Source: Dethiobacteria bacterium (GTDB lineage Bacteria; Bacillota; Dethiobacteria; DTU022; UBA8154). Taken from it: a DNA stretch of 64,000 bases. The notes beneath the pieces are model-generated. The model was not told the DNA's origin. It saw only the letters and a list, made by a program, of their open reading frames with translations, and ran no database searches. The stretch lies in assembly GCA_050948825.1 (NCBI GenBank), contig JBMNEO010000001.1, forward strand, positions 11,673 through 75,672, in the 5' to 3' direction. Position 1 is the stretch's first letter. Each line of letters starts with the position of its first letter. A program made the position numbers and the translations under genes. This document shows positions 1 through 64,000 of this stretch, piece by piece.

Positions 1-128
1 ACCACATCAATATCGCCGGTAGCTACTGTGCCCGCAACATTCAACACATCCGTCCATGCGGCGTAGGCGCCGCCGATGAGTCCTAAAGCCAGGACCAAAA
101 TTAATGCAATATACTTCACCTTTTTCAC
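1..128 (-). CDS. N-terminal fragment (gene runs off the window edge) of a secreted protein with a TasA/SipW-cognate-like signal peptide, paralogous to the 257..805 product
   Basis: Minus-strand translation from a GTG at 128 gives VKKVKYIALILVLALGLIGGAYAAWTDVLNVAGTVATGDIDV.., with an AAGGAGAG RBS 10 nt upstream. The ..AAW(T/Q)..G.V.TGDID.. motif is shared with the next gene. Not in the ORF track because it is truncated. Confidence 0.4.
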   Translation of the reverse strand, partial: MKKVKYIALILVLALGLIGGAYAAWTDVLNVAGTVATGDIDV

Positions 129-256
129 TTAATTACACTCTCCTTTTTTCCTTTGTTTCCCTTTTTTTACCTCTTTAATTGGACAACAGTAAAATGATTC
201 TAATCCCCTTCTGATCCTGGGTTTTGGGACCACCACCTTTTTCAGCAATTATGGTA

Positions 257-805
257 TCAGGGAGCGGTGTTGCACTGCTGGAAGAATAGAGTCATGGAAA
301 ACCCGTATGAGGTTTTTTCCTCTACTTCATCCCCTATCTGGATCGATAGCTCACCATCAACGCTGTCCCCGTTTCCACCAAGAGTTCCCTCGGGTAACGA
401 GTTGTTGAACAATATCCCAGAGTCAATGTTTTCCAAAAGGGTATTAAAGCTGACCGGCACACTTCCCCGGTTAGCAATGGTATAATCAAAGGTAAAAACT
501 TCACCGGGGCAGGCGCCCTCAATGGAGATAGAAATTGTTTTTTCATTATTGATAATGGAAGCATCAACAGAAGAATCAATAATTGACGCACTAACAGCAG
601 AGGCATCCCCCCGGTCCCCGGTGCCTACGCTTATAAAAACGGGATCTATATCGCCGGTGGAGACCACGCCAAAGATCTGGATCCCCTCCTGCCAGGCCGC
701 TGCTCCCACGCCGATCATCCCCAGCGCCAGGGTCAGCGCAATCCAGATAAACATTGCCCGGGTTGTATTGCGTTTTCTGAATTTCCGTTTAAAAACTTTC
801 CTCAC
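257..805 (-). CDS. Small secreted protein with an N-terminal signal/TM segment and a Gly/Ser/Asp-rich beta-type domain, possibly TasA/camelysin-like
   Basis: ORF track, 182 aa. A charged N-region is followed by a hydrophobic stretch and then GAAAWQEGIQIFGVVSTGDIDPV, paralogous to the 1..128 fragment. The true start may be the internal ATG at 754. Confidence 0.5.
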   Translation of the reverse strand: MRKVFKRKFRKRNTTRAMFIWIALTLALGMIGVGAAAWQEGIQIFGVVSTGDIDPVFISVGTGDRGDASAVSASIIDSSVDASIINNEKTISISIEGACPGEVFTFDYTIANRGSVPVSFNTLLENIDSGILFNNSLPEGTLGGNGDSVDGELSIQIGDEVEEKTSYGFSMTLFFQQCNTAP

Positions 806-1124
806 GCCCCTCGTTTAAATTTAAAAAAATGTAAATTATCATTAAATAATGCAGAATAAGCATCGAGAAATATGCACTGAAAATAAGCACCGTGAATAAT
901 ATAGCACTATTACCTCTCATAACAGTCTCAAGCCTGTCTCAATTGCGTCTCAACTTCTTTTGTCTTTTTTCAGACAGCAACCGCAGTCGCCAAGAGATTG
1001 CCATTTATAATTGATTGTGGTATAAGTTGCTTAGAAGCTCTAGAGGATTTAAACCGCTTTAAAATAAAGGAAGTAGAAAAGCTGAAGGAGAAATTGCAGG
1101 ACAAACATAGAAAGAAGGTTAGAT

Positions 1125-1910
1125 ATGGTTAGCACGGTCTCTATCTTTTCAATGGTTATCACATTGTTAATATGTTTTGGACTTCCGATTATCCTGTTTA
1201 TCTATTTCTATAAAAGAGAACCGATTGCCGTTGCTGCCGTTTTAGTCGGCGCGCTGGTGTTCCTTGTTTCCCAAATATTTACTCGTATACCGCTGCTCAA
1301 CTTATTTTCTTCTATGGAATGGTACCAGCAAATAGCGGCTAATATATTTTTACTGGCCCTTTTCCTCTCTGTAACTGCCGGCCTTTTTGAAGAAGTAGGG
1401 CGCTATCTCGGTTTTAAACTCCTCTTAAAAAAGCATCTCACCTGGAAAAACGGGGTTGCTTTCGGTATTGGCCATGGCGGGATAGAGGCCATCGTTATAA
1501 CCGGCTTCGCTTATATAAACAACCTGGTTTACAGCGTATTAATAAATTCCGGTGCTTTTGCCGATACAATTGCTCCCCAGTTGGGGCCGGAAATAGCCGC
1601 TTACATCCAGGATCAGCTGGTTAACCTGCCATCATACCTGTTTCTTGTGGCAGGCTTTGAAAGGGCTTTTACTATATTTATTCATATCGCTTTGTCGTTG
1701 GTTGTACTGCTGGCGGTGGTAAAAGGCAAAGCTGTCTATTTGCTCTTTGCCATACTGCTTCATACAGCGGTAAATTTTCCAGCAGTGATAATCCCTGGTT
1801 TGGGTTACAGTATTCTTTTTGCGGAACTATATTTGCTGGTGCTGGCTGCCTTTAGTTGGATGTTTATTTTCCGTTCCCGGGGAAGCTTTCCAGACTTACC
1901 TGATAAATGA
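1125..1910 (+). CDS. YhfC-family intramembrane metalloprotease (polytopic membrane protein)
   Basis: 261 aa with about 7 TM segments. It carries the conserved FEEVGRY (EExxR) and HTAVNF (HxxxN) motifs and the GIGHGGIEA motif typical of the YhfC/DUF2324 family. Confidence 0.55.
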   Translation: MVSTVSIFSMVITLLICFGLPIILFIYFYKREPIAVAAVLVGALVFLVSQIFTRIPLLNLFSSMEWYQQIAANIFLLALFLSVTAGLFEEVGRYLGFKLLLKKHLTWKNGVAFGIGHGGIEAIVITGFAYINNLVYSVLINSGAFADTIAPQLGPEIAAYIQDQLVNLPSYLFLVAGFERAFTIFIHIALSLVVLLAVVKGKAVYLLFAILLHTAVNFPAVIIPGLGYSILFAELYLLVLAAFSWMFIFRSRGSFPDLPDK

Positions 1911-2015
1911 AAGAAGATGAGAGTTGAAGCAGTATAATATAATTGCGTGTTTTTGGGGCCTGGTCTACTTAGAAGAAATATGACTATTTAGTCTAACCTT
2001 CTTTTTTCCTTTTTT

Positions 2016-3416
2016 TCATGCCAGCGACAGCAGTCGCCGGGATGTCTCCCCTGCTATAGTAAGCGGCCCGGTGGTGTGCCGCAACGTAACCCCACTAAAG
2101 CTATTGCTGAGCAGGAAGTGATTTTTTATTCTCTCCAGCGCTTTTTCGGCCTGTTCCTGCCCGGCGCATATCATCAGCATCAAGTAGTACTGGTTATTGC
2201 TCCAGCGGCAGATGATATCTCCCTTGCGCAGGTTTTTTATCAGGACATCACCGAGCAGCTCCATAGCTTCTTCCATTTTATTTGAATCAGTCCAGGCATA
2301 ATCGTTACGGACAAGCGCCAAGCTACCCCAAAATGCCGTCTGCTCGCTTCTTTCGGCCCTCAACTCCTCCAGCCTGGAGAGCTTGACAAAGGTTTGCGGA
2401 TCAAAGAAAAAAGGCCCGCCCGTTTCCTGCATCGGGCTTAACCGCTCGCCTGGGAGCAGCCGTATTTTCTCCTGCGGGTCCCTCTTTGCTTCGCTCGTTA
2501 TCCTTCTGTACAGCTCGCGCATCTCGGCAGAAGGCTTCAAACCGGCTTCCCGGTATAACAGAGAGCTGGCATAATTATAATGCGTTTTAGCCAGGCAGGT
2601 TTTCCCCTCTTCGAGGAGCGATTCAATAAAGTGGATATGCAGCCCTTCCTGGAGCGGTTCAATTAAAAAGGCCTTCTCACAGACATCCCTGAGTTCGGAA
2701 TACCTGCCGGCCTTTTTCAGGAGCAGAATCAACTCATCGACACTTTCCAGGTAAATCCTGTGGTAATAGTCGCGCATAGTAATAACCCAGTCGTCATAAA
2801 GGTTTTCCGGGAGATAATCCCCCTGATAGAGGGAAAGCGCCATCTGGTAGAGGTTAATAGCCGCATGCGGCTCTTTCTGTGCTTTCTTGCCTGCCTTGCA
2901 GCACAAAAGTATAAATTCTTCCGCATCCAGCCAGTAATTTGAAGACAGGTTAAAAGAATACAGTCCCTGGGATAATACAATATACTGGGGATCGGCTCCG
3001 GGAGACAGCCCGCTTGCCAGAAGCCGCCGGAGCCGGTAAACAAGATTGCGCAGTGTGCGGTCAGGGTCTTTGGGTTCTTCCTCATGGTAAAGAGCTTCCA
3101 TCAGCAATTCCGGGTGGGTTGCTCTGCTGCGGTAGGTAAACAAATATTTAAAGAGCTTCCAGAGCTGCCGGGACCGTCCGGCATCTTCGGTAAACAACTG
3201 TTCCCCGCGCCTTACAAGGAAGTGGCCCAGGGTAAAAATCTCCAGTCTGTCATTAATTTGACTATTATCAGATGGTGCGTTCAGTGCACTTGGAACGCTT
3301 TTACTATCCGCCATGCTAAGCTCATGCTCAAATGCGGAAATATCAACCTGCTTGCTGCTTGCGATGCTTTTACTTTCCATCATGCTGGTTTGACTGTCAC
3401 CCTCCGGTTCGGCCAT
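2016..3416 (-). CDS. SARP/AfsR-like transcriptional regulator with an OmpR-type winged-helix DNA-binding domain and a BTAD domain, plus a C-terminal domain of unclear type
   Basis: 466 aa. LEIFTLGHFLVRRGEQLF..WKLFKYLFTY..LMEALY fits an OmpR/SARP wHTH. The following TPR-like BTAD region has the pattern ..LYQGDYLPE..W. The C-terminal ~130 aa is unassigned and may be a degenerate GGDEF-like or sensor domain. Confidence 0.55.
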   Translation of the reverse strand: MAEPEGDSQTSMMESKSIASSKQVDISAFEHELSMADSKSVPSALNAPSDNSQINDRLEIFTLGHFLVRRGEQLFTEDAGRSRQLWKLFKYLFTYRSRATHPELLMEALYHEEEPKDPDRTLRNLVYRLRRLLASGLSPGADPQYIVLSQGLYSFNLSSNYWLDAEEFILLCCKAGKKAQKEPHAAINLYQMALSLYQGDYLPENLYDDWVITMRDYYHRIYLESVDELILLLKKAGRYSELRDVCEKAFLIEPLQEGLHIHFIESLLEEGKTCLAKTHYNYASSLLYREAGLKPSAEMRELYRRITSEAKRDPQEKIRLLPGERLSPMQETGGPFFFDPQTFVKLSRLEELRAERSEQTAFWGSLALVRNDYAWTDSNKMEEAMELLGDVLIKNLRKGDIICRWSNNQYYLMLMICAGQEQAEKALERIKNHFLLSNSFSGVTLRHTTGPLTIAGETSRRLLSLA

Positions 3417-3679
3417 ATAATTTGTTAGACTATTCTTATCAATATTATATCTGGAATTAATTCAATAATTTGTTAGTATTTGCCGGCGGACGGAATGAAT
3501 ATTCAGACAAAAGGAGACAAAAACCCGGCAGCTCTTACAAGCTGTAATATGATCAGCAACGAAATATACACAGAGGATAAATAGCGGTGTCACCCATTGG
3601 CACGATATGTCGCAGGCCTACCTCTTTTTTATCCTGTAGAAATAAAAAAATGAGGAAGAATTTTGCCCCACTACACCGC

Positions 3680-3757
3680 CACTCAGCGGCCCAAAACATT
3701 ATACCTCAAAAATGGGACGAGGGACCTGTCCCCCTGTCCCTCTCCCCCTGTCCCTCA
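3680..3757. repeat. Copy 1 of a ~65-80 bp intergenic repeat containing a nested GGGACA/TGTCCC palindrome and, on the minus strand, a TATAATGTTTTGGGC core
   Basis: cactcagcggcccaaaacattatacctcaaaaatgggacgagggacctgtccccctgtccctc is nearly identical to 8419..8482. It lies between the DUF1232 gene's 3' end and the SARP gene's 5' end. Confidence 0.7.
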
Positions 3758-3776
3758 CTTTCAGGTTTTAAATAGC

Positions 3777-4166
3777 CTATTCGCTCTGGTTTAGCTGCAA
3801 CCACGATTTGTAGGCCAGTAAATCGTTTTGGATCTGTTTGATCGCAAAGGCCAGGATTGTGGCATCGTCAATCATGCCACCCAGGGGGATAAAATCGGGC
3901 ATTAAATCCAGCGGGTTAAGGAAATATAACAGGGCGGCTATAACCAGCAGCAGCGATTTGGGAGATATTTTTCTATAGCAGCCGTTCTTCCAGTCGCGCA
4001 GTAGGCTGAAAAAGAGGCGCAGATCCTCCCATATTGCTTCCAGAGGGCCGCTTTTGTTGTTTGCTTTGCTGACTGCATCATGAAGCAATTTTTCTGCTTT
4101 TTCACGATCGTTAATATAAGCCCCTGCTTTGCTTTTGTAACCGCGGAGAATATTATCTGCTTTCAT
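3777..4166 (-). CDS. DUF1232 (YkvA-like) membrane protein
   Basis: ..LLLVIAALLYFLNPLDLMPDFIPLGGMIDDA.. matches the DUF1232 signature. The start is placed at the ATG at 4166, preceded by a GGGAGG RBS. The ORF track extends it to 4229. Confidence 0.6.
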   Translation of the reverse strand: MKADNILRGYKSKAGAYINDREKAEKLLHDAVSKANNKSGPLEAIWEDLRLFFSLLRDWKNGCYRKISPKSLLLVIAALLYFLNPLDLMPDFIPLGGMIDDATILAFAIKQIQNDLLAYKSWLQLNQSE

Positions 4167-4316
4167 GATTATTCGCCTCCCAGGAAAAAGTAAAATTCTA
4201 AAGATCATTTCTATAAAGTGATTCAGCATCCTATAATAAAGATTGTCCCTCTTAGGATAATCATAAGTACTCCGTGTAGCCAGGAACCGCCATGTATGGC
4301 GGTTCCCCGAATAACC

Positions 4317-4556
4317 TTATCTCTTTTTCCACATAATCATAAACTGATTTACTTCTATTCCAGATTGGCGAATTATTGCCCTTAATAAACCCCGATCAAT
4401 TTCTTCATTTGAATGAACAGGGATAACAAACATTGATTCATTATAAATACTTTTTATGACATGATGGCTTCCTTTAATCCTTTTTAATTCACATCCACAC
4501 TTCAAGTAAAAATCAAGTAAATCTTTTCCTGATACTACAGGTAATTTTTCACCCAT
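4317..4556 (-). CDS. hicA: HicA-family mRNA-interferase toxin (type II toxin-antitoxin system)
   Basis: 79 aa. GKDLLDFYLKCGCELKRIKGSHHVIK matches the YcfA/HicA motif. Its start overlaps the upstream partner's stop in an ATGA arrangement. Confidence 0.7.
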   Translation of the reverse strand: MGEKLPVVSGKDLLDFYLKCGCELKRIKGSHHVIKSIYNESMFVIPVHSNEEIDRGLLRAIIRQSGIEVNQFMIMWKKR

Positions 4557-4783
4557 TAGCCCACTTCCACTTCAACCTGGTTTACACCAACAAATTTAAC
4601 AGTTTCTAAAATTTGTTCTTTATCGTCAATCGTTTCAAGAAATACTTCAATTGCCTCTTTAATCCGGGGAAAAATCTCCTCTATGGTTTTTGCTTGTGTA
4701 AATACTCCAGGCAATTCTGGTACTGAACCAATAAAGTAACCATCTATTCCTCTAGTTATAAGAAATGTGTAATTTTTTTTCAT
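4556..4783 (-). CDS. hicB: HicB-like antitoxin (UPF0150-type N-terminal domain)
   Basis: 75 aa. MKKNYTFLITRGIDGYFIGSVPELPGVFTQAKTIEE is typical of the HicB_N fold. It is translationally coupled to hicA. Confidence 0.6.
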   Translation of the reverse strand: MKKNYTFLITRGIDGYFIGSVPELPGVFTQAKTIEEIFPRIKEAIEVFLETIDDKEQILETVKFVGVNQVEVEVG

Positions 4784-4968
4784 TAACTATCATCTCCAAT
4801 GTATCAATCTTCTTATATTTTATCATATAAGCAATTTAAATAATACAACACATCGCTTCTTCAAAAAATGAGATTTTAGACTAGGACCCTGCCTCAACGA
4901 GGCAGATCGTATCCCGATGCCTGCGGAAACTGAGAAATTTTCAATAGCTGCCCTAAAACATTATAAGA

Positions 4969-5721
4969 CTATGCTTGTGTTTGGGATTTGATTTTCCCGT
5001 CAATGCCGATCACAATCTTTTCCTGAGGAACCTCGATACCGGCCTCGGTGCAGGCCCTGGACACCAGCTGACCCAGACCCGAACAGCAGCCAACCTCCAT
5101 CATCACAATAGCGATCTTTCCCGGAGTATTCTTCTGGAAAATTTCAACCAGCTTTTGAAAGTAGAAAGCAGCATCATCAAACTTGGGACAGCCGATTAAA
5201 AGCGCTTTCCCCTTTAAAAAACGGCGGTGAAAATCTGCAAAAGCAAAGGGCACACAATCCGCAGCTACCAGCAGGTGGGGTTTTTGCAAAAATTTCGCCC
5301 CGGGGGGAACCAGCCGGAGCTGTACAGGCCAATGGGTAAGCTCGGAAGCAAAAGAAGCTGCTGCCCCCGCCTCCAAAGCACCGCTATCTTCCTCCCTTTC
5401 CAGGACTATTTCACTACAGGCGGTGCAGGACACCGTATCCGCACATTCACTTTCTTCCTCCGCACCTTGAGTGGCACGGAGATGCTCCTCTACTGCCTGG
5501 GTATCAAAAGCCTCCGCTTCCCGCACTTCAATGGAGATCGCTCCCTGGGGACAGTCACCCAGACAGGCCCCCAACCCGTCACAGAGGCGTTCACCGACCA
5601 ACCTGGCTTTACCATCAATGATCTGCAGCGCCCCCTCCGCACAGGCCGGCACGCATAAACCGCATCCATCGCATTTTTCCTCATCAATATGAATGATCTC
5701 CCGCATGATCTTGCTGGCCAT
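4969..5721 (-). CDS. 4Fe-4S dicluster ferredoxin-domain protein with a conserved C-terminal Cys-containing domain
   Basis: Two CxxCxxCxxxCP motifs (CDGCGLCVPACAEG and CDGLGACLGDCPQG). It has an acidic linker, then ..HWPVQLRLVPP..LLVAADCVPFA..LLIGCPKFDD.. The start is chosen at MASKIMREII; the ORF track runs to 5766. Confidence 0.6.
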   Translation of the reverse strand: MASKIMREIIHIDEEKCDGCGLCVPACAEGALQIIDGKARLVGERLCDGLGACLGDCPQGAISIEVREAEAFDTQAVEEHLRATQGAEEESECADTVSCTACSEIVLEREEDSGALEAGAAASFASELTHWPVQLRLVPPGAKFLQKPHLLVAADCVPFAFADFHRRFLKGKALLIGCPKFDDAAFYFQKLVEIFQKNTPGKIAIVMMEVGCCSGLGQLVSRACTEAGIEVPQEKIVIGIDGKIKSQTQA

Positions 5722-5774
5722 TTTTTCTCCTCCTTTTACATTAGGCAACAGTACACAATTACTCAATTACGCAA

Positions 5775-5845
5775 TATTAAGCAATGATTTTGATGCATAA
5801 AATTAAGCAATGACTTTAATTCACTAGCAAGCAATGATTTTTTAC
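5775..5845. promoter_or_regulatory. Three direct repeats of TAAGCAATGA(T/C)TTT spaced ~26-29 bp apart in the leader/promoter region of the ferredoxin-like gene. Candidate operator.
   Basis: The string attaagcaatgattttgatgcataaaattaagcaatgactttaattcactagcaagcaatgatttttt is visible directly. Confidence 0.35.
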
Positions 5846-5974
5846 AGCTGATAACCGGTAGCTGACAGTTGTTTATACCCTCATCTTCGTAAGGTTCAAG
5901 GAACAACAACCACAATCTCTCCGGCTATACCCCGGGCACCTCAGGTTTCCTGAGCAATTTTTGCTCCGAGAGCA

Positions 5975-6556
5975 TTATCCCTGGCGTCCGCCTAGCTTCA
6001 GGGCCTTATGCAGCATACGGACAGGAAGGCTTCTCAGCTTTCCACTTTCCAACTCGGCAAGCACCTGTTCGGCCTCCTCCACAACAAGGCGGGGCAGGCC
6101 GGCCTTACCCGGCAGTTCTGCTATTGCTTTATCTGCAGCACTGCTGTCCATAGATTCCTTGATAATTTGAAAACAAACTGCAATAACAATCACTAAAAGC
6201 TGGACGCCTCTTTCAGCAGACAGTTTTTCCGCAACCGGCAGTACCCTCAACAGCTTTGCCAGGGCTTCCTCCTCCAGGATTTGTTCCATCGCCGCCCGGA
6301 TTTTTTCTAAAAAAGAATCCGGCTTCCCATATCCTTTGGCAATATCACCCAGACAATATTCGGCATACGCACACCATTCCGCACAGCCCATGTCAAAACG
6401 GGGATTGCTCACCAACCTCCGGCACTTTTCACAGCGGACACGGATATCAGTTTTCCAAAATTCCAGGATATTTCCACAGTTCGGACACTCCTCTTCGTAA
6501 ATATCCTCAGGTTTCCAGTATCTTCTATCCTGGCCGGGACATTTCGGTACTTGCAC
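5975..6556 (-). CDS. Hypothetical protein with an N-terminal Cys-rich (zinc-ribbon-like) segment
   Basis: 193 aa. CPGQD..CPNCGN..RCEKCRR..CAEWCAYAEYC gives 9 Cys in the first 70 aa. The rest looks helical. I do not recognise the family. Confidence 0.45.
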   Translation of the reverse strand: MQVPKCPGQDRRYWKPEDIYEEECPNCGNILEFWKTDIRVRCEKCRRLVSNPRFDMGCAEWCAYAEYCLGDIAKGYGKPDSFLEKIRAAMEQILEEEALAKLLRVLPVAEKLSAERGVQLLVIVIAVCFQIIKESMDSSAADKAIAELPGKAGLPRLVVEEAEQVLAELESGKLRSLPVRMLHKALKLGGRQG

Positions 6557-6865
6557 AGCGCCTCCCTCCCTTTCTGCTAAAATTTCAACCTAAATCCAAT
6601 GTCTATTTAATACCCAACCAATTAATACCTAACCAAGTTGGTTATATTATAATTTAGTTTTATTCCCTTGTCAAGTGTTTCCAGGACTATTTTAAAAATA
6701 AATAATAATAAATTGAGTGTCAGGAATTTTTCGCCAGACTACCGTCCTGGCTAATAACGTCCACCGGAATTAACTCGACCGGATCTTGACTATGGAATCA
6801 TCTTCCTGTAATATATATATATAACTAACTTGATTATATAACTATAAATGAAATCAGGTGCAACA

Positions 6866-7279
6866 ATGATCACCAAAAAAGCAGAGTATGCGATCATCGC
6901 CCTGGCTGATCTGGCTGTGCTGCCGCCCGATCAAAAAACAACGACACGGGAAATTGTCGCACGCCAGCAAATCCCACCCAACCTGCTCGCCCAGATTTTA
7001 CCCGTAATGCGTAAAGCAGGATGGATTAAAAGCACCCGGGGGGCCGGTGGAGGGATTTTTCTGTGCAAGGATCCCGCGCAGATCACTTTATGGGAAGTAA
7101 TCGAGCTGATTGACGGCCCTATAAAAATAACCCGCTGTCTGACACAAAGTATGCCCTGTGGAAACAAACCTTCCTGCCCTCTGAGGGATGTCTGGAAGGA
7201 AGCGCAAGAAAAAATGCTGCAGGTTTTTGAAGAAACCACCATTGGGGAGTTGGCTGCCAGAATAGCTGCTGCCGGATAA
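6866..7279 (+). CDS. Rrf2-family transcriptional regulator with three C-terminal Cys (likely Fe-S sensing, IscR/NsrR-like)
   Basis: MITKKAEYAIIALADLA..TTREIVARQQIPPNLLAQILPVMRKAGWIKSTRGAGGGIFL is the Rrf2 wHTH. CLTQSMPCGNKPSC supplies the three ligating Cys. An alternative ATG lies at 6848. Confidence 0.75.
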   Translation: MITKKAEYAIIALADLAVLPPDQKTTTREIVARQQIPPNLLAQILPVMRKAGWIKSTRGAGGGIFLCKDPAQITLWEVIELIDGPIKITRCLTQSMPCGNKPSCPLRDVWKEAQEKMLQVFEETTIGELAARIAAAG

Positions 7280-7417
7280 AAGTGAAAGGATTACACAATC
7301 GTCATGGATGATAACATCCTGAGGAATACCAGTGTGAGTGCAATGAACATTTTCAACAAACTGTTCTGAATAATAAATCTTCATGGTTTGTCAAGCCCTA
7401 AATCTTTAAATAATTCT

Positions 7418-7650
7418 TCAGTACTCTCTGCAACACGAAATTTCTCCCTCTTTAATTTGTTGATCCACTTTTTTCTCTTTTTCTTGCCACTCGGCAGAAT
7501 AATACCATCCCTGCTCTTTAGGAACTATAATTACGGGTGTAAGAACTAATTTCCCATCTTTAACTTGAGCATCAAACTTATCTCCTACTTTTAAATTCAG
7601 TTTTTTTACAAGCTCTTTGGGAATTGTGATTTGGGATTTTTGCTTAAAAT
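7418..7650 (-). pseudogene. Remnant of an AbrB/MazE/SpoVT-fold (swapped-hairpin) antitoxin-like gene with no canonical start codon
   Basis: The minus-strand frame reads ..FKQKSQITIPKELVKKLNLKVGDKFDAQVKDGKLVLTPVIIVPKEQGWYYSAEWQEKEKKVDQQIKEGEISCCREY*. There is no ATG, GTG or TTG in-frame upstream of the domain. Confidence 0.35.
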
Positions 7651-7731
7651 CCCTACCTAAAGATGGCTTGACATATATTTACATTTGTAATATTATATTT
7701 ACAGGTAATACATTATTGGGGGGGCATTACC

Positions 7732-7986
7732 GTGAAGAAAATTACTACTGTTACAAAGAAGGGGCAGGTTACCATACCCAGAATGGTACGGGAAAAGCTG
7801 CAAATCAACTCCGGTGACAAGGTCGAGTTTACTTTTAACGAGCAGGGGCAGGTAGTTTTACAGCCGGTTAAAACCGACCTGAACAGTCTTTACGGAATTC
7901 TGGCAAAAGAAAGGCCGGAGCTGGATATTGAAGAACAGCGAAAAGCTGCCCGGGATTGGATCAGCAGTAAGAAAGGCAGGTCGTAA
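7732..7986 (+). CDS. vapB: AbrB/MazE-fold antitoxin (VapB-like), partner of the downstream PIN toxin
   Basis: MKKITTVTKKGQVTIPRMVREKLQINSGDKVEF is a SpoVT/AbrB looped-hinge helix. An acidic/charged tail follows. Confidence 0.7.
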   Translation: MKKITTVTKKGQVTIPRMVREKLQINSGDKVEFTFNEQGQVVLQPVKTDLNSLYGILAKERPELDIEEQRKAARDWISSKKGRS

Positions 7987-7999
7987 GAGGGTGTTTTTT

Positions 8000-8398
8000 G
8001 TGGATACAAATTTATTTATTCGCTTTCTCTCACGAGATGACGAAGAAAAAGCGGCCAAATGCAAAACCCTCTTTGAAAAGGCCCTGGCCGGCGGAGTAAA
8101 GCTCTTTACCTCTGAATTGGTAATCGCTGAGGTGGTATGGGTACTTCAATCCCCTAAAACATATAATCAAAAACCGGAGAGAATACGCGAATTGCTGCTG
8201 CCGCTTCTCACCATTAAAAACCTGAATTTCCCCAACAAAGAGCTCTACCCGGAGGTTTTTGAACTTTTTGCTTCTACTAATGTGGACTATATTGACGCCT
8301 ATAACGCCGTTTTAATGCAACAAAAAGGCATTTCCGATATTTATAGTTACGATATACATTTCGACTTAATCAATAATATCAACCGCCTGGAGCCATAA
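8000..8398 (+). CDS. vapC: PIN-domain ribonuclease toxin (VapC)
   Basis: ..FFVDTNLFIRFL..SELVIAEVVWVL..VDYIDAYNAV.. gives PIN acidic residues at the expected spacing. The start is ambiguous (GTG at 8000 or 7991, or ATG at 7928). 8000 is chosen because an AAGAGGG RBS sits 7-9 nt upstream. Confidence 0.65.
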   Translation: MDTNLFIRFLSRDDEEKAAKCKTLFEKALAGGVKLFTSELVIAEVVWVLQSPKTYNQKPERIRELLLPLLTIKNLNFPNKELYPEVFELFASTNVDYIDAYNAVLMQQKGISDIYSYDIHFDLINNINRLEP

Positions 8399-8418
8399 AC
8401 TTTTTTACCGAAAAAAGA

Positions 8419-8482
8419 CCACTGAGCAGCCCCAAAACATTATACCTTAAAATGGGACAAGGGACCTGTCCCCCTGTCCCTC
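8419..8482. repeat. Copy 2 of the ~65-80 bp palindromic intergenic repeat (see 3680..3757)
   Basis: cactgagcagccccaaaacattataccttaaaatgggacaagggacctgtccccctgtccctc, located just 3' of vapC. Confidence 0.7.
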
Positions 8483-8491
8483 GGGGGGATA

Positions 8492-8524
8492 TTAAAAATC
8501 CCGCCCTGGAGTTTGCAGGGCGGG
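8492..8524 (-). terminator. Rho-independent terminator ending the TasA-like gene array (minus strand)
   Basis: The CCCGCCCTG-gagtttg-CAGGGCGGG hairpin is followed on the minus strand by AUUUUUAAUAU. Confidence 0.6.
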
Positions 8525-8678
8525 AACCGACTTGCATATTATTAATTTTCATAACCAAGAGGGCTGTTTATAAGAGCGCAGAGGATGTGCTATTTATGCC
8601 TCAAAAGGTTCTGGAAGTGCCTCTTTGTATGTTGTTATCTTTGCATGTGCCTTTTTGCTTATGCCTCCTGGCCCCTGT

Positions 8679-10313
8679 TTATTTAACTCTTCCACCTGAC
8701 CGCCTGGCACCCCTGGCCCTGGAGAGCGCTTTTCTCCGCAACGCAAGGCCGGCCAGCACCAGCAGGAGCCCGGCACCGTATAGTATCGCGGGAGGAAACT
8801 CACCGGTTTTCGGCGGTTCCGGAGGGATCTCCTCTTCGATCAACTGGCTGCTATCCCGGGGCGGGCTTTCAGGGCCTTCCGGAGGGACAATAATCTCTGT
8901 TTCCTGGTAATTGCCGAATATTACAGTTTCCCTGTCCCCTTCTTCCAGCGCAACCACAACTTCTGCCGGCGTCGCAGCCTCCCAGCCTTCCACAATTTCC
9001 TCCGTCAAGGTGTATTCACCGGGATCCAGCTCCAGCGTTAGCGGCGTGGTGTACTCTTCCCCGTTGATAAACACTTTCCAACCCGCGATCTGCTCTTCAT
9101 TATCATCCCAGACTCCGTCGGCATCGGCATCGTAGAACTTGTAAACGGCCAGTGATGCTTTCCCCGACGGTGGCGGCGGCGGTGGCGGCGATGGTGTCTC
9201 GTAATTGCCAAACAAGACCGTCTCCTGAGCTCCCGCTACCAGTGTTACGGTGTACTCTGTCGGAGTGCTCGCCCTCCATCCTTCGCGGGCCTCTTCACGG
9301 ACAGTGTAAGTTCCCGGTTCCAACTCCAGGGTTTGCGGAGTGCTGTACTCCTCATCATTGATGTATATGATCCAGCCTTCAATCTCCTCTTCACCATCGT
9401 CCCATATACCGTCGGCGTCGGCATCGTAGAACTTGTAAACGGCCAGTGATGCCTCTTCATCCCCCGGCGGTGGCGGCGGTGGCGGCGGCGGCGGCGATGA
9501 TACCCGGTAATTGCCGAATAAGACCGTCTTACTCTCCTCTGCTGCCAGCGTCACGGTATACTCCGTTTCGGTGCTCGCCCTCCATTCTTCGCGGGATCCC
9601 TCCCTGACGGTGTAGATCCCCGGTGCAAACTTCAGGGTTTGCGGTGTGCTGTACTGCTCATCATTAATGTATATTGTCCAACCTGTAATCTCCGGCTCAC
9701 CAGCGTCCCAAATCCCGTTGCGGTTATTGTCCCGGAACTTGCGCACCTCCAGCCCGGCATCCTCTTCCTGGGCAGGATCCGCACGGAATTTAAACTGCAC
9801 GGTGACATCGGCTCCCTGGTACTCGTTTCCCGTCTCCGGGCCGGAGAGATGGACCGAGATATCCAGCTGCTGGCTTTCGCCCCCGTTAAGGACGCCCATA
9901 TCCCGCCCCTTATCGCCAAATTGTTCCCTGAACTCGGCAACCAGGCCCTTAAAGAGCTCTTCTTCATTACGTTTTACGGTCATCTCCAGCTTCTCGTCCA
10001 GGTGTTTCCCGGCCTGCCCCCTGTAACTGCCGGCGCTGCTGCCGATCTTCTGAATATCGAAAAAGTACTTAAACGCACCGCTCCCCGTATTGGAGACGGT
10101 CAGGTATGAACCTTTTGTATCCCCCGGGGCGAGGTTGCTTACATCGGTATATTCATCCGCTACGTTGACCTCCAACCCGATTTCACTACCTTCCACCACG
10201 AAGGCGAAGGTGCTTCCCGCACCCGACATGATCAGGAGCGTTCCGCTTACAAACAATACCAGCAAAATCATGGCTATTGGGCTGATCAATTTCAACTTCT
10301 TAACGTTACTCAT
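8679..10313 (-). CDS. Cell-surface fibre protein: TasA/camelysin-like N-domain, three ~95-aa Cna-B/SdrD-B-like Ca-binding repeats separated by poly-Pro linkers, and a C-terminal (S/P)PxTG sortase sorting signal
   Basis: N-terminal signal peptide, then ..GNEYQGADVTVQFKF (camelysin-type YQG motif). Three repeats read ..VYKFYDADADGIWDDGEEEIEGW.IYINDEEYSTPQTLELEPGTYTVRE..GW.A..P.EYTVTL..VLFGNY. The linkers are PPPPPPPPPP and PSPPPPPPPS. The C-terminus is EPPKTGEFPP, a hydrophobic segment, then RRKALSRARGARR. Confidence 0.75.
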   Translation of the reverse strand: MSNVKKLKLISPIAMILLVLFVSGTLLIMSGAGSTFAFVVEGSEIGLEVNVADEYTDVSNLAPGDTKGSYLTVSNTGSGAFKYFFDIQKIGSSAGSYRGQAGKHLDEKLEMTVKRNEEELFKGLVAEFREQFGDKGRDMGVLNGGESQQLDISVHLSGPETGNEYQGADVTVQFKFRADPAQEEDAGLEVRKFRDNNRNGIWDAGEPEITGWTIYINDEQYSTPQTLKFAPGIYTVREGSREEWRASTETEYTVTLAAEESKTVLFGNYRVSSPPPPPPPPPPGDEEASLAVYKFYDADADGIWDDGEEEIEGWIIYINDEEYSTPQTLELEPGTYTVREEAREGWRASTPTEYTVTLVAGAQETVLFGNYETPSPPPPPPPSGKASLAVYKFYDADADGVWDDNEEQIAGWKVFINGEEYTTPLTLELDPGEYTLTEEIVEGWEAATPAEVVVALEEGDRETVIFGNYQETEIIVPPEGPESPPRDSSQLIEEEIPPEPPKTGEFPPAILYGAGLLLVLAGLALRRKALSRARGARRSGGRVK

Positions 10314-10647
10314 TCTTTACACCCTCCTCCGCGGGGCTTTCCTGCAAGGCAGAATAATATCCGGCTTTGCAGGAAACTAGCTTTTTTCCTTTATCTTTTG
10401 GTATGCGCCGGTTTCTCCAGCAACATCCCCCAAACGGTCTATTAAAACTACTCTGCGAGTAAGCTTGTTTTCAATTTCACAGAATCCATTTCTCAGGGAT
10501 GGAGTTCCTTTTTTACTAAACACACTCATTTGCTATTGGCAGGCAGGGAGTTTCCCTCCCGGCTCAATCCCTGCCTGCCCAAAACGCAAAATGTTGCTTT
10601 GATAAGAATTGAATTTATTTAACTATTTTATTTCACCTGATCTAATT

Positions 10648-11652
10648 TCACCTTGGTCTAGTTGTACCTGTATATACTCCCTCAATGGTTCTTTTAACAC
10701 CATCAATAACTACCGTTACTTTATAATAATTTCCGGACTCTATTGGATATTTTGGAGCATTAGTAATAAATTCAGCATTATTTTTGGTTCCATCTTTGAA
10801 TTCGACAAGCGCTGTTGCTGGCTGCTTTAGAATATCATCAAATTCATCATTAATTTTCTGTTGTATATTCAAAGTAACATCCTTTTTACCAGTGAATTCT
10901 TTTTCATAAACATCGATTACTTTGTAAATATCAACAGTACATTTGTAAGTTATATCTTTAGAATCCGCATTTGTTAATTTCTCAAATCGCCAGTTGGATA
11001 TTTCAAAGCTTTTTATCCCTTCCGTTTCTCCTTCACCAAAGGGGCACTTGTATTCAGGATACACGGCGCCTTCCTGCCACTGCCTCGCCAGTGCGATAAA
11101 GGCAGCCTTCAACTGAGAACCCTGGTATTCGTTGCCACTTTCTTCGCCTGGGAATTTAGCATAAATCTTATAAGTATATTCCTCGCCGGGTGCAAGCTTC
11201 ACTTCATAATTGTAATCCAACGGCTTTGGTTTACCTGCCAGGGTCCCTTGAGTTAATACTATATCCGGTTGATACTCCCCTTGTCCGGTAACTTTGAACT
11301 CTATTGCTTCCGACAATGGGTTGGTTCCGTATCCTTCACGGTCGCCAAAATATACATCGTCACGTTCAATACCCAGAATATCATCCCAGCAAATGACCAC
11401 CTTATGCACAAGATTCTTGGTCCCTTTATTCTCTACTATGATTTTCCACTCTTTCTCATCTCCGGGGTTGAGGTTATCCACGTCAAGTTCTTCGTAGGAA
11501 ATATCTTCGTGAAGATCGATGAGTAAAGTCCCCGCACTAAAGGTAACATCATCAGAAACGTCACTGTCTGTGAACCAGGCCATGGTCGCGCCGCCGATGA
11601 CGGCTGCCGCCAGGGCAAAAACCAACACTCCGATTAACATTTTACTTCTCAT
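10648..11652 (-). CDS. TasA/camelysin-family secreted protein with a SipW-cognate signal peptide
   Basis: MRSKMLIGVLVFALAAAVIGGATMAWFTDSDVSDDVTFSAGTLLIDL..NPGDEKEW..VENKGTKN..GNEYQGSQLKAAF. Confidence 0.75.
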   Translation of the reverse strand: MRSKMLIGVLVFALAAAVIGGATMAWFTDSDVSDDVTFSAGTLLIDLHEDISYEELDVDNLNPGDEKEWKIIVENKGTKNLVHKVVICWDDILGIERDDVYFGDREGYGTNPLSEAIEFKVTGQGEYQPDIVLTQGTLAGKPKPLDYNYEVKLAPGEEYTYKIYAKFPGEESGNEYQGSQLKAAFIALARQWQEGAVYPEYKCPFGEGETEGIKSFEISNWRFEKLTNADSKDITYKCTVDIYKVIDVYEKEFTGKKDVTLNIQQKINDEFDDILKQPATALVEFKDGTKNNAEFITNAPKYPIESGNYYKVTVVIDGVKRTIEGVYTGTTRPR

Positions 11653-11898
11653 GATATTTTTACCTCTCTAGTATTTTTAGAGTCCCTAAAGGCCTTCAAG
11701 TATACTGTATTTCTTATAATTGCTTATCCCTATATTTCAGCTATGTATCATTAATTGCTGTTGCCGGCGGGGCGGCCCGTTTATACCGGCTCGCCCCGCA
11801 GCATCATTGCTTTTTCCCGCCGTTCTTTATACTATTCGGCACTTTAAAGACTCCGGTGCATTTACGCACTTATTATGATTAAAAGTAATACTTGTTCT

Positions 11899-13113
11899 TT
11901 ACTCCGAAGGACTCCAGCTCCAGACTTCCTGGCTTGCATCGTGGGTGGTCTGGATGGCTTCCACACCAGCGTTAACTGTAAAGGCCTGGCCCTTATAATC
12001 ATTATCCGTTCCTGGGCCGTCCAGATGTACCTGCACGCAGAGCAGAGCTTCCTGGCCCGGCTCAAGTATGTGTTTGTAATAGAAATAGCCGTTATTATAT
12101 TCCCAGTCGTTCCCCACACCGCCACACAGTAAGAAGGACACGTTCTCACTGCTGAGGTCTTCAAGCCATTCGCCACTTACGCTTACCCGCACGTACTGAT
12201 TTTTTGTTCCTTTATTGCGGACATAATAACGAAGTATATCGCTATCGCCCGGGTTCCAGTTGTTTTGATAATTGGATGCCAGGTCGCCGAACATCTTATC
12301 GCACTCATAGAACCTCTCTATATCTCCGCTTGATACATCTACCGCATACCATTCCAAGTCCCTAGTAACGGTCCCGTAGAGCTCCCCATCGGCACCAAAA
12401 GCCAGCTGCAGGTTGACGGCATCAGCACCGAGAACCTCCTCATATTCACCTGTAGCAACGTTATAAGTGAAAAATTCCCCGCCAGATGAACCCGTGCCCG
12501 CCGTACTGCCGTAGATAATCCCGTCTTTCATATCTAAAGCAAGATCGCCAAAGCCAAACTGCATCTCAGCTTCCCCGGTGAAATTCTCATGTGCCAGAAT
12601 TACATCATCTATTGTCCCGTCAGGGTTAAAACTGACTTTGTAGAGATCATCGGTGCCTTCCTTGACAAACCAGTAGTATCCCAGGCCAAAGACAGCGTTA
12701 TAAAGCTTTGTATTTTCTTCAAAGATCTTTCCAGCAGATTTATCGCCTACACCGTCGGTAAAATCGTAGAAGTAAAGGTTGCTGTTGCCGTCAGCATAGT
12801 AAAGCTTTTTGTTTTTCCGGTCAAAAGCCAGGGCATTTAACCTTTTCTTATTGGAATCGTATAGTTTGGTATAGGTTACTATATTGCTATCCTTATCCAC
12901 AAATATCTCGTATAGAGTCCCGGGTTGATTCTCAGGATCTTTATACTCCACACCGTAGATCATCGAGGTGTTGGCCTCGACGAGCAGGGTGCCGGCGGCA
13001 AATTCAACCGGCCCGGAAACATCGCTGTCGGTAAACCAGGCCATGGTGGCCCCGCCGACCAGGGCGGCGACAAGGGCGATGGAAAGTGCGACTAGCATTA
13101 CTTTTTTGCTCAT
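11899..13113 (-). CDS. TasA/camelysin-family secreted protein (longer paralogue) with a SipW-cognate signal peptide
   Basis: MSKKVMLVALSIALVAALVGGATMAWFTDSDVSGPVEFAAGTLLVE.. ..RNKGTKNQYVRV.. ..DNDYKGQAFTVNAGVEAIQ. Confidence 0.7.
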   Translation of the reverse strand: MSKKVMLVALSIALVAALVGGATMAWFTDSDVSGPVEFAAGTLLVEANTSMIYGVEYKDPENQPGTLYEIFVDKDSNIVTYTKLYDSNKKRLNALAFDRKNKKLYYADGNSNLYFYDFTDGVGDKSAGKIFEENTKLYNAVFGLGYYWFVKEGTDDLYKVSFNPDGTIDDVILAHENFTGEAEMQFGFGDLALDMKDGIIYGSTAGTGSSGGEFFTYNVATGEYEEVLGADAVNLQLAFGADGELYGTVTRDLEWYAVDVSSGDIERFYECDKMFGDLASNYQNNWNPGDSDILRYYVRNKGTKNQYVRVSVSGEWLEDLSSENVSFLLCGGVGNDWEYNNGYFYYKHILEPGQEALLCVQVHLDGPGTDNDYKGQAFTVNAGVEAIQTTHDASQEVWSWSPSE

Positions 13114-13458
13114 TTATCTATTCCCTCCTTTCCCAACGTTTTCCAGAAAGTCAGCTCAATACCTCCGCCAGATTCCTGTATATGCCTTCAATAAATATCA
13201 TACTGCTAATAACATACCGCTTTTGTTTTTAAGGGGTGTAACCGGCGCCCGCCGGGCACACCGTGTTATTACTGAATTGTTCATTGTCATTCTCTCAGTT
13301 ATCTTTTACCACCCGGAAGAGTGGGCGTTCGGTTCCTTAACCCGCCACAATGCCGGGATGCTGGTGCGACAAGGGAGAATCCTCCCAAAGGGCACTCGAA
13401 GTCTTACTGCTTCCGACTTTATCCGGCTGCCAGGCTGTCTGGCAGCCGGATAGCCATC

Positions 13459-14151
13459 CTAGCTTGATGCTTCTGTCTCTCCAAAGGGGCACACGAAGTC
13501 ATCCGGCAGCTCGGGTGCGGGAGCGTTGTTGGTGGTCTGCCCAGCTATTACGCCGAAGACGAGATTGATTTTGGAGCCCTGATAATCGTTTCCGGTCCCC
13601 TCCCCGGGCAACGTGACTTCAACATCGTAAGTTAAAGACTCGCCGGGTGCCAGTTCAGCTAAACCAAACTTCAGGGGTTTTTGATCTTTGGGAAGTATGT
13701 CATTATAGAAAACGCTTTCTCCAAGATTAAAATCATCCCAGGTTGCGCCTCTGACCGAAATTTTGAAGTTTAATACATCGGAGAGACCCTTGTTGCCGTA
13801 GCCTTTATCAGCAAGCATTTGTGTCATGCCTGGATATTCATTATCAAGAGCATCGTTTAATTGGCCTTTGATATCTTCCCAGCAAAGGTAACCCATGAAC
13901 TGAAGGTTCTTTGAGCCTTCATTGACAACTACGAATGAACCCTTTTCCACATCGCCGGGGTTCATGTTATTAATTTCTAAATCTTCTTCTCCTTCAAGGT
14001 TGAGCTCATCAATGGCAATCAGCAGTGTCCCCGCGCTAAAGGTTACCTCATCCGAAACATCGCTGTCCGTGAACCAGGCCATGGTCGCGCCGCCGATAAC
14101 GGCTGCCGCCAGGGCGATAACCAACAAACTTACCAACATTCTGCTTTTCAT
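13459..14151 (-). CDS. TasA/camelysin-family secreted protein with a SipW-cognate signal peptide. First gene downstream of a c-di-GMP riboswitch.
   Basis: MKSRMLVSLLVIALAAAVIGGATMAWFTDSDVSDEVTFSAGTLLIAIDE..NPGDVEKGSFVVVNEGSKNLQF..GNDYQGSKINLVFGVIAGQ. A GGAGGG RBS precedes it. Confidence 0.75.
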   Translation of the reverse strand: MKSRMLVSLLVIALAAAVIGGATMAWFTDSDVSDEVTFSAGTLLIAIDELNLEGEEDLEINNMNPGDVEKGSFVVVNEGSKNLQFMGYLCWEDIKGQLNDALDNEYPGMTQMLADKGYGNKGLSDVLNFKISVRGATWDDFNLGESVFYNDILPKDQKPLKFGLAELAPGESLTYDVEVTLPGEGTGNDYQGSKINLVFGVIAGQTTNNAPAPELPDDFVCPFGETEASS

Positions 14152-14186
14152 TTTTTTCCCTCCATTAATTTTTTTTGGATTTTTTT

Positions 14187-14280
14187 AAACCCCATCTGGC
14201 GGCCAGGCTGCCATTCTATGGAAAGGCCCTGTGGCTTTGCGCCCCTGCCTTTCGGCAGGTTTGCCCTTTTCAGAAACCTG
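14187..14280 (-). promoter_or_regulatory. c-di-GMP-I (GEMM) riboswitch aptamer in the 5' leader of the TasA-like gene 13459..14151
   Basis: The minus strand reads GAAAAGGGCAAACCUGCCGAAAGGCAGGGGCGCAAAGCCACAGGGCC..GCCUGGCCGCCAGAUGGGG. It has the GEMM hallmarks: GGCAAACC, a GAAA tetraloop hairpin and GGGGCGCAAAGCC. It is paralogous to the elements at 48060..48180 and 50862..50966. Confidence 0.75.
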
Positions 14281-14395
14281 CACACTCTTCGTTTAAACAA
14301 GTCCACATCTTTTCCACTGCGTTTAGCGGGCATCACCCCTTTCAGGTTGATATATTTTAACAGGCGCCGATACGGCTTTTCCCTGCTGATTGCAT

Positions 14396-15401
14396 TTACT
14401 GTTCACCCGGCCAGTTCGGCCATATTTCCCTTGCTGCCCCGTGGGTAGCCTGCACGGACTCGGCTTTCAAGCTGGACGGTCGTAAGCTCCCGTCCGCAGA
14501 CTCTTCGTCCAGGCAGCCTCTCAGCACCAGCGTTACCTCTTCGCCGCTTCTTACCGGTTCGATGTAGTAGAACCAGCCGTCAGGAGGTTCGCCTTCTTCC
14601 CAGGGAGAGCCTTCCGGCAACGTCCAGTTAATTGTACCTTCCACCGTAGTTTCGGAACCTTTGGTAAGGCAGGAATGAACCGCTATTAATCCCGGCGGGA
14701 TGCCCGATGGGAAGTCCGATAGATCAATCTCATGGGTGTAGCTCTCCGCCAGGTAATGGTATTTCTTATAATCGAAATGGCCCGGTATGGGGTTATTGCC
14801 TTGCCGGCTAAAGGAAAACCATCTACTGTATCTGCAAGATGAACGTGAGAGTCGATCATCTTCCAGCCGTCTTTTGTTTGGAGCTCGACGTAAAGTTTCC
14901 CGCTTTCCTGCCATACCCTGACCGTTCCGGCATCGATATTTTGACCTGCCAGCAATCTTACCGTCTTTTCTAAACCGTCATATTCAAAATACATCGCCCA
15001 GTTGCCCTGCCGGCCCTCATTAAAGGGGGGACCCTCTCCCCAGGCGGTTTCATCCTTTTCAGGTAAACCCGGTGAAGGTATCCTTCGGGGCAGGCGCGGA
15101 AAAAGGCTGTCTTGGTGCCGGTGTTTTTAAAGGTCCAGCTCAGCTCCTTGCATTCACCGGCCATCCACGTTAAGGCTTGGCCTTCATTGTCACTTTCGCT
15201 TTCCTCGCCGCCTTCGGGCTCCCCGTCCCCTTCGGTAATCACGGAAGCATCCGTTACTTCAAACTCCAGGGTCCCCACGACCATCTCCGCTGCGGAAGGA
15301 ATGGTATAGTCGTCGGTAAACCAGGCCATCGTTGTCCCGGCGACAACAAGAACGGTAACGAGGGAGATAACGATCAGGCTCCTTACGGCACTTATTTTCA
15401 T
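14396..15401 (-). pseudogene. TasA/camelysin-family gene split by at least two frameshifts into three overlapping ORFs
   Basis: The N-piece (14970..15401) has the TTMAWFTDDY signal peptide and ..TFKNTGTKTAFF... The C-piece (14396..14914) ends ..GWFYYIEPV..VQATHGAAREIWPNWPGEQ, which aligns with the C-terminus of 11899..13113 (..GYFYYKHILEP..IQTTHDASQEVWSWSPSE). The three pieces are in three different frames. Confidence 0.6.
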
Positions 15402-16201
15402 GGGTTCTTACATCCTTTCTCCTCGGAGAGAGGGCTGCTCTCCTTTTTTTTCTTTGCCGCTTTTTCCGCTTCCCACTCCGCAGCGTAGCGGAAAAGGTTG
15501 CGCAGTTCAAAGATGATGATCAGGACTCCCGGAATCATTACCAGGGAGATTATCCCGGTTTTGCTCTGGCCGAAATCCATCAGGTATCCGGCGTAAGGAA
15601 CGGCATGCTCGACCCTGCCGACGACCTTGTCCGCCATGACGGGGTTCTGATCGTTCACGTCGTTGGCGTCTCCGCGGGTGATGAAGCTGAGACCGCCGTC
15701 GCGGTTGACCTGCACCACGCGGTGGGTGGTCAGCGCCCCTTCACCGGAGGAGGGGCGGAAGGTGATGATATCACCCTCGACGATGTTCTCCGGGTTTTCA
15801 GGCTTGAGAAGGATCAGGCTGCCGGCGTCAAAGGCCGGGCTCATGCTGCCGCTGAGAACGATATACATCTGGTAGCCGAACACCCGGGGCGCGCCGCCGC
15901 CGGAGAGCCTGCTCTGCACCATGGAGTAGACCAGGACCACCATGATGATCAGGATACAGGCAAAAACGATATTCTCCACCAGGTTGAAGGCTTTTTTCAG
16001 GCCGCTCTGCCGCTTTTTGCCCTTTGCGACGGTTTCCGCCTCTGCTGTGCTGCTGCAGGCGGCTGTCTGCTCTTCCTGAAAATCCGTTTCCCGGGAGTGC
16101 GTTTCAGCAAGGTTTTTTTCTGCAGTTGTTGGAGAAATATTGCTGTTAAGTTCTTCTCCCATTTCCGGTTTGCCCCCTTTAAGGCTATATTGTTTCGGCA
16201 T
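15398..16201 (-). CDS. sipW: Signal peptidase I, archaeal/SipW type (S26B), with an acidic N-terminal extension and a C-terminal TM anchor
   Basis: ..VLSGSMSPAFDAGSLILLKPENPENIVEGDIITFRPSSGEGALTTHRVVQV..FITRGDANDVNDQNPV.. matches the SipW Ser/His core and the GDAN motif. It lies inside the TasA-like cluster. Confidence 0.8.
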   Translation of the reverse strand: MPKQYSLKGGKPEMGEELNSNISPTTAEKNLAETHSRETDFQEEQTAACSSTAEAETVAKGKKRQSGLKKAFNLVENIVFACILIIMVVLVYSMVQSRLSGGGAPRVFGYQMYIVLSGSMSPAFDAGSLILLKPENPENIVEGDIITFRPSSGEGALTTHRVVQVNRDGGLSFITRGDANDVNDQNPVMADKVVGRVEHAVPYAGYLMDFGQSKTGIISLVMIPGVLIIIFELRNLFRYAAEWEAEKAAKKKKESSPLSEEKGCKNP

Positions 16202-16227
16202 CCGTTATCGGCATCCATGAAACTAAT

Positions 16228-18726
16228 CTATTTGTCCGGGTTGTTATTTTCTTCCTCGTCTTTGCCGGCGGTGCTGTCGGTTAGATCTTCATCTTCATCT
16301 TCACCGTCGCCGGTAATTTCTTCTTCGCCGTTATTAACGTCATTGTTGCCTTCATCATCTTCATTATCGCTATTATCGTCAGCAGCATCAGCACCATCAG
16401 CACCATCAGCACCATCAGCACCATCAGCGCTATCTTTATCGTCATCGATCACGCCGCCGCTTCCGTCAGCATCACCGTTGTTCTCATCATCGTCGTTATC
16501 TTCTTCTTCTTCATCTTCGTTATTACTGTCGCCGCCATCATCTTCTTCTGCAGGCGGTTCTTCCAGGGCGGGAGGTTCTTCTTCCTTCCCGGGAGGAGTC
16601 TCATCTTCTTCACCGCTGTCTCCTCCACCGTTTTCGTCTCCGTTATTTCCTTCCCCGTCGTTTTCGCCCTCGCCCTCTGCGGGGGGTACAGGCTCTTCAG
16701 CGGCCGGATCGGTTGGAGCCGGCAAGGCGAGGTTGACTTTTAGCTCGCCGGTGAGGAGAGTACTATTCTGCTCCGCCGCTTCTTTATCTTCTTCATCTTC
16801 CAGAGCCACTGTTATTTCTTCGTCTCCCTGGCAAGATACCAGTATGACGATCTCTCCTTCTGCGGAGCTGGAATCTACGGTCAGCTCGCCGTTTTCTGTC
16901 AGGCTGACCCCTTCATGCTCCTGCTGGAGCCGGAAGAGGGCATTTTGCAGAGGCTGCCGGTTGTTATCCAGGGCCGTGTAGGTAACGTTTATGGCCTCTT
17001 CCCCGGCGGGGATGAGGATGAGCGTTTCGCCCTCGATAATAAGGCGCTCTTCCCCTGCAGGGGGGCTCTCAATTTTTTCTTCTTCCCGCTCTTCCCGGGC
17101 CGGTGCTTCCAGTGTAACCGAAAGGCTTCCGCTGATCCCCGGGTCGCGCACGGAGGTGGCCAGCACCGTTATATTTCCGGAGGCAGCGTGCTGTTCCACG
17201 GTTAGAATCCCTTCTGCGTCAAGGGATATGCCGCTGCCGGCTGCGCTTTCCAGGCTCCAGGTTACCGGTTCGTTTTCAAGGACGGTTCCTTCCGCGTCAA
17301 GGACGAGTGCCCGGTAGTACTGCCGGAGGGGTTCCCCTTCGGGGATGACCATCGTTTCGGTGCCGGTTACCTCTACCGCCCCGATCCGGATGGTATGCAG
17401 CAGGATTTCTTTTTCCTGGCTAAGGGGGTTGCCCACGCCAGCAAATTCAAGCCGGGCGGCCAGGGTAAAGGATTCCGCCGCGGCATCGCTTGTAACGCTT
17501 ACAAGCCCTGTTTCGTCTGCGCAGATGCCGTTTGTCTCTTCCGGCAGTTCCCAGGTGACGCCGGTCAGCGTGAGCCCTGCGGGAGGTTCAACCGTGTACT
17601 GCTCCAGGGCGGTTTCTCCCGGGAGGGGGATGGTGATGGTATCCGCGCCGGTAATAATGGATGCGGGCTTTTCATACAGCGCTATTGTTTTCTGTGACGC
17701 CAGGATTCTTCCTTCGAGTTCGATGGCGGCCAGGATGGTCACGTAGCCGGGGGCCGCATTTGAATATACGGTCAGCGCTCCTGTTTCGCAGTCTATTTCC
17801 ACGCCTTCCAGCACTTCCGGGGCAGCAGGGGTTTCAAGAGCCCACCTGGCTCCTTCGAGTAAAGCCCCGTCCTGGTTTTCCAAAAGGTATGTTTTTACGA
17901 TTGTTTCACCGGGATCCGGGATGAAGAAGGCATCGGGGCCGGTGATGGCGGTTTCTTTTGTTTCGTAGCTGCCTTTTAATTTAATCGTTGCTTCGCCTGC
18001 AAAGAGGAAACGGTCCAGCCCGCCGGCGTAGCCTTCGCCGGATATGCCGAAGGTAACCAGCTCCATCGCCTCGCCCGTCTCTTCGAACCAGGCGGCAAGT
18101 TCTTCGCGGTCAAAATCGACAACCAGCGTTCCGTCTTCGTTTAGCTCACCGGAAAGGGCAAATGTTGAGTTCTCGTTGTAGTGCAGCTCGACAGAGGGGA
18201 CGTAGATCTCTCCGGGATCGAAGCCGTCTTCCAGCCGGATCTCGGCCTGGACTCTGTCTTCGCCGGAGAGCTTTTCTTCAATGCTTTCCAGGTCTGCTCC
18301 GAAGAGGGCACCCAGGGAACCGGTACTCAGGCCGGCTGCGTTCAGGCTGCGGCTGCGGTTAAGACCGGTGCCGGGGTTTGAGGAAGGGTTCTCGCTGCCT
18401 GCCGCAAAACCCATAAGCATCATTTCGCCGCCGCCCGGGGTGCCTATGCCGCCCAGTGTGCCTGCGCTGCCGGGACTGCTTGTACCGTCCGTATCTGATT
18501 CGCTTCCGCTTTCTTCATTTTCTTCGATGAGGAATTTATCGACAAAGAAAACATTGGCTTTTGTCTTGCCGTCAGCTTTTACAATGGTGAAGGTCAGCAC
18601 TTCGGACTCCGCGCCGGCCGTAAAGTAGGCATAGGTCACGGGAAGCTTCACGATGGAGCAAAGCATGACAAGTATTGTAAAGATCGCCGCTGTCTGCATA
18701 ATGTTTTTCTTAATCCTGGCTTTCAT
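16228..18726 (-). CDS. Large (~830 aa) secreted protein: SipW-cognate-like signal peptide (..VTYAYFTAGAESEV..), several Big_2/Ig-like repeats, and a very acidic low-complexity C-terminal tail
   Basis: The start is set at MKARIKKNIMQTAAIFTILVMLCSIVKLPVTYAYFTAG, with a GAGGAGG RBS 7 nt upstream. The ORF track extends it to 18810. Repeated ~80-aa segments (..TGALTVYSNAAPGYVTILAAIE.., ..GILTVEQHAASGNITVLATS..) follow. The tail is ..DADGSGG..DGADGADGADGADAADDNSDNEDDE.. Confidence 0.65.
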   Translation of the reverse strand: MKARIKKNIMQTAAIFTILVMLCSIVKLPVTYAYFTAGAESEVLTFTIVKADGKTKANVFFVDKFLIEENEESGSESDTDGTSSPGSAGTLGGIGTPGGGEMMLMGFAAGSENPSSNPGTGLNRSRSLNAAGLSTGSLGALFGADLESIEEKLSGEDRVQAEIRLEDGFDPGEIYVPSVELHYNENSTFALSGELNEDGTLVVDFDREELAAWFEETGEAMELVTFGISGEGYAGGLDRFLFAGEATIKLKGSYETKETAITGPDAFFIPDPGETIVKTYLLENQDGALLEGARWALETPAAPEVLEGVEIDCETGALTVYSNAAPGYVTILAAIELEGRILASQKTIALYEKPASIITGADTITIPLPGETALEQYTVEPPAGLTLTGVTWELPEETNGICADETGLVSVTSDAAAESFTLAARLEFAGVGNPLSQEKEILLHTIRIGAVEVTGTETMVIPEGEPLRQYYRALVLDAEGTVLENEPVTWSLESAAGSGISLDAEGILTVEQHAASGNITVLATSVRDPGISGSLSVTLEAPAREEREEEKIESPPAGEERLIIEGETLILIPAGEEAINVTYTALDNNRQPLQNALFRLQQEHEGVSLTENGELTVDSSSAEGEIVILVSCQGDEEITVALEDEEDKEAAEQNSTLLTGELKVNLALPAPTDPAAEEPVPPAEGEGENDGEGNNGDENGGGDSGEEDETPPGKEEEPPALEEPPAEEDDGGDSNNEDEEEEDNDDDENNGDADGSGGVIDDDKDSADGADGADGADGADAADDNSDNEDDEGNNDVNNGEEEITGDGEDEDEDLTDSTAGKDEEENNNPDK

Positions 18727-18890
18727 GATCTTCCTCCTCATCTTTCTTTGCCGGTAAAGACGCAGGCGTTGTTGTAGTTTGGTCAACGGTAATCCCTTCC
18801 TTGATTTCAACTATATTAAACTTACACTTATTCAGCGCGGGCAACATCCTTTTATAGGATTATTTTTCAGTATTAAATTGGATAATTTTA

Positions 18891-18910
18891 ATATAATCCT
18901 AAAGGATAAT
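18891..18910. promoter_or_regulatory. Palindromic motif ATATAATCC-TAAA-GGATAAT (plus a second ATCCT-TTTAT-AGGAT palindrome at 18846..18862) about 165 nt upstream of the large secreted protein gene. Candidate operator.
   Basis: Seen directly in the sequence. A near-identical perfect palindrome lies at 21906..21927. Confidence 0.4.
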
Positions 18911-18923
18911 GCCGGTGCATGCT

Positions 18924-19529
18924 TCAACCTGACAGCGCATAAAAAGGTTCTTCAAACTCCACTCCGTAGCTGTACTGCCATTCGTCGTGGTCCCCTGTTG
19001 CAAGAAGGTGCTCTCTCACCACTTTTCCCTTCATGCCGGTGGAGATCTCCCTTTCCCTGTTCAGGGATATTTCGAAAAAAAGCTGAAGTTCACCCATCAA
19101 CTCGAGGGGGGTTTTTACCATCAGAAGCGCCCCGCCCCTCGATATGTTTAGGATTTTGGCCTGCTTGAAGCTATTCACGTCTACTTTCTCGGACAGCAGG
19201 ACGTACTCCGCCCTGTAATTGACAGGGATCCGCCCGGATTTTCTGCGCTGCCAGCGCTGTTCCTCACCCAGTTGCTTGAGGATGCAGGCGCCTCCGTCCA
19301 GTACTTCCAGCACGGTCGCACGGATTATATAGAGCGCGTCCTCCCGCTGAGGGGCTTCCAGAGTAATTTCGTCACCGGGATATAAACTCAGAACCGACAT
19401 GATTGCCAGCGAGAATTCCTTTTCACCTGCGGTCACTGCGGTCATTATTACTGCATCACCTGATGTATTCTTTTTTCTGTCAATGATCTTGACCTCGTTG
19501 CCGGGTTTTAAGAGCATCCGGAGTATCAC
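18924..19529 (-). CDS. PilZ-domain c-di-GMP-binding protein (YcgR-like two-domain architecture)
   Basis: 201 aa. The RxxxR motif (QRRKSGRIP) and the (D/N)xSxxG motif (ILNISRGGALL) are present at the canonical spacing. Confidence 0.65.
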   Translation of the reverse strand: MILRMLLKPGNEVKIIDRKKNTSGDAVIMTAVTAGEKEFSLAIMSVLSLYPGDEITLEAPQREDALYIIRATVLEVLDGGACILKQLGEEQRWQRRKSGRIPVNYRAEYVLLSEKVDVNSFKQAKILNISRGGALLMVKTPLELMGELQLFFEISLNREREISTGMKGKVVREHLLATGDHDEWQYSYGVEFEEPFYALSG

Positions 19530-19554
19530 CTCATTTATCTGGCATCCACCTTAA

Positions 19555-21714
19555 CTAATGCAGCATTTCTTCAAGCAGTTCTTCCTTATTCATAAGTCCT
19601 AGCAGCGCCCTTCCCATCTTCGCCACAGTATCTGCCTTTGGGATCCAGGACGGTTCAAGCTCAAGCTGGGGATTTTTGCTCAATTCAAGTGCTGCAATAT
19701 CATCCTTTGCGGATACAATTTTTTCTTTGGTCATGATTATTCTTTCCAGAGTATCTATAGCCCGCCTGCATATGGAAATTCCTGCAGAAACCGGGCTTTC
19801 ATCCCCGTATTTCACAGCCAATTTCTCCAGCTCGTCTCTGGCAGTTAGCATATGGTGGCGCAGTTCGCTTTTGCGGGGAGAATCTGTTTCACTTTTTTTC
19901 TCGATCTTCTCGTGGAGTGTTATCCAGCGCCCCGCAAGTTTAACAGCTTCTTTAAGCCGGGACAGCGCCTGCCAGGAACCGGAAATATGGAAAATATCAG
20001 TGCAATCCTCCCCTTGAATATTGGAGTAGACTTTTGCCAGTTCTTTTTTCAGGTTGTCCTCTTCCTGCAGGTATTCTACAAGCTCTCGGACTCCATCCAG
20101 GAGCTTTTCATTGTTAGACTTAACCGGATCTAACAGCCTGTAAGCCAGGCCTTTTTCATCTTTCAGGAGCTTCTCCCACAGCTTCGATGCGAGCGGGGAT
20201 GCGGGGCTGAGCTTCTGATTGCGTTTTTGCCAGCTTTGTGCTTCATAGGATAAAATCCGGAATTTCTTGTCCCAAACACTGCCGCCTGTGTTATGCTGGG
20301 CCGCAAGGGTTGCGGATATTTTACTGAAGCCGCTGAGTCCCGGGGGGAGATCATTAAGCTGCCCGATCAGTTGCAGGGCACCGCTTCCGGGGGCGATGAA
20401 AGCCGGCTTCAGCAAAGAGGCATACATCAGCAGTGCCAGGGACAATTTTCTTTCTTCTATCGGCTCCTTTTCAAGTAACGTTACAAAATCATGGTTTTTA
20501 TAGATATATGAAAGCCAGGTTCCGGCCGGGCCGCCGTCACCTTCGATAATTTCGGCCAGTTCGGCAGCTTGTAATAGCCTGGAGGGAAAGGGGGCATCTC
20601 CGTATTGCTGCTCGGAATAACAGGAAAGCCAGTAGGCAGGGCCAAGCTTACCTTCCTTTATGAGTTGAATTATTTGCCCGGAGAGCTTGCTGCTATAGCC
20701 GGGGCAGAGGCCGGTGTCGGGATTGGGGCCGGGGCTAGCGCCGGCAATAATACTGGAAATGGGCCCGTGCCTCTGGTGCTCCCGGCCGCCGGCGCCGGCA
20801 GATGGTTTTGTTTCCGCTGCGATGTACTCCTCTGCTGCTGCTTCTGCTTCTATTACTTCTGTTTCTGCTTCTGCTTCTATTACTTCTGTTTCTGCTTCTG
20901 CTTCTATTACTTCTGTTTCTGCTTCTGCTTCTGTTGTCTCTGCTTCAGTTGCTGCTGCAGCTTTTTCCGCCGCCTGCAACTCTGCCTCCGTCGCGGGCTG
21001 CTCCGTTTCCACTGTTTCTTCCTGTTCAGCTGTTTCTTCCTGCAACTGAACGCCCTCCTCATTGTCGCTGCTTTCGTCTTGCTGAAAAAGCAAACTCTTC
21101 CTTGCTGCTGCCACGGAAAGAAGGATTCCAAATTCCCCGGCAGCTGCCTGAAATAATCCGGCTGCCTCTTCATGATCCGGTCGCTCTTCAGCAAGCTTTA
21201 AAAGAGCGTTTAACGGGTGAACCCCTGCGGCAAGCCGGTTGCGTAATTTGGCCGTTTCCGTATTTTCCGGATCTCCAGAAAGGATCGCTTCATAATGGGT
21301 GAGCTTGTCCCTGAAACGATCCAATTCGGCAAGAGATTCCTTACCCGTCAAACTCATTTTCTTGCACTTTTTAATAATTGCCTGTACCCGCCGGTTTTGC
21401 TCCTCCAGCATGCTTAAATAAACCAGGTGGTCAGCAAGGCTGTGCCAGATTTTCTCTATTTTGGCATATGCATTGTTTCCTTCGGTGATCTTTGGCAGTA
21501 TTAAATCATCTGCTCCCCTGTCATAATCTTCAGAGAGCAACTTGAATACGTCCAGTTGATTGGCGACATCCTGTTGAGAAAGATGTTCCGGCGGTAAATC
21601 GGGTTTTTTCGGGCTTTCCCCTTCCTCTACCAACCTGATGCCCAGTTTTTTAAATCTTTCTATCAGCTCTGTTATCTGCAAATGTAACTTATCCAGCCGC
21701 TTTTCCCGATCCAT
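19555..21714 (-). CDS. Large (719 aa) hypothetical cytoplasmic protein: helical N- and C-terminal regions around an acidic low-complexity core with a 9-aa tandem repeat (ETEVIEAEA x3)
   Basis: ORF track. There is no signal peptide and I recognise no catalytic motif. A 27-bp nucleotide tandem repeat lies at ~20838..20932. It sits immediately upstream of the PilZ gene with a 26-nt gap, so it is likely an operon. Confidence 0.5.
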   Translation of the reverse strand: MDREKRLDKLHLQITELIERFKKLGIRLVEEGESPKKPDLPPEHLSQQDVANQLDVFKLLSEDYDRGADDLILPKITEGNNAYAKIEKIWHSLADHLVYLSMLEEQNRRVQAIIKKCKKMSLTGKESLAELDRFRDKLTHYEAILSGDPENTETAKLRNRLAAGVHPLNALLKLAEERPDHEEAAGLFQAAAGEFGILLSVAAARKSLLFQQDESSDNEEGVQLQEETAEQEETVETEQPATEAELQAAEKAAAATEAETTEAEAETEVIEAEAETEVIEAEAETEVIEAEAAAEEYIAAETKPSAGAGGREHQRHGPISSIIAGASPGPNPDTGLCPGYSSKLSGQIIQLIKEGKLGPAYWLSCYSEQQYGDAPFPSRLLQAAELAEIIEGDGGPAGTWLSYIYKNHDFVTLLEKEPIEERKLSLALLMYASLLKPAFIAPGSGALQLIGQLNDLPPGLSGFSKISATLAAQHNTGGSVWDKKFRILSYEAQSWQKRNQKLSPASPLASKLWEKLLKDEKGLAYRLLDPVKSNNEKLLDGVRELVEYLQEEDNLKKELAKVYSNIQGEDCTDIFHISGSWQALSRLKEAVKLAGRWITLHEKIEKKSETDSPRKSELRHHMLTARDELEKLAVKYGDESPVSAGISICRRAIDTLERIIMTKEKIVSAKDDIAALELSKNPQLELEPSWIPKADTVAKMGRALLGLMNKEELLEEMLH

Positions 21715-21905
21715 CTTTTTTGCACCGCCTGTAAATTAATAATTTGTTACAGCACCAGGCTCCACAACAAGCCCGGAACCAGGTTCTCCTGATGAGCAAT
21801 ATCTGCAGTCCGGTTTCATACTCAACGCTATTACTATTCTATTTTTTTCTACAAATAAACTCATTACGCTTAAGTCCCAACTCTCATACTTAAAAAGATC
21901 ATTTT

Positions 21906-21927
21906 TATATAATCCCAAAGGATTATA
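21906..21927. promoter_or_regulatory. Perfect palindrome ATATAATCC-CAAA-GGATTATAT about 190 nt upstream of the 719-aa gene. Same motif as at 18891.
   Basis: Seen directly: atataatcccaaaggattatat. Confidence 0.4.
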
Positions 21928-22004
21928 TGGGATAAAAAAAGAACAGGTAACCTGTCCTTATACTTCTTTCTTGAACAAGGCAGGAATCCTGTCCTATTAT
22001 AGTT

Positions 22005-22661
22005 TTATCTGGCTTGCACGATTAGGCGGTTTACCGGATTTACACTGTAAAGAGGGTGACAGGTATAAAGCGTAAGTATCCTGTCACCCTCTTCAAATTC
22101 AAATATGGAAGTGTCGTCCACTTCGACTATTATTGTTCTGTATACTACATAGTGATATTGTTTATCATCTTCAGTGCTGATGGTTATGCTGTCACCGGCC
22201 TCCAGCTCGTCAAGCCGGTTAAAAAAACGCCCGTAGGTATGGCTTCTGTGAGCAGTAAGCACCGTATTCCCCACTTCACCAATCCCGGCTGTCCCCTCCA
22301 GAAGCCCGGCTCCAATTCTGAGAATAGCTTCGCTCGTTCCGCTCAGGATAGGGAGTTTAAGATTAATTTTTTCTATCTCCAAAATCCCCAGGGTATTCCG
22401 GAGTATTGTATCATTTTCACTGCCCTCTGCTTCACTGCTTTCTACCGAGTTTATGTCATTTTCGTTTTCCTCGAAGCCGGCTTCTGTTTCAACCCGTTCC
22501 TTAATGGTGTCTTTCTCCGCGTGCGTATCTTCCCGCAAATGCTCCGCTTCCCACTCGTTAAATATCTTTTGCTGCCAGTACCAGGTATACGCCCTGTCGA
22601 GCAACGGGTAGAGCAGAACCAAAACACCGGTTATGATTAATATTAAGGATAATCTTCTCAT
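22005..22661 (-). CDS. Sortase (transpeptidase) with an N-terminal membrane anchor
   Basis: ..NTVLTAHRSHTY.. (catalytic His), ..ILTLYTCHP.. (TLxTC Cys) and ..VNRLIVQAR (Arg). It overlaps the upstream substrate gene by 4 nt. Confidence 0.75.
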   Translation of the reverse strand: MRRLSLILIITGVLVLLYPLLDRAYTWYWQQKIFNEWEAEHLREDTHAEKDTIKERVETEAGFEENENDINSVESSEAEGSENDTILRNTLGILEIEKINLKLPILSGTSEAILRIGAGLLEGTAGIGEVGNTVLTAHRSHTYGRFFNRLDELEAGDSITISTEDDKQYHYVVYRTIIVEVDDTSIFEFEEGDRILTLYTCHPLYSVNPVNRLIVQAR

Positions 22662-23536
22662 TTAGCAGATGCTTTCTTATTTCTTCTTTTGCCGAGTACT
22701 AAACCCGCCAGAATCAGCAACAGTCCGGCTCCATAGTATACAATGGGAGGAAACTCCCCTGTTTGTGGAGGCTCAGCAGAGGTTCCCGGTTGTTCCGGCC
22801 ACAAAACGATTAGATTATCATCAGGAGTATCTTCGTTTTCCAAAGGTACATTTGGCTTTTCGGGGTTAATGACCAGCTCCTCATCCCGATCGAGATCCTC
22901 TGAAGGTTCGGGGCCTTGCGCAGGGCTTTCGGGGGTAAGCTCATCTTCTTCGCCACCGGGATCTGCACCGGAACGGTCGCCGAAATAGTCGCCAGGATTA
23001 TCATCGACGACGTCATAATCACTTCTGGCATGAAAAGAAATGTTGCCGCTGTAGTCTTTCAACTCCTGCCCCGGAGCTATAGAAAAGGTAAAGTTTATCG
23101 GTCCGGTGCTGCCATCCGTCTTGAGTTCAAGTATATCATAATCCTCGTTTCCCTCGATTGCGGGTATCCATTTCTCCCCGGAAGAAGCGTCGCAGCTGAG
23201 CCAGAAAGCACCTTCATTATATAACTCGGCCATTTCACCGTCCAAAGAGTGCCAGAGATAAATAGTGCCTCCCCATGTATTATTGATCCGGCAAAGATCT
23301 TCGTAATAGTACATACTGCCGGGCTGGAAACCGTACATCTTGCCGTCAATGCCCGTACCGGGCGTAAAAGTCATGCTGCTGCCGTTAACCTGTACATTGT
23401 TGTTTTTGCTGGTATCGGTTTTTACTATTGAAAAAAGTCCCGGGCTGGAAGCAACACTGGGAGTTGTCGCCAGAACAGTGATCGTCCCGCTCAGCGCCAG
23501 CCAGACCATAAGCAGAAGAATACTTAATTTTCTCAT
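22658..23536 (-). CDS. Secreted surface protein with a Sec signal peptide and a C-terminal sorting signal PPQTGEFPP, a hydrophobic segment, then KRRNKKASAK. Putative substrate of the adjacent sortase.
   Basis: 292 aa. The N-terminus is MRKLSILLLMVWLALSGTITVLA. The C-terminus is ..EPPQTGEFPPIVYYGAGLLLILAGLVLGKRRNKK. The same TGEFPP signal ends 8679..10313. Confidence 0.7.
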   Translation of the reverse strand: MRKLSILLLMVWLALSGTITVLATTPSVASSPGLFSIVKTDTSKNNNVQVNGSSMTFTPGTGIDGKMYGFQPGSMYYYEDLCRINNTWGGTIYLWHSLDGEMAELYNEGAFWLSCDASSGEKWIPAIEGNEDYDILELKTDGSTGPINFTFSIAPGQELKDYSGNISFHARSDYDVVDDNPGDYFGDRSGADPGGEEDELTPESPAQGPEPSEDLDRDEELVINPEKPNVPLENEDTPDDNLIVLWPEQPGTSAEPPQTGEFPPIVYYGAGLLLILAGLVLGKRRNKKASAK

Positions 23537-23551
23537 CTGTATTATGCCCCT

Positions 23552-24088
23552 TTACTCCGCTTCTGAAATCACTGTTAATGTACCGTTTTCGGATACTGGA
23601 ATTTCATTTTCGTTGATGCTAAAAGATACCGCTATTTTGGCAGTTTCCCCTGGCAAAAGGGGATAAAAATTACCTTTATTATTACCGTCTTCTACCATAA
23701 CAATGGCGCTTTCCGGATAAGAACCGGATGCCCACGCCTTCAAATTTATAAATGGTATACCGTTGTTTTCAATGGTAAATTTGATATTCTCTGCAGAGTT
23801 GTTTTGCACGGTAAAAAAGTGTGGCCATTCCCAGGAGCTGCCCGTGGTAAGGCCTTCACCACCGCTGAAATTAAAATATAAAACTCCACTATCAATGGTA
23901 CAGAAACTTCCTGTTTCTTCAAGCTCTTCTGCCGGAATAAGGGCCAGCAGCGCTTCATTGGTGGAGACTACCTTCAAAACGGCAGGGCTCTGAACAACCG
24001 CAGCGGAATAACACAATGCAGCAGTAACACACGTTATCACGATAAAAAGCATGATAAGCAATACAGTTACTTTCCTCAACAAATCCAC
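23552..24088 (-). CDS. Small secreted protein (178 aa), possibly SipW-processed (signal peptide ..TAALCYSAAVVQS..)
   Basis: An N-terminal hydrophobic signal is followed by a beta-rich Asn/Ser-rich domain. Family unknown. Confidence 0.45.
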   Translation of the reverse strand: MDLLRKVTVLLIMLFIVITCVTAALCYSAAVVQSPAVLKVVSTNEALLALIPAEELEETGSFCTIDSGVLYFNFSGGEGLTTGSSWEWPHFFTVQNNSAENIKFTIENNGIPFINLKAWASGSYPESAIVMVEDGNNKGNFYPLLPGETAKIAVSFSINENEIPVSENGTLTVISEAE

Positions 24089-24272
24089 CCTCCTTTTTGT
24101 TAATAATGACTAAGAACACGCTTGTAGCTTCACATTTTATAGCCTCACGCTTATAAACGCTAATAGCCCTGGATAATTTATTTTACTAATTTCTGCACTG
24201 CATTACAGCATTCTACAGATTAATCTGCTATGATCAGAAAAGATTATTTCCGTATACTCCAAAAGTATTATT

Positions 24273-25364
24273 TTAACCGCCGATAATTTCAGCGAACCGG
24301 CTAATCCTCTTCCGCCATATCTTCACCAGGCGCCTCCTCTCGCGCGGCTCCAAATATGGCAGGGCCATCAGCGGAAGGGCAGGAACAAGGGCAACGGCAG
24401 CGAAGGCCAGCCAGAGATTTATATCCGCCAGGAATCGTATCGCCGCTAACGGGAGGAAAGGCATGAACATACCGATATGAACATTGGCCTGATGGATCCC
24501 CGGCACCTCCGCCTTCAAAGTAGCGATAACCTCAGCGGTATCCCCTTTCCTCAGCCGATAGACGTTCTGCTGCAGTGTCAGCTGCGGATCGCTTGAGACG
24601 GCGTAATAAAGGGATGGTATGGACCCCTCATTCTTCAACTCGGCCAGAGCCAGCTCCCTGGAAGTGCCCTGCTCCAGCACGCCCACATCGCTCCCCATAA
24701 GCACACCGGGGTTATCCTCTACCCCGAAGGGGAAGGTAATAAAAAGGCTGCCCATAAGCATCAAGGCGCCCATTAGCATGGCAAAAGCCAGGCCGCCAAG
24801 AAAGTAAAGCTGGCTTTTCTGCAGGGCTTCCTTTTTTCGCTTTTTCTTTGATTTAAAGATTTCGTCCGCCAGGAGAACCACGGCCAGAACCCCCAGCAGA
24901 ACCGGCAGAACGCTGGAGTCCTGCATCTTCTCCTCCAGCAATAGAGGAATATATCCCAGAAGGGGGATCATCAGCGGCTGCGACCCGATCGCCGGCACTA
25001 CCCCGGCAATCCATTCCGCCTTCACAGGCGGAAAGCGGCTCCCCACCTGGTCGGTTTCCCTGTTGGCATCCCCTTTGGTAATAAAAGCACCGTCCCGATC
25101 GACGTCCACGATACGGTGCATTGTCCAATCGCGGATACCGTGTTCCTCAGAGCGAAAGACAATGATCTGGCCGGGAGAAAAATTCGTATGCTCGTTCGTG
25201 GGGAGGACAAAAACCATGTCTCCCCGGGTAAAGACAGGAACCATGCTCCATGTCCTTATTGAAACGGCAAGTGTAGGTTTCTGGCGCAAGAGGGTCGCCA
25301 GGGGAGAAATAACCAGTATGGCTAAGATGATGATAAATAAATAATTCCCGAGTTTCTTGAGCAT
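24273..25364 (-). CDS. SipW-like archaeal-type signal peptidase I fused to a ~200-aa C-terminal multi-TM extension
   Basis: ..VSIRTWSMVPVFTRGDMVFVLP..GQIIVFRSEEHGIRDWTMHRIVDV..FITKGDANRETDQ.. matches the S26B core. Then come about 5 predicted TM helices and a basic tail. At 363 aa it is about twice the length of a normal SipW. Confidence 0.65.
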   Translation of the reverse strand: MLKKLGNYLFIIILAILVISPLATLLRQKPTLAVSIRTWSMVPVFTRGDMVFVLPTNEHTNFSPGQIIVFRSEEHGIRDWTMHRIVDVDRDGAFITKGDANRETDQVGSRFPPVKAEWIAGVVPAIGSQPLMIPLLGYIPLLLEEKMQDSSVLPVLLGVLAVVLLADEIFKSKKKRKKEALQKSQLYFLGGLAFAMLMGALMLMGSLFITFPFGVEDNPGVLMGSDVGVLEQGTSRELALAELKNEGSIPSLYYAVSSDPQLTLQQNVYRLRKGDTAEVIATLKAEVPGIHQANVHIGMFMPFLPLAAIRFLADINLWLAFAAVALVPALPLMALPYLEPRERRRLVKIWRKRISRFAEIIGG

Positions 25365-25385
25365 CGCCGGCCTTCCCCAGCCTCC

Positions 25386-26033
25386 TTATTTGAATGGAAC
25401 GCCCTCGCTCTGCTCTCTGCCCATTCCCCGGGAGAAAGCATAGAGGGCTGCCTGTGTGCGATCATGGAGTTCCAGTTTGTCCAGGATGCTGCAGACATGT
25501 TTCTTTACTGTATTTTCACTGATAAAAAATTTTCTTGCTATGTCTCTATTGGTCATACCCTCTGCCAGCGCTTCAAGGACTTCCAATTCCCTGCCGGTCA
25601 GCTCCTTAAAGGAGTCTTCCTCCCCCTTCATAACCGTATCGATAATCTCCGGGTCATAATAACGCCGCCCCCGGGCTACGAGCCTGATGGCACTAATGAA
25701 CTCGTCGGGAAGGGCATCTTTAAGGATATAACCCTCGACATTTTCGGCGATTGCATCTGATACCTCTTTTTGCGAGGCAAACGAAGTCAGAATGACAAAG
25801 CGGCAACCGGGCACCTTTTTCCGGGCCTGTCTGATCAGCTCCAATCCGCCGCCCCCGGGCATCCTCATGTCCACGATAGCCAGATCCGGCTTTTCCGCAG
25901 AGATCAACTCCACGCCTTCCGGGCAGGAGGCAGCCATGCCCACCACTTCCATATCCTCTTCCATGCTGAGACTCTGCTCCAGTCCCTGACGCACTACGGG
26001 ATGGTCATCAATCAGTACAATTCTCACAATCAA
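25386..26033 (-). CDS. NarL/DegU-family response regulator (REC + LuxR-type HTH)
   Basis: MIVRIVLIDDHPVVRQGL..PDLAIVDMRMPGGGG.. is the REC domain. ..LTGRELEVLEALAEGMTNRDIARKFFISENTVKKHV is the LuxR HTH. Confidence 0.8.
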   Translation of the reverse strand: MIVRIVLIDDHPVVRQGLEQSLSMEEDMEVVGMAASCPEGVELISAEKPDLAIVDMRMPGGGGLELIRQARKKVPGCRFVILTSFASQKEVSDAIAENVEGYILKDALPDEFISAIRLVARGRRYYDPEIIDTVMKGEEDSFKELTGRELEVLEALAEGMTNRDIARKFFISENTVKKHVCSILDKLELHDRTQAALYAFSRGMGREQSEGVPFK

Positions 26034-27771
26034 TGTTCCCCCTTTCCGGCCGTTCCGGTAGCGTTTAAGATAAAATTATCCGCCATACCTGCCATAACTA
26101 CACAGGAAACCACGGTTCCCTTTCCAGACTTGCTATCTATTGAGAGGTTTCCCCCCATACTTCTTGCCAGCTCCTTCATGTTAAGAAGCCCCAGGCCGTT
26201 TTTTCCCCCGTGCTGGTATTCTTCCAGATCAAAGCCTCCGCCGTTATCGGCGATAATCAGTTCTATGATTCCGTTTCCCTCAATCAAAGAAACCTTGATC
26301 TTGCTGCAGTTGCCGTGACGGATACGGCATTGCCGGTAGCCTCCCTGATAATACGGTAGAGAGAGTTCCTGGCCACGGATTTTAAGGATCCAAGGCTGCC
26401 CCGACAGTCAAACTCGACAAATACATCATTCAACTGTCCCAGTTCAGTGAGGTACCGCCGGACATCCTCCAAAAAGGGCTCCTTTTTATTTTTGCGCGTA
26501 CTCATGCAGTAAATTGATGCTCTAAGATCCTTGAGGCTTCTCTGGGCCGTCTTCTGCAGGAGCCTGAGCTGGCTAATGACAGCCTCATCCAGGTCCTCCT
26601 TTTTAATCAGCATATCTAGCCCGTAGACCAGGCCAAAAATATTTTGGGTAACATTATCATGGATTTCGCCGGCAATGCGATCCTTTTCTTCGACAAGCAA
26701 CAGTTTTTCCGCCAGTGATTCCTGGGAGCGTTTTTCCAGGGCCACTGCACAGAGATCCGCCAGAAAGGTAAGGGTTTGCTCTACCTCGTCCAGAGCTTCC
26801 TCCCTGCCAAGGTAAAAAGCGGAAAGCACTCCAAAAACACTCACACTTGATTTAATGCGCACGGTAACCAGGACACCGGGCGTTTGCTCTTTTGCATTGG
26901 GAAAGTTCCGCACGTTTACTTCCGGAGCATGCTGTTTCTTCTCAAACTCCTTTTTTATATAAGGGTACCAGCTTTCCTCCGGAAAAACGTTCCTGGGGCC
27001 CCTGACGGCAAAATAGCTCTTTTTCTCCGGTTCCGAAAGCCCCATCTCCGTTTCTATCCAGACGATTACCTTCTTTGCCCCTGTCAGTGCCCTGCTGTAA
27101 GACGCAAAAAGGCTGACTATTTCCTGGGGATCGCTGTTGTGGGAAAAGACCTCCACTGCCCCGTAGAGGGACTTGATATGCTGGATCTGCTTTTCCATGA
27201 TCTGCGCCTGCCGGGAAAGCTTCATGATGAAAAAGTTAAACAACTGCCCTCCCAGGGTGCTAAGGACAAATATTACGACCAGGTAAGCGCGATCCGGCCA
27301 GAACACCAAAGGCACCTCCGGCACATCCGGCCCGTATATATTGAACTGGTGTAATAAAAAGGAGCTAAAGAGAAAAGTGCCCATCAAAGCCCAGCAAAAA
27401 TATGCCGGCGCAAGCGTAATGGCGAGAAGGATAGGGTTGACGGCATACCAGAGAAAAGGGCTGTCCAGGCCGCCGGTTAAAATAAGAATAAAAGCAAGCC
27501 CGATAGTTTCTACAAAGAGAAAGAGTTTCTTTCCCCAAGTGCTCCCGCCTTCATTGTTGTAAAATCGGATAAATAAAAATGCTTCCAAGAGCAGGCAAAA
27601 ACAAACTCCCGCTTTCAGGTAGAGAGGTGAAGGTGGAGGCCCACTTAAATAGAGCGCAGATGTAATAAGCAGGGAAATATACCGGTAATAACCGAGCAGT
27701 GAAGCCAGCTCCAGGTTATCCCAGTATAAGTTTTTTTTTAGGAAACCAAGGCGATCTTTTAAAAAGCGCAA
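26030..27771 (-). pseudogene. DegS/NarX-like sensor histidine kinase (HisKA_3 + HATPase) interrupted by a frameshift near 26320
   Basis: The 495-aa ORF has TM helices and the H-box ..AGEIHDNVTQNIFGL.., and ends ..REATGNAVSVTATAARSRFL*. The natural continuation ..RIRHGNCSKIKVSLIEGNGIIELIIADNGGGFD..GLGLLNMKELARSMGG (HATPase N/G boxes) lies in another frame, read as the 85-aa ORF 26030..26287. The two are separated by an apparent 2-nt insertion or 1-nt deletion. Confidence 0.6.
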
Positions 27772-27828
27772 ATAACGCAGGGAAATCCTCTGCCTTCCTG
27801 TTTCATAAATCTTTCTTTTCCTTAATAT

Positions 27829-28998
27829 TTAATCGGCATTAATATTGTAAAAATAAAGGGTTTCCCCATCAACAACATAAAATTGAACAGATTTTTCCTC
27901 AGAGCCATCCCGTTCGGTAACCTGCAGGACCGGCGTATCTTTTTCATCAGCTATTTTGAGCAGATCTTTAAAGCTTTCCATTTCTACCCTGAGGCTGCTT
28001 TCGGAAAGGGACCTTATACCGCTGGCCATGACAATTCTGCTGCGATGCCGTTTCCTGATCTGGCTGAGCCTGCCGGCAAAGCTGCCTGCTGCTCCATTTG
28101 TTTTCCTGGCCAGGGAGGTGTAAGAAATACCTCCGAGCAAAAGGAAAACAACCAGAGTGGAAGGGAACAATACCCTTCCTGTTGTCACGGGAAGAGGATA
28201 ACCAAAAACAATCATATAATTTACTGTAGAAACCGTATCCCTGGATTCTTCTGTTGTTTCGTAGAGTAACTCTCCTCTGGGCTCTATCAACACATTCGAT
28301 AAACCAAACTCATATTCACCGGTCAGGTCGCCGTTTTCCTGGAGCTGGGGATCTTCACCGGGAGGCTCTTCACCAAGGGGGCCTTCACCGAGGGGGTCAT
28401 CACCAACAGGAGGAGTATTTGACGATAAAATACTTTTAATCACCAGGCGGTATCCCTCCCGTGGCCTTACCTCAATTTCCTCGATAATAGCTTCAGCCAG
28501 TGCAACCGCCTCTTCCAGAGGGAGCGTAAAATTAGAACTATACCTGACTAGCCCTTCCCCCTGTTCCAGGACAGTCGTTTTTGGCTTCAACCCGAGATCT
28601 TTCTCCCACTGCCCCGGGGAACGCACAAACAGGCTGACATGCAGCTCCCCTTCCGGTTCGATATCGGGATGGACTTCGATTTCCCCGGTTACCTGAAATT
28701 CTACCCTGTTTATAACATTTCTGAAGTAGCTTTCCAGTCCTGCCGGCAAATCCGAACCTTCAGGATAAAGGATAGAAGGGGCTGTAAATACCTGATAATC
28801 GTAGATAATCCTTTGAGTTTTGCTCTGTTTTAAGATTTCCTGTGAGTTTACAGGTAATGCTTGCAAGGCTTTTACGGTCATTACGCCGGAAAATATGATA
28901 AGGACGATAATAACAACTGATATAGCAAGTTGAGCATTTTTAGGGCGCTGATTCTTTTTCAATAACACCTCTCCTGTCCTGTTTCGCCTTAAAATCAA
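27829..28998 (-). CDS. Bitopic membrane protein (N-terminal TM plus a second TM near residue 270), unknown function, with a Pro/Gly/Glu-rich linker. Co-located with the SipW-like and TasA-like genes.
   Basis: 389 aa, ORF track. It overlaps the upstream gene by 4 nt. Confidence 0.45.
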   Translation of the reverse strand: MILRRNRTGEVLLKKNQRPKNAQLAISVVIIVLIIFSGVMTVKALQALPVNSQEILKQSKTQRIIYDYQVFTAPSILYPEGSDLPAGLESYFRNVINRVEFQVTGEIEVHPDIEPEGELHVSLFVRSPGQWEKDLGLKPKTTVLEQGEGLVRYSSNFTLPLEEAVALAEAIIEEIEVRPREGYRLVIKSILSSNTPPVGDDPLGEGPLGEEPPGEDPQLQENGDLTGEYEFGLSNVLIEPRGELLYETTEESRDTVSTVNYMIVFGYPLPVTTGRVLFPSTLVVFLLLGGISYTSLARKTNGAAGSFAGRLSQIRKRHRSRIVMASGIRSLSESSLRVEMESFKDLLKIADEKDTPVLQVTERDGSEEKSVQFYVVDGETLYFYNINAD

Positions 28999-29939
28999 TC
29001 TTCAGTGCCGGTATCTGTGCCGCCGCTATCCGTTCCGCTGGTATCTGTGCCGCCTCCGGTATAATTGTCTCTGGTATCATCGTCTCCAGAACCGGTTCCG
29101 CCTCCAGCGGTATCTCCAGTACCTATTTCGTCTCCAGGATCCGTTCCGTTGCCTGTATTCGTCCCGTCATCGGTTTTTCCGTCTCCAGGATCCGCTCCGC
29201 CTTCAATGTTTGTTTTTTCACTGTTATCTTTTCCGTCACCGTCACCACCGGTGCCTGTTTCACCCTTAGCATCTGTTCCGTCACCGGTCCCATCGCCGGT
29301 GCCCATTCCATCATCACCATTCCCAGGGCTCTCCCCTTCTGCGGGACCCGCTCCTTCTCCGGTGCCTGTTCCATTATCGGTATCCCCGTCTCCTAAACCC
29401 GTTCCATCACCGTTACCGCCGGCGCCAGCCTTCCCGGTGCCCGCTTTTTCATCGGTTTGGGGTACAGGCTCATATACTTCTACCAGCAAATCATTTTTTA
29501 ACCTTGCGCTGCCGCCAGGAAAGTCAGCATTTAAAAAGACTGTCAGCAAGTGCTCCCCGGCCGGGCAATTTTCATCTACACTCATGGATATATAGCTGAC
29601 ACCATATGAGTCAAGATAACCGTATCCATAATCATCAATAAAGGTAAAATAATCACTATCACATTCAAACGTAAAATCAATACCTGATTCCAACTTGTTT
29701 GAGACAACAAGAACCCCTTCTGCAAGCCCCCCCTGCTCAATAGAATAGTAATCACCTGAAGCGTTAATAGAAATCAACCCATTGCTGGCTGAATTAGTGG
29801 CAAATAAGCTGTTGGAGTCAGAGTTTACAATTTCGAGTGAAGCAGGATTGTCCACCCTCACACTTGAATAACTAATCGCCCCATAGACACAAAAAAGAAG
29901 AAGCCCGGTAAAAAACAAGGTAATCGCTATCTTTTTCAT
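28995..29939 (-). CDS. Secreted protein: signal peptide, ~150-aa globular domain, then ~150 aa of Gly/Thr/Asp-rich low-complexity repeats
   Basis: MKKIAITLFFTGLLLFCVYGAISYSSVRVDNPASLEIVN.. resembles the SipW-cognate pattern. The tail is ..GTGKAGAGGNGDGTGLGDGDTDNGTGTGEGAGP.. Confidence 0.5.
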   Translation of the reverse strand: MKKIAITLFFTGLLLFCVYGAISYSSVRVDNPASLEIVNSDSNSLFATNSASNGLISINASGDYYSIEQGGLAEGVLVVSNKLESGIDFTFECDSDYFTFIDDYGYGYLDSYGVSYISMSVDENCPAGEHLLTVFLNADFPGGSARLKNDLLVEVYEPVPQTDEKAGTGKAGAGGNGDGTGLGDGDTDNGTGTGEGAGPAEGESPGNGDDGMGTGDGTGDGTDAKGETGTGGDGDGKDNSEKTNIEGGADPGDGKTDDGTNTGNGTDPGDEIGTGDTAGGGTGSGDDDTRDNYTGGGTDTSGTDSGGTDTGTED

Positions 29940-30361
29940 GAAAAACCACCCTGCCTTATATTTGGTCGTTATTTCTAAATATTAACAGAATAGATTAGCA
30001 AAATTTCTCGCTGTTGGTATGATGTTCATAAATATCCCTATTTTGACATATATACTTCGACACAGGTTAAACAAATTCCTTCTTAATTTTGGCAATTCCT
30101 TAGGAAGAATCTTATAACCATTCAGAATTATCACCTACCAGGTCAAAATGTTGTCAGATCCTTGCTCCATGGACAGAAGATTGAAGAACCCTTATTTCTC
30201 CTTATTAATTGATTTTTTGTCATCTACAAGCATAACATCACGGCCAACAGCCTGGCATCATCCCAGGGAATTAATTTAAATTACCAATTAAGATAAACAA
30301 AAAATAATCCAAAGGTAGTATAGAATCCTGCGTTAGCCATTTATCCTTTGGAGTGAAAAAT

Positions 30362-30733
30362 CTAAAATAAACGGACCTCAGGAATGAGCTTAAAATGATT
30401 ATCCAGGGAATAAACATAGGCATTGTTATTAATGGAAATCGCAGCAATTATTAAATCTGTCAGGGGGATGGTTAACCCATCTTTCCTTAGCCTGAACGAG
30501 ATTGAACCGGCCAGCCGCCAATCTTCAAATTAGAATCAATAAATGGCACAGCATCTATACAACCTAGCAATCTTTCAAATTCTTTTCCGTTTTTACCCCT
30601 TGCAAGAGTTCCGAAACGACTGGTCCTGCCATATACACGGATCCAGCCAAAAGTCCCTTATCGATTATTGCTGTTATTTCTGCCTTATCTTTAAAATATT
30701 CTATCCAAATAGATGTATCAACTATGATCTTCA
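30362..30733 (-). pseudogene. vapC: Degraded PIN-domain (VapC) toxin gene with two frameshifts
   Basis: Minus-strand reading: MKIIVDTSIWIEYFKDKAEITAIIDKGLLAGSVYMAGPVVSELLQGVKTEKNLKDC*, then in other frames ..ERLLGCIDAVPFIDSNLKIGGWPVQSRSG* and ..GLTIPLTDLIIAAISINNNAYVYSLDNHFKLIPEVRLF*. Together these make a complete PIN domain if the two frameshifts are repaired. Confidence 0.5.
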
Positions 30734-30939
30734 TTTTCTGTTAACTCTGCCTCTCTGAGTACTTTAATTGACTCTTCATCCAGATCAATATTGCCTTTCA
30801 AAGCCATAAAATCTTTTATTTTTTTGAGGCGGATCGCATCCTGCAGAGCATTTTCAACCGATTTGGAACGGCTGCCCGCTTTATAGAGCCGTTCTACTTC
30901 CTTGATTATGCTTTCGGAGATATTCAATGTCGTACGCAT
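30718..30939 (-). CDS. vapB: VapB-family antitoxin (PF09957-like, MRTTLNI..)
   Basis: MRTTLNISESIIKEVERLYKAGSRSKSVENALQDAIRLKKIKDFMALKG.. is the PF09957-type VapB sequence. The ORF track begins at 30957 (MKGVMRMRTT..). It overlaps the VapC remnant by 16 nt. Confidence 0.6.
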   Translation of the reverse strand: MRTTLNISESIIKEVERLYKAGSRSKSVENALQDAIRLKKIKDFMALKGNIDLDEESIKVLREAELTENEDHS

Positions 30940-31121
30940 CCTCATCACTCCCTTCATAATAATTATACACCAGATTGTTATGATTAATCAATGCTTTAAT
31001 TCTAGCTTTAGTCCAATGTCAACCATGGAATTGAAGTACATAGATGCAAACAAGCCCCTGGAAAGTATTTTTTACTACAAGGGCTTATAATAACTTCCTG
31101 ATGCGATTTATTTTAAAGTAA

Positions 31122-31160
31122 GATAAAACCCCCTTTGGAAACAAGATACTCTTAGGGGGC
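31122..31160 (-). terminator. Rho-independent terminator after gene 31193..31696
   Basis: On the minus strand, the hairpin CCCCCUAAGAGUAUCUUGUUUCCAAAGGGGG is followed by UUUUAUCUU. Confidence 0.55.
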
Positions 31161-31192
31161 TCTTAAATAATAAAGTAAATCTATAGCTTATG

Positions 31193-31696
31193 TTAGCTAT
31201 TGTTAACAGTAACTGCATCTACAACAAGTTTCCAGTTATATTCAGCAGTCCAACCATTGGTAGCAGTTGCTTTCATATCAATATACTGCTTTCCACCAGG
31301 TTCTAAAGTAAACTCAACTTTACCTCCTGAACCATGTATACCACTTAGTACTTTCCACGCATCCTCAGGCCCTCTCGCATAAATGTTGACTCTTCCTTGC
31401 GATACAGGATCCATACTGATAGAAACTACAACTGAATGTTCCGAATTGTTTGTTACTTTAAATAAGTCTTCCCATATATATTCACTTCCATCCTGAATAC
31501 CAAATGATTCATCATCTTTTCCACGAGAAAGATCTATCGCTAATTTAGTAGTATAATCAGGACTATTATAACCAATATAGCGTGCTGCATTATGGTTTTC
31601 ACTTGCTTCTAATGCTAACAAAGCACCAGCAGTTCTTGTTAATTTAACTGACATGTCGTTTGTTACACTGGCAGAAGTATATGCCATCGCCGCCAT
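31193..31696 (-). CDS. Secreted-type beta-domain protein whose signal peptide is cut off by an in-frame TAA. Possible nonsense-mutated gene, otherwise expressed without a signal peptide.
   Basis: The same frame upstream reads ATG(31753) MRKVGIMVIVVSAWR-TAA(31706..31708)-RVVMAAMAYTSASVTNDMSVKL... The AAMAYTSASVTND segment resembles the SipW-cognate motif of the TasA-like proteins. Confidence 0.45.
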   Translation of the reverse strand: MAAMAYTSASVTNDMSVKLTRTAGALLALEASENHNAARYIGYNSPDYTTKLAIDLSRGKDDESFGIQDGSEYIWEDLFKVTNNSEHSVVVSISMDPVSQGRVNIYARGPEDAWKVLSGIHGSGGKVEFTLEPGGKQYIDMKATATNGWTAEYNWKLVVDAVTVNNS

Positions 31697-31891
31697 GACT
31701 ACCCGTTACCGCCAAGCAGACACGACAATTACCATAATTCCAACTTTCCTCATCTTTTTTACCTCTCCTTTTATTAGTTTATTTTTTGCGTTTTGTTTAC
31801 GCTTCTTGATGATATTTTACAACGGGCTTAAATACCGCGCACCATCAAAAAGATCCAAATCCAATAGCTAATTAGAATAAACTTATAATAA

Positions 31892-31926
31892 TCCTAAAGG
31901 AGTATTCCATGCTAAAAAATGAGAGT
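31892..31926. repeat. 35-bp direct repeat (copy 1), identical to 33009..33043 at the 3' end of ORF 32021..33064
   Basis: tcctaaaggagtattccatgctaaaaaatgagagt occurs twice, once on each side of the 347-aa ORF. Confidence 0.7.
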
Positions 31927-32020
31927 TATACGAGTTTCCTCATATTTGTTAGATAAAGAGGCAAAAGTATGAAGTACAAAGGAATTAAAACACATTTCCA
32001 AATACGATAACAGTAAATGT

Positions 32021-33064
32021 TTGCACTACTACTTCTACTTTATTGATAAAGAATTTGGACTCTGCTATATGCGTGTTCCAACCTGGTGCCCCTTTAGACT
32101 TCAGTTTTACTTCAACGGGCATAACTGGCTGGCCAATAAGCTAAAGAGTAATGATATCCCCTACGTAATGCGGGAGAATGCTTTTCTTCAAATCAATGAC
32201 TTTGAAACAGCCCAAGAACTATCGCATAAGATCCGCATAGAAGATCTACACAAGGTTTTAGATATATTTGCCAAAAGATACTGCCCGGTTATAGAGAAAT
32301 ATGACCTTTCTTACCGCTGGAGCATCATGCAGGCCGAATACGCTACAGATATTGTTTTCCGTAAACAGGCTGATCTTAAGCCTTTATATGATAATCTGGT
32401 ACGTACAGCCATTCACTCCGTGAAGCCGGAGAATATCGCCACCTTTTTGGGAAAAAAGCTTCACCCCAACTACCAGGGCGAAATGGGCAATAATTTCAAT
32501 ACCCGCATCCAAGGTACAAGGATTAAGCACCAGATGGGTGCAACCAGTATCAAGATGTACGACAAATTTGGTATCATTCTACGGATCGAAACATCGACTA
32601 ATAATGTTTCCGAGTTCCAACACTTTAGAGAGGTCCAGCACCGCAACGGTGATACTACTAAAAAAGTTGCTCCTATGAAAAAAAACATTTATAGTCTTTT
32701 CCCGCTGGCCGGGTTATTAAAAGCAGCAAACCGTCGTTATCTTGAATTTATCTCAAGCTTTGATGACCCTACAAACGGAATCAAAAACTTAAACAAGGTA
32801 ACCCAGGATATAGAAAAGGCTAACCGTAATTACAAGGGTTTTAACTTTTTCAGTAATGAAGACCTCAACCTGCTTCTTGTACTTACCAAAGGGGAACTCA
32901 ATATTAATGGTATTAGAAATCAATACATACGGCAGCACCTCCCCTGGAACTCAGGTAAAGTGTCAAGAATGCTAAAGCGACTAAGAGTACATGGCCTGAT
33001 TAAAAGAGTCCTAAAGGAGTATTCCATGCTAAAAAATGAGAGTGATATTATAAAAAACCCCTGA
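32021..33064 (+). CDS. Hypothetical 347-aa protein, the only long plus-strand ORF in the minus-oriented block, flanked by 35-bp direct repeats. Possibly an insertion element or integrated-cassette ORF.
   Basis: MHYYFYFIDKEFGLCYMRVPTWCPFRLQFYFNGHNWLANKL... Family not recognised. It is lysine-rich, and its last 12 codons lie inside the second copy of the 35-bp repeat. Confidence 0.45.
   Translation: MHYYFYFIDKEFGLCYMRVPTWCPFRLQFYFNGHNWLANKLKSNDIPYVMRENAFLQINDFETAQELSHKIRIEDLHKVLDIFAKRYCPVIEKYDLSYRWSIMQAEYATDIVFRKQADLKPLYDNLVRTAIHSVKPENIATFLGKKLHPNYQGEMGNNFNTRIQGTRIKHQMGATSIKMYDKFGIILRIETSTNNVSEFQHFREVQHRNGDTTKKVAPMKKNIYSLFPLAGLLKAANRRYLEFISSFDDPTNGIKNLNKVTQDIEKANRNYKGFNFFSNEDLNLLLVLTKGELNINGIRNQYIRQHLPWNSGKVSRMLKRLRVHGLIKRVLKEYSMLKNESDIIKNP
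33009..33043. repeat. 35-bp direct repeat (copy 2)
   Basis: See 31892..31926. Confidence 0.7.
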
Positions 33065-33084
33065 GAGTGGTTCTCTCAGGGGGC
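33050..33084 (-). terminator. Rho-independent terminator of pilT (minus strand)
   Basis: The CCCCTGAGAG-tggt-CTCTCAGGGG hairpin is followed on the minus strand by GUUUUUUAUAAU. Confidence 0.7.
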
Positions 33085-33109
33085 GTGAGGAGTGAATGCG
33101 CCGGTGGTA

Positions 33110-34180
33110 TTAATCCCCGGACGCTGCCTGGCTCAGGAAACGCGACATGGAAACCCGGTCTACCGCATTTTCCAATGCATCCTCGGGGTTAATATATCCT
33201 TTATGAAGAAGCTGTTGCAGGTGATCATCCATGGTTCTCATTCCAGCGGTAACCCCGTTTTGCATACTGGAAAAGATCTGCTGAATCCTTCCTTCGCGGA
33301 TAAGATTGCGTACGTTGGAGTTGGATACTAAAAATTCGACAACAGCAACTCTGCCCATCCCGTCCCTTCGCGGTAAAAGACGTTGTGATATAACACCCAC
33401 AAGTGAGTTGGCAAGCTGAATCCGGATCTGGTTTTGCTGATTGGGCGGGAAAATATCAATTATACGCCAGATGGTCTGAGGAGCGTCGATTGTATGCAAT
33501 GAGGCCAGGACCAGGTGTCCTGTTTCGGCGGCGGTAAGGGCAAGTGAGATGGTCTCGGGATCTTTCATCTCGCCCACCATGACCACATCCGGATCCTGGC
33601 GCAGCGCGGCACGAAGGGCGACGGGGAAGGTATCGCTATCCGAGCCGATCTCCCTCTGGTTAATAATAGCTTTTTTGTGGGTGTGCAGGTATTCGATGGG
33701 GTTCTCAAGCGTGATTACATGACAGCTTCTTTCATTGTTTATCAGCTCGATCATTGCTGCCAGCGTGGTAGTTTTCCCGCTGCCGGCAGGGCCGGTGACC
33801 AAAATAATGCCCCGCGGGCGCAGCACCATCCGGGCAACAATGTCGGGGAGCCCCAGTGATGAAAGCTGCGGCACTTCGGTTTTAATAACCCTTATAGCCA
33901 TCCCCATAGTCCCCCTCTGGTGAAAGGCGTTCACCCGGAAGCGGCCGAACCCGGAGTAACTGTAGGGATAATCAATCTCGCCTTTTTCCTTGAAAAGTAC
34001 AAACTCCTTTTCCCCAAGTATCTGTTCAACCAGCTTACTTGTATCATCCGGTTTTAAAGGAGCATCATTTAAATGGGTTAGCAGGCCGTTCAACCTGATG
34101 GTCGGAGGAACCCCCACTGTTATATGTAGATCGGATGCCCCGCGTTCTACGGCCTGGTGCAGCAGTTCGTTTATGTGCAT
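33110..34180 (-). CDS. pilT: Twitching-motility / pilus retraction ATPase PilT
   Basis: Walker A is GPAGSGKTT. Also ..HVITLENPIEYLH.., Walker B/Asp-box ..DVVMVGEMKD.. and ..LVLASLHT... Length 356 aa. Confidence 0.9.
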   Translation of the reverse strand: MHINELLHQAVERGASDLHITVGVPPTIRLNGLLTHLNDAPLKPDDTSKLVEQILGEKEFVLFKEKGEIDYPYSYSGFGRFRVNAFHQRGTMGMAIRVIKTEVPQLSSLGLPDIVARMVLRPRGIILVTGPAGSGKTTTLAAMIELINNERSCHVITLENPIEYLHTHKKAIINQREIGSDSDTFPVALRAALRQDPDVVMVGEMKDPETISLALTAAETGHLVLASLHTIDAPQTIWRIIDIFPPNQQNQIRIQLANSLVGVISQRLLPRRDGMGRVAVVEFLVSNSNVRNLIREGRIQQIFSSMQNGVTAGMRTMDDHLQQLLHKGYINPEDALENAVDRVSMSRFLSQAASGD

Positions 34181-34217
34181 CTGTAAACCTCCTTTGCAAT
34201 TAACTTGCTACAATGCT

Positions 34218-34580
34218 TTAACTTGCTACAAAATTTATCGAGACTTCGTCGCCCACATTCGTCCCGTTAAGGTTTAAGGTGCCTGCCGGGGCCTCGATCA
34301 CGCAGCATGCTTCTTTTACCACCGGGCTTACCCTATTAGGTTTCATCGCTTCAATCAGATAGCATATCCGCTGATCTCCGGCAATAAAAGCCAGGTCAAT
34401 GGGGAATAACATCCCCAGGGTATGCACAGACCGGCACGGCTTGATAATAAGACCCTTGCGGGGCATGAGCTCCCTGCGGCCAAGGAGGCCTTTCAAACGC
34501 AAAAAGAAGCTATCGGCAATTTCCGCCTCTTCCAGAATAATTTTCTTCCGAGTTTTATTATATACTTCCGCTTTTTTCAT
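34218..34580 (-). CDS. DUF192 (COG1430) protein, commonly found in Tad/Flp loci
   Basis: ..LKGLLGRRELMPRKGLIIKPCRSVHTLGMLFPIDLAFI..VIEAPAG.. is the DUF192 signature. Confidence 0.6.
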   Translation of the reverse strand: MKKAEVYNKTRKKIILEEAEIADSFFLRLKGLLGRRELMPRKGLIIKPCRSVHTLGMLFPIDLAFIAGDQRICYLIEAMKPNRVSPVVKEACCVIEAPAGTLNLNGTNVGDEVSINFVAS

Positions 34581-34589
34581 ATTTTTCCT

Positions 34590-35354
34590 TCATATCTTTC
34601 CTTCCAGCACATTCGTTCCATAATTTTTTTGCTGTTGAGTCTTCTTCTCGTATGGGCTGTTGTACTGAAATATATATCCTCCTGATGCAAATGTTTCGGA
34701 GTGAAATAATTCTTTACTGGTATAGATTTTTCCGGAAAATTCCATAATGCCGGGCTCGGAGCAGCAGACTATTGTATTAAAAGGCGGCTGCTTTTTCAGC
34801 AATGTGTTCCATCCCTGTAAAAAGGGCAGCGCATCTTTCCCGGATACCCGTTTAATAATTATATCGTAATCAAACTCGCTGTCTTGAATATGATAGTCCG
34901 CCTTTTTATTTTCAGGGTTGAAAGAAATCCTAACGGCATCTTTTTTGTATTTGCCGAGGATTATTTTCTGGGGCAGCACCTCGTCATTTTCTTCCCCTGC
35001 CTTGTAGTACAGGAGAGCCCCTTGAATTTTTTTGCCGGGGCAAACGAACAGGCAGTACAGCAGCATGCCCAGGATTAAAAAAATCAGGAGCGTAATTAAT
35101 GCAACACCCACTCCGTACAGCAGAGGGCGAAAAGAAGAGGATAAGATACGTGCCAGTGCTATCCCCGGGGTGATGATTTCCAGCTCCATCTCCAATATCT
35201 GCGGTTCCACTGCGGTGGAAGAATTTTCCGCCACAAAGGCTAACCGGAGCGGGTAAATCCGGGGTTGTAAATCCTGAAAAAGGTTTAAATCCAGGTTAAA
35301 GCTCGTTTTTTGACCGGGTTCAAGCGTAATTCCCCGCGAACTGAGGCCGCCCAC
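34590..35354 (-). CDS. Hypothetical bitopic membrane protein in the Tad locus (GTG start)
   Basis: 254 aa with one central TM (..LLYGVGVALITLLIFLILGMLLYCLFV..). No recognised domain. Confidence 0.4.
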   Translation of the reverse strand: MGGLSSRGITLEPGQKTSFNLDLNLFQDLQPRIYPLRLAFVAENSSTAVEPQILEMELEIITPGIALARILSSSFRPLLYGVGVALITLLIFLILGMLLYCLFVCPGKKIQGALLYYKAGEENDEVLPQKIILGKYKKDAVRISFNPENKKADYHIQDSEFDYDIIIKRVSGKDALPFLQGWNTLLKKQPPFNTIVCCSEPGIMEFSGKIYTSKELFHSETFASGGYIFQYNSPYEKKTQQQKNYGTNVLEGKI

Positions 35355-35370
35355 CGGATCTTGCCGCTGA

Positions 35371-37191
35371 TCAACGAACAGTGTTTCCTGGAAAGGGGAT
35401 TCGTTGTTTACTTCCAGAGTTCAACGAGATGCTCCTTCCCGCAAGCGAACTGTATTCAAGGCGGGAAGCGTTAATATGTACCTTACCCGGAGCGTAAACG
35501 GCAAAGGGATCCAGGCCTTTTTCTACAGTAAACTCGCTGCCCATGTATTTTCCTGCAGCAAGCAGCGCAGCGGTGGCTATCCCCTCTTTTTTAAATGTAT
35601 GGCGGCCGGACCAGATACCGTCGGCCCTCTTTATATCCCCCTGCTCCTGTTTGCCTTGATCGTTCAGCGGGACGGTTTCCCTCGTCCCGTCCTCGTAATT
35701 AATTACTAAACTAAAGTTGTCAACTATAAGCTCACGGCCTTCCTCCAGCCTCTTTCCCCGGGCATTTAATGCACCGGTTATCACAACTTCTTCTCCCAAG
35801 CGAATATCCTCTGCCGGCCAAAAGTCGGTACTCAACGTTGGAAGTAATTTTACATAAAATTTAAACGGATCGGTACTGATAACCTGATCATCAAAAAGCA
35901 AGCGCAGCGTTAGCTCATAGGTACCCGTCTCATCAACTTTATCATAAACGCCGGTATAGTAACCGCCTTTGCCCTCCTGCAGCGGGATAAAGACGGGATC
36001 GGCGCCGGATTTTTCCAGTTGTATCTCCACTTTCAGGGGGATATCCTGCAAAAAATCGTCGCCGGTTACCTTTACTTTTAACTGGAGCGGCTCGTTTAAA
36101 GGATGCTGTGATAAGGGGACAGGTTCCTCCAGCCAGCCTTTGATAAAAAGATCCATATCCCCCAGGACGTTGACCTCCCCGCTCCCCGAGAAAACGGCCT
36201 GCCATTTTCCGGTATGAGTGTCTCCGGGGTCCGAGAGGACAGCCATGCTGTAGTTTTCATGGTTGTTTACCGTTATTCTCTCTATTTCGCCGGGTCGGCT
36301 CCCCGGCGGGACAATGGACAACTCGCATTTTCCCGCAGCCAGGTTAACGGCAACTAGATTAACCTGCCGGATATAATCTTCTACCTGGAATTCGAACGCC
36401 TGTGGCGAACCTTCCTGGAGATGAAATGTCCGGTTCACCAGGCTCCTGCGGTTTTTCAAATGTCCCAAAAGCTTGAAGAAGGAAACCACAAGTTCACCCG
36501 GCTCTTCCAAAAGATAGGAGTCCCCTTTTGTGTCCAGGGAGATCTTTTGCGTCAGCTCCGGGTTTATCTCATCGCTAAAGGCAACCGTGTAAATCGGTAT
36601 GCCGGAGAGCGCATAGTCTTCGACTAATTTCCAAAGGGAATCCATATATGATCCCATAAACGCAGGGTTATTTTGCGTGAGCGCAGGGTCGGGGCTCGGT
36701 TCCCCATCCGTAAGGAGCACTGCCAGCTGGCGGGCGTTCCCGGTTCCGGCTGCTTGAAATTGTTGAAACTGCCCGCGGGCCGCTTCCAAAGCCTCCAAAT
36801 AATCCGTGTATCCCCGGGGTTGAAGTTCAGCAGAGAGCTTCTCCTTGATCTGTTCTTTTCTGGAGGTGCTTTCGATCCGCTCCAGGGGAAATACAACTCT
36901 GGCATCATGGTCAAAGGTGATCACCCCCAGGAAGTCCTCGGGGCTTAGCAGATCAATAAAAATTCGGGAGGCCGTTTCCCGCAGCATTTGCGGATCTGTA
37001 TTCTGCATGCTGCCGGAAGTGTCGATCACCAAAATGATGGCAAGCTTCTCCCCGGTGAGAGCTTCCTCTGCCCGGACGTCAGGGGTAGAGCAAAATAGCA
37101 TGCAGGGTAAAATAATAATCGCCATGATCGCTGTGACAAATAGTTTGTATGGAATCCATCTTTTTGATGCTGCCATATTTGACGCTGCCAT
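35371..37191 (-). CDS. Secreted von Willebrand factor A (vWA) domain protein, TadG/pilus-associated-type
   Basis: Signal peptide. The vWA MIDAS motif is ..LAIILVIDTSGSMQ.. ...VLLTDGEPS... The large C-terminal beta-rich region is ~600 aa. Confidence 0.7.
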   Translation of the reverse strand: MAASNMAASKRWIPYKLFVTAIMAIIILPCMLFCSTPDVRAEEALTGEKLAIILVIDTSGSMQNTDPQMLRETASRIFIDLLSPEDFLGVITFDHDARVVFPLERIESTSRKEQIKEKLSAELQPRGYTDYLEALEAARGQFQQFQAAGTGNARQLAVLLTDGEPSPDPALTQNNPAFMGSYMDSLWKLVEDYALSGIPIYTVAFSDEINPELTQKISLDTKGDSYLLEEPGELVVSFFKLLGHLKNRRSLVNRTFHLQEGSPQAFEFQVEDYIRQVNLVAVNLAAGKCELSIVPPGSRPGEIERITVNNHENYSMAVLSDPGDTHTGKWQAVFSGSGEVNVLGDMDLFIKGWLEEPVPLSQHPLNEPLQLKVKVTGDDFLQDIPLKVEIQLEKSGADPVFIPLQEGKGGYYTGVYDKVDETGTYELTLRLLFDDQVISTDPFKFYVKLLPTLSTDFWPAEDIRLGEEVVITGALNARGKRLEEGRELIVDNFSLVINYEDGTRETVPLNDQGKQEQGDIKRADGIWSGRHTFKKEGIATAALLAAGKYMGSEFTVEKGLDPFAVYAPGKVHINASRLEYSSLAGRSISLNSGSKQRIPFPGNTVR

Positions 37192-37215
37192 AGGTATTCC
37201 TCCTAAATATTCCTC

Positions 37216-38145
37216 CTAGAACATTTCCCCAAATGATTGAAAAATCCTGAGAAACGCCGGGCCCAACAACACTACAAACAGGGTGGGGAAGATAAAGAAA
37301 ACCAGGGGGAAGAGCATCTTAATCGGAGCCTTCATAGCCGCCTCTTCAGCCCGCTGCCTGCGCTTCTGCCGCATGGTGGAGGCCTGGATACGCAATGTCT
37401 TCGCGATATTGCTGCCAAGCTGTTCGGATTGAATTACAGCGCTGATGAAACTGCTCAAATCGGGAACCCCTGTACGCTTTACAATCCCGCGCAGCGATTC
37501 CTCATGGGTCCTCCCCAGGCGCATCTCTTCCAGTGCACGTGCAAATTCTTTGCCGAGGGCGCCCGTTTCCTGTTCCGCAACTCTTTTTAAGGACATGGTA
37601 AAGCTTAAGCCGGCCTCCACGCTGACCAGCAGCAGGTCGAGAACATCCGGCAGGGCTTTTTGTATCTCTTTTTGCCGCTTTTGGGCCTGCGTGTTGAGAA
37701 TATTGTAGGGCAGCATCCCCCCGATAATGACCGCCAGCGCTGTTATTAAAAAAAAGTTCTGCCCCTCCAAGTTTCTCAACCAGGAAAAGGCCAGGGCTAA
37801 AAGGAGAAAAACCAGCACCATCGCCGCCTGCAGCGAAACAAAACCGTTAAATGATATATTCCACGGGTTGCCGGAATAGGAGATTTTTCTTTCAATACTA
37901 TTGCGGAATTCCCGCGGGGTAACGCTCCCCAAAACCCCGCTGATCTTTTTAAAACCTGGCCGGATCAGCCTTTCAAAGAAGGGTTTTTTTAGTTCATCTT
38001 CCTCATTGTCGCCCGTATCCATTTTTTTAACTTCCAGTAGCCGCTCCGCAAGCTGCCGCTTGCTGTTGAAAAATACTTCAGAAACAGCAACGACCAGCAA
38101 AACGACAGTGGAAAAGGTTAGCAAATATATTACCGGGGATAACAT
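37216..38145 (-). CDS. tadC: Tad pilus inner-membrane platform protein TadC (T2SSF domain)
   Basis: ..LPDVLDLLLVSVEAGLSFTMSLKRVAE.. is T2SSF. There are 3 TM helices. The start is at MLSPVIY with an AAAGAGGG RBS. The ORF track extends to 38229. Confidence 0.75.
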   Translation of the reverse strand: MLSPVIYLLTFSTVVLLVVAVSEVFFNSKRQLAERLLEVKKMDTGDNEEDELKKPFFERLIRPGFKKISGVLGSVTPREFRNSIERKISYSGNPWNISFNGFVSLQAAMVLVFLLLALAFSWLRNLEGQNFFLITALAVIIGGMLPYNILNTQAQKRQKEIQKALPDVLDLLLVSVEAGLSFTMSLKRVAEQETGALGKEFARALEEMRLGRTHEESLRGIVKRTGVPDLSSFISAVIQSEQLGSNIAKTLRIQASTMRQKRRQRAEEAAMKAPIKMLFPLVFFIFPTLFVVLLGPAFLRIFQSFGEMF

Positions 38146-38314
38146 TTTTACACCCTCTTTAACGTTCAATAATTCCGGAATCCAAATGACTATATCCGGT
38201 GCAAATCTCAGGCGCGCCCAGGGCGACATAAATCGGATCGTTATCGCGCACGGTGAAACCTACATACCGGGTCCGGTCCGAAGCCTAGACTCGATCGTAT
38301 GATCTTCGAATACA

Positions 38315-39250
38315 TTACCCGACGATCTGCATAACCACTGCAAAGCCAAGCATGAGCAGCCCCAGGGTTTCCTGCACGAGCGTTAACATATAGTCAGGGT
38401 TCATGATCGCTAAAAAAGCGGCAACAGCAAAGGGTAATAATACAATAATGATCGCGGACAATTTGCCCTGAGCCGTGAGGGTTTTAATCTCCCCCTGGAT
38501 TCTGACACGTTCCCGTATGGTGTGCGCGATATTATCCAGGATCTCGGCAAGGTTGCCGCCGACCTGTTTCTGGATGAGCAGTGCGGTTATGACAAGATTA
38601 AGATCGTCGCTGTCGATCCTCTCCCCAAGGTTATGCAGCACTTCCTCAAGCTGTTTGCCCATACGGTTTTCCAGGATTACCCGACCAAATTCCTCGCCGA
38701 TCGGGGGGGGCATCTCCCGCTGGACTACAGCCATGGCCTGTGGAAAACTAAAGCCTGACCTGAGGCCGCTGGAAACGATGGAGAGCGCTTCCGGAAGCTG
38801 GCGTGTAAAAGCGGCAGTCCTGCTGTTTTTTTTAAGATCGACAATGATTCCGGGGAGCTTTAACCCTGCCAGCCCGGAAAGGATGGAAAACAGCAAAGAT
38901 CCGCTAATAATGTAAATAAGGAAGAACATCGCCAATCCGCTAAAAAAAGTCAGCCCCGCATACTCTTCCGCGCGCATTAAGATGTGCGCCTGCAGCAGCT
39001 TTTTCTGGATTGTATGCTGATTGCCGCGCCGGGAGATCGTTTTTCCCAGCAGGCCCAAAAAACGCAACAGTTCGCCCCCGAAACCATTAGACCTGACCGT
39101 CTCCGGCTGTGCAGGGGCGGCCTCAGGCATGGTACAGGTTTTTAACCTTTCCCTGACAAGCATCTGTGAAGAAAAAATAAGCTGGTGCATCCCTGCAAAC
39201 AGCAATATTACGGTTAAAAAAGCACCGCTACAGGCTACGTAAAACATCAT
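38315..39250 (-). CDS. tadB: Tad pilus inner-membrane platform protein TadB (T2SSF domain)
   Basis: ..LPEALSIVSSGLRSGFSFPQAMAVV.. is T2SSF. TM helices sit at both ends. Confidence 0.75.
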   Translation of the reverse strand: MMFYVACSGAFLTVILLFAGMHQLIFSSQMLVRERLKTCTMPEAAPAQPETVRSNGFGGELLRFLGLLGKTISRRGNQHTIQKKLLQAHILMRAEEYAGLTFFSGLAMFFLIYIISGSLLFSILSGLAGLKLPGIIVDLKKNSRTAAFTRQLPEALSIVSSGLRSGFSFPQAMAVVQREMPPPIGEEFGRVILENRMGKQLEEVLHNLGERIDSDDLNLVITALLIQKQVGGNLAEILDNIAHTIRERVRIQGEIKTLTAQGKLSAIIIVLLPFAVAAFLAIMNPDYMLTLVQETLGLLMLGFAVVMQIVG

Positions 39251-39265
39251 CTTAGAACCTCCTGG

Positions 39266-40576
39266 TTAGAACCTTCTGAAAGCCGGCTCGGGATGTTTAT
39301 CCTGAAATATTTCCATACTCAATTTCTCATTGTATGCTTTCAGCTTTTCCATACACTGGGGAATAATGCCGGTCGGCATGTGTCTTCCGCTAATAAAGCC
39401 TTTTTCATTAATACCTGACTGGTTATAAACAAAGATATCCTGCATGGTGATCGTATCGCCTTCCATCCCGACCACCTCAGTTATCTTGACTATTTTGCGG
39501 CTCCCGTCATTAAGGCGAGACTGCTGAATTATAAGGTCGATAGCCGAGGAAATCTGCTCCCGGATCGCCCGCAGGGGTAAATCCATCCCCGCCATAAGCA
39601 CCATTGTCTCCAAACGTGCCAGGGCATCTCTGGGATTGTTGGCATGCAGGGTCGAGATTGATCCATCGTGTCCCGTATTCATCGCCTGAAGCATGTCAAG
39701 AGCCTCGCCCCCCCTTACCTCACCGACCACAATACGATCGGGGCGCATCCGCAGTGAGTTGATGACGAGATCCCTGATCGCAATTCTTCCCTTGCCGTCT
39801 ATATTCGGGGGACGGCTTTCCAGGGTAACAACGTGCTCCTGCCAGAGCTGCAGCTCTGCCGCGTCTTCAATGGTAACGATGCGCTCCTTTTCAGGGATGA
39901 AGCTGGAAAGCACGTTTAAAGTAGTGGTTTTACCGCTGCCGGTCCCTCCGGAGACGATGATATTCGCCCGGGCGCGCACGCACCCCCTTAAAAAGTTTGC
40001 TATTTCCCTGGTCATCGTGCCAAAGCCGATCAAATCCTCTGACTTAAAGGGGTCCGTGGCAAATTTCCGGATTGTCAGAACAGGACCCCTGACGGCCAGC
40101 GGCGGGATTATTGCGTTCACCCGCGAGCCGTCCGGCAGGCGGGCGTCAACCATCGGCGAACGATCGTCGATCCTTCTTCCCAGAGGAGCAAGGATCTTCT
40201 CTATCGTATGAACAACATGGGCATTGTCCCGGAAACATACACCGGTTTTTATAATTTTTCCGTCCCGTTCAATAAAAACCTGGTCGCAGCTGTTTACCAT
40301 AATCTCTGTAACGGTAGGATCGTGAATGAGCGGATCTATCGGACCGTAACCGAGGATTTCATCTGCCACATCCTCAATGACTTTTTGGCTGTCGCTTTGC
40401 GAGAGTTCCCGGCCAAACTCATTCAGGACAACTTCTAAAGTGCGGTTTATTTGCTTGTAGAGATGTTCCTTTCGAGCCGGATTCATTCTCTCCGGGAAAA
40501 ATGCGCTGTCTGTCGTACCAATGACCTGTCGCAGGGTTTCACTGACAATTATGTCCAGCTCTATTTTCTTATTCAT
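39266..40576 (-). CDS. cpaF: Tad/Flp pilus assembly ATPase CpaF/TadA
   Basis: ..IIVSGGTGSGKTTTLNVLSSFIP..ERIVTIEDAAELQL..RMRPDRIVVGEVRGGEALDMLQAMNTGHDGSISTLHAN.. Confidence 0.9.
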   Translation of the reverse strand: MNKKIELDIIVSETLRQVIGTTDSAFFPERMNPARKEHLYKQINRTLEVVLNEFGRELSQSDSQKVIEDVADEILGYGPIDPLIHDPTVTEIMVNSCDQVFIERDGKIIKTGVCFRDNAHVVHTIEKILAPLGRRIDDRSPMVDARLPDGSRVNAIIPPLAVRGPVLTIRKFATDPFKSEDLIGFGTMTREIANFLRGCVRARANIIVSGGTGSGKTTTLNVLSSFIPEKERIVTIEDAAELQLWQEHVVTLESRPPNIDGKGRIAIRDLVINSLRMRPDRIVVGEVRGGEALDMLQAMNTGHDGSISTLHANNPRDALARLETMVLMAGMDLPLRAIREQISSAIDLIIQQSRLNDGSRKIVKITEVVGMEGDTITMQDIFVYNQSGINEKGFISGRHMPTGIIPQCMEKLKAYNEKLSMEIFQDKHPEPAFRRF

Positions 40577-41744
40577 TTCCTGTTGCCACCCCGTTTTCTA
40601 ATATTTTACGTGCTATGCGCTGAATGCCGCGGCTGATTCTTGCCCGGGGATTGAGCAGGACAACAGGAACGCCTTTGTTTAATGACGAAGATACCAGCCT
40701 GTGCTCCGCCGGCAGCAACCCGTAAAGGCTTTGCTCCAGAGTTGTCTCGACATCCCTGCTCTTTATCTCACCCCGCGGTTCTGCCTTGTTAAGCAGCAGT
40801 CTTATCTTATGCCTGGGATAGTTAATAGTATTTAAAGAAACCATGCAGGCCCTGGTATTGCGAATCGCAGCTAAATCCTGCGTGGTAACAAGCATGAGCA
40901 GGTCGGCTTCCTGAAAGGCAGGGCTCATTGCGTCACCGGCACTTACAGGCAGATCTATAACAACATAATCAAATCCTTCTTGCAGGATCTTGATGATTGC
41001 TTCAACATGATCGGCGCCAATGAAATTTGTCATCTGCGGCTGTACGTTGGCGGCCAGCACCTTGACGCCGGATTGATGCTCAGTGAGGTAGCCGTTTAAC
41101 AGATCACTGTCAAGGTTGCGGATATCATTGACAACATCGGCAATTGTATAACGCGGAATAAGATTTAAGGCCAGAGAAATACTGCCAAAATCGAGGTCTA
41201 GATCTAACAGCGCTACCTTCTTACCTTTATGCTTCGCCAGGGAAACCGCAAGGTTTGTGGAGAAAAAGGTTTTGCCGACGCCTCCTTTGGTGCTAAATAC
41301 CGTAATAACCTTTCCCCTGCGGAGGTCTTTTTCCGCTCCGGGCTTTTTCTCTCGTTGCAGCTCCCTTTTCTTCTTCTCCAGCTGAAAGCTGCGGTGGATG
41401 GCATCAACCAGTTTTGATGGTGGAAAGGGATAGACGATCGCGTCCTTTGCCCCGGCAATAATCGTTTTACGCATAGCTTCTTCATTTATTTCATCTTCAA
41501 TCATGATAGTCGAAATCCAGGAGTGGGATAAAGAAAGCTGTTCCGCCAGCTTGTAACCGTCTTCCGAAAGAAGTGCATCAATGAGCATCACATCCGGATT
41601 ACTTTTCTCCACCATTTCCAGCGCCTCTTCAGCACTGCCGGCTTCACCTTCCAGCTTGATAAACTCCACATTGGAAAGGGTTCCGGCGATAGCTGACCGC
41701 TTTTCCGGGTCATTTTCAACAACGAGTACTTTAATACGCTCCAT
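40569..41744 (-). CDS. Response-regulator receiver domain fused to a CpaE/TadZ-like MinD/ParA-family ATPase
   Basis: N-terminal REC: MERIKVLVVENDPEKR..DVMLIDALL. The P-loop reads VITVFSTKGGVGKTFFSTNLAVSLA, with ..DYVVIDLP... Confidence 0.75.
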   Translation of the reverse strand: MERIKVLVVENDPEKRSAIAGTLSNVEFIKLEGEAGSAEEALEMVEKSNPDVMLIDALLSEDGYKLAEQLSLSHSWISTIMIEDEINEEAMRKTIIAGAKDAIVYPFPPSKLVDAIHRSFQLEKKKRELQREKKPGAEKDLRRGKVITVFSTKGGVGKTFFSTNLAVSLAKHKGKKVALLDLDLDFGSISLALNLIPRYTIADVVNDIRNLDSDLLNGYLTEHQSGVKVLAANVQPQMTNFIGADHVEAIIKILQEGFDYVVIDLPVSAGDAMSPAFQEADLLMLVTTQDLAAIRNTRACMVSLNTINYPRHKIRLLLNKAEPRGEIKSRDVETTLEQSLYGLLPAEHRLVSSSLNKGVPVVLLNPRARISRGIQRIARKILENGVATGNE

Positions 41745-41748
41745 GAAA

Positions 41749-42492
41749 TCACCTCTCCCTGAACGATTCTAAGTTTTCGGGGCTATAATAATCAAGCCCT
41801 ACTGTTTCTTCGTCGAGCGGCGAGCGCAGGCTCAGGTGGAAAGTCCCGTTAACATTGGCAAAGGCAAGCACTTCGGCCTGCGCCGGAGTAACCAGAAGCG
41901 TTACTGAATTTACAAGCTGCCTTTCCTCATTATCCTGCGGAAGGGTATGCTCTCCGACAGCCAGCACAGTGACATTTTGAACCACGGTGTAAACGATGGG
42001 GACTTCTTTGATGTCAGTATCGTCATAGGAAACCAGAACATCAACCTTATCCCCCGCCGAAATATAACCGGCAACCCCGATTTCCTCGCTGTTTATGGGG
42101 ATAGAAAACCCCCTGAGTTTTTCCGGCACACGGTAAGACAGCCCGGCCCGCCTGACGTCCGTAGCAACCCGGCTTTTCAGGACCTGCTCTCCTTTAATAA
42201 TATCCGCCCTGGAGATGCCGCCGACAGCCTCGTCCAAACTCGTCAGGGCCTCCGGATGCAGAGTATCTTCCGGGACAGAAGTAATTGTGAGCATCTCCGA
42301 TGTTATTCTGCTGTGCTGCGGTATTGTAATACCGGCGACCACCACGTCTGTTTGTGGGACGGGCGGCAGCGTTGAAGCCGCAGCAGGGTTTTTAAGATAC
42401 TGGTTTAACGCTAAAACTGTAATAAGTCCCATAATCACCGCCAATAACAAAAGCTTTCTACCGGATTTCAAAAGAATACCCGCCCCTTTCAA
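41749..42492 (-). CDS. cpaB: Flp pilus assembly protein CpaB/RcpC (SAF + RcpC domains, N-terminal TM)
   Basis: ..VVAGITIPQHSRITSEMLTITSVPEDTL.. then ..RGFSIPINSEEIGVAGYISAGDKVDVLVSY.. Confidence 0.75.
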   Translation of the reverse strand: MKGAGILLKSGRKLLLLAVIMGLITVLALNQYLKNPAAASTLPPVPQTDVVVAGITIPQHSRITSEMLTITSVPEDTLHPEALTSLDEAVGGISRADIIKGEQVLKSRVATDVRRAGLSYRVPEKLRGFSIPINSEEIGVAGYISAGDKVDVLVSYDDTDIKEVPIVYTVVQNVTVLAVGEHTLPQDNEERQLVNSVTLLVTPAQAEVLAFANVNGTFHLSLRSPLDEETVGLDYYSPENLESFRER

Positions 42493-42499
42493 TTGAGCT

Positions 42500-43474
42500 T
42501 TACTCCACTAGCACAAGGTTGTAAACACCAAAGTCATTTTCATCAGCAGGATCATCGGGTGAAGAAGGCGAAGCGTTATTCGGCAAAAACCATTTAATAA
42601 ACTTCCCCGTAACATTACACATATTTCCACTGCCCTCTACCCCTGTTATCTCGAAGCATGCAAAGCCGGCCACCTGTATCGAACCTCTCCCGCTTACATC
42701 TGTTATGCTGCTGTCATAAAGCGGGATTATAACAATCGTGTCATTATGGTCAAGCCTGTAACTTATCCCTTGATTTGTAGGCCCGGACATGTTTCCCGGT
42801 TCGGTGTCGATATAATCACCAATGGAGATTACTCCCTGGTAACCGTGCTTGATATTATTCCTGTAGTTGTTCGCTCCCGTACCCCCGAGAGCGATTGCGC
42901 CGAAATTACCATTGCCGATGGATCCGTCCTGCCATTTTCCAACTTTGAGCAGGACCTCTTCGCCGTAACTATAATCTTCTCCGGGAGGCGGCATAGGTAC
43001 GATAAAGGGAACAATCCCGGTTACCGCCCTGGCCGGCTTGATCGCAGCTTTGGCCCGCGCAGATACTGACGTTGAATGAAAGCCCAGGACCTTTGCAAAT
43101 GAGAAGTCAACAACCTGGCTGGCGGATACCGTGATTTCACAATTGTTGCCGGAGACAGTTACGGTAACATTCTCCGGCTCTGCCCCGTTTTTCGAAGCAT
43201 ATTCAAGCGCTCTCGTTTCGGCTTGAGCGGGGTTGCTTACCAGTTCCTGGGCTCCCGCCAGCGCTGCGGCATCGGCAGCGGTAACCATTTTTCTTCTGGC
43301 ATAGGCGATACTCCCTACATCGGTAACCATCGCCGTTAAGCCGAGCAAAAATACCATTGCGGCGGCGATAATTACAAGGACACCCCCATTTTCATCGGTT
43401 AGCAGCAAATTAAACTTTTTCTTCATTACACAGTCATCCTTTTTGCTTGCCGGGCCATGATCAAACTCAATCAT
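42500..43474 (-). CDS. TadE/TadG-like pseudopilin / pilus-assembly protein (Tad-family N-terminal domain)
   Basis: ..NGGVLVIIAAAMVFLLGLTAMVTDVGSIAYARRKMVTAADAAALAGAQE.. is the typical Tad TadE/G-like N-terminal domain. Its ATGA overlaps tadE. Confidence 0.6.
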   Translation of the reverse strand: MIEFDHGPASKKDDCVMKKKFNLLLTDENGGVLVIIAAAMVFLLGLTAMVTDVGSIAYARRKMVTAADAAALAGAQELVSNPAQAETRALEYASKNGAEPENVTVTVSGNNCEITVSASQVVDFSFAKVLGFHSTSVSARAKAAIKPARAVTGIVPFIVPMPPPGEDYSYGEEVLLKVGKWQDGSIGNGNFGAIALGGTGANNYRNNIKHGYQGVISIGDYIDTEPGNMSGPTNQGISYRLDHNDTIVIIPLYDSSITDVSGRGSIQVAGFACFEITGVEGSGNMCNVTGKFIKWFLPNNASPSSPDDPADENDFGVYNLVLVE

Positions 43475-43980
43475 GTGACCGGCAGGATTTTCGTGCCGTC
43501 CTCATCGCCCCCGGGGATAAGGGCAAGGTCCGCCGTCGAAATTAAGGCAGAGGCGGCCTGCCCAACCTCGAGGCGCATTGACGCGGTGGAGACCAGCGGA
43601 AAGACATCTCCGACCATTCTATCCAGAATGGGAACAATTACATCCACAGATGCATTAACCGTGACTTCTATTTCTTCGCCAACGATACGGTTTGAAGGGC
43701 CGGGGGTGATGGAGATAGAATCGGAAGAAACATTGAGAAATGGCGTAGAAGCCACACAATCTAAAACCATGCTCTTAACATCGTCATCTGATTTTCCGAC
43801 CGCAGCAAGGCGCGCTCCATCCCTGACTGCATGTGAAATAGTAAGCTGGCCATTAAAGATCAAACCAAACTGAAGTATGCCGAAAAGCAGCGGGGGCAGG
43901 ACAAATATTAATAAGAGCGCAAACTCAACCAGAGACTGCCCCTTTTCCGTTTTTTTCATAAACTTCAGCAGCTTAACCAT
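43471..43980 (-). CDS. tadE: TadE-family minor pilin
   Basis: ..EKGQSLVEFALLLIFVLPPLLFGILQFGLIFNGQLTISHAVRDGARLAAVG.. is the TadE signature. Confidence 0.7.
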   Translation of the reverse strand: MVKLLKFMKKTEKGQSLVEFALLLIFVLPPLLFGILQFGLIFNGQLTISHAVRDGARLAAVGKSDDDVKSMVLDCVASTPFLNVSSDSISITPGPSNRIVGEEIEVTVNASVDVIVPILDRMVGDVFPLVSTASMRLEVGQAASALISTADLALIPGGDEDGTKILPVT

Positions 43981-44068
43981 GCTCTCACACTCCTAACCTG
44001 GACATAGCCGGCGGCAACAGGCTTGCCCCGCCTGCTTGCAGGCAACGGCAGCACGTTGCCGGAATAAT

Positions 44069-44668
44069 TTAAAACAGGCTGTATAAAACGGGCTGTGCAG
44101 CTCCGCTTAAGGCGATAATTGTTCCTGCTGCTATGGCTACACCGTAAGGCAAATAGACCTTTTCCGCTGAATGCGTCTCAAAAGAAGATGATAATAATAA
44201 TGATAGCTGATTAAGATAAGGGTTTCTGAATCTAAAATAAAGTAAAGCAAGCAAGGGAACGGCAACAAAGGCCAGTATTTTCTTTAATATTCTTAAAAAC
44301 TGCCGGTTATAAATTAGATAGATAACAGCAAGAATTCCCCCGCAAAAAGCGGTAAATACCGCGGCATAAAAAACAAACTGCAATCCTTTTAAAGCGCCGA
44401 TAGCCCCCAGGAGTTTTACATCGCCCCCTCCCATGCCGCCGAGCATAAAGGGGATGAAAAAAATGGCTAACCCTAATAGCAGGCCGTAAACGCTGAACAA
44501 AAAACCTTCCGGCCCGCCCGTAATTGTATGAGCCAGCAAACCCCAGAGCATTACCGGAAACGTCAGGAAGTTGGGGATTTTTTTCCTGGTAAGGTCAAAA
44601 AAAAGCGCTGCCAGCAGCAGGGCAAGCAATATATAATCGTTATACTGTAAAGGCAGTTGTAAAATCAT
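44069..44668 (-). CDS. cpaA: Prepilin peptidase (A24 family, CpaA/TadV-like)
   Basis: About 6 TM helices. ..FMLGGMGGGDVKLLGAIGALKG.. supplies the second catalytic Asp. Confidence 0.75.
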   Translation of the reverse strand: MILQLPLQYNDYILLALLLAALFFDLTRKKIPNFLTFPVMLWGLLAHTITGGPEGFLFSVYGLLLGLAIFFIPFMLGGMGGGDVKLLGAIGALKGLQFVFYAAVFTAFCGGILAVIYLIYNRQFLRILKKILAFVAVPLLALLYFRFRNPYLNQLSLLLSSSFETHSAEKVYLPYGVAIAAGTIIALSGAAQPVLYSLF

Positions 44669-44762
44669 AAGAACGCTCCTGCTAATTCAAGTAATCGGGG
44701 GAGAAAACACCCCGGAGATACTGCTCCCGCGATGAAGAGGCCTTTTGTATCTTCATTACGTT

Positions 44763-44936
44763 TTATGGCCAGTTCAGAGCCTCGTGATTGATAAATGTAT
44801 TAAATAAAGCCAGCACTTGCCCCCCCAGCTGCCTCAGGGCAAAAGAGACAATCAGGACAACGAAGGCAATAATCAGGGAATATTCCATCAGACCCTGTCC
44901 CTCATCCAAATACAACTTTTTTATGTAAACAGTCAT
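44763..44936 (-). CDS. flp: Flp-family pilin (57 aa)
   Basis: Not in the ORF track because it is under 60 aa. Minus-strand translation is MTVYIKKLYLDEGQGLMEYSLIIAFVVLIVSFALRQLGGQVLALFNTFINHEALNWP*. It has the Flp motif G-x-x-x-EY plus a hydrophobic helix, with an AAAGAGGA RBS. Confidence 0.7.
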   Translation of the reverse strand: MTVYIKKLYLDEGQGLMEYSLIIAFVVLIVSFALRQLGGQVLALFNTFINHEALNWP

Positions 44937-44966
44937 AGCTTATCCTCTTTTTGCTGAAGATTTTTT

Positions 44967-45001
44967 GTTACCTGCCCCCTGGGAAACAGGGGGCAGGTAA
45001 C
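44967..45001. other. Perfect 15-bp-stem hairpin (GTTACCTGCCCCCTG-ggaaa-CAGGGGGCAGGTAAC) between the two flp genes
   Basis: Seen directly. It lacks a 3' U-tract on the minus strand. It probably acts as a stability/attenuation element, as is common downstream of major pilin genes. Confidence 0.5.
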
Positions 45002-45091
45002 AAAAGCTTATCTTTAAGAATTTAGCTATACTAATCTACTTCGCACGCTCCCGTCTAATCCTTTGTAATTTCTCAAAAACTATTAATTTCA

Positions 45092-45211
45092 TCACCCAAT
45101 AGTTCCTAGCACCCCAATAACCGCCACCGCAATCAACACCAGGATCAAGGCGTATTCCGCCAGGCCCTGTCCTTCCTCGTCCCTGACCAATCTGGAAATC
45201 ATTTTCAGCAT
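45092..45211 (-). CDS. flp: Flp-family pilin (40 aa), first gene of the Tad operon
   Basis: Not in the ORF track. MLKMISRLVRDEEGQGLAEYALILVLIAVAVIGVLGTIG*. It has the Flp motif GQGLAEYALIL and a perfect AAGGAGG RBS. Confidence 0.7.
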   Translation of the reverse strand: MLKMISRLVRDEEGQGLAEYALILVLIAVAVIGVLGTIG

Positions 45212-45356
45212 TTCTTTTACCTCCTTAATTCTTATTGTTCATTGACAAAACAAGCGAGAAAATAACCCTCCATTAAAACCTGCCCTTGCTTTAATAACCT
45301 GCTTTTTCCCCCACGCTACACCTCCTTAAAGTGGTTTTCTAACTGGAGTAAGTTTA

Positions 45357-45833
45357 TTAGTCCATTGAGGAACACTCATTATCCGGACACAGAATCAGGT
45401 GAAACAAACCCCTGTAACAGGCCCCCACCAGCGCTTCGGCCTCCTCGGGGTAAACAGCTAGCGTTACCGCAGTTTGATGCTCTCCGGTTTCTTCTTCCGC
45501 CTCCCCGGAAGAGAGCACGAGGGCATTTTTTGCGGCGGTGTAGACCGGGGGCGGTTCACCGTTGCCGCGGTCAATCGCAACAAGCACGTCCACCCGGGCG
45601 CCGCAGCTCATATACCTGGACAAACCGGATAATTTATTTACCGGGATGGATATGCCGCGCATCTTCTTGGGAATCAGGCTGGAGAGGTTTCTTTCCGGAT
45701 TTGTTTCCGCTAGAGGCGGGTCAACTTCATTTTCCCGCTGCTCATCCCGAACCTCATTTTTAACCTCATCTGCAACCTCTTCTTCAACCTCCGGCTCCTC
45801 TTCAGCTTCCCGGACCGGAAGGGGTTCCACCAA
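45357..45833 (-). CDS. CpaB/RcpC C-terminal-domain-only protein with an acidic N-terminal segment (TTG start). A fragment or remnant of a second CpaB.
   Basis: ..RGISIPVNKLSGLSRYMSCGARVDVLVAIDRGNGEPPPVYTAAKNALVLSSG..TAVTLAVYPEEAEALVGACYRGLFHLIL aligns with residues ~127-235 of the CpaB at 41749..42492. It has no TM or SAF domain. Confidence 0.5.
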   Translation of the reverse strand: MVEPLPVREAEEEPEVEEEVADEVKNEVRDEQRENEVDPPLAETNPERNLSSLIPKKMRGISIPVNKLSGLSRYMSCGARVDVLVAIDRGNGEPPPVYTAAKNALVLSSGEAEEETGEHQTAVTLAVYPEEAEALVGACYRGLFHLILCPDNECSSMD

Positions 45834-45860
45834 AGTTGCGCTATGCGGTCAACAGTATCT

Positions 45861-47975
45861 TCACGGGGATAGATCGCTATGTTGCCTTCCCCGAAAGAAG
45901 CCGGAGACAGCGGAGGAGATGCTGGAGGACTGCTCGCCGGCGGAAATATCCCTCCGGACAGCGGAACTAATGAGCACCAATCTGTTTTCCCTGTTACCCT
46001 GCCTGTCAAACTCACTTCTGCTTTGGCTGAAATATTCTTTTCCTTCCGTTTTAACCGGATGATCTGTTTCCACTTCAGCCGGCTCATTTGGATCAACTGC
46101 GTTATTTAGATTAGCTTCTGGATTAACTTCTTCTTCTGGATCAACTGCTTCATCTGTCTCATCAATGTCATTAGCATCATAAGTATTATCAATATCATCA
46201 ATATCATCAATATCATCAATATCATCTATTTGATCAGTATCATCAGTATCATCTGTTACATCCAGATAATCTGTATCATCGTCTATTGCCCCCGAATAAC
46301 TTGTTTCCTCTGTATAACTTGTTTTATACATATAATTTGTTTCATTTAATACATCAGCTTCATCCATATCATCTGTTCCATCTGTTTCATAGGCTTCGTA
46401 TGTTTCATAAGCTTCATCTATCTCGCCCATTTCATCCAGATCTTCCAGATCATCCAGATCCTCAAGATCTTTTTTTTCTTTTATTTCCCCGATCATTTCA
46501 TCTGATCCGGCCACCCCATCATCTTCATGTAAATATTTCGCCTCTTCAGCAAGCGGCTCCACTGGCGGCTCTTTTTCCTCCACTTCTTCCTGTTCGCGGG
46601 GTTGCTGTGCCTGGTATTTCTCCTGTAAGCCTTCAATGCAGTCCGCCTCACCGCAAGCCCTCAACTTATCAATACATCTGGGGGTTGTCCCCGTGTATTT
46701 ATGCTCGCCCTGGACCATCCCGCTCTCGTTCAGACCGTCCTGCTGAAAGACAAAGATATCCTGCAGGGTTATATGGTCTTTCTCCATTCCCACCACTTCG
46801 CTAATCCTGGTTATTTTGCGCGTCCCGTCGCTGAAACGGGACTGCTGGATAATCAGCTCTATGGCAGAACTTATCTGCTCTCTGACAGCGGGCAGGGGAA
46901 GGTCCATACCGGCCATCAGCACCATGGTTTCCATACGAGTCAGCGCCTCACGGGGATTATTTGCGTGCAGGGTGGATATAGAACCATCGTGTCCTGTATT
47001 CATGGCCTGCAGCATGTCAAGCGTTTCAGCCCCTCTGACCTCTCCGACCACGATGCGATCCGGCCTCATGCGCAGGGAATTGATCACCAGTTCCCTAATC
47101 GTATACTGTCCCCTGCCTTCAATGTTGGCCGGGCGGCTCTCCAGGGTAACGACGTGATCCTGCTGTAGTTGTAGCTCGGCTGTATCTTCGATAGTAATTA
47201 TCCTTTCGTGATCGGGTATGAAACTTGAAAGCACATTCAGGGTGGTCGTCTTACCGCTGCCGGTCCCGCCGGAGACGATAATATTGACGCGCGACCTCAC
47301 GCAGGCCTTGAGAAACATAACCATCTCCTCTGTCATCGTTCCCAGTTCTAATAAGTCTTCCACGGTAAAGGGATCAGCAGCAAATTTTCGGATCGTCAGT
47401 GACGGCCCCTTGAGGGCCAGGGGCGGAATAATGGCATTTACGCGTGAGCCGTCCGGCAAGCGGGCATCTACCGTCGGTGAACTCTCGTCAATCCTCCTGC
47501 CCAAGGGGGTGATGATTTTATTAATAACGTGTAGAACATGCTCGTTATTCCGGAAAGTAACCTCCGTCTTGGCAATTCTGCCGTCCCGCTCCACATAGAC
47601 ATTATCATAGCCGTTCACCATAATTTCAGTAACGGCAGGATCATCGAGCAGCGAATTTATCGGGCCATAACCAAATATCTCATCGCAGACGTATTGAATT
47701 ACTTTTTGCTTGTCGCTCTGTGAAAGATGAAGGCTGCTCTCTTCCAGTACCGCTACCAGTGTATCGTAAATCTGCTCCGTGAACTGCCTCATTTGGAATG
47801 AGTCGAGCTTTTCTAGCACCAGCTTATCGTCTACTGAATCTATAACCTTTGTTAAGGTTTTGGATGCAATCTCTTCCAGCTCTTTTTTCCTGTCTGTGAT
47901 ATTATTTGATGAGGGTTCCCTGCTAAGCAGCTGCGGTCTCTTCCCATTGAACCTTAATTGCTGTTTTGGAAACAT
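45861..47975 (-). CDS. Second CpaF/TadA-family ATPase carrying a ~300-aa C-terminal acidic low-complexity extension with (DID)n and ETYEAY repeats. It lies immediately downstream of a c-di-GMP riboswitch.
   Basis: The start is set at MFPKQQLRF.. with a GGGTGGG RBS. The ORF track start at 48101 would overlap the riboswitch. The core is ..IIVSGGTGSGKTTTLNVLSSFIPDHERIITIEDTAELQL..GHDGSISTLHAN... The tail is ..DDTDDTDQIDDIDDIDDIDDIDNTYD... The last ~40 codons look out of frame. Confidence 0.75.
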   Translation of the reverse strand: MFPKQQLRFNGKRPQLLSREPSSNNITDRKKELEEIASKTLTKVIDSVDDKLVLEKLDSFQMRQFTEQIYDTLVAVLEESSLHLSQSDKQKVIQYVCDEIFGYGPINSLLDDPAVTEIMVNGYDNVYVERDGRIAKTEVTFRNNEHVLHVINKIITPLGRRIDESSPTVDARLPDGSRVNAIIPPLALKGPSLTIRKFAADPFTVEDLLELGTMTEEMVMFLKACVRSRVNIIVSGGTGSGKTTTLNVLSSFIPDHERIITIEDTAELQLQQDHVVTLESRPANIEGRGQYTIRELVINSLRMRPDRIVVGEVRGAETLDMLQAMNTGHDGSISTLHANNPREALTRMETMVLMAGMDLPLPAVREQISSAIELIIQQSRFSDGTRKITRISEVVGMEKDHITLQDIFVFQQDGLNESGMVQGEHKYTGTTPRCIDKLRACGEADCIEGLQEKYQAQQPREQEEVEEKEPPVEPLAEEAKYLHEDDGVAGSDEMIGEIKEKKDLEDLDDLEDLDEMGEIDEAYETYEAYETDGTDDMDEADVLNETNYMYKTSYTEETSYSGAIDDDTDYLDVTDDTDDTDQIDDIDDIDDIDDIDNTYDANDIDETDEAVDPEEEVNPEANLNNAVDPNEPAEVETDHPVKTEGKEYFSQSRSEFDRQGNRENRLVLISSAVRRDISAGEQSSSISSAVSGFFRGRQHSDLSP

Positions 47976-47999
47976 TTTTATCCCACCCTTATTCTGAGA

Positions 48000-48036
48000 A
48001 ATCAGGAAAACAAATACCCGGCGCCGGCGCCGGGAT
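48000..48036 (-). terminator. Intrinsic terminator forming the expression platform of the riboswitch upstream of the cpaF paralogue
   Basis: On the minus strand, CCCGGCGCCGGCGCCGGG is followed by UAUUUGUUUUCC. It lies between the aptamer and the RBS. Confidence 0.6.
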
Positions 48037-48059
48037 GCACGAATAAGGATTATAAAAAT

Positions 48060-48180
48060 CCCGTCTTCGGCAACCTGGCAATCATGGCCCACTAAGATCA
48101 TGCTAAGATCATGTTACTGAAGGCTTTAGACCCATGGCTTTGCGTCCCTGCCTTTCGACAGGTTTGCCTTTATCGGTCAG
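48060..48180 (-). promoter_or_regulatory. c-di-GMP-I (GEMM) riboswitch aptamer
   Basis: The minus strand reads CUGACCGAUAAAGGCAAACCUGUCGAAAGGCAGGGACGCAAAGCCAUGGGUCUAAAGCC...GCCAGGUUGCCGAAGACGGG. It has GGCAAACC, a GAAA tetraloop and GGGACGCAAAGCC, matching the canonical Vc2-type aptamer. Confidence 0.85.
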
Positions 48181-48192
48181 GAAAATGTCTCC

Positions 48193-49470
48193 TCACCTGA
48201 TAATTAAATCATGGTTTTTAAATGAGTTTGTATAGTATTTTGATTCGGGAGTATTTCTGTAAAAGATCTGATTAGACATCTCCAACGCACTGAGATAGCA
48301 CTCCCTAACGTCAATCTCCGCAAGTTCCAGCAGCGTTGTCTTGATCGCCAGCTGCTCCCAGTCACCCGATTCATAAGCTAAGATCAGTTCATAAACATCC
48401 TTGAATCTGCTTTTGCCGCCCAGCAGCGCAAGTTTGATATCATCGGATATTGGAAGCTCTGCTAATATGTCGGGCAGAGGCCGGTCGAGAAAAGCGTCGA
48501 TGAGAGAAAACATACCCATCAGGAAAAGATCCGGGCTGCGGTCCTTCAGGCCAACTCTGGGTGCAATCAGCTCACAAAACCTTGCCCTGCAGATCGCCGT
48601 GATAATAAGCTCGTCCGGCTTGTTATCGCCTATGCCTCTTAAAGCAATAAGGGAAAGCCATTTACTGAGTTCTTTCTGTCCTAAAAGAACAAGCGCCTGC
48701 TTAATGGAGCGGATTTCATTCCTGAAACCAAAGGATAACGAGTTGATAAACTTGAGCAACTTGTATGAAAGAGAAACATCCATTTTTATATAGTCTTCAA
48801 TCCGGTCAAAATCCAGATCCTGCTTGTTGACTTCCTGCAGTATTTTCAGGTAGATGAGCTTGAAGCTGGGGATATCTTTTCCGCTAAGAATAAGGGGTTT
48901 GCTGAAAAAATACCCCTGGAAGTAAGAATAACCCATCTCCAATGCTTGATTAAATTCATCCCTGGTCTCCACTTTTTGCGCCAGAAAATGTATTTTATGT
49001 TTGCCAACCCTCTGAACGATCGCTTCTCTTTCTTTCTTTTGGGTTTTCAAAAAATCCACTTTGATAATATCAACCAGATCTATCAGCGGCAATAATTTGT
49101 TATTGTAGCTAAAATCGTCCAGCGCCAGATAGTAGCCCAGCTCCTTCAACTTTCTGCAGGCGTTTAAAGTTTTTTCGTCCAGCTCAATATCCTGCAGGAT
49201 CTCTATAACAATGGCCTCATTGGGTAGAAGGGTGGCCACATCATTTTCCAGCAGGTTTTTGGTAAAATTTATGAAAGCCTTTTTGCCCCTGGTAAGCGTT
49301 TCCAGACCAATAAGCAGAAAGCTGTTGGTAATAACCTCAAAAGAAGCCTGGTCTCCGTTTAAAGTGGAATAAAATTTGTTAACCCCGGAACGATACAGGA
49401 GCTCGTAGGCAAACACTTCCTGATTTCGATTAAAGATTGGCTGTCTGGCCACATATATCTCCATATCCAT
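48193..49470 (-). CDS. EAL-domain + HDOD-domain protein (c-di-GMP phosphodiesterase-like / signalling)
   Basis: ..QPIFNRNQEVFAYELLYR.. is the EAL motif region. ..ALDDFSYNNK..IIKVD.. then an HDOD-like C-terminal half (..ALVLLGQKELSKWLSLIAL..). The start is at MDMEIY with a GGAAGAGGGG RBS. The ORF track extends to 49551. Confidence 0.7.
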   Translation of the reverse strand: MDMEIYVARQPIFNRNQEVFAYELLYRSGVNKFYSTLNGDQASFEVITNSFLLIGLETLTRGKKAFINFTKNLLENDVATLLPNEAIVIEILQDIELDEKTLNACRKLKELGYYLALDDFSYNNKLLPLIDLVDIIKVDFLKTQKKEREAIVQRVGKHKIHFLAQKVETRDEFNQALEMGYSYFQGYFFSKPLILSGKDIPSFKLIYLKILQEVNKQDLDFDRIEDYIKMDVSLSYKLLKFINSLSFGFRNEIRSIKQALVLLGQKELSKWLSLIALRGIGDNKPDELIITAICRARFCELIAPRVGLKDRSPDLFLMGMFSLIDAFLDRPLPDILAELPISDDIKLALLGGKSRFKDVYELILAYESGDWEQLAIKTTLLELAEIDVRECYLSALEMSNQIFYRNTPESKYYTNSFKNHDLIIR

Positions 49471-49557
49471 GGGTTTAATCCCCTCTTCCTTTCTCTTCTT
49501 TCTCCTTACAAGTCTCTTACACGGGCCTTCTACAGGCTTCTTGCAGGGCAAGATAAT

Positions 49558-50760
49558 TTAACGTCCTACAAGTTCCTCCTCCCAGATAACAGAGAGGCGG
49601 GAGCCTTTATAACGTACCTTCAGGGGGATATCCTCATAGTTTTGTGCTAAATGACTTGCCTGCGGCAGAGAGCCGAAGTATTTCATATTTCCGCTGTGGA
49701 TATCCATAGTGGGGTCGGCGGGAACCCAGCCGCTCCCGTCGAGGAAAAATTCAACCCAGCTGTGCCGGTAACCCTGCAGAGGGAACCTCTCCCCGGGGGA
49801 AAGGTTCCAGATGTCTCCCGTACCTTTGGGGTCACAGTAGCCGTTTATCACCCTGGCCGGGATCCCTGACGCGCGGCAGAGCGCGGCAAAAAGGGAAGCA
49901 TAGTCCTCACATACCCCTGAACCGTTGCGTAAAGCTGTTAGCGCCCCCCCATTGCGTGAGCTTGAATTGAGATCGTATTTCAAATATGTAATGACAAAGC
50001 TGCAAATGGCACGCGCCTTTTCAAGATCTGTTTTACACGCTGACGTAAGCTCGCGCGCTTTTCTTACAATATCGGGATGGTTGCTCTCAATTTTTTCGGA
50101 AGCTCCCAGGAAATTTTGAGGAAATAGGTTGTTATGATAATTGTTTGCCATCAATTGTTTCAGGTTTAACGGGTAAACATTCAAGAAGTATTCCAGGGTT
50201 ATCGTATCACCGGCCCCTGGACGCAGTGAATCCAGCTGAAAAACAGCAATGCGGTTGTTATTGCTCAGCCGCTTAACTTCAACCGGTTTGTGACTGAAGG
50301 TTTCTTTGGCGACTTCCTGGTATGGGGAGTCAAGCTCGGCCAGCAGGGGGATTTCCAGCCGGATGTTTGAGGCTGTATCGCTGCCTTTGTTTTTTACCAC
50401 GATGTTCACGCGCAGACTTCTGCCGTAAGCATGGCCGGAAGAATACGTTTTGACTGCAGGGTACGGCAGGGCACCGGCAGCATCAGGAAGAACGTTATCC
50501 GCTTCTGATCCGAAAATCTCGGAAGGATCTTCTTTAGGATCTTCTTTCCCCGCTGTTGCAGCCGGGGTAAAAGAATCATCTTTCCCCGTCGCTGCAAGCG
50601 TGGCCTGCGGAGGTTCATACCGGTACACATTATCCTTGCCAACCTGAACTTTTTCCTGGGAATAAGGATTGAAAAAAGTTAAAACCAGCAGCAGGATAAA
50701 AATAATAATTAGGGCAATAACAAGTAATTTTTCGGTCAGTATTTCTGATTTGCCATTCAT
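49558..50760 (-). CDS. Membrane-anchored transglutaminase-like cysteine-protease-domain protein, downstream of a c-di-GMP riboswitch
   Basis: N-terminal TM. The transglutaminase core is ..NGSGVCEDYASLFAALCRASGIPARVINGY..GYRHSWVEFFLDGSGWVPADPT, giving Cys, His and Asp. The start is at the ATG at 50760. The TTG at 50787 used in the ORF track lies inside the terminator hairpin. Confidence 0.7.
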   Translation of the reverse strand: MNGKSEILTEKLLVIALIIIFILLLVLTFFNPYSQEKVQVGKDNVYRYEPPQATLAATGKDDSFTPAATAGKEDPKEDPSEIFGSEADNVLPDAAGALPYPAVKTYSSGHAYGRSLRVNIVVKNKGSDTASNIRLEIPLLAELDSPYQEVAKETFSHKPVEVKRLSNNNRIAVFQLDSLRPGAGDTITLEYFLNVYPLNLKQLMANNYHNNLFPQNFLGASEKIESNHPDIVRKARELTSACKTDLEKARAICSFVITYLKYDLNSSSRNGGALTALRNGSGVCEDYASLFAALCRASGIPARVINGYCDPKGTGDIWNLSPGERFPLQGYRHSWVEFFLDGSGWVPADPTMDIHSGNMKYFGSLPQASHLAQNYEDIPLKVRYKGSRLSVIWEEELVGR

Positions 50761-50784
50761 GCCTGTCCCCCCGGGAGGGACCGA

Positions 50785-50815
50785 CAAACCGAAAAACCCC
50801 GGCCAGGCCGGGGAT
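50785..50815 (-). terminator. Intrinsic terminator (riboswitch expression platform) upstream of the transglutaminase-like gene
   Basis: On the minus strand, CCCCGGCCUGGCCGGGG is followed by UUUUUCGGUUUG. Confidence 0.65.
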
Positions 50816-50861
50816 CAGGGGATTAAAGTACTAATATAGTACATTATAGGAGAAAAAGACA

Positions 50862-50966
50862 AAATCCCTGTCTTCGGCAACCTGGCGATCTTAGCCCCTC
50901 ATTACAGAGCTTTAGACCCATGGCTTTGCGCCCCACCCTTTCGGGATGGTTTGCCTTTGTCGGTCA
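50862..50966 (-). promoter_or_regulatory. c-di-GMP-I (GEMM) riboswitch aptamer
   Basis: The minus strand reads CUGACCGACAAAGGCAAACCAUCCCGAAAGGGUGGGGCGCAAAGCCAUGGGUCUAAAGCUCUGUAAUGAGGGGCUAAGAUCGCCAGGUUGCCGAAGACAGGG. It is nearly identical in its core to 48060..48180. Confidence 0.85.
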
Positions 50967-51085
50967 GGATGTAAAATCCTTCCCTTAATTATTGGTAATT
51001 TTTTCTTCTTAATTCTTTATATCATAACTTAAATAAAAAGTAAATACCAAATATAAATATTTTTTGTGCTCAGGAGATAATTTTT

Positions 51086-52180
51086 TTAATTTTTCTGTAG
51101 ATATATGCTATTCGATGTATTTGCGCCTTGCCTGGCACCTCCCAGTGGCAGGTCTATTTTTAATGCAATCTCTGCCAATTCAGGGTCAAACTGGGTTCCC
51201 GCACAGCGTTTCAACTCCTCCCTGACCTGGGAAAGGGACTTTGCCCGGGCATAAGGGCGATCAGTGAGCATAGCGTCAACTGCATCCGCGACCGCAATTA
51301 TCCTTGAGCCCAGTGGAATCTGCAAACCGCTAATCCCGTCGGGATAGCCTGTCCCGTCGTATTTTTCATGGTGATGCCTGACAATGGGTACAGCATCTTT
51401 GAGAAACTCTACCGGGGAGATGATCTCGGCTCCGATGGCAGGGTGCTGTTTGACAATCTTGAACTCTTCAAAGGTCAGGCCGGAGGTTTTCCTGAGGATC
51501 TGCTCGGGTATGCCAATCTTTCCGATATCATGCAATATTGCCGCCTGCTGCAGCAAGTCCAGTTCTTTTGGTGCAAGCTTTAGCTCTTCCCCCAGTAAGA
51601 CGGAGTACCTGGCCACTCTCTCCTGGTGGCCTTTGGTATAGGAATCCTTGGCATCGATCGCCGCTACCAGGGAGCGTACCGTCTCCAGATAGTGTTTCTG
51701 GATGTTGTTGTAGGCATGCTCGATCTCGCCCCTCAGCGTCTCGTTGGTTACCTGTAGTTCGCTCAGCCGGTTTTTGATCGCCGTGGATGATTTCCGGCGG
51801 GAGAGGCCTTTTTCAACAACCTCTTTCACGGCGCTTATTTCAAACGGCTTGATCAGATAATCCAGCGCGCCGTTGCGCAGGGCATTGGTCGCCGTATCCA
51901 CGGACGCATAGGCGGTAATCATTACCACCTCTGTTTCCGGGGCCTTTTTTTTCACCTCCGCCAAAAGCTCAATTCCGCTGATATCGGGCATTCTGATATC
52001 GAGTATTACAAGATCAAATTCGGAGTTGTCCAGGTAATCAAGGGCCTGGTTACCGTTGCCCGCGGTAACGACATCATAGTCGTCCCGCAAAATCATACGC
52101 AACGCTTCTCTGGGGCCAAGTTCATCATCGACAACAAGTATCCTGGGTGCATTACTCACCTTTTTCTCCTCCTTCTTCAA
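51086..52180 (-). CDS. Response regulator with REC + HD-GYP domains (c-di-GMP phosphodiesterase, RpfG-like)
   Basis: REC: ..ILVVDDELGPREAL..DLVILDIRMPDISGIELL... HD: ..HQERVARYSVLL..AAILHDIGKIGIP... GYP: ..HHEKYDGTGYPDG... Confidence 0.8.
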   Translation of the reverse strand: MKKEEKKVSNAPRILVVDDELGPREALRMILRDDYDVVTAGNGNQALDYLDNSEFDLVILDIRMPDISGIELLAEVKKKAPETEVVMITAYASVDTATNALRNGALDYLIKPFEISAVKEVVEKGLSRRKSSTAIKNRLSELQVTNETLRGEIEHAYNNIQKHYLETVRSLVAAIDAKDSYTKGHQERVARYSVLLGEELKLAPKELDLLQQAAILHDIGKIGIPEQILRKTSGLTFEEFKIVKQHPAIGAEIISPVEFLKDAVPIVRHHHEKYDGTGYPDGISGLQIPLGSRIIAVADAVDAMLTDRPYARAKSLSQVREELKRCAGTQFDPELAEIALKIDLPLGGARQGANTSNSIYLQKN

Positions 52181-54260
52181 TAATTATCGGCAAAAATACC
52201 TCAATTTCAAGGTGTTTATTTTTCCTGCACTGCGCCTTGATCCGCCCCCCGTGGTCTTCGATTATTTTCCTGCTCACCGGCAGCCCCAGGGAGAGATATC
52301 CATTCAGGCGCATACTCAAGGGATCGAACAGCTTTCCCAAATCATCCTGCGCAACCGTGGTCTGAAAATCGCAGAACCCGATGCGGACCCCACCGTTCGT
52401 AAAGAGATTTTCCTCAAAGGAAGTATTGATCCGAATTGTTCCACCCTTTTCCAGTGCTTTGAAGGAATGTCGAAAAAGGTATGAAAATGCCCTGGCCAAA
52501 AGGGTTTTATCGGCCATGATGCTTAGACGTTCCCTGCAGTATGACGTCTCCACTGTGGTCTCCTGCCCTAGCCCCTGCTCTTGCAGCAGCAGGAGCCCCA
52601 GGTCCAAAATCTCATGAATATCGGCAACCGTATATTTGTATGAAAGGGGCGAAGAAAAGGCAATGAGCTGCTCCACCAGCTCATTTAACCGCTTAACCTC
52701 CTGGCGAACGGTATAGGTAAAATATTCGCGGAAAGAGCTGTCATCATATTTCTCCCTTAAAAGTTCAGAAAAAGTCTGAATGGCAACCATGGGGTTTTTT
52801 ATTTCATGCGCAAGCTGGCTGACAAATTTGTTGAGCACATCCAGCTGGTCGGATTGACGGCGTTCCAACTCAAGCTGTTTCCTTTCCGAGATATCATCAA
52901 AGATCATCACACTTCCCAGAACACCCCCCGCGGAATCGAGCAGCTGGAAAGTGCTTATTTCCAGGGGAACACGCCCCTTTGCCAGTGTATACTCCTCCTT
53001 TAAAATCTCCTTCCCCGTTGTTAAAGTTTCGTAAAGTAAATCTCCCAGAGGGCTGGGCAACAGACGCAGGTCTTTGCCCATCGTTTCTTCCCGGCAAATC
53101 TGGAGGAGAGCACTCGCACGGGAATTAAAAGTAATAACCCGGTTTTCGCTGTTTATAGCTACAACCCCGCTGTTCATGCGCTGCAGGATATTTTCAAAAT
53201 ATGCTTTCTGGTTAATTACCTGGTGGTGGAGATCAATATCCCGCAGAGCCAGTGCAACATTTCCGCAGAGGATATACAGTATCTCCAGCTCCGCAGCGAA
53301 AAAGGGGGCGCCGGTTACTTTGGGGCCCAGGTTTAAAGCCCCGAGCAGCTCACCGTGGGCGATAAGCGGAATAGAGACCTCCCCCTGGAGCATCAGCAGC
53401 TCCTGGAGCGCTTCGGCAGAGAGGTAATCTGCGGCATCAGATGTTTCAGCAGCGATAAAAATTCGGCCTTCATCAGTTAACCAGGAGATTAATCCCGAAG
53501 ATGGGCTGAAGCTTAAATCCGAGCAATAATGCGGGTCCAAACCCCTCTGCGCAAAGACAACATAATTGCCCTGGCCCTGGCCCCGGCCGCTGTTGTCTTT
53601 TAACAGGATGGAAATTTTTGCTGCGGAAACGAGCCCAACAACGGAATCCATAAATAGTTCCAGCAGGCGCTCACTATTAAAATTATTGCCCAGGGCCCTG
53701 GAAAAATCGCAGAGAATGCGCTCCTCCTGATTTACATATGACAACGGGCGGTAGCGATGCCTTTCACGGAAATATTCCCCAGGGTTAGTGGAAAAGGCCT
53801 TTTTCTGCAGATCCTGAGCGTTATAGCTTAGCTGAGCCCTTTCCCAGGCTTTATCGAGTATTTTCTTTACCTGGCCGGCATTACAGGATAAAGGGATAAA
53901 GTCGAAAAAACAGTTTTCAGGCAGCGCAGCCTGCCCCTGCTCTCCAACTGCCAGGTAAATTAAATCGGGACGCACCCGATGAGCGTTTTCTACCCAGGGG
54001 AGGGCTTTCTTACTTGAAAGATCGACTATAACAATTCCTGCAGGGATTTTTTTGATTAAGCGCAGCGCTGACGCATATTCCCTTTCCAGCAAAGAATAGT
54101 CCTCCGGAAGATAGTTTTTTATTGTACCGATAAGCTTGCTATTGCTGAATGACGCTAACAGAACCAGTCTCAACCTCTTCTCCCCCTCAATAGCCGGCAG
54201 CAGGAAGGTAGATTTCAAAAACAGTACCGGTGTTGTTGCTGAAAAACTGCACACTCCCAC
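52152..54260 (-). CDS. Cytoplasmic sensor histidine kinase (degenerate REC-like N-terminus, GAF, PAS, HisKA, HATPase)
   Basis: H-box is ..LAHEIKNPMVAIQTFSELL.. The ATPase region is ..GGTIRINTSFEEN..GLGLPVSRKIIEDHGGRI... The N-terminal 5' end overlaps the upstream kinase by 74 nt, so the true start is likely internal. Confidence 0.7.
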   Translation of the reverse strand: MGVCSFSATTPVLFLKSTFLLPAIEGEKRLRLVLLASFSNSKLIGTIKNYLPEDYSLLEREYASALRLIKKIPAGIVIVDLSSKKALPWVENAHRVRPDLIYLAVGEQGQAALPENCFFDFIPLSCNAGQVKKILDKAWERAQLSYNAQDLQKKAFSTNPGEYFRERHRYRPLSYVNQEERILCDFSRALGNNFNSERLLELFMDSVVGLVSAAKISILLKDNSGRGQGQGNYVVFAQRGLDPHYCSDLSFSPSSGLISWLTDEGRIFIAAETSDAADYLSAEALQELLMLQGEVSIPLIAHGELLGALNLGPKVTGAPFFAAELEILYILCGNVALALRDIDLHHQVINQKAYFENILQRMNSGVVAINSENRVITFNSRASALLQICREETMGKDLRLLPSPLGDLLYETLTTGKEILKEEYTLAKGRVPLEISTFQLLDSAGGVLGSVMIFDDISERKQLELERRQSDQLDVLNKFVSQLAHEIKNPMVAIQTFSELLREKYDDSSFREYFTYTVRQEVKRLNELVEQLIAFSSPLSYKYTVADIHEILDLGLLLLQEQGLGQETTVETSYCRERLSIMADKTLLARAFSYLFRHSFKALEKGGTIRINTSFEENLFTNGGVRIGFCDFQTTVAQDDLGKLFDPLSMRLNGYLSLGLPVSRKIIEDHGGRIKAQCRKNKHLEIEVFLPIIIEEGGEKGE

Positions 54261-56706
54261 CGTGATCTGTAATAATTCTGTGGCTGATACTTAAACCCAT
54301 CCCTACCCCATCAGGCTTGGTTGTATAAAATGGATCAAAAATTCGATTACTCTGTTCAGGTGCAATTCCGGTCCCCGTATCTTTAATCATAATCTTTAAT
54401 TTACCCGTTGCAGCGCTATCCGGAGAACCCCCGGCAGAGGAAGAAAGGCTTTTCCCTGCGGGCACTCTCTCCGGCAGTGGGCATACATCGACCCACAGTT
54501 CTCCCCCGCCAGGCATTGCCTGAACCGCATTTACGCAAATATTAAAGAGCGCCTGTTTCATCTGCTCCCGATCTGCCTTTACAACCAGGGCATCACCGTG
54601 ACAGTTTTTGTGCAGCAGGATTTTCTGTGAGTCTATGCGGGGAAATAAAAGCAAAAGGACCTCCTCCATTAATTCCCAAATATCAACTTTTTCTAAATAG
54701 GGCCGATTGTCCCTGGAAAAGTTTAACAACTCCATGATAAGTTTGTTAATGCGACTTATTTCCCCGGTAACAATCTGGGAAAAAGTGTGACGGAACTCGT
54801 AGTCATCGTATTTTTCAGGCAGAAGCTCTGCAAACGTTTTAATGGAAACCAACGGGTTTTTTATTTCATGCGCTATCCCCGCAGCCAGTTTCCCCAGGGA
54901 GGCCAGCTTCTCGGTCCGGTTTTTCTCGCGTTCCAGCTCTTTAATCCGCGTTAAATCGCTCAAGACCATTATAACCCCTTGTTCCCCTTTTTCCAGCGAC
55001 CCCACCCTGGCCGTACTGCAGCATAAATAGGACGAAGACAGATCGGAGGGCAGCTCTATTTCAACCTCGCTTTTGTTCCGGCCGCTTTTTAATGTGTGTA
55101 GAATTGTATCGGCCAACACCGGATCCAGGACTTCCTCAATGCCCCTGCCCAGCACATCTTTGTCCGGATGAATGCCCGTAAGCTTCTTCGCCGAACTGTT
55201 AAAGGTAGTTATTCGCCCCTGTGCATCCACGGCAATTAGTCCGTTGCCCATGTTTTTTAGAATATTTTCCAGGTATTGTTTAATATCCAGGATCTCGTTA
55301 TACAACTGGGCATTTTTTAAGGCAACGGCTACATGCAAAGCCAGTGCGGAAAACAAATGCACATCTTCCCTGGAATAGGGATCCCCGGATTGCTTGTAAC
55401 CAAGAAACAAAATCCCCTCCAACCTTCCTTCCATTAATACCGGGACTGCAGCTTCAGCACCCAGCTTTTTCATTTCTGCAGAGAGCAGTTCCCGTTTTTC
55501 GGCATCCCTCATCCCATTTAAATCGGTAAGCAGCATGATTGAAGCCTTTTCCCGCAGGTAATTCACTAAAGGATTACTGCTCCGTAGAAAGCGGTCAGCC
55601 TGCACAGGCGGAGAGTAGAGCAAATATTCCTCGGCTGCAAGGGTAAATGAACCATCCCCTTCTTTGAGAAAAAAAACGGCGCTTTCAATAGAGATCGTGT
55701 TTACCATTTTATCAACCAGGAAATAAAGGAGTTTGTCCATGTTTAATATAGAAATCATCGACTTGTTTTCTTCAAGCATAATATCGTGATAATCATCTCG
55801 ACCGCGAAAAAAAACAAGATTAACCAGGAACTGAATCTGGTCTTTTACAGGCTGGTAAAAGAGCGCGGTCAGGATTATCGGCAGGATGATAAAATAGAGA
55901 ATATTTGCTTCAACAAAACCCCGTGAATTTTTTTCCGCAACCAGCAATAATGATATAAAAACACCCGCAAAAAGCACTATCGTAAATATATTGGCGACAA
56001 CTTTGCGCAGCGCCAGGCGGATATCCATTAACCTGAACTTCACAATAGCATAAGAAATAGAAGCAATCATAATCAAAGTAAAAACGGGCCCAAACGGGCG
56101 CAGGTCGATTGCTTTTACACCCAGCAGGGGGAGAAAAATGTTGGAAAGCGAACCCATCACAAAGGAAACCAGGATACCGCCGATAAAAAACCGGTACTGA
56201 TAGCGAACCAGGCCTCTGGAAAAAAGGATCTTGCGGTAAAGGACGATAAAAGTATAAACACCTATTCCGCTGAATAAAATGGCATAGAGTGGAAAAAGCG
56301 GACCATAAAGCGGTTCTTTGTTTTCCAAGGGGACCGTCACACCCTTGATTATTGCGGGTGTGAAACTCGCCGTAGAGAGGATTAAGCTTAAGAAGAGCAG
56401 TAATATAACGCTTTTGTAAGGGTATTTGATATCATCCTCAAAACAAAAAACCAGGGCAAATATAAACCATGGAGTCGTTGCGGCCACAGCGTGCGAAATC
56501 CTGATTGCAAGCAAAAGGTCCTCATAATCGTTAAAAAAAAGAACCGTCATAACAGTAATGGTCCAAATGCAGGCGTTCAGGGTAAAGCCCAGGAACAAAC
56601 GGTTAAGGCGCGATATGGGGTTCTTCCGGAAAACAAAAATGCCTAAAAAAAGGTTGGCCGCTGCCGCAAAACCAAGAAGCCATTTTGCAAAAATAATTAA
56701 GTCCAT
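54187..56706 (-). CDS. Polytopic membrane sensor histidine kinase (~10 TM N-terminal domain, GAF, PAS, HisKA, HATPase)
   Basis: H-box is ..IAHEIKNPLVSIKTFAELL.. The ATPase region is ..GGGELWVDV..GMGLSISHRIITDHGGSV... The start is set at MDLIIFAKW, 11 nt after the ketoacyl synthase stop. The ORF track start at 56820 overlaps that gene by 100 nt. Confidence 0.75.
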   Translation of the reverse strand: MDLIIFAKWLLGFAAAANLFLGIFVFRKNPISRLNRLFLGFTLNACIWTITVMTVLFFNDYEDLLLAIRISHAVAATTPWFIFALVFCFEDDIKYPYKSVILLLFLSLILSTASFTPAIIKGVTVPLENKEPLYGPLFPLYAILFSGIGVYTFIVLYRKILFSRGLVRYQYRFFIGGILVSFVMGSLSNIFLPLLGVKAIDLRPFGPVFTLIMIASISYAIVKFRLMDIRLALRKVVANIFTIVLFAGVFISLLLVAEKNSRGFVEANILYFIILPIILTALFYQPVKDQIQFLVNLVFFRGRDDYHDIMLEENKSMISILNMDKLLYFLVDKMVNTISIESAVFFLKEGDGSFTLAAEEYLLYSPPVQADRFLRSSNPLVNYLREKASIMLLTDLNGMRDAEKRELLSAEMKKLGAEAAVPVLMEGRLEGILFLGYKQSGDPYSREDVHLFSALALHVAVALKNAQLYNEILDIKQYLENILKNMGNGLIAVDAQGRITTFNSSAKKLTGIHPDKDVLGRGIEEVLDPVLADTILHTLKSGRNKSEVEIELPSDLSSSYLCCSTARVGSLEKGEQGVIMVLSDLTRIKELEREKNRTEKLASLGKLAAGIAHEIKNPLVSIKTFAELLPEKYDDYEFRHTFSQIVTGEISRINKLIMELLNFSRDNRPYLEKVDIWELMEEVLLLLFPRIDSQKILLHKNCHGDALVVKADREQMKQALFNICVNAVQAMPGGGELWVDVCPLPERVPAGKSLSSSAGGSPDSAATGKLKIMIKDTGTGIAPEQSNRIFDPFYTTKPDGVGMGLSISHRIITDHGGSVQFFSNNTGTVFEIYLPAAGY

Positions 56707-56719
56707 TGCGCACTCACCT

Positions 56720-57949
56720 TTATGGCCCGGTAACAACCAGCGATGCGTTGCAGCCCCCAATACCGTGCAAATTAACCAGGGCAGTATCGACTCTGGCCAC
56801 ACGGCCTCTGTTGGGGACATAATCCAGATCGCAATGCGGATCGGGATACTGGTAGTTCACCGTTGGGGGAATAAATTTATTACCTATTATCTGAGCTGTT
56901 GCTATTACCTGTAACGGCCCCGAGGCAGCAAGCGGATTGCCGATCATTGATTTGATTGAACTTACCGGCATGTTATAAGCATAATCTCCAAAAACCTCTT
57001 TAATTGCTTGCGTCTCTATTTTATCAATGAACCTGTCTCCAGGAGCATGGGCAGAGATATAATCTATATCCGCCAGTGCCAGCTTTGCCTTTTTTAACGA
57101 TTCTTGCAATGATGATACTATTGATGATTTTAGACTTTTTGGCGAGGTTGCATTGGTAATCGACCACCCTGTTATCCTACCCAGGATCTTCGCCCCTCTG
57201 GCCAAAGCCTTTTCGGCATCCTCAAGCAGGAGCATCCCGCTTCCCTCGGCCAAAACGCCGCCCGCGCGCCTGGCATCAAAAGGCCTGCTGGCGATAGCAG
57301 GTTCATCGTTATAAGAACCTGGCAGGAGCCCTGTAGAGCAAAAACAGGCAAGGACGAACGGGGTTATCGGGGCATCGCCTCCACCGGCCAGAGCCACCTC
57401 TGTATTCCCCTGAAGAATGGATTCAACGGCATAGATAATGCTGAAGATCCCGGAAGGGCAGCCTGTAGATACCGTAACCACCTGACCCGAGCACTTAAAC
57501 TCGGTTGCAAGCGCGCTGGCTGCCGCATGGGGGAATGAAGAAGGGATAACAGTTGGCTTCGTGGAACCGTTAATTTTAAAAAGGTCATACTCGCTTTCCA
57601 CCACCCCCATGTCCGACGTGCTGATACCTACCCAGATGCCGGACCGCAAACGGGCAAATTCCTCCTTGCTCATATTTGCATCCTGCAGCGCCATGCGTGC
57701 AGCGGTAATAATCAGATGAGTACTCCATGCCCTCCCGTTGCCAGGAAGAGGCTCGATATTTTCAATCCATTCCAGGGGAATTTCTCCGGCTATTTGCGAT
57801 GAATATTCTGAAGGATCAAAACGCCTGATGCGCCGAATGCCGGATTTGCCCTCACACAGAGCATTCCAAAAATTATCTTTTCCCACCCCGTTGGGCGCTA
57901 CAGATCCCAAGCCGGTAATCACCACATCAGACATTGCTTTCCCCTCCAA
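56720..57949 (-). CDS. Beta-ketoacyl synthase-family protein (FabF/FabB-like fold) with a non-canonical active site (Cys in TGCPSG; His in HAPGD; third residue Asn in KSMIGNPLAASG)
   Basis: ..VVITGLGSVAPNG..FWNALCEGKSGI..RRFD.. is the KS N-terminus. The C-terminal block is ..ISAHAPGD.. ..KSMIGNPLAASG... Confidence 0.7.
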   Translation of the reverse strand: MEGKAMSDVVITGLGSVAPNGVGKDNFWNALCEGKSGIRRIRRFDPSEYSSQIAGEIPLEWIENIEPLPGNGRAWSTHLIITAARMALQDANMSKEEFARLRSGIWVGISTSDMGVVESEYDLFKINGSTKPTVIPSSFPHAAASALATEFKCSGQVVTVSTGCPSGIFSIIYAVESILQGNTEVALAGGGDAPITPFVLACFCSTGLLPGSYNDEPAIASRPFDARRAGGVLAEGSGMLLLEDAEKALARGAKILGRITGWSITNATSPKSLKSSIVSSLQESLKKAKLALADIDYISAHAPGDRFIDKIETQAIKEVFGDYAYNMPVSSIKSMIGNPLAASGPLQVIATAQIIGNKFIPPTVNYQYPDPHCDLDYVPNRGRVARVDTALVNLHGIGGCNASLVVTGP

Positions 57950-58705
57950 TTACTTGAAAAATAACCCTTCCTCTTTTTCTTCAGGAGCCGGTTTTACAGC
58001 ATCCAGAAACCAATCCTGGTCTCCATATACTTTTTCTATCGATAAAAGTTCAAAGCCGCACTCCTCAACCAGGGATATGAGCTCCTCCCTCTTTAAGAAA
58101 TGGAAAGACTCCTGTTTTTTGATAAACATATTTAAAATTATAAAGATAAAAAGCCACGGAGCCAGGCTTAAGATCTGGCCGCTCAGGAAGAAAGGCCAAT
58201 AATACGGTTTGCCCTCCTTCATTTGTTGGACATGCTCTATGAAAACCGGGAAGATCTTCGGCTGAAAAGGCGGTGTAACCAATACCAGTTTGCCACCTAT
58301 TTCCAATACCCTGTGAATCTCTTTCAGCAACAAATCGGGACGTTTCACAGCATAGAGAACATTGATACAGGCTGCCCCCTGGAAAACTTCATCGCCATAC
58401 GGAATAAAGCTATTAAGGTCTGCTTCCCGCAAGGTAACCCTGTGCTCCCAGTTGACGATCTTTTTGCTCTTCAGGCCTGCCCGCTGCAGCATGGCCGGTG
58501 CAAAATCTATCCCATCTGCCTTCACTTTCGGTTCCAGGCGCAGGAGATGATGAAGAAAATTTCCCGTGCCGCAGCCTGCATCGAGGATATGCCAGCCGCT
58601 TTTTGGATTAAGGCTTTTTGCCGCGGCATCCAGAAGCCGGCGGTAAGGCAATAAATGCAGCATGATATGATCGTATACCAGCGCATATATTTGCCAGAAA
58701 ATCAC
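57950..58705 (-). CDS. Class I SAM-dependent methyltransferase
   Basis: ..HILDAGCGTGNFL.. is motif I. It also has the acidic motif II region and is about 250 aa long. Confidence 0.65.
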   Translation of the reverse strand: MIFWQIYALVYDHIMLHLLPYRRLLDAAAKSLNPKSGWHILDAGCGTGNFLHHLLRLEPKVKADGIDFAPAMLQRAGLKSKKIVNWEHRVTLREADLNSFIPYGDEVFQGAACINVLYAVKRPDLLLKEIHRVLEIGGKLVLVTPPFQPKIFPVFIEHVQQMKEGKPYYWPFFLSGQILSLAPWLFIFIILNMFIKKQESFHFLKREELISLVEECGFELLSIEKVYGDQDWFLDAVKPAPEEKEEGLFFK

Positions 58706-58795
58706 AGAAAAGCCTTTATCAACTTCTGCCTTTTCTATCTTTATTTCTTGTATGTGGGAACCTGAAAGCGAGCTACAGCCAGCTTCACTCCATAT

Positions 58796-61558
58796 TCACT
58801 TAATCAGGCGCTCAATGTCTACCAGGTTGATAAAAATGTCTACCAGCCAGGGGTCAAACTGTATACCCCTGTTCTTCTTCAGTTCCGCGATCGCCTCTTC
58901 GTGGGTAAGGGCCGGCCGGTAGGGACGCGGGCTTGTCATGGCTTCATAGGCATCTATAATGGAGATGATGCGGGAGTAAATATGAATGTTATTTCCTTTT
59001 AAGCCCTTGGGATAGCCGCTCCCGTCCCAGCGTTCGTGATGCTGTAATATATAATCTGCAACGGATGATATCTCCGGGTGAAATTTGGCGATGCGATAGC
59101 CGATTTCGGGGTGGGATTTCATTTCATCCCACTCACTGGAATCAAGCTCCCCATTCTTAAATATTATTTCTTTGTTTATTCCAACCTTGCCGATGTCGTG
59201 CACTCGCGATAACAGCAGGATTTTATCCATCTCTTTGACCGGTATGCCGATAGCCTGCCCCAGCAGCAGCGCCATGCACTGCAGCCGTTTTTCGTACCCT
59301 TCGCTTCTGAAATCCCTGTCCTTGAGCAAACTTAATAGAAAATCTATAATGCTCTTTTTTACTTCATCGCTGCGCTCGAATTTATTTTTATACATATTAC
59401 TGTCGGCTTTTTTAAAGATTCCTTTTATTCCCCCTGATCCTGTTGAGCCCCTTATACCCCCTGAATTATAGTCCGCAGAGGCATAACCTACTGAAAGGCT
59501 GAGCGGTATGGTCTTTTCGTTTTTGTTGTACTCGTCTACTAATCTTTGGATGCGCCCAACAATCTCCTTGGCCACACTTTCACCGGTCCGGGGAAGAATA
59601 ATGGCAAATTCGTCTCCTCCAACCCGCGCCACTACATCGGAAGAACGAAAAGGCTTCTTAATAATCCCGACAGCAGTTTTCAGAAGCTCATCGCCTATGC
59701 TGTGGCCCATGATATCATTGATCAGCTTCAATCCATCAACATCGCAGACAACAATGCTTATTGGATAATGACGCTTGGAATCAAGCCGCTTCATTTCCTC
59801 TTCAAAATAAAGCCGGTTATAAATCCCGGTCAGCGAATCATGCATGCCAAGATACTTCAGCTTCTCCTCGTTCTGTTTCCGTTCGGTAATGTCGCTGGCA
59901 GTAAAAAGAACGCCGTTAAAACCTTCATCGAAATTAAAAATCGGGGTTAGAACTATGTCCAGCCACCGGAACTCTCCAGAGTTATTTTGCAGGGCTACCT
60001 CTACTTTTACCGTTTCACCGCTGGCAAGCACCTGATCTCTGGCTTCCAGCAAGGGCTCCGCTTCTCGGGGATTGAGAATATCGCGGATATTTGAATTAAC
60101 AAGATTTTCAGTTACTGTTCCCCAAAATGCGGCGCCGGCTTTGTTTAAGAAGATTAGCTTTCCCTCATCATCGAGAACCCAAATCAGACTGGGAATTGCA
60201 TCAAGTACCCGGTTATCCCTTTCTTCTTCTGCTGCTGCTACGGCCTTCTTTTCGCCCAGTGCAGCCAGGAGGGAATCAAATAACAGCTCATCCTCCTCTT
60301 CCAGCATGGACCTGGGATCCAGCAGCACTTTCCCGTCTTTAATCCTGGGGATAACCGGATGACGGCCTTTGCTTAAAAAGCTGCTGATTTGCTTGGCGGA
60401 ATACTTCGGCGAACTGAGGCAGACCTGAACGCTTTGAAACTTCTCTTCCCGGAAAGAAAGTTCCGTGAGGGAAACATTTTCGTAAGCCAGACTGATTTCA
60501 TAATTCCCGTTAAGAGAGTTGCTCAATCTATCCGCCAGGGAACGGGCGCGTTTTTCAAGGTTTTCCGGCTGAACGGAGAGCATGCGCAGCAAAGGAATTT
60601 TCTGCATGGCGTTAAATGAATCGCTATAAAGCTCCAGCGTTGCCTCCAAAGCTGCGACATTCATTCTGTCAGCGGCAAACATTTTTTTCAAGGTGTCTTT
60701 TTTTATCAATGAAAGATGCTTCCTTTTTCCAACGATAATCCCTATTGGGGGCCCTCCCAGGAGCTTGTCCCCAGAAAAAATAACCAGATCATAATCCGAA
60801 ACGGCCTTTTGGAGCTGCCAGCTTTCGGGAAATCCAAACAGAGCAGGATCCAGAAGCGTGGCGAAGTTCATGACTCTTACTGTGACAGGATCGTGCTCCT
60901 CGTTTAGTTCGGGCTTTTCGGCAATAGTGTGTCCCCCGGCAATACTTGCCGCGATGACTGCCCCGGAAGCATCAGTTGCATCGGCTGTATCGGTGGGACT
61001 TGTTATACCTGTGCCATTGATTGTATCGGTGGGAATGGTTGTATCTGTATCATTGATTGTACCTGTGTCATCGGCAGCATCGGCTATATGCCCTTCAGCA
61101 GCTGGATTTTTATTTTTCCCGGCACCAAAGGTAATAAAGCAGGCGGATTTTTTAATTCCCCCGTCCGCACCTTCTTTTTCATTAATGATTCTGAGCTGCG
61201 CTCCGCTCTGTTTTGCTAACGCCCTTAAAGATGGAGTAACACAGTTTAAATTGTTATTGCAATAGAATAACTCGTCTCTGGGAATAGATATCTCCTTTCC
61301 CCTTGCCAGGGCGTGAAAAACCAGGAATATGGCGGCTGAAAGATTGCTGGTCACAAGTAAATCTTCAGCCCCGGTGAGATTGGAAAAAAGCAAATTTAAA
61401 CGGCTCCAATGGGGAGCAGTATAGTTCAACCCATCCATCCGTGCATGAGAACCGGCCGCTGTTTTGGAAGCTCTAATAGCCTCTTCAGCGAGGGGTGGTT
61501 CAACTCCATTAATGAACAACATTCCGGATGCATTAATAAAAGGGTGCACAAAAATCAC
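58796..61558 (-). CDS. Multidomain signalling protein: SelA-like (L-seryl-tRNA(Sec) selenium transferase-fold, PLP-type) N-terminal domain with an internal Thr/Asp-rich low-complexity insert, then PAS, GGDEF and HD-GYP domains
   Basis: SelA-like: ..NLSAAIFLVFHALARGKEISIPRDELFYCNNNL..SGAQLRII.. and ..DLVIFSGDKLLGGPPIGIIVGKRKHL..AALEATLELY. GGDEF: ..RVGGDEFAIILP. HD-GYP: ..RVHDIGKVGI.. ..HHERWDGSGYPKG... Confidence 0.7.
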   Translation of the reverse strand: MIFVHPFINASGMLFINGVEPPLAEEAIRASKTAAGSHARMDGLNYTAPHWSRLNLLFSNLTGAEDLLVTSNLSAAIFLVFHALARGKEISIPRDELFYCNNNLNCVTPSLRALAKQSGAQLRIINEKEGADGGIKKSACFITFGAGKNKNPAAEGHIADAADDTGTINDTDTTIPTDTINGTGITSPTDTADATDASGAVIAASIAGGHTIAEKPELNEEHDPVTVRVMNFATLLDPALFGFPESWQLQKAVSDYDLVIFSGDKLLGGPPIGIIVGKRKHLSLIKKDTLKKMFAADRMNVAALEATLELYSDSFNAMQKIPLLRMLSVQPENLEKRARSLADRLSNSLNGNYEISLAYENVSLTELSFREEKFQSVQVCLSSPKYSAKQISSFLSKGRHPVIPRIKDGKVLLDPRSMLEEEDELLFDSLLAALGEKKAVAAAEEERDNRVLDAIPSLIWVLDDEGKLIFLNKAGAAFWGTVTENLVNSNIRDILNPREAEPLLEARDQVLASGETVKVEVALQNNSGEFRWLDIVLTPIFNFDEGFNGVLFTASDITERKQNEEKLKYLGMHDSLTGIYNRLYFEEEMKRLDSKRHYPISIVVCDVDGLKLINDIMGHSIGDELLKTAVGIIKKPFRSSDVVARVGGDEFAIILPRTGESVAKEIVGRIQRLVDEYNKNEKTIPLSLSVGYASADYNSGGIRGSTGSGGIKGIFKKADSNMYKNKFERSDEVKKSIIDFLLSLLKDRDFRSEGYEKRLQCMALLLGQAIGIPVKEMDKILLLSRVHDIGKVGINKEIIFKNGELDSSEWDEMKSHPEIGYRIAKFHPEISSVADYILQHHERWDGSGYPKGLKGNNIHIYSRIISIIDAYEAMTSPRPYRPALTHEEAIAELKKNRGIQFDPWLVDIFINLVDIERLIK

Positions 61559-61780
61559 CTTTTCCTTTAATAATGGTGGATGTCTGATGATGTTGAATAA
61601 TGAATAATTAAATAATATTTCTGGTAAATTACTGGTAAATTATAGGTAATGGAGGAATTATTTTCTTTTATTCATTCTATATAAGCCCAACATTTTCCTG
61701 CAATTATTACTTATTTCATCATTAAAATCTTTTTTTTTAACAGAGATTCTGAAGTTTTTGACGATCCCTATACAACACCG

Positions 61781-61896
61781 TGCGACAAAGGGGACGGTTC
61801 TCGCTGTCAGCAGTTGCGACAGCGGGGACGGTGCGACAGCGGGGACGGTTCTCGCTGTCGCATTTGCGACAAAGGGGACGGTTCTCGCTGTCGCAT
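61781..61896. repeat. Array of about four tandem copies of a 29-31 bp hairpin unit, TGCGACA(G/A)(C/A)GGGGACGGTTCTCGCTGTCGCA, immediately 3' of the PBP gene
   Basis: Seen directly. The stem TGCGACAGCG/CGCTGTCGCA encloses a loop containing GGGACGGTTCT. A related array lies at 63638..63738. Confidence 0.7.
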
Positions 61897-61906
61897 TAAG
61901 CCAGTT

Positions 61907-63613
61907 TTAATAAAGAAGCGGATAGATAGCTTCAGCAATCTGTCCGAAAACTGCAGATGCATTTCCATGAAGTGCTTCTTCGACAAATACTGTAACAACC
62001 GCCCTGCTGTTTTCCAAAGGAATGATACCGGTAAACCACGAGTAGTTCAAAGGCTTTTCGTTCATAAATCTGCCTGTTTCAGCTGTGCCGGTCTTCCCTC
62101 CGAGAACAATCTTCTCGCTAAAGGCTAATTCTCCCGTTCCATACTCCACCGTGCCAAGCATCATAAAACGTATTTTGCTTGCCGTTAACGAATTCAATAC
62201 TTTCTTTTTCGATGTAGTGAACAAGCTTATCTGCAAGCCCTGCCTGGATTGTATGGATTTCACCAGCCGTGGTTCAACAAGATATCCGCCATTGGCTATT
62301 ACTGAAGTAAGACGCGCTATCTGCAACGGTGTAGTTTCAACCCTGCCCTGGCCTATGGCTGCCAGCGCCAGGTCTCCCAGGAAGGGCATCTCCCGCGGCG
62401 TTGGAATAATTCCCATCATCTCCCCGCCCTCTTCCGGGCTTCCAAGGGGTATGCCGGTTTCTTCTCCAAGGCCCAGCGCTGTGGCATAATTATATATTGC
62501 ATCCTTCCCCAGACGAATTGCCAGGTCGATAAAGACAGTGTTACAAGAGTGAGCAAAAGCCTCTGCCAGGGTAATCTCTCCGTGAGAACCATCCTGGCAC
62601 TTGAATAGCTTATCTCCTATTTCAATATATCCGGGACAGAAAAACCTTGTTCCCAGCCGTACTATTCCGGAATCCAGGGCGGCGGCGGCTACAACAATTT
62701 TAAAAACAGAACCAGGGGGATAGCTTAAAATACTGCGGTTTATAAAGGGCTGGGAGCTTAAATAATTGGTGTATTCATTTCCATCGCTTAGATACCGGGA
62801 TAGCTGCGATTGAAAATAATTCGGCCTGCTTGCCATTGCCAGGATATCCCCATTGTGCGGATCCATTACGACCACAGCGCCCCGGGCAATCGTATTATCC
62901 ATAATAGACTCCACTTTTGCCTGCAATCTACCGTCAATAGTGAGTGAAATGTCATAAGGGCGATGAGGGTTCCTGTTCTCCCAGAGGCGGAAACCAAGTC
63001 CTTCAACAAGGTTGTTTTTCCCATCAATGACGGCAGCGAGCATTCTGGGCGAATCACACTTCAACTCGCTGTTAAATACCAGCTCCAGGCCCACTTTCCC
63101 CTCACCATCTCCCTGCCCGATATGCCCCACAACATGCGTGGCAAGTGCCCCGTCGCCGTAGCGCCTTTGCACCTCTGTCACGATCAGGCCGCGGGCAAGG
63201 CTCTTAAAAAGTTCCTCCTCCTGGGAATTGACATCATGCAGAGCTATAAAGGGGTTCCCAGGCAACGCCGCTTGTGGAACAAATTGGGAAATCAGCTCTA
63301 CTTTTTCCGGCCCGGATTTTCCCAGCAGTGTTGGGAATACTACCAGCACCTTTTCCATTTTATCATCGAGAAGTGAAATGCCATTTCGGTCGAGAATAAT
63401 ACCCCGGTTATAGTCCAGCGTCACGGCCTGCGCCCTCTGGCGTACAGCATCCATGGTAAGCTTGTTATGTCTGAAAAGCTGTAAGTAACCGAGGCGCATT
63501 ACATACAACAGCATAATTGCTATGCAAAACAAAGCCAGGTATAGTATTCTCTGCTGCCTGATAAACCTCTGCATAAGAGCAAAGATCTCCTTTTTCCAGC
63601 TATTCTTTACCAT
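61907..63613 (-). CDS. Class B penicillin-binding protein (FtsI/SpoVD/PBP2-type transpeptidase)
   Basis: N-terminal TM plus dimerisation domain. Transpeptidase motifs are SVFK (..PPGSVFKIVVAAAAL..), SCN (..AHSCNTVF..) and KTGT (..GGKTGTAE..). Confidence 0.85.
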   Translation of the reverse strand: MVKNSWKKEIFALMQRFIRQQRILYLALFCIAIMLLYVMRLGYLQLFRHNKLTMDAVRQRAQAVTLDYNRGIILDRNGISLLDDKMEKVLVVFPTLLGKSGPEKVELISQFVPQAALPGNPFIALHDVNSQEEELFKSLARGLIVTEVQRRYGDGALATHVVGHIGQGDGEGKVGLELVFNSELKCDSPRMLAAVIDGKNNLVEGLGFRLWENRNPHRPYDISLTIDGRLQAKVESIMDNTIARGAVVVMDPHNGDILAMASRPNYFQSQLSRYLSDGNEYTNYLSSQPFINRSILSYPPGSVFKIVVAAAALDSGIVRLGTRFFCPGYIEIGDKLFKCQDGSHGEITLAEAFAHSCNTVFIDLAIRLGKDAIYNYATALGLGEETGIPLGSPEEGGEMMGIIPTPREMPFLGDLALAAIGQGRVETTPLQIARLTSVIANGGYLVEPRLVKSIQSRQGLQISLFTTSKKKVLNSLTASKIRFMMLGTVEYGTGELAFSEKIVLGGKTGTAETGRFMNEKPLNYSWFTGIIPLENSRAVVTVFVEEALHGNASAVFGQIAEAIYPLLY

Positions 63614-63637
63614 ACCTGACTTTAATATACTTCAAAT

Positions 63638-63738
63638 ATGCGACACTGGGTGTGCGACACTAGGGACGGTTCTCCCTGTCGCACGACACTGGGTGCGTGC
63701 GGCACTGTGCGACACCGGGGACGGTTCTCCCTGTCGCA
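63638..63738. repeat. Second hairpin-repeat array, TGCGACAC(T/C)(A/G)GGGACGGTTCTCCCTGTCGCA, 25 nt upstream of the PBP start codon
   Basis: The loop core GGGACGGTTCTC matches 61781..61896. The inner stem bases differ in a compensatory way (CAGCG/CGCTG there, AGGGA/TCCCT here), which preserves the hairpin. Confidence 0.7.
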
Positions 63739-64000
63739 TTATTTTCGGGGTCTCTAAAATTAGTATAAACTATCAACTATCAAAGTAGCTGTCCTCAGTA
63801 GACATTCATAAAGGGTCACTTCACCATCAATAAATGTAAATGGCAATCTACAGAATGGTTCAACTGTCATAAAGGTACCTTTTTACTATTACCAAGGTTT
63901 TCAAAGCAGTTGTTCCTCAAGCTCTAAAAATAATATCTTTACTTATTCCTAACACAAGGGACAATTCCCGAACCGAAAACTGGGATACCCGTTTCAATTC

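Follow-up and report, generated by a model that had tools for sequence, protein, structure and literature searches.

A degenerate SelA-derived module fused to PAS, GGDEF and HD-GYP domains as a probable input or scaffold of a bifunctional c-di-GMP enzyme in Dethiobacteria

A 64,000-nucleotide stretch of a Dethiobacteria bacterium genome (the window; GenBank assembly GCA_050948825.1, contig JBMNEO010000001.1) encodes a protein in which a module derived from the selenocysteine synthase SelA is joined to PAS, GGDEF and HD-GYP domains. The module has lost the features that define SelA and is under purifying selection, and both the fusion and the gene cluster downstream of it are conserved in related genomes. 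We consider that the N-terminal module (N-module) is probably a dimeric pseudoenzyme that serves as the input or scaffold of a bifunctional c-di-GMP enzyme. The features on which this reading rests are listed in Table 1.

Table 1. Coordinates of the fusion gene, its domains and motifs, and the neighbouring cluster in the window
Feature	Position	Strand	Basis or remark
Full ORF, SelA-like module - PAS - GGDEF - HD-GYP	58796..61558	minus	920 aa, single uninterrupted ORF
SelA-derived fold-type-I module, residues 1-436	60251..61558	minus	Pfam SelA, phmmer, AF2/Foldseek
Thr/Asp/Ala-rich insert, residues ~160-216	60911..61081	minus	predicted disordered
GDKLLGGP block with K265	60749..60772	minus	aligns with PLP-lysine block of SelA
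PAS domain, residues 448-562	59873..60217	minus	PAS_4 E=6.6e-14; PAS_9 and PAS also match
GGDEF diguanylate-cyclase domain, residues 572-727	59378..59845	minus	PF00990 E=3.3e-33
RxxD I-site of GGDEF domain, intact	59636-59647	minus	
GGDEF motif, intact	59606-59620	minus	
HD-GYP phosphodiesterase domain, residues 743-903	58850..59332	minus	HD_5 (PF13487) E=4.6e-31
HD dyad, intact	59195-59200	minus	
GYP motif, intact	59009-59017	minus	
Co-conserved downstream cluster, five genes	51086..58705	minus	Pfam
SAM methyltransferase	57950-58705	minus	Pfam
FabF-like ketoacyl synthase	56720-57949	minus	Pfam
7TM-GAF-PAS histidine kinase	54187-56820	minus	Pfam
GAF-PAS histidine kinase	52152-54260	minus	Pfam
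RR-HD-GYP	51086-52180	minus	Pfam
c-di-GMP-I riboswitch aptamer, directly downstream of cluster	50873..50965	minus	RF01051, 77.9 bits

Analysis with Pfam recovered all four domains that a sequence-only reading of this DNA had proposed. The true start is likely the second GTG, at 61549, which gives a protein of 917 aa; this codon was preferred because its Shine-Dalgarno spacing is better and the N-termini of the family match it. In the signalling half, the I-site and GGDEF motif (RSSD-x5-GGDEF) are invariant across the family, and the HD-GYP motifs of the window protein read VHDIGK and HHERWDGSGYP. The HD dyad is changed to YD in 5 of the 11 family members. From these motifs, the GGDEF cyclase, with its I-site, is predicted to be active and the HD-GYP phosphodiesterase to be canonical, and the whole is probably a cytoplasmic bifunctional c-di-GMP enzyme.

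The origin of the N-module was clear from sequence and structure comparisons. Pfam SelA (PF03841) matched it in two stretches with E=4.4e-44 and 151 bits (cutoff, 22.8), as expected from the SelA kinship first proposed, and the best sequence match by phmmer against SelA structures had E=2.7e-29; identity to true SelA is about 30%. The AF2 model (pLDDT 79.8) kept all seven core strands outside the insert, each with pLDDT >90, and Foldseek aligned it to the SelA structures 3w1h, 3wco and 8uzw with TM scores of 0.80-0.84. SelA was the top structural match by a wide margin (E~1e-28 versus 1e-15 for the next family); GabR was among the structural neighbours. The SelA motifs INA(S/T)G, LTGAE, FSGDKLLGGP and AALEATL were kept. 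The N-module derives from the main SelA lineage and not from the DgaE/MJ0158 branch (DgaE matched with no better than E=4.5e-4), and both the fold-type-I core and the C-terminal domain specific to SelA have been retained. The earlier claim of a motif-for-motif alignment with SelA stood only in part: both peptides quoted for it are present and SGDKLLGGP aligns, but just 58 of the 122 positions conserved at >=90% in SelA survive in the window protein, and most active-site motifs are gone.

We then compared the module with SelA residue by residue, with roles taken from PMC4607533 and PMC11047290. The tRNASec-binding N-domain (residues 1-66; PF12390) is absent. In the alignment, residue 5 of the window protein falls opposite E. 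coli residue 81, and where true SelAs are matched to the family profile, the match does not begin before residue ~80-95. Pfam matched no PF12390 domain in the window ORF, whereas the true SelA P0280 does match. Upstream of the ORF, no SelA N-domain is encoded; this is AT-rich intergenic DNA with repeats, into which the ORF cannot be extended. Arg86, Arg312 and Arg315, which bind selenophosphate in A. aeolicus SelA (AaSelA; PMC4607533), are replaced by E20, K292 and A295, and all three positions vary across the family. The Asp of the D-x-G-S-G motif, 99% conserved in SelA, is V229 here and V/I/L/M in every member; on fold-type-I topology and conservation, and not on residue-level superposition, it is the predicted pyridine-N1 Asp. 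The HTSN, EVGTTN and GGGS-P motifs were also lost, EVGTTN reading IINEKE. Ser217 of HTSN contacts PLP O3' and Ser282 contacts the phosphate (PMC4607533); in the family, the Ser217 equivalent and its neighbouring His are gone, and the Ser282 equivalent, kept as S262 in the window, is S/A/P/G/R. In the NNN helix, which binds the phosphate, N72 is retained. The dimer-dimer interface that forms the AaSelA decamer involves T191, T192, D199, Y220 and the segment 218-224 (PMC4607533). A deletion of ~7 aa takes out 218-224 in every member and T191/T192 are substituted, so that, judged by sequence comparison, the pentamerisation segment is deleted.

On these grounds, the N-module is read as not being a selenocysteine synthase, because the N-domain, the selenophosphate arginines, the predicted pyridine-N1 Asp and the pentamerisation segment are lost, fewer than half of the SelA-conserved positions are kept, and the score against the NCBIfam SelA equivalog TIGR00474 (167.8 bits) is below the cutoff of 267.9. 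The earlier suggestion of a Ser/Sec-related metabolite sensor gains no support from the residues, since the protein has no tRNASec domain, carries other residues in place of the selenophosphate arginines and has lost most of the positions that contact PLP. No tRNA genes, tRNASec included, were found within the window.

The fusion is a family trait. At least 11 distinct proteins from Bacillota/Dethiobacteria MAGs share the architecture, with N-module identity down to 32%; public records label them merely "diguanylate cyclase" or "hypothetical protein". An exhaustive profile search of 1.84e9 representatives found the module in no architecture but this fusion. A search with the N-module only had given three close relatives, with ordinary SelA saturating the candidates, and the near-singleton status that this suggested was overturned by the full-length and exhaustive profile searches. 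The ~380-aa fold is complete in all 11 members despite deep divergence, and F15, P21, E26, D66, A233, Q248 and E309 have newly arisen as family-specific invariants. The dN/dS of the SelA-like parts was 0.15-0.25 (0.12-0.21 for the signalling domains), indicating that the module is functional and under purifying selection.

That the ORF is an assembly chimera or a frameshifted gene pair, with selA beside a diguanylate cyclase gene, had been raised at the outset, and some relatives are indeed called split (P0001, 444 aa + 418 aa; P0002, 692 aa + 199 aa). However, the window, L004 (a 95%-identical MAG copy) and nine more full-length proteins (846-927 aa, from independent assemblies) all carry the fusion unbroken; ten independent full-length ORFs are known, and no SelA N-domain precedes the gene. 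Breaks occur only on contigs of about 1.2x coverage (1.15-1.2x), where neighbouring genes are fragmented too, and on a single contig whose reading frame holds two TGA codons. L001 shows compensating frameshifts in the linker, and at the TGA codons of L002, the closely related L005 has Ser-Gly-Arg. For L001, L003 and L002, we rejected the two-gene reading of the split calls, which reflect low-coverage frameshifts and a lineage-specific TGA pair, and we regard a chimera or gene pair as having a negligible chance of being correct. Selenocysteine at the L002 TGA codons was also considered and set aside; L005 has Ser/Arg and the window clade Ser/Gly at these sites, which lie in a variable Gly-rich loop.

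The low-complexity, Thr/Asp-rich insert seen in the sequence-only reading was borne out. The AF2 model gave pLDDT <50 over residues 149-220, and an 18/36-bp tandem repeat lies inside the insert at 60986-61071. The insert is missing from the family members of 846-857 aa and confined to the window's clade, where it is length-polymorphic (cluster members span 908-929 aa), with a dN/dS of 0.58. It is a clade-specific, repeat-driven disordered loop. It lies close to the site of the 218-224 deletion.

Wherever the fusion occurs, it stands in a single conserved cluster of genes. Downstream of the fusion gene, the order of the five-gene cluster is identical in L010, L011, L012 and L015; the P0279 locus is without the methyltransferase. 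The FabF-like synthase has an unusual Cys-His-Asn triad, and neither it nor the methyltransferase received a specific NCBIfam assignment, every equivalog score being below cutoff. The riboswitch that follows the cluster is likely a local reader of the c-di-GMP pool. There are three c-di-GMP-I-type riboswitches in the window in all, together with a PilZ protein, an EAL-HDOD protein, Tad pilus genes, and camelysin/TasA-like and adhesin genes. The fusion gene sits in a biofilm/pilus control island, and proximity suggests that the enzyme may be linked to the nearby riboswitches and PilZ protein.

K265, in SGDKLLGGP, is the equivalent of the SelA Schiff-base lysine (Ec K295, A. aeolicus K285), and a check of its conservation, advised by the sequence-only reading, found it present in the window protein. 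In 10 of the 11 members, D264-K265 and the glycines around them do not vary, so the module could still bind PLP and "pseudoenzyme" may overstate. In a sensor of the GabR/MocR type, K265 would hold PLP, an amino-acid-like effector would form an external aldimine, and domain closure would switch the c-di-GMP domains. The 8-residue invariant block around the lysine, the retained N72, the intact fold with GabR among its neighbours and the purifying selection are in keeping with such a sensor, and MocR/GabR gives a precedent for fold-type-I domains as PLP-dependent sensors. Against it, every member has a hydrophobic residue in place of the predicted pyridine-N1 Asp, Ser217 (the O3' contact) and its neighbouring His are gone, the phosphate-contacting Ser282 position varies (roles from PMC4607533), and the block of P0279 reads GDRMVGGP, with Arg for lysine, identically in two independent assemblies. 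We therefore hold a PLP-dependent sensor to be unlikely.

The same losses bear on the idea that the module is still a small-substrate enzyme, which would make a metabolite or signal with the FabF-like synthase and the methyltransferase and be coupled to c-di-GMP through the fusion. The kept lysine and the tight, conserved linkage to the two genes speak for this, but the Asp that would act as electron sink has been lost along with other PLP contacts, the family has not fixed 86 of the ~121 positions conserved in SelA, and the member with Arg for lysine is also the one lacking the methyltransferase; we judge such an enzyme very improbable. Should the module instead be an evolutionary leftover or spacer without a function of its own, its faster divergence at long range (32-57% identity versus 46-64% for residues ~220-920, which are largely signalling domains) and its tolerance of a 57-residue disordered insert would be explained. 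The low dN/dS, the full fold in 11 of 11 members and the new invariants argue against this, and a passive remnant appears improbable. It is also quite improbable that the N-module is a true receptor for a small carbonyl- or lipid-type ligand made by the synthase and methyltransferase. Binding would take place in the remodelled former PLP pocket, where the loop G-D-(K/R)-x-x-G-G-P is invariant and a new K-E-P-P-L lid replaces the HTNLGR loop, and the cluster would then be an autoinducer circuit complete in itself and connected to c-di-GMP. The logic of such a circuit would resemble that of DSF/Rpf (RpfC-RpfG) or of the Phc 3-OH-fatty-acid methyl ester system.

For the input or scaffold that we favour, a sensor and a scaffold role are both plausible. 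The N-module would form an intimate fold-type-I dimer and keep the two PAS-GGDEF-HD-GYP arms together, a prerequisite for cyclase activity. Either domain closure or a remodelled pocket about the Gly-Asp-Lys/Arg loop, which is retained, may bias the balance of synthesis and hydrolysis. The c-di-GMP produced would be read locally by the three riboswitches and the PilZ protein, which may control the Tad-pilus, camelysin/TasA-like and adhesin genes. The SelA-to-PAS linker counts against this mechanism, because its variable length across the family (about 13-22 residues, no heptad register) is more in line with a flexible tether than with a rigid helix for signalling.

Compared with bacterial SelA (PF03841/TIGR00474; 3W1H, 8UZW), its best sequence and structure match, the fusion family shares the fold-type-I core and C-terminal domain, lacks the N-domain, arginines and pentamerisation segment, and has added signalling domains. 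Loss of the tRNASec domain is common to H. pylori/H. acinonychis SelA, M. jannaschii MJ0158 and DgaE, which are N-truncated and not in Sec decoding, and H. pylori SelA (HpSelA) has also lost the 218-224 segment (PMC4607533). Both losses typify SelA homologues that have taken on another role (PMC4607533). HpSelA keeps K285, R86, R312, R315, R119 and D284, a hint that it may still be catalytic (PMC4607533), whereas the fusion family loses or varies these residues except D284 (invariant) and the lysine (10 of 11). Furthermore, HpSelA, MJ0158 and DgaE stand alone, in contrast to the fusion to PAS-GGDEF-HD-GYP seen here. The C-terminal 480 aa, with canonical GGDEF, RxxD I-site and HD...GYP, are common to known PAS-GGDEF-HD-GYP and GGDEF-HD-GYP enzymes, from which the window family differs in its SelA-derived N-terminal input. 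Outside the family, no SelA-derived input on a c-di-GMP enzyme was found in the exhaustive profile search or in the literature on SelA/PLP and diguanylate cyclases.

To our knowledge, MocR/GabR is the sole well-known precedent for a PLP fold as a regulator. It is likewise a fold-type-I PLP fold recruited as a dimeric regulatory module and is the closest precedent for the mode of action. The donor there is aminotransferase class I and the output a wHTH DNA-binding domain, whereas here the donor is SelA and the output c-di-GMP turnover; Pfam found no HTH in the fusion protein and its PLP pocket is degenerate apart from the lysine, so the likeness is in logic only.

The family would thus represent the exaptation of a translation-machinery enzyme as the input of a second-messenger enzyme, and would extend the set of c-di-GMP sensor domains by a PLP-fold pseudoenzyme. 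It also forms a natural series of SelA degeneration, from N-domain loss through interface deletion and arginine loss to, finally, the change of K to R, which helps to tell which features of SelA depend on tRNA-linked catalysis. For anaerobic-digester Bacillota, it draws attention to a signalling cluster, conserved and unstudied, that lies next to Tad-pilus/adhesin genes and c-di-GMP riboswitches.

The gene at 58796-61558 (minus strand) was a single unbroken reading frame of 920 aa; the intergenic DNA in front of it was AT-rich and left no space for more in-frame coding sequence. Because the second GTG (61549) had better Shine-Dalgarno spacing than the first start and agreed with where the proteins of relatives begin (M-x-P-x-INA(S/T)G), the protein is probably 917 aa long. 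The sequence-only reading had proposed a SelA-like N-terminus joined to PAS-GGDEF-HD-GYP, and both Pfam and phmmer bore this out. In the search against PDB sequences, residues 5-125 and 213-425 aligned at E=2.7e-29 to the SelA proteins of E. coli and A. aeolicus, and the lysine of SGDKLLGGP paired with K295 and K285, respectively.

A chimeric ORF, or two genes joined by a frameshift, had also been considered; this was refuted by intact fusions in independent full-length relatives, and a chimera is excluded as an explanation of the gene. The same architecture was found in a 95%-identical copy from a Bacillota MAG of an anaerobic digester (L004), in proteins P0121-P0128 from a full-length search (846-927 aa, 100% coverage, the same four domains, overall identity down to 45%), and in P0278 and the more distant P0279, gained by exhaustive profile search. 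More than 60 sequences in 90%-identity clusters (NCBI, JGI, ENA and Logan) came from Bacillota or 'Dethiobacteria' MAGs and bore no name other than 'diguanylate cyclase' or 'hypothetical protein'. Among the matches listed in a profile search of 1.84 billion representatives, no N-module (residues 1-436) was found outside this architecture. The other listed matches were nearly all SelAs of roughly 430-690 aa, most of ~470 aa, whose match began at residue ~80-95 or further on; among the long SelAs, those that were checked carried N-terminal extensions. Apparent splits into two genes on contigs L001 and L003 were rejected, since these contigs had 1.2x coverage and their neighbouring genes were fragmented too; L001 showed compensating frameshifts. 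In L002 (12077-12085), two in-frame TGA codons (TGA TGG TGA) lay between the GGDEF and HD-GYP parts, where its closest relative, L005, reads TCA GGT AGA (Ser-Gly-Arg); the pair could be an error of assembly, or it could mark a true split or a gene that has recently become a pseudogene. A break there would remove the last GGDEF helix.

An AF2 model of the N-module, built on 114 sequences, was confident except at residues 149-220 and contained the C-terminal domain as well as a fold-type-I core complete with its seven strands. Foldseek matched it first to SelA structures (E~1e-28, TM 0.80-0.84) and next to Cap15 and DgaE (E~1e-15), indicating, on the predicted structure, descent from the main SelA lineage. 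A role as a true selenocysteine synthase was excluded by feature losses and by a TIGR00474 equivalog score of 167.8 bits, below the cutoff of 267.9. The tRNASec-binding N-domain was absent from the fusion protein (ORF, upstream DNA and SelA alignments examined). The window protein kept 58 of the 122 positions conserved at 90% or more among 112 true SelAs, and 35 SelA-conserved positions were fixed across the family of 11 distinct fusion proteins. At the selenophosphate site (residue roles from PMC4607533), A. aeolicus R86, R312 and R315 were E20, K292 and A295 in the window and varied within the family; R119 was present in the window but not conserved across the family, S282 was variable, and the HTSN motif (S217) was lost. 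The Asp of D-x-G-S-G, 99% conserved in SelA and predicted from fold-type-I topology to be the pyridine-N1 Asp, was hydrophobic in every member. A ~7-residue deletion took out the equivalent of A. aeolicus 218-224, and T191 and T192 were replaced, all of which are needed for pentamerisation (PMC4607533; PMC11047290); loss of this segment has likewise been described in the non-Sec SelA of H. pylori (PMC4607533). What remained was the framework of the fold together with the G-D-K-L-L-G-G-P loop. The PLP lysine, whose conservation the sequence-only reading had proposed to check, was kept in the window but was Arg in P0279 (GDRMVGGP, identical in two independent assemblies).

For the SelA-like region, compared in two parts between the window and L002, dN/dS was 0.25 and 0.15, similar to the values of PAS (0.16), GGDEF (0.21) and HD-GYP (0.12), and invariant residues peculiar to the family had newly arisen in the N-module. 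Both observations indicate, at the sequence level, that the N-module is still functional. The Thr/Asp-rich interruption of the SelA-like domain proved real. Restricted to the window's clade and holding an 18/36-bp tandem repeat, it was predicted to be disordered, lay near the former dimer-dimer surface, had a dN/dS of 0.58 and varied in length among >90%-identical sequences (proteins of 908-929 aa); it is most readily understood as a surface loop that the protein tolerates. A Gly/Ser-rich loop, SGGIRGSTGSGGIKG (59420-59464, minus strand; residues 699-713), lay near the GGDEF domain end, and part of it was a ~9-residue insertion that the window's clade has and other family members lack, the second low-complexity expansion of this protein to be specific to that clade.

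The GGDEF motif and RxxD I-site were invariant in the family. The HD (residues 787-788) and GYP motifs were intact in the window copy; HD read YD, with GYP kept, in 5 of 11 members (P0122, P0123, P0128, P0278 and P0279), which suggests that in roughly half of the family this phosphodiesterase domain is inactive or has taken on another role.

Domains of the fusion protein and features of its surroundings
Feature	Position	Remark
SelA (PF03841)	two stretches of fusion protein	Pfam, E=4.4e-44
PAS	residues 448-562	Pfam
GGDEF	residues 572-727	Pfam
HD_5/HD-GYP	residues 743-903	Pfam
FabF-like ketoacyl synthase	56720-57949 (minus strand)	co-conserved with fusion gene
SAM methyltransferase, generic	57950-58705 (window, minus strand)	paired with FabF-like synthase everywhere but P0279 locus
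~570-720-aa upstream protein (relatives' loci)	L010 776-2644; L011 2513-4237; L012 3399-5354; L013 8109-9911; L015 2833-4974	
Window homologue of upstream protein	19555-21714 (minus strand)	~40% identity; about 40 kb off; adjoins PilZ gene
REP-like palindromic repeat, core GACAGCGAGAACCGTCCCC	61790-61892; 63662-63735	
c-di-GMP-I riboswitch RF01051, canonical	50873-50965 (minus strand)	77.9 bits; upstream of transglutaminase-like and EAL-HDOD genes
c-di-GMP-I-GGC variant RF03167, two aptamers	48065-48177; 14194-14274 (both minus strand)	73 and 68 bits
Surface-structure island around c-di-GMP genes	35371-48101; 8679-14151; 16228-23536 (all minus strand)	

The gene cluster, shared throughout the family, ran in the order fusion, SAM methyltransferase, FabF-like ketoacyl synthase, 7TM-GAF-PAS kinase, GAF-PAS kinase and RR-HD-GYP. 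The synthase scored below cutoff against every NCBIfam equivalog and kept the Cys and first His, with the second catalytic His replaced by Asn (KSMIGNPL versus KSMTGHLL in FabF), which leaves a KAS-II scaffold with a Cys-His-Asn triad. Most lineages carried directly upstream of the fusion gene, sometimes overlapping it, a gene for a ~570-720-aa protein without Pfam or NCBIfam match, possibly a functional partner. At this site the window instead held REP-like repeats, with three copies in the gap that separates the fusion gene from the PBP gene and two upstream of the latter (0 expected by chance), in a region that folded strongly (z=-4.7). Relatives had a Y1_Tnp (RAYT-like) gene nearby.

One RF03167 aptamer lay upstream of a T2SSE ATPase and the other upstream of three camelysin (Peptidase_M73)/TasA-like paralogues; to our knowledge, the ligand of this variant class is not settled. 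Besides these paralogues, the island comprised a Tad/Flp pilus locus (two T2SSE ATPases, TadE, Tad, RcpC/CpaB, an RR-ParA TadZ-like protein, prepilin peptidase and VWA), an SdrD_B-domain protein, a sortase and an 860-aa Ig-like-domain protein. The window further held an EAL-HDOD protein and adhesin-like proteins.

The N-module, of fold type I and derived from SelA, is Sec-incompetent, evolves under selection and is always fused to PAS-GGDEF-HD-GYP. Cyclic-di-GMP enzymes with an N-terminal input domain are well known; no description of a SelA-GGDEF fusion emerged from literature or sequence searches. Because the decamer interface has been lost, we propose that the N-module supplies an intimate fold-type-I dimer, which would bring two GGDEF domains side by side, and a signal from its remodelled pocket may be passed on. 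The output would be read by neighbouring riboswitches and PilZ, in what appears to be a circuit connecting c-di-GMP to surface structures.

For regulation by a fold-type-I domain, MocR/GabR offer a precedent. The main rival to this dimeric input module is a PLP-dependent sensor resembling GabR. The Asp-Lys pair, almost invariant, favours such a sensor, but the PLP contacts are lost and one member has Arg for Lys. Less likely, the N-module still works as an enzyme alongside the synthase and methyltransferase. If the proposed input module binds a ligand tied to the co-conserved biosynthetic genes, the finding would matter more.
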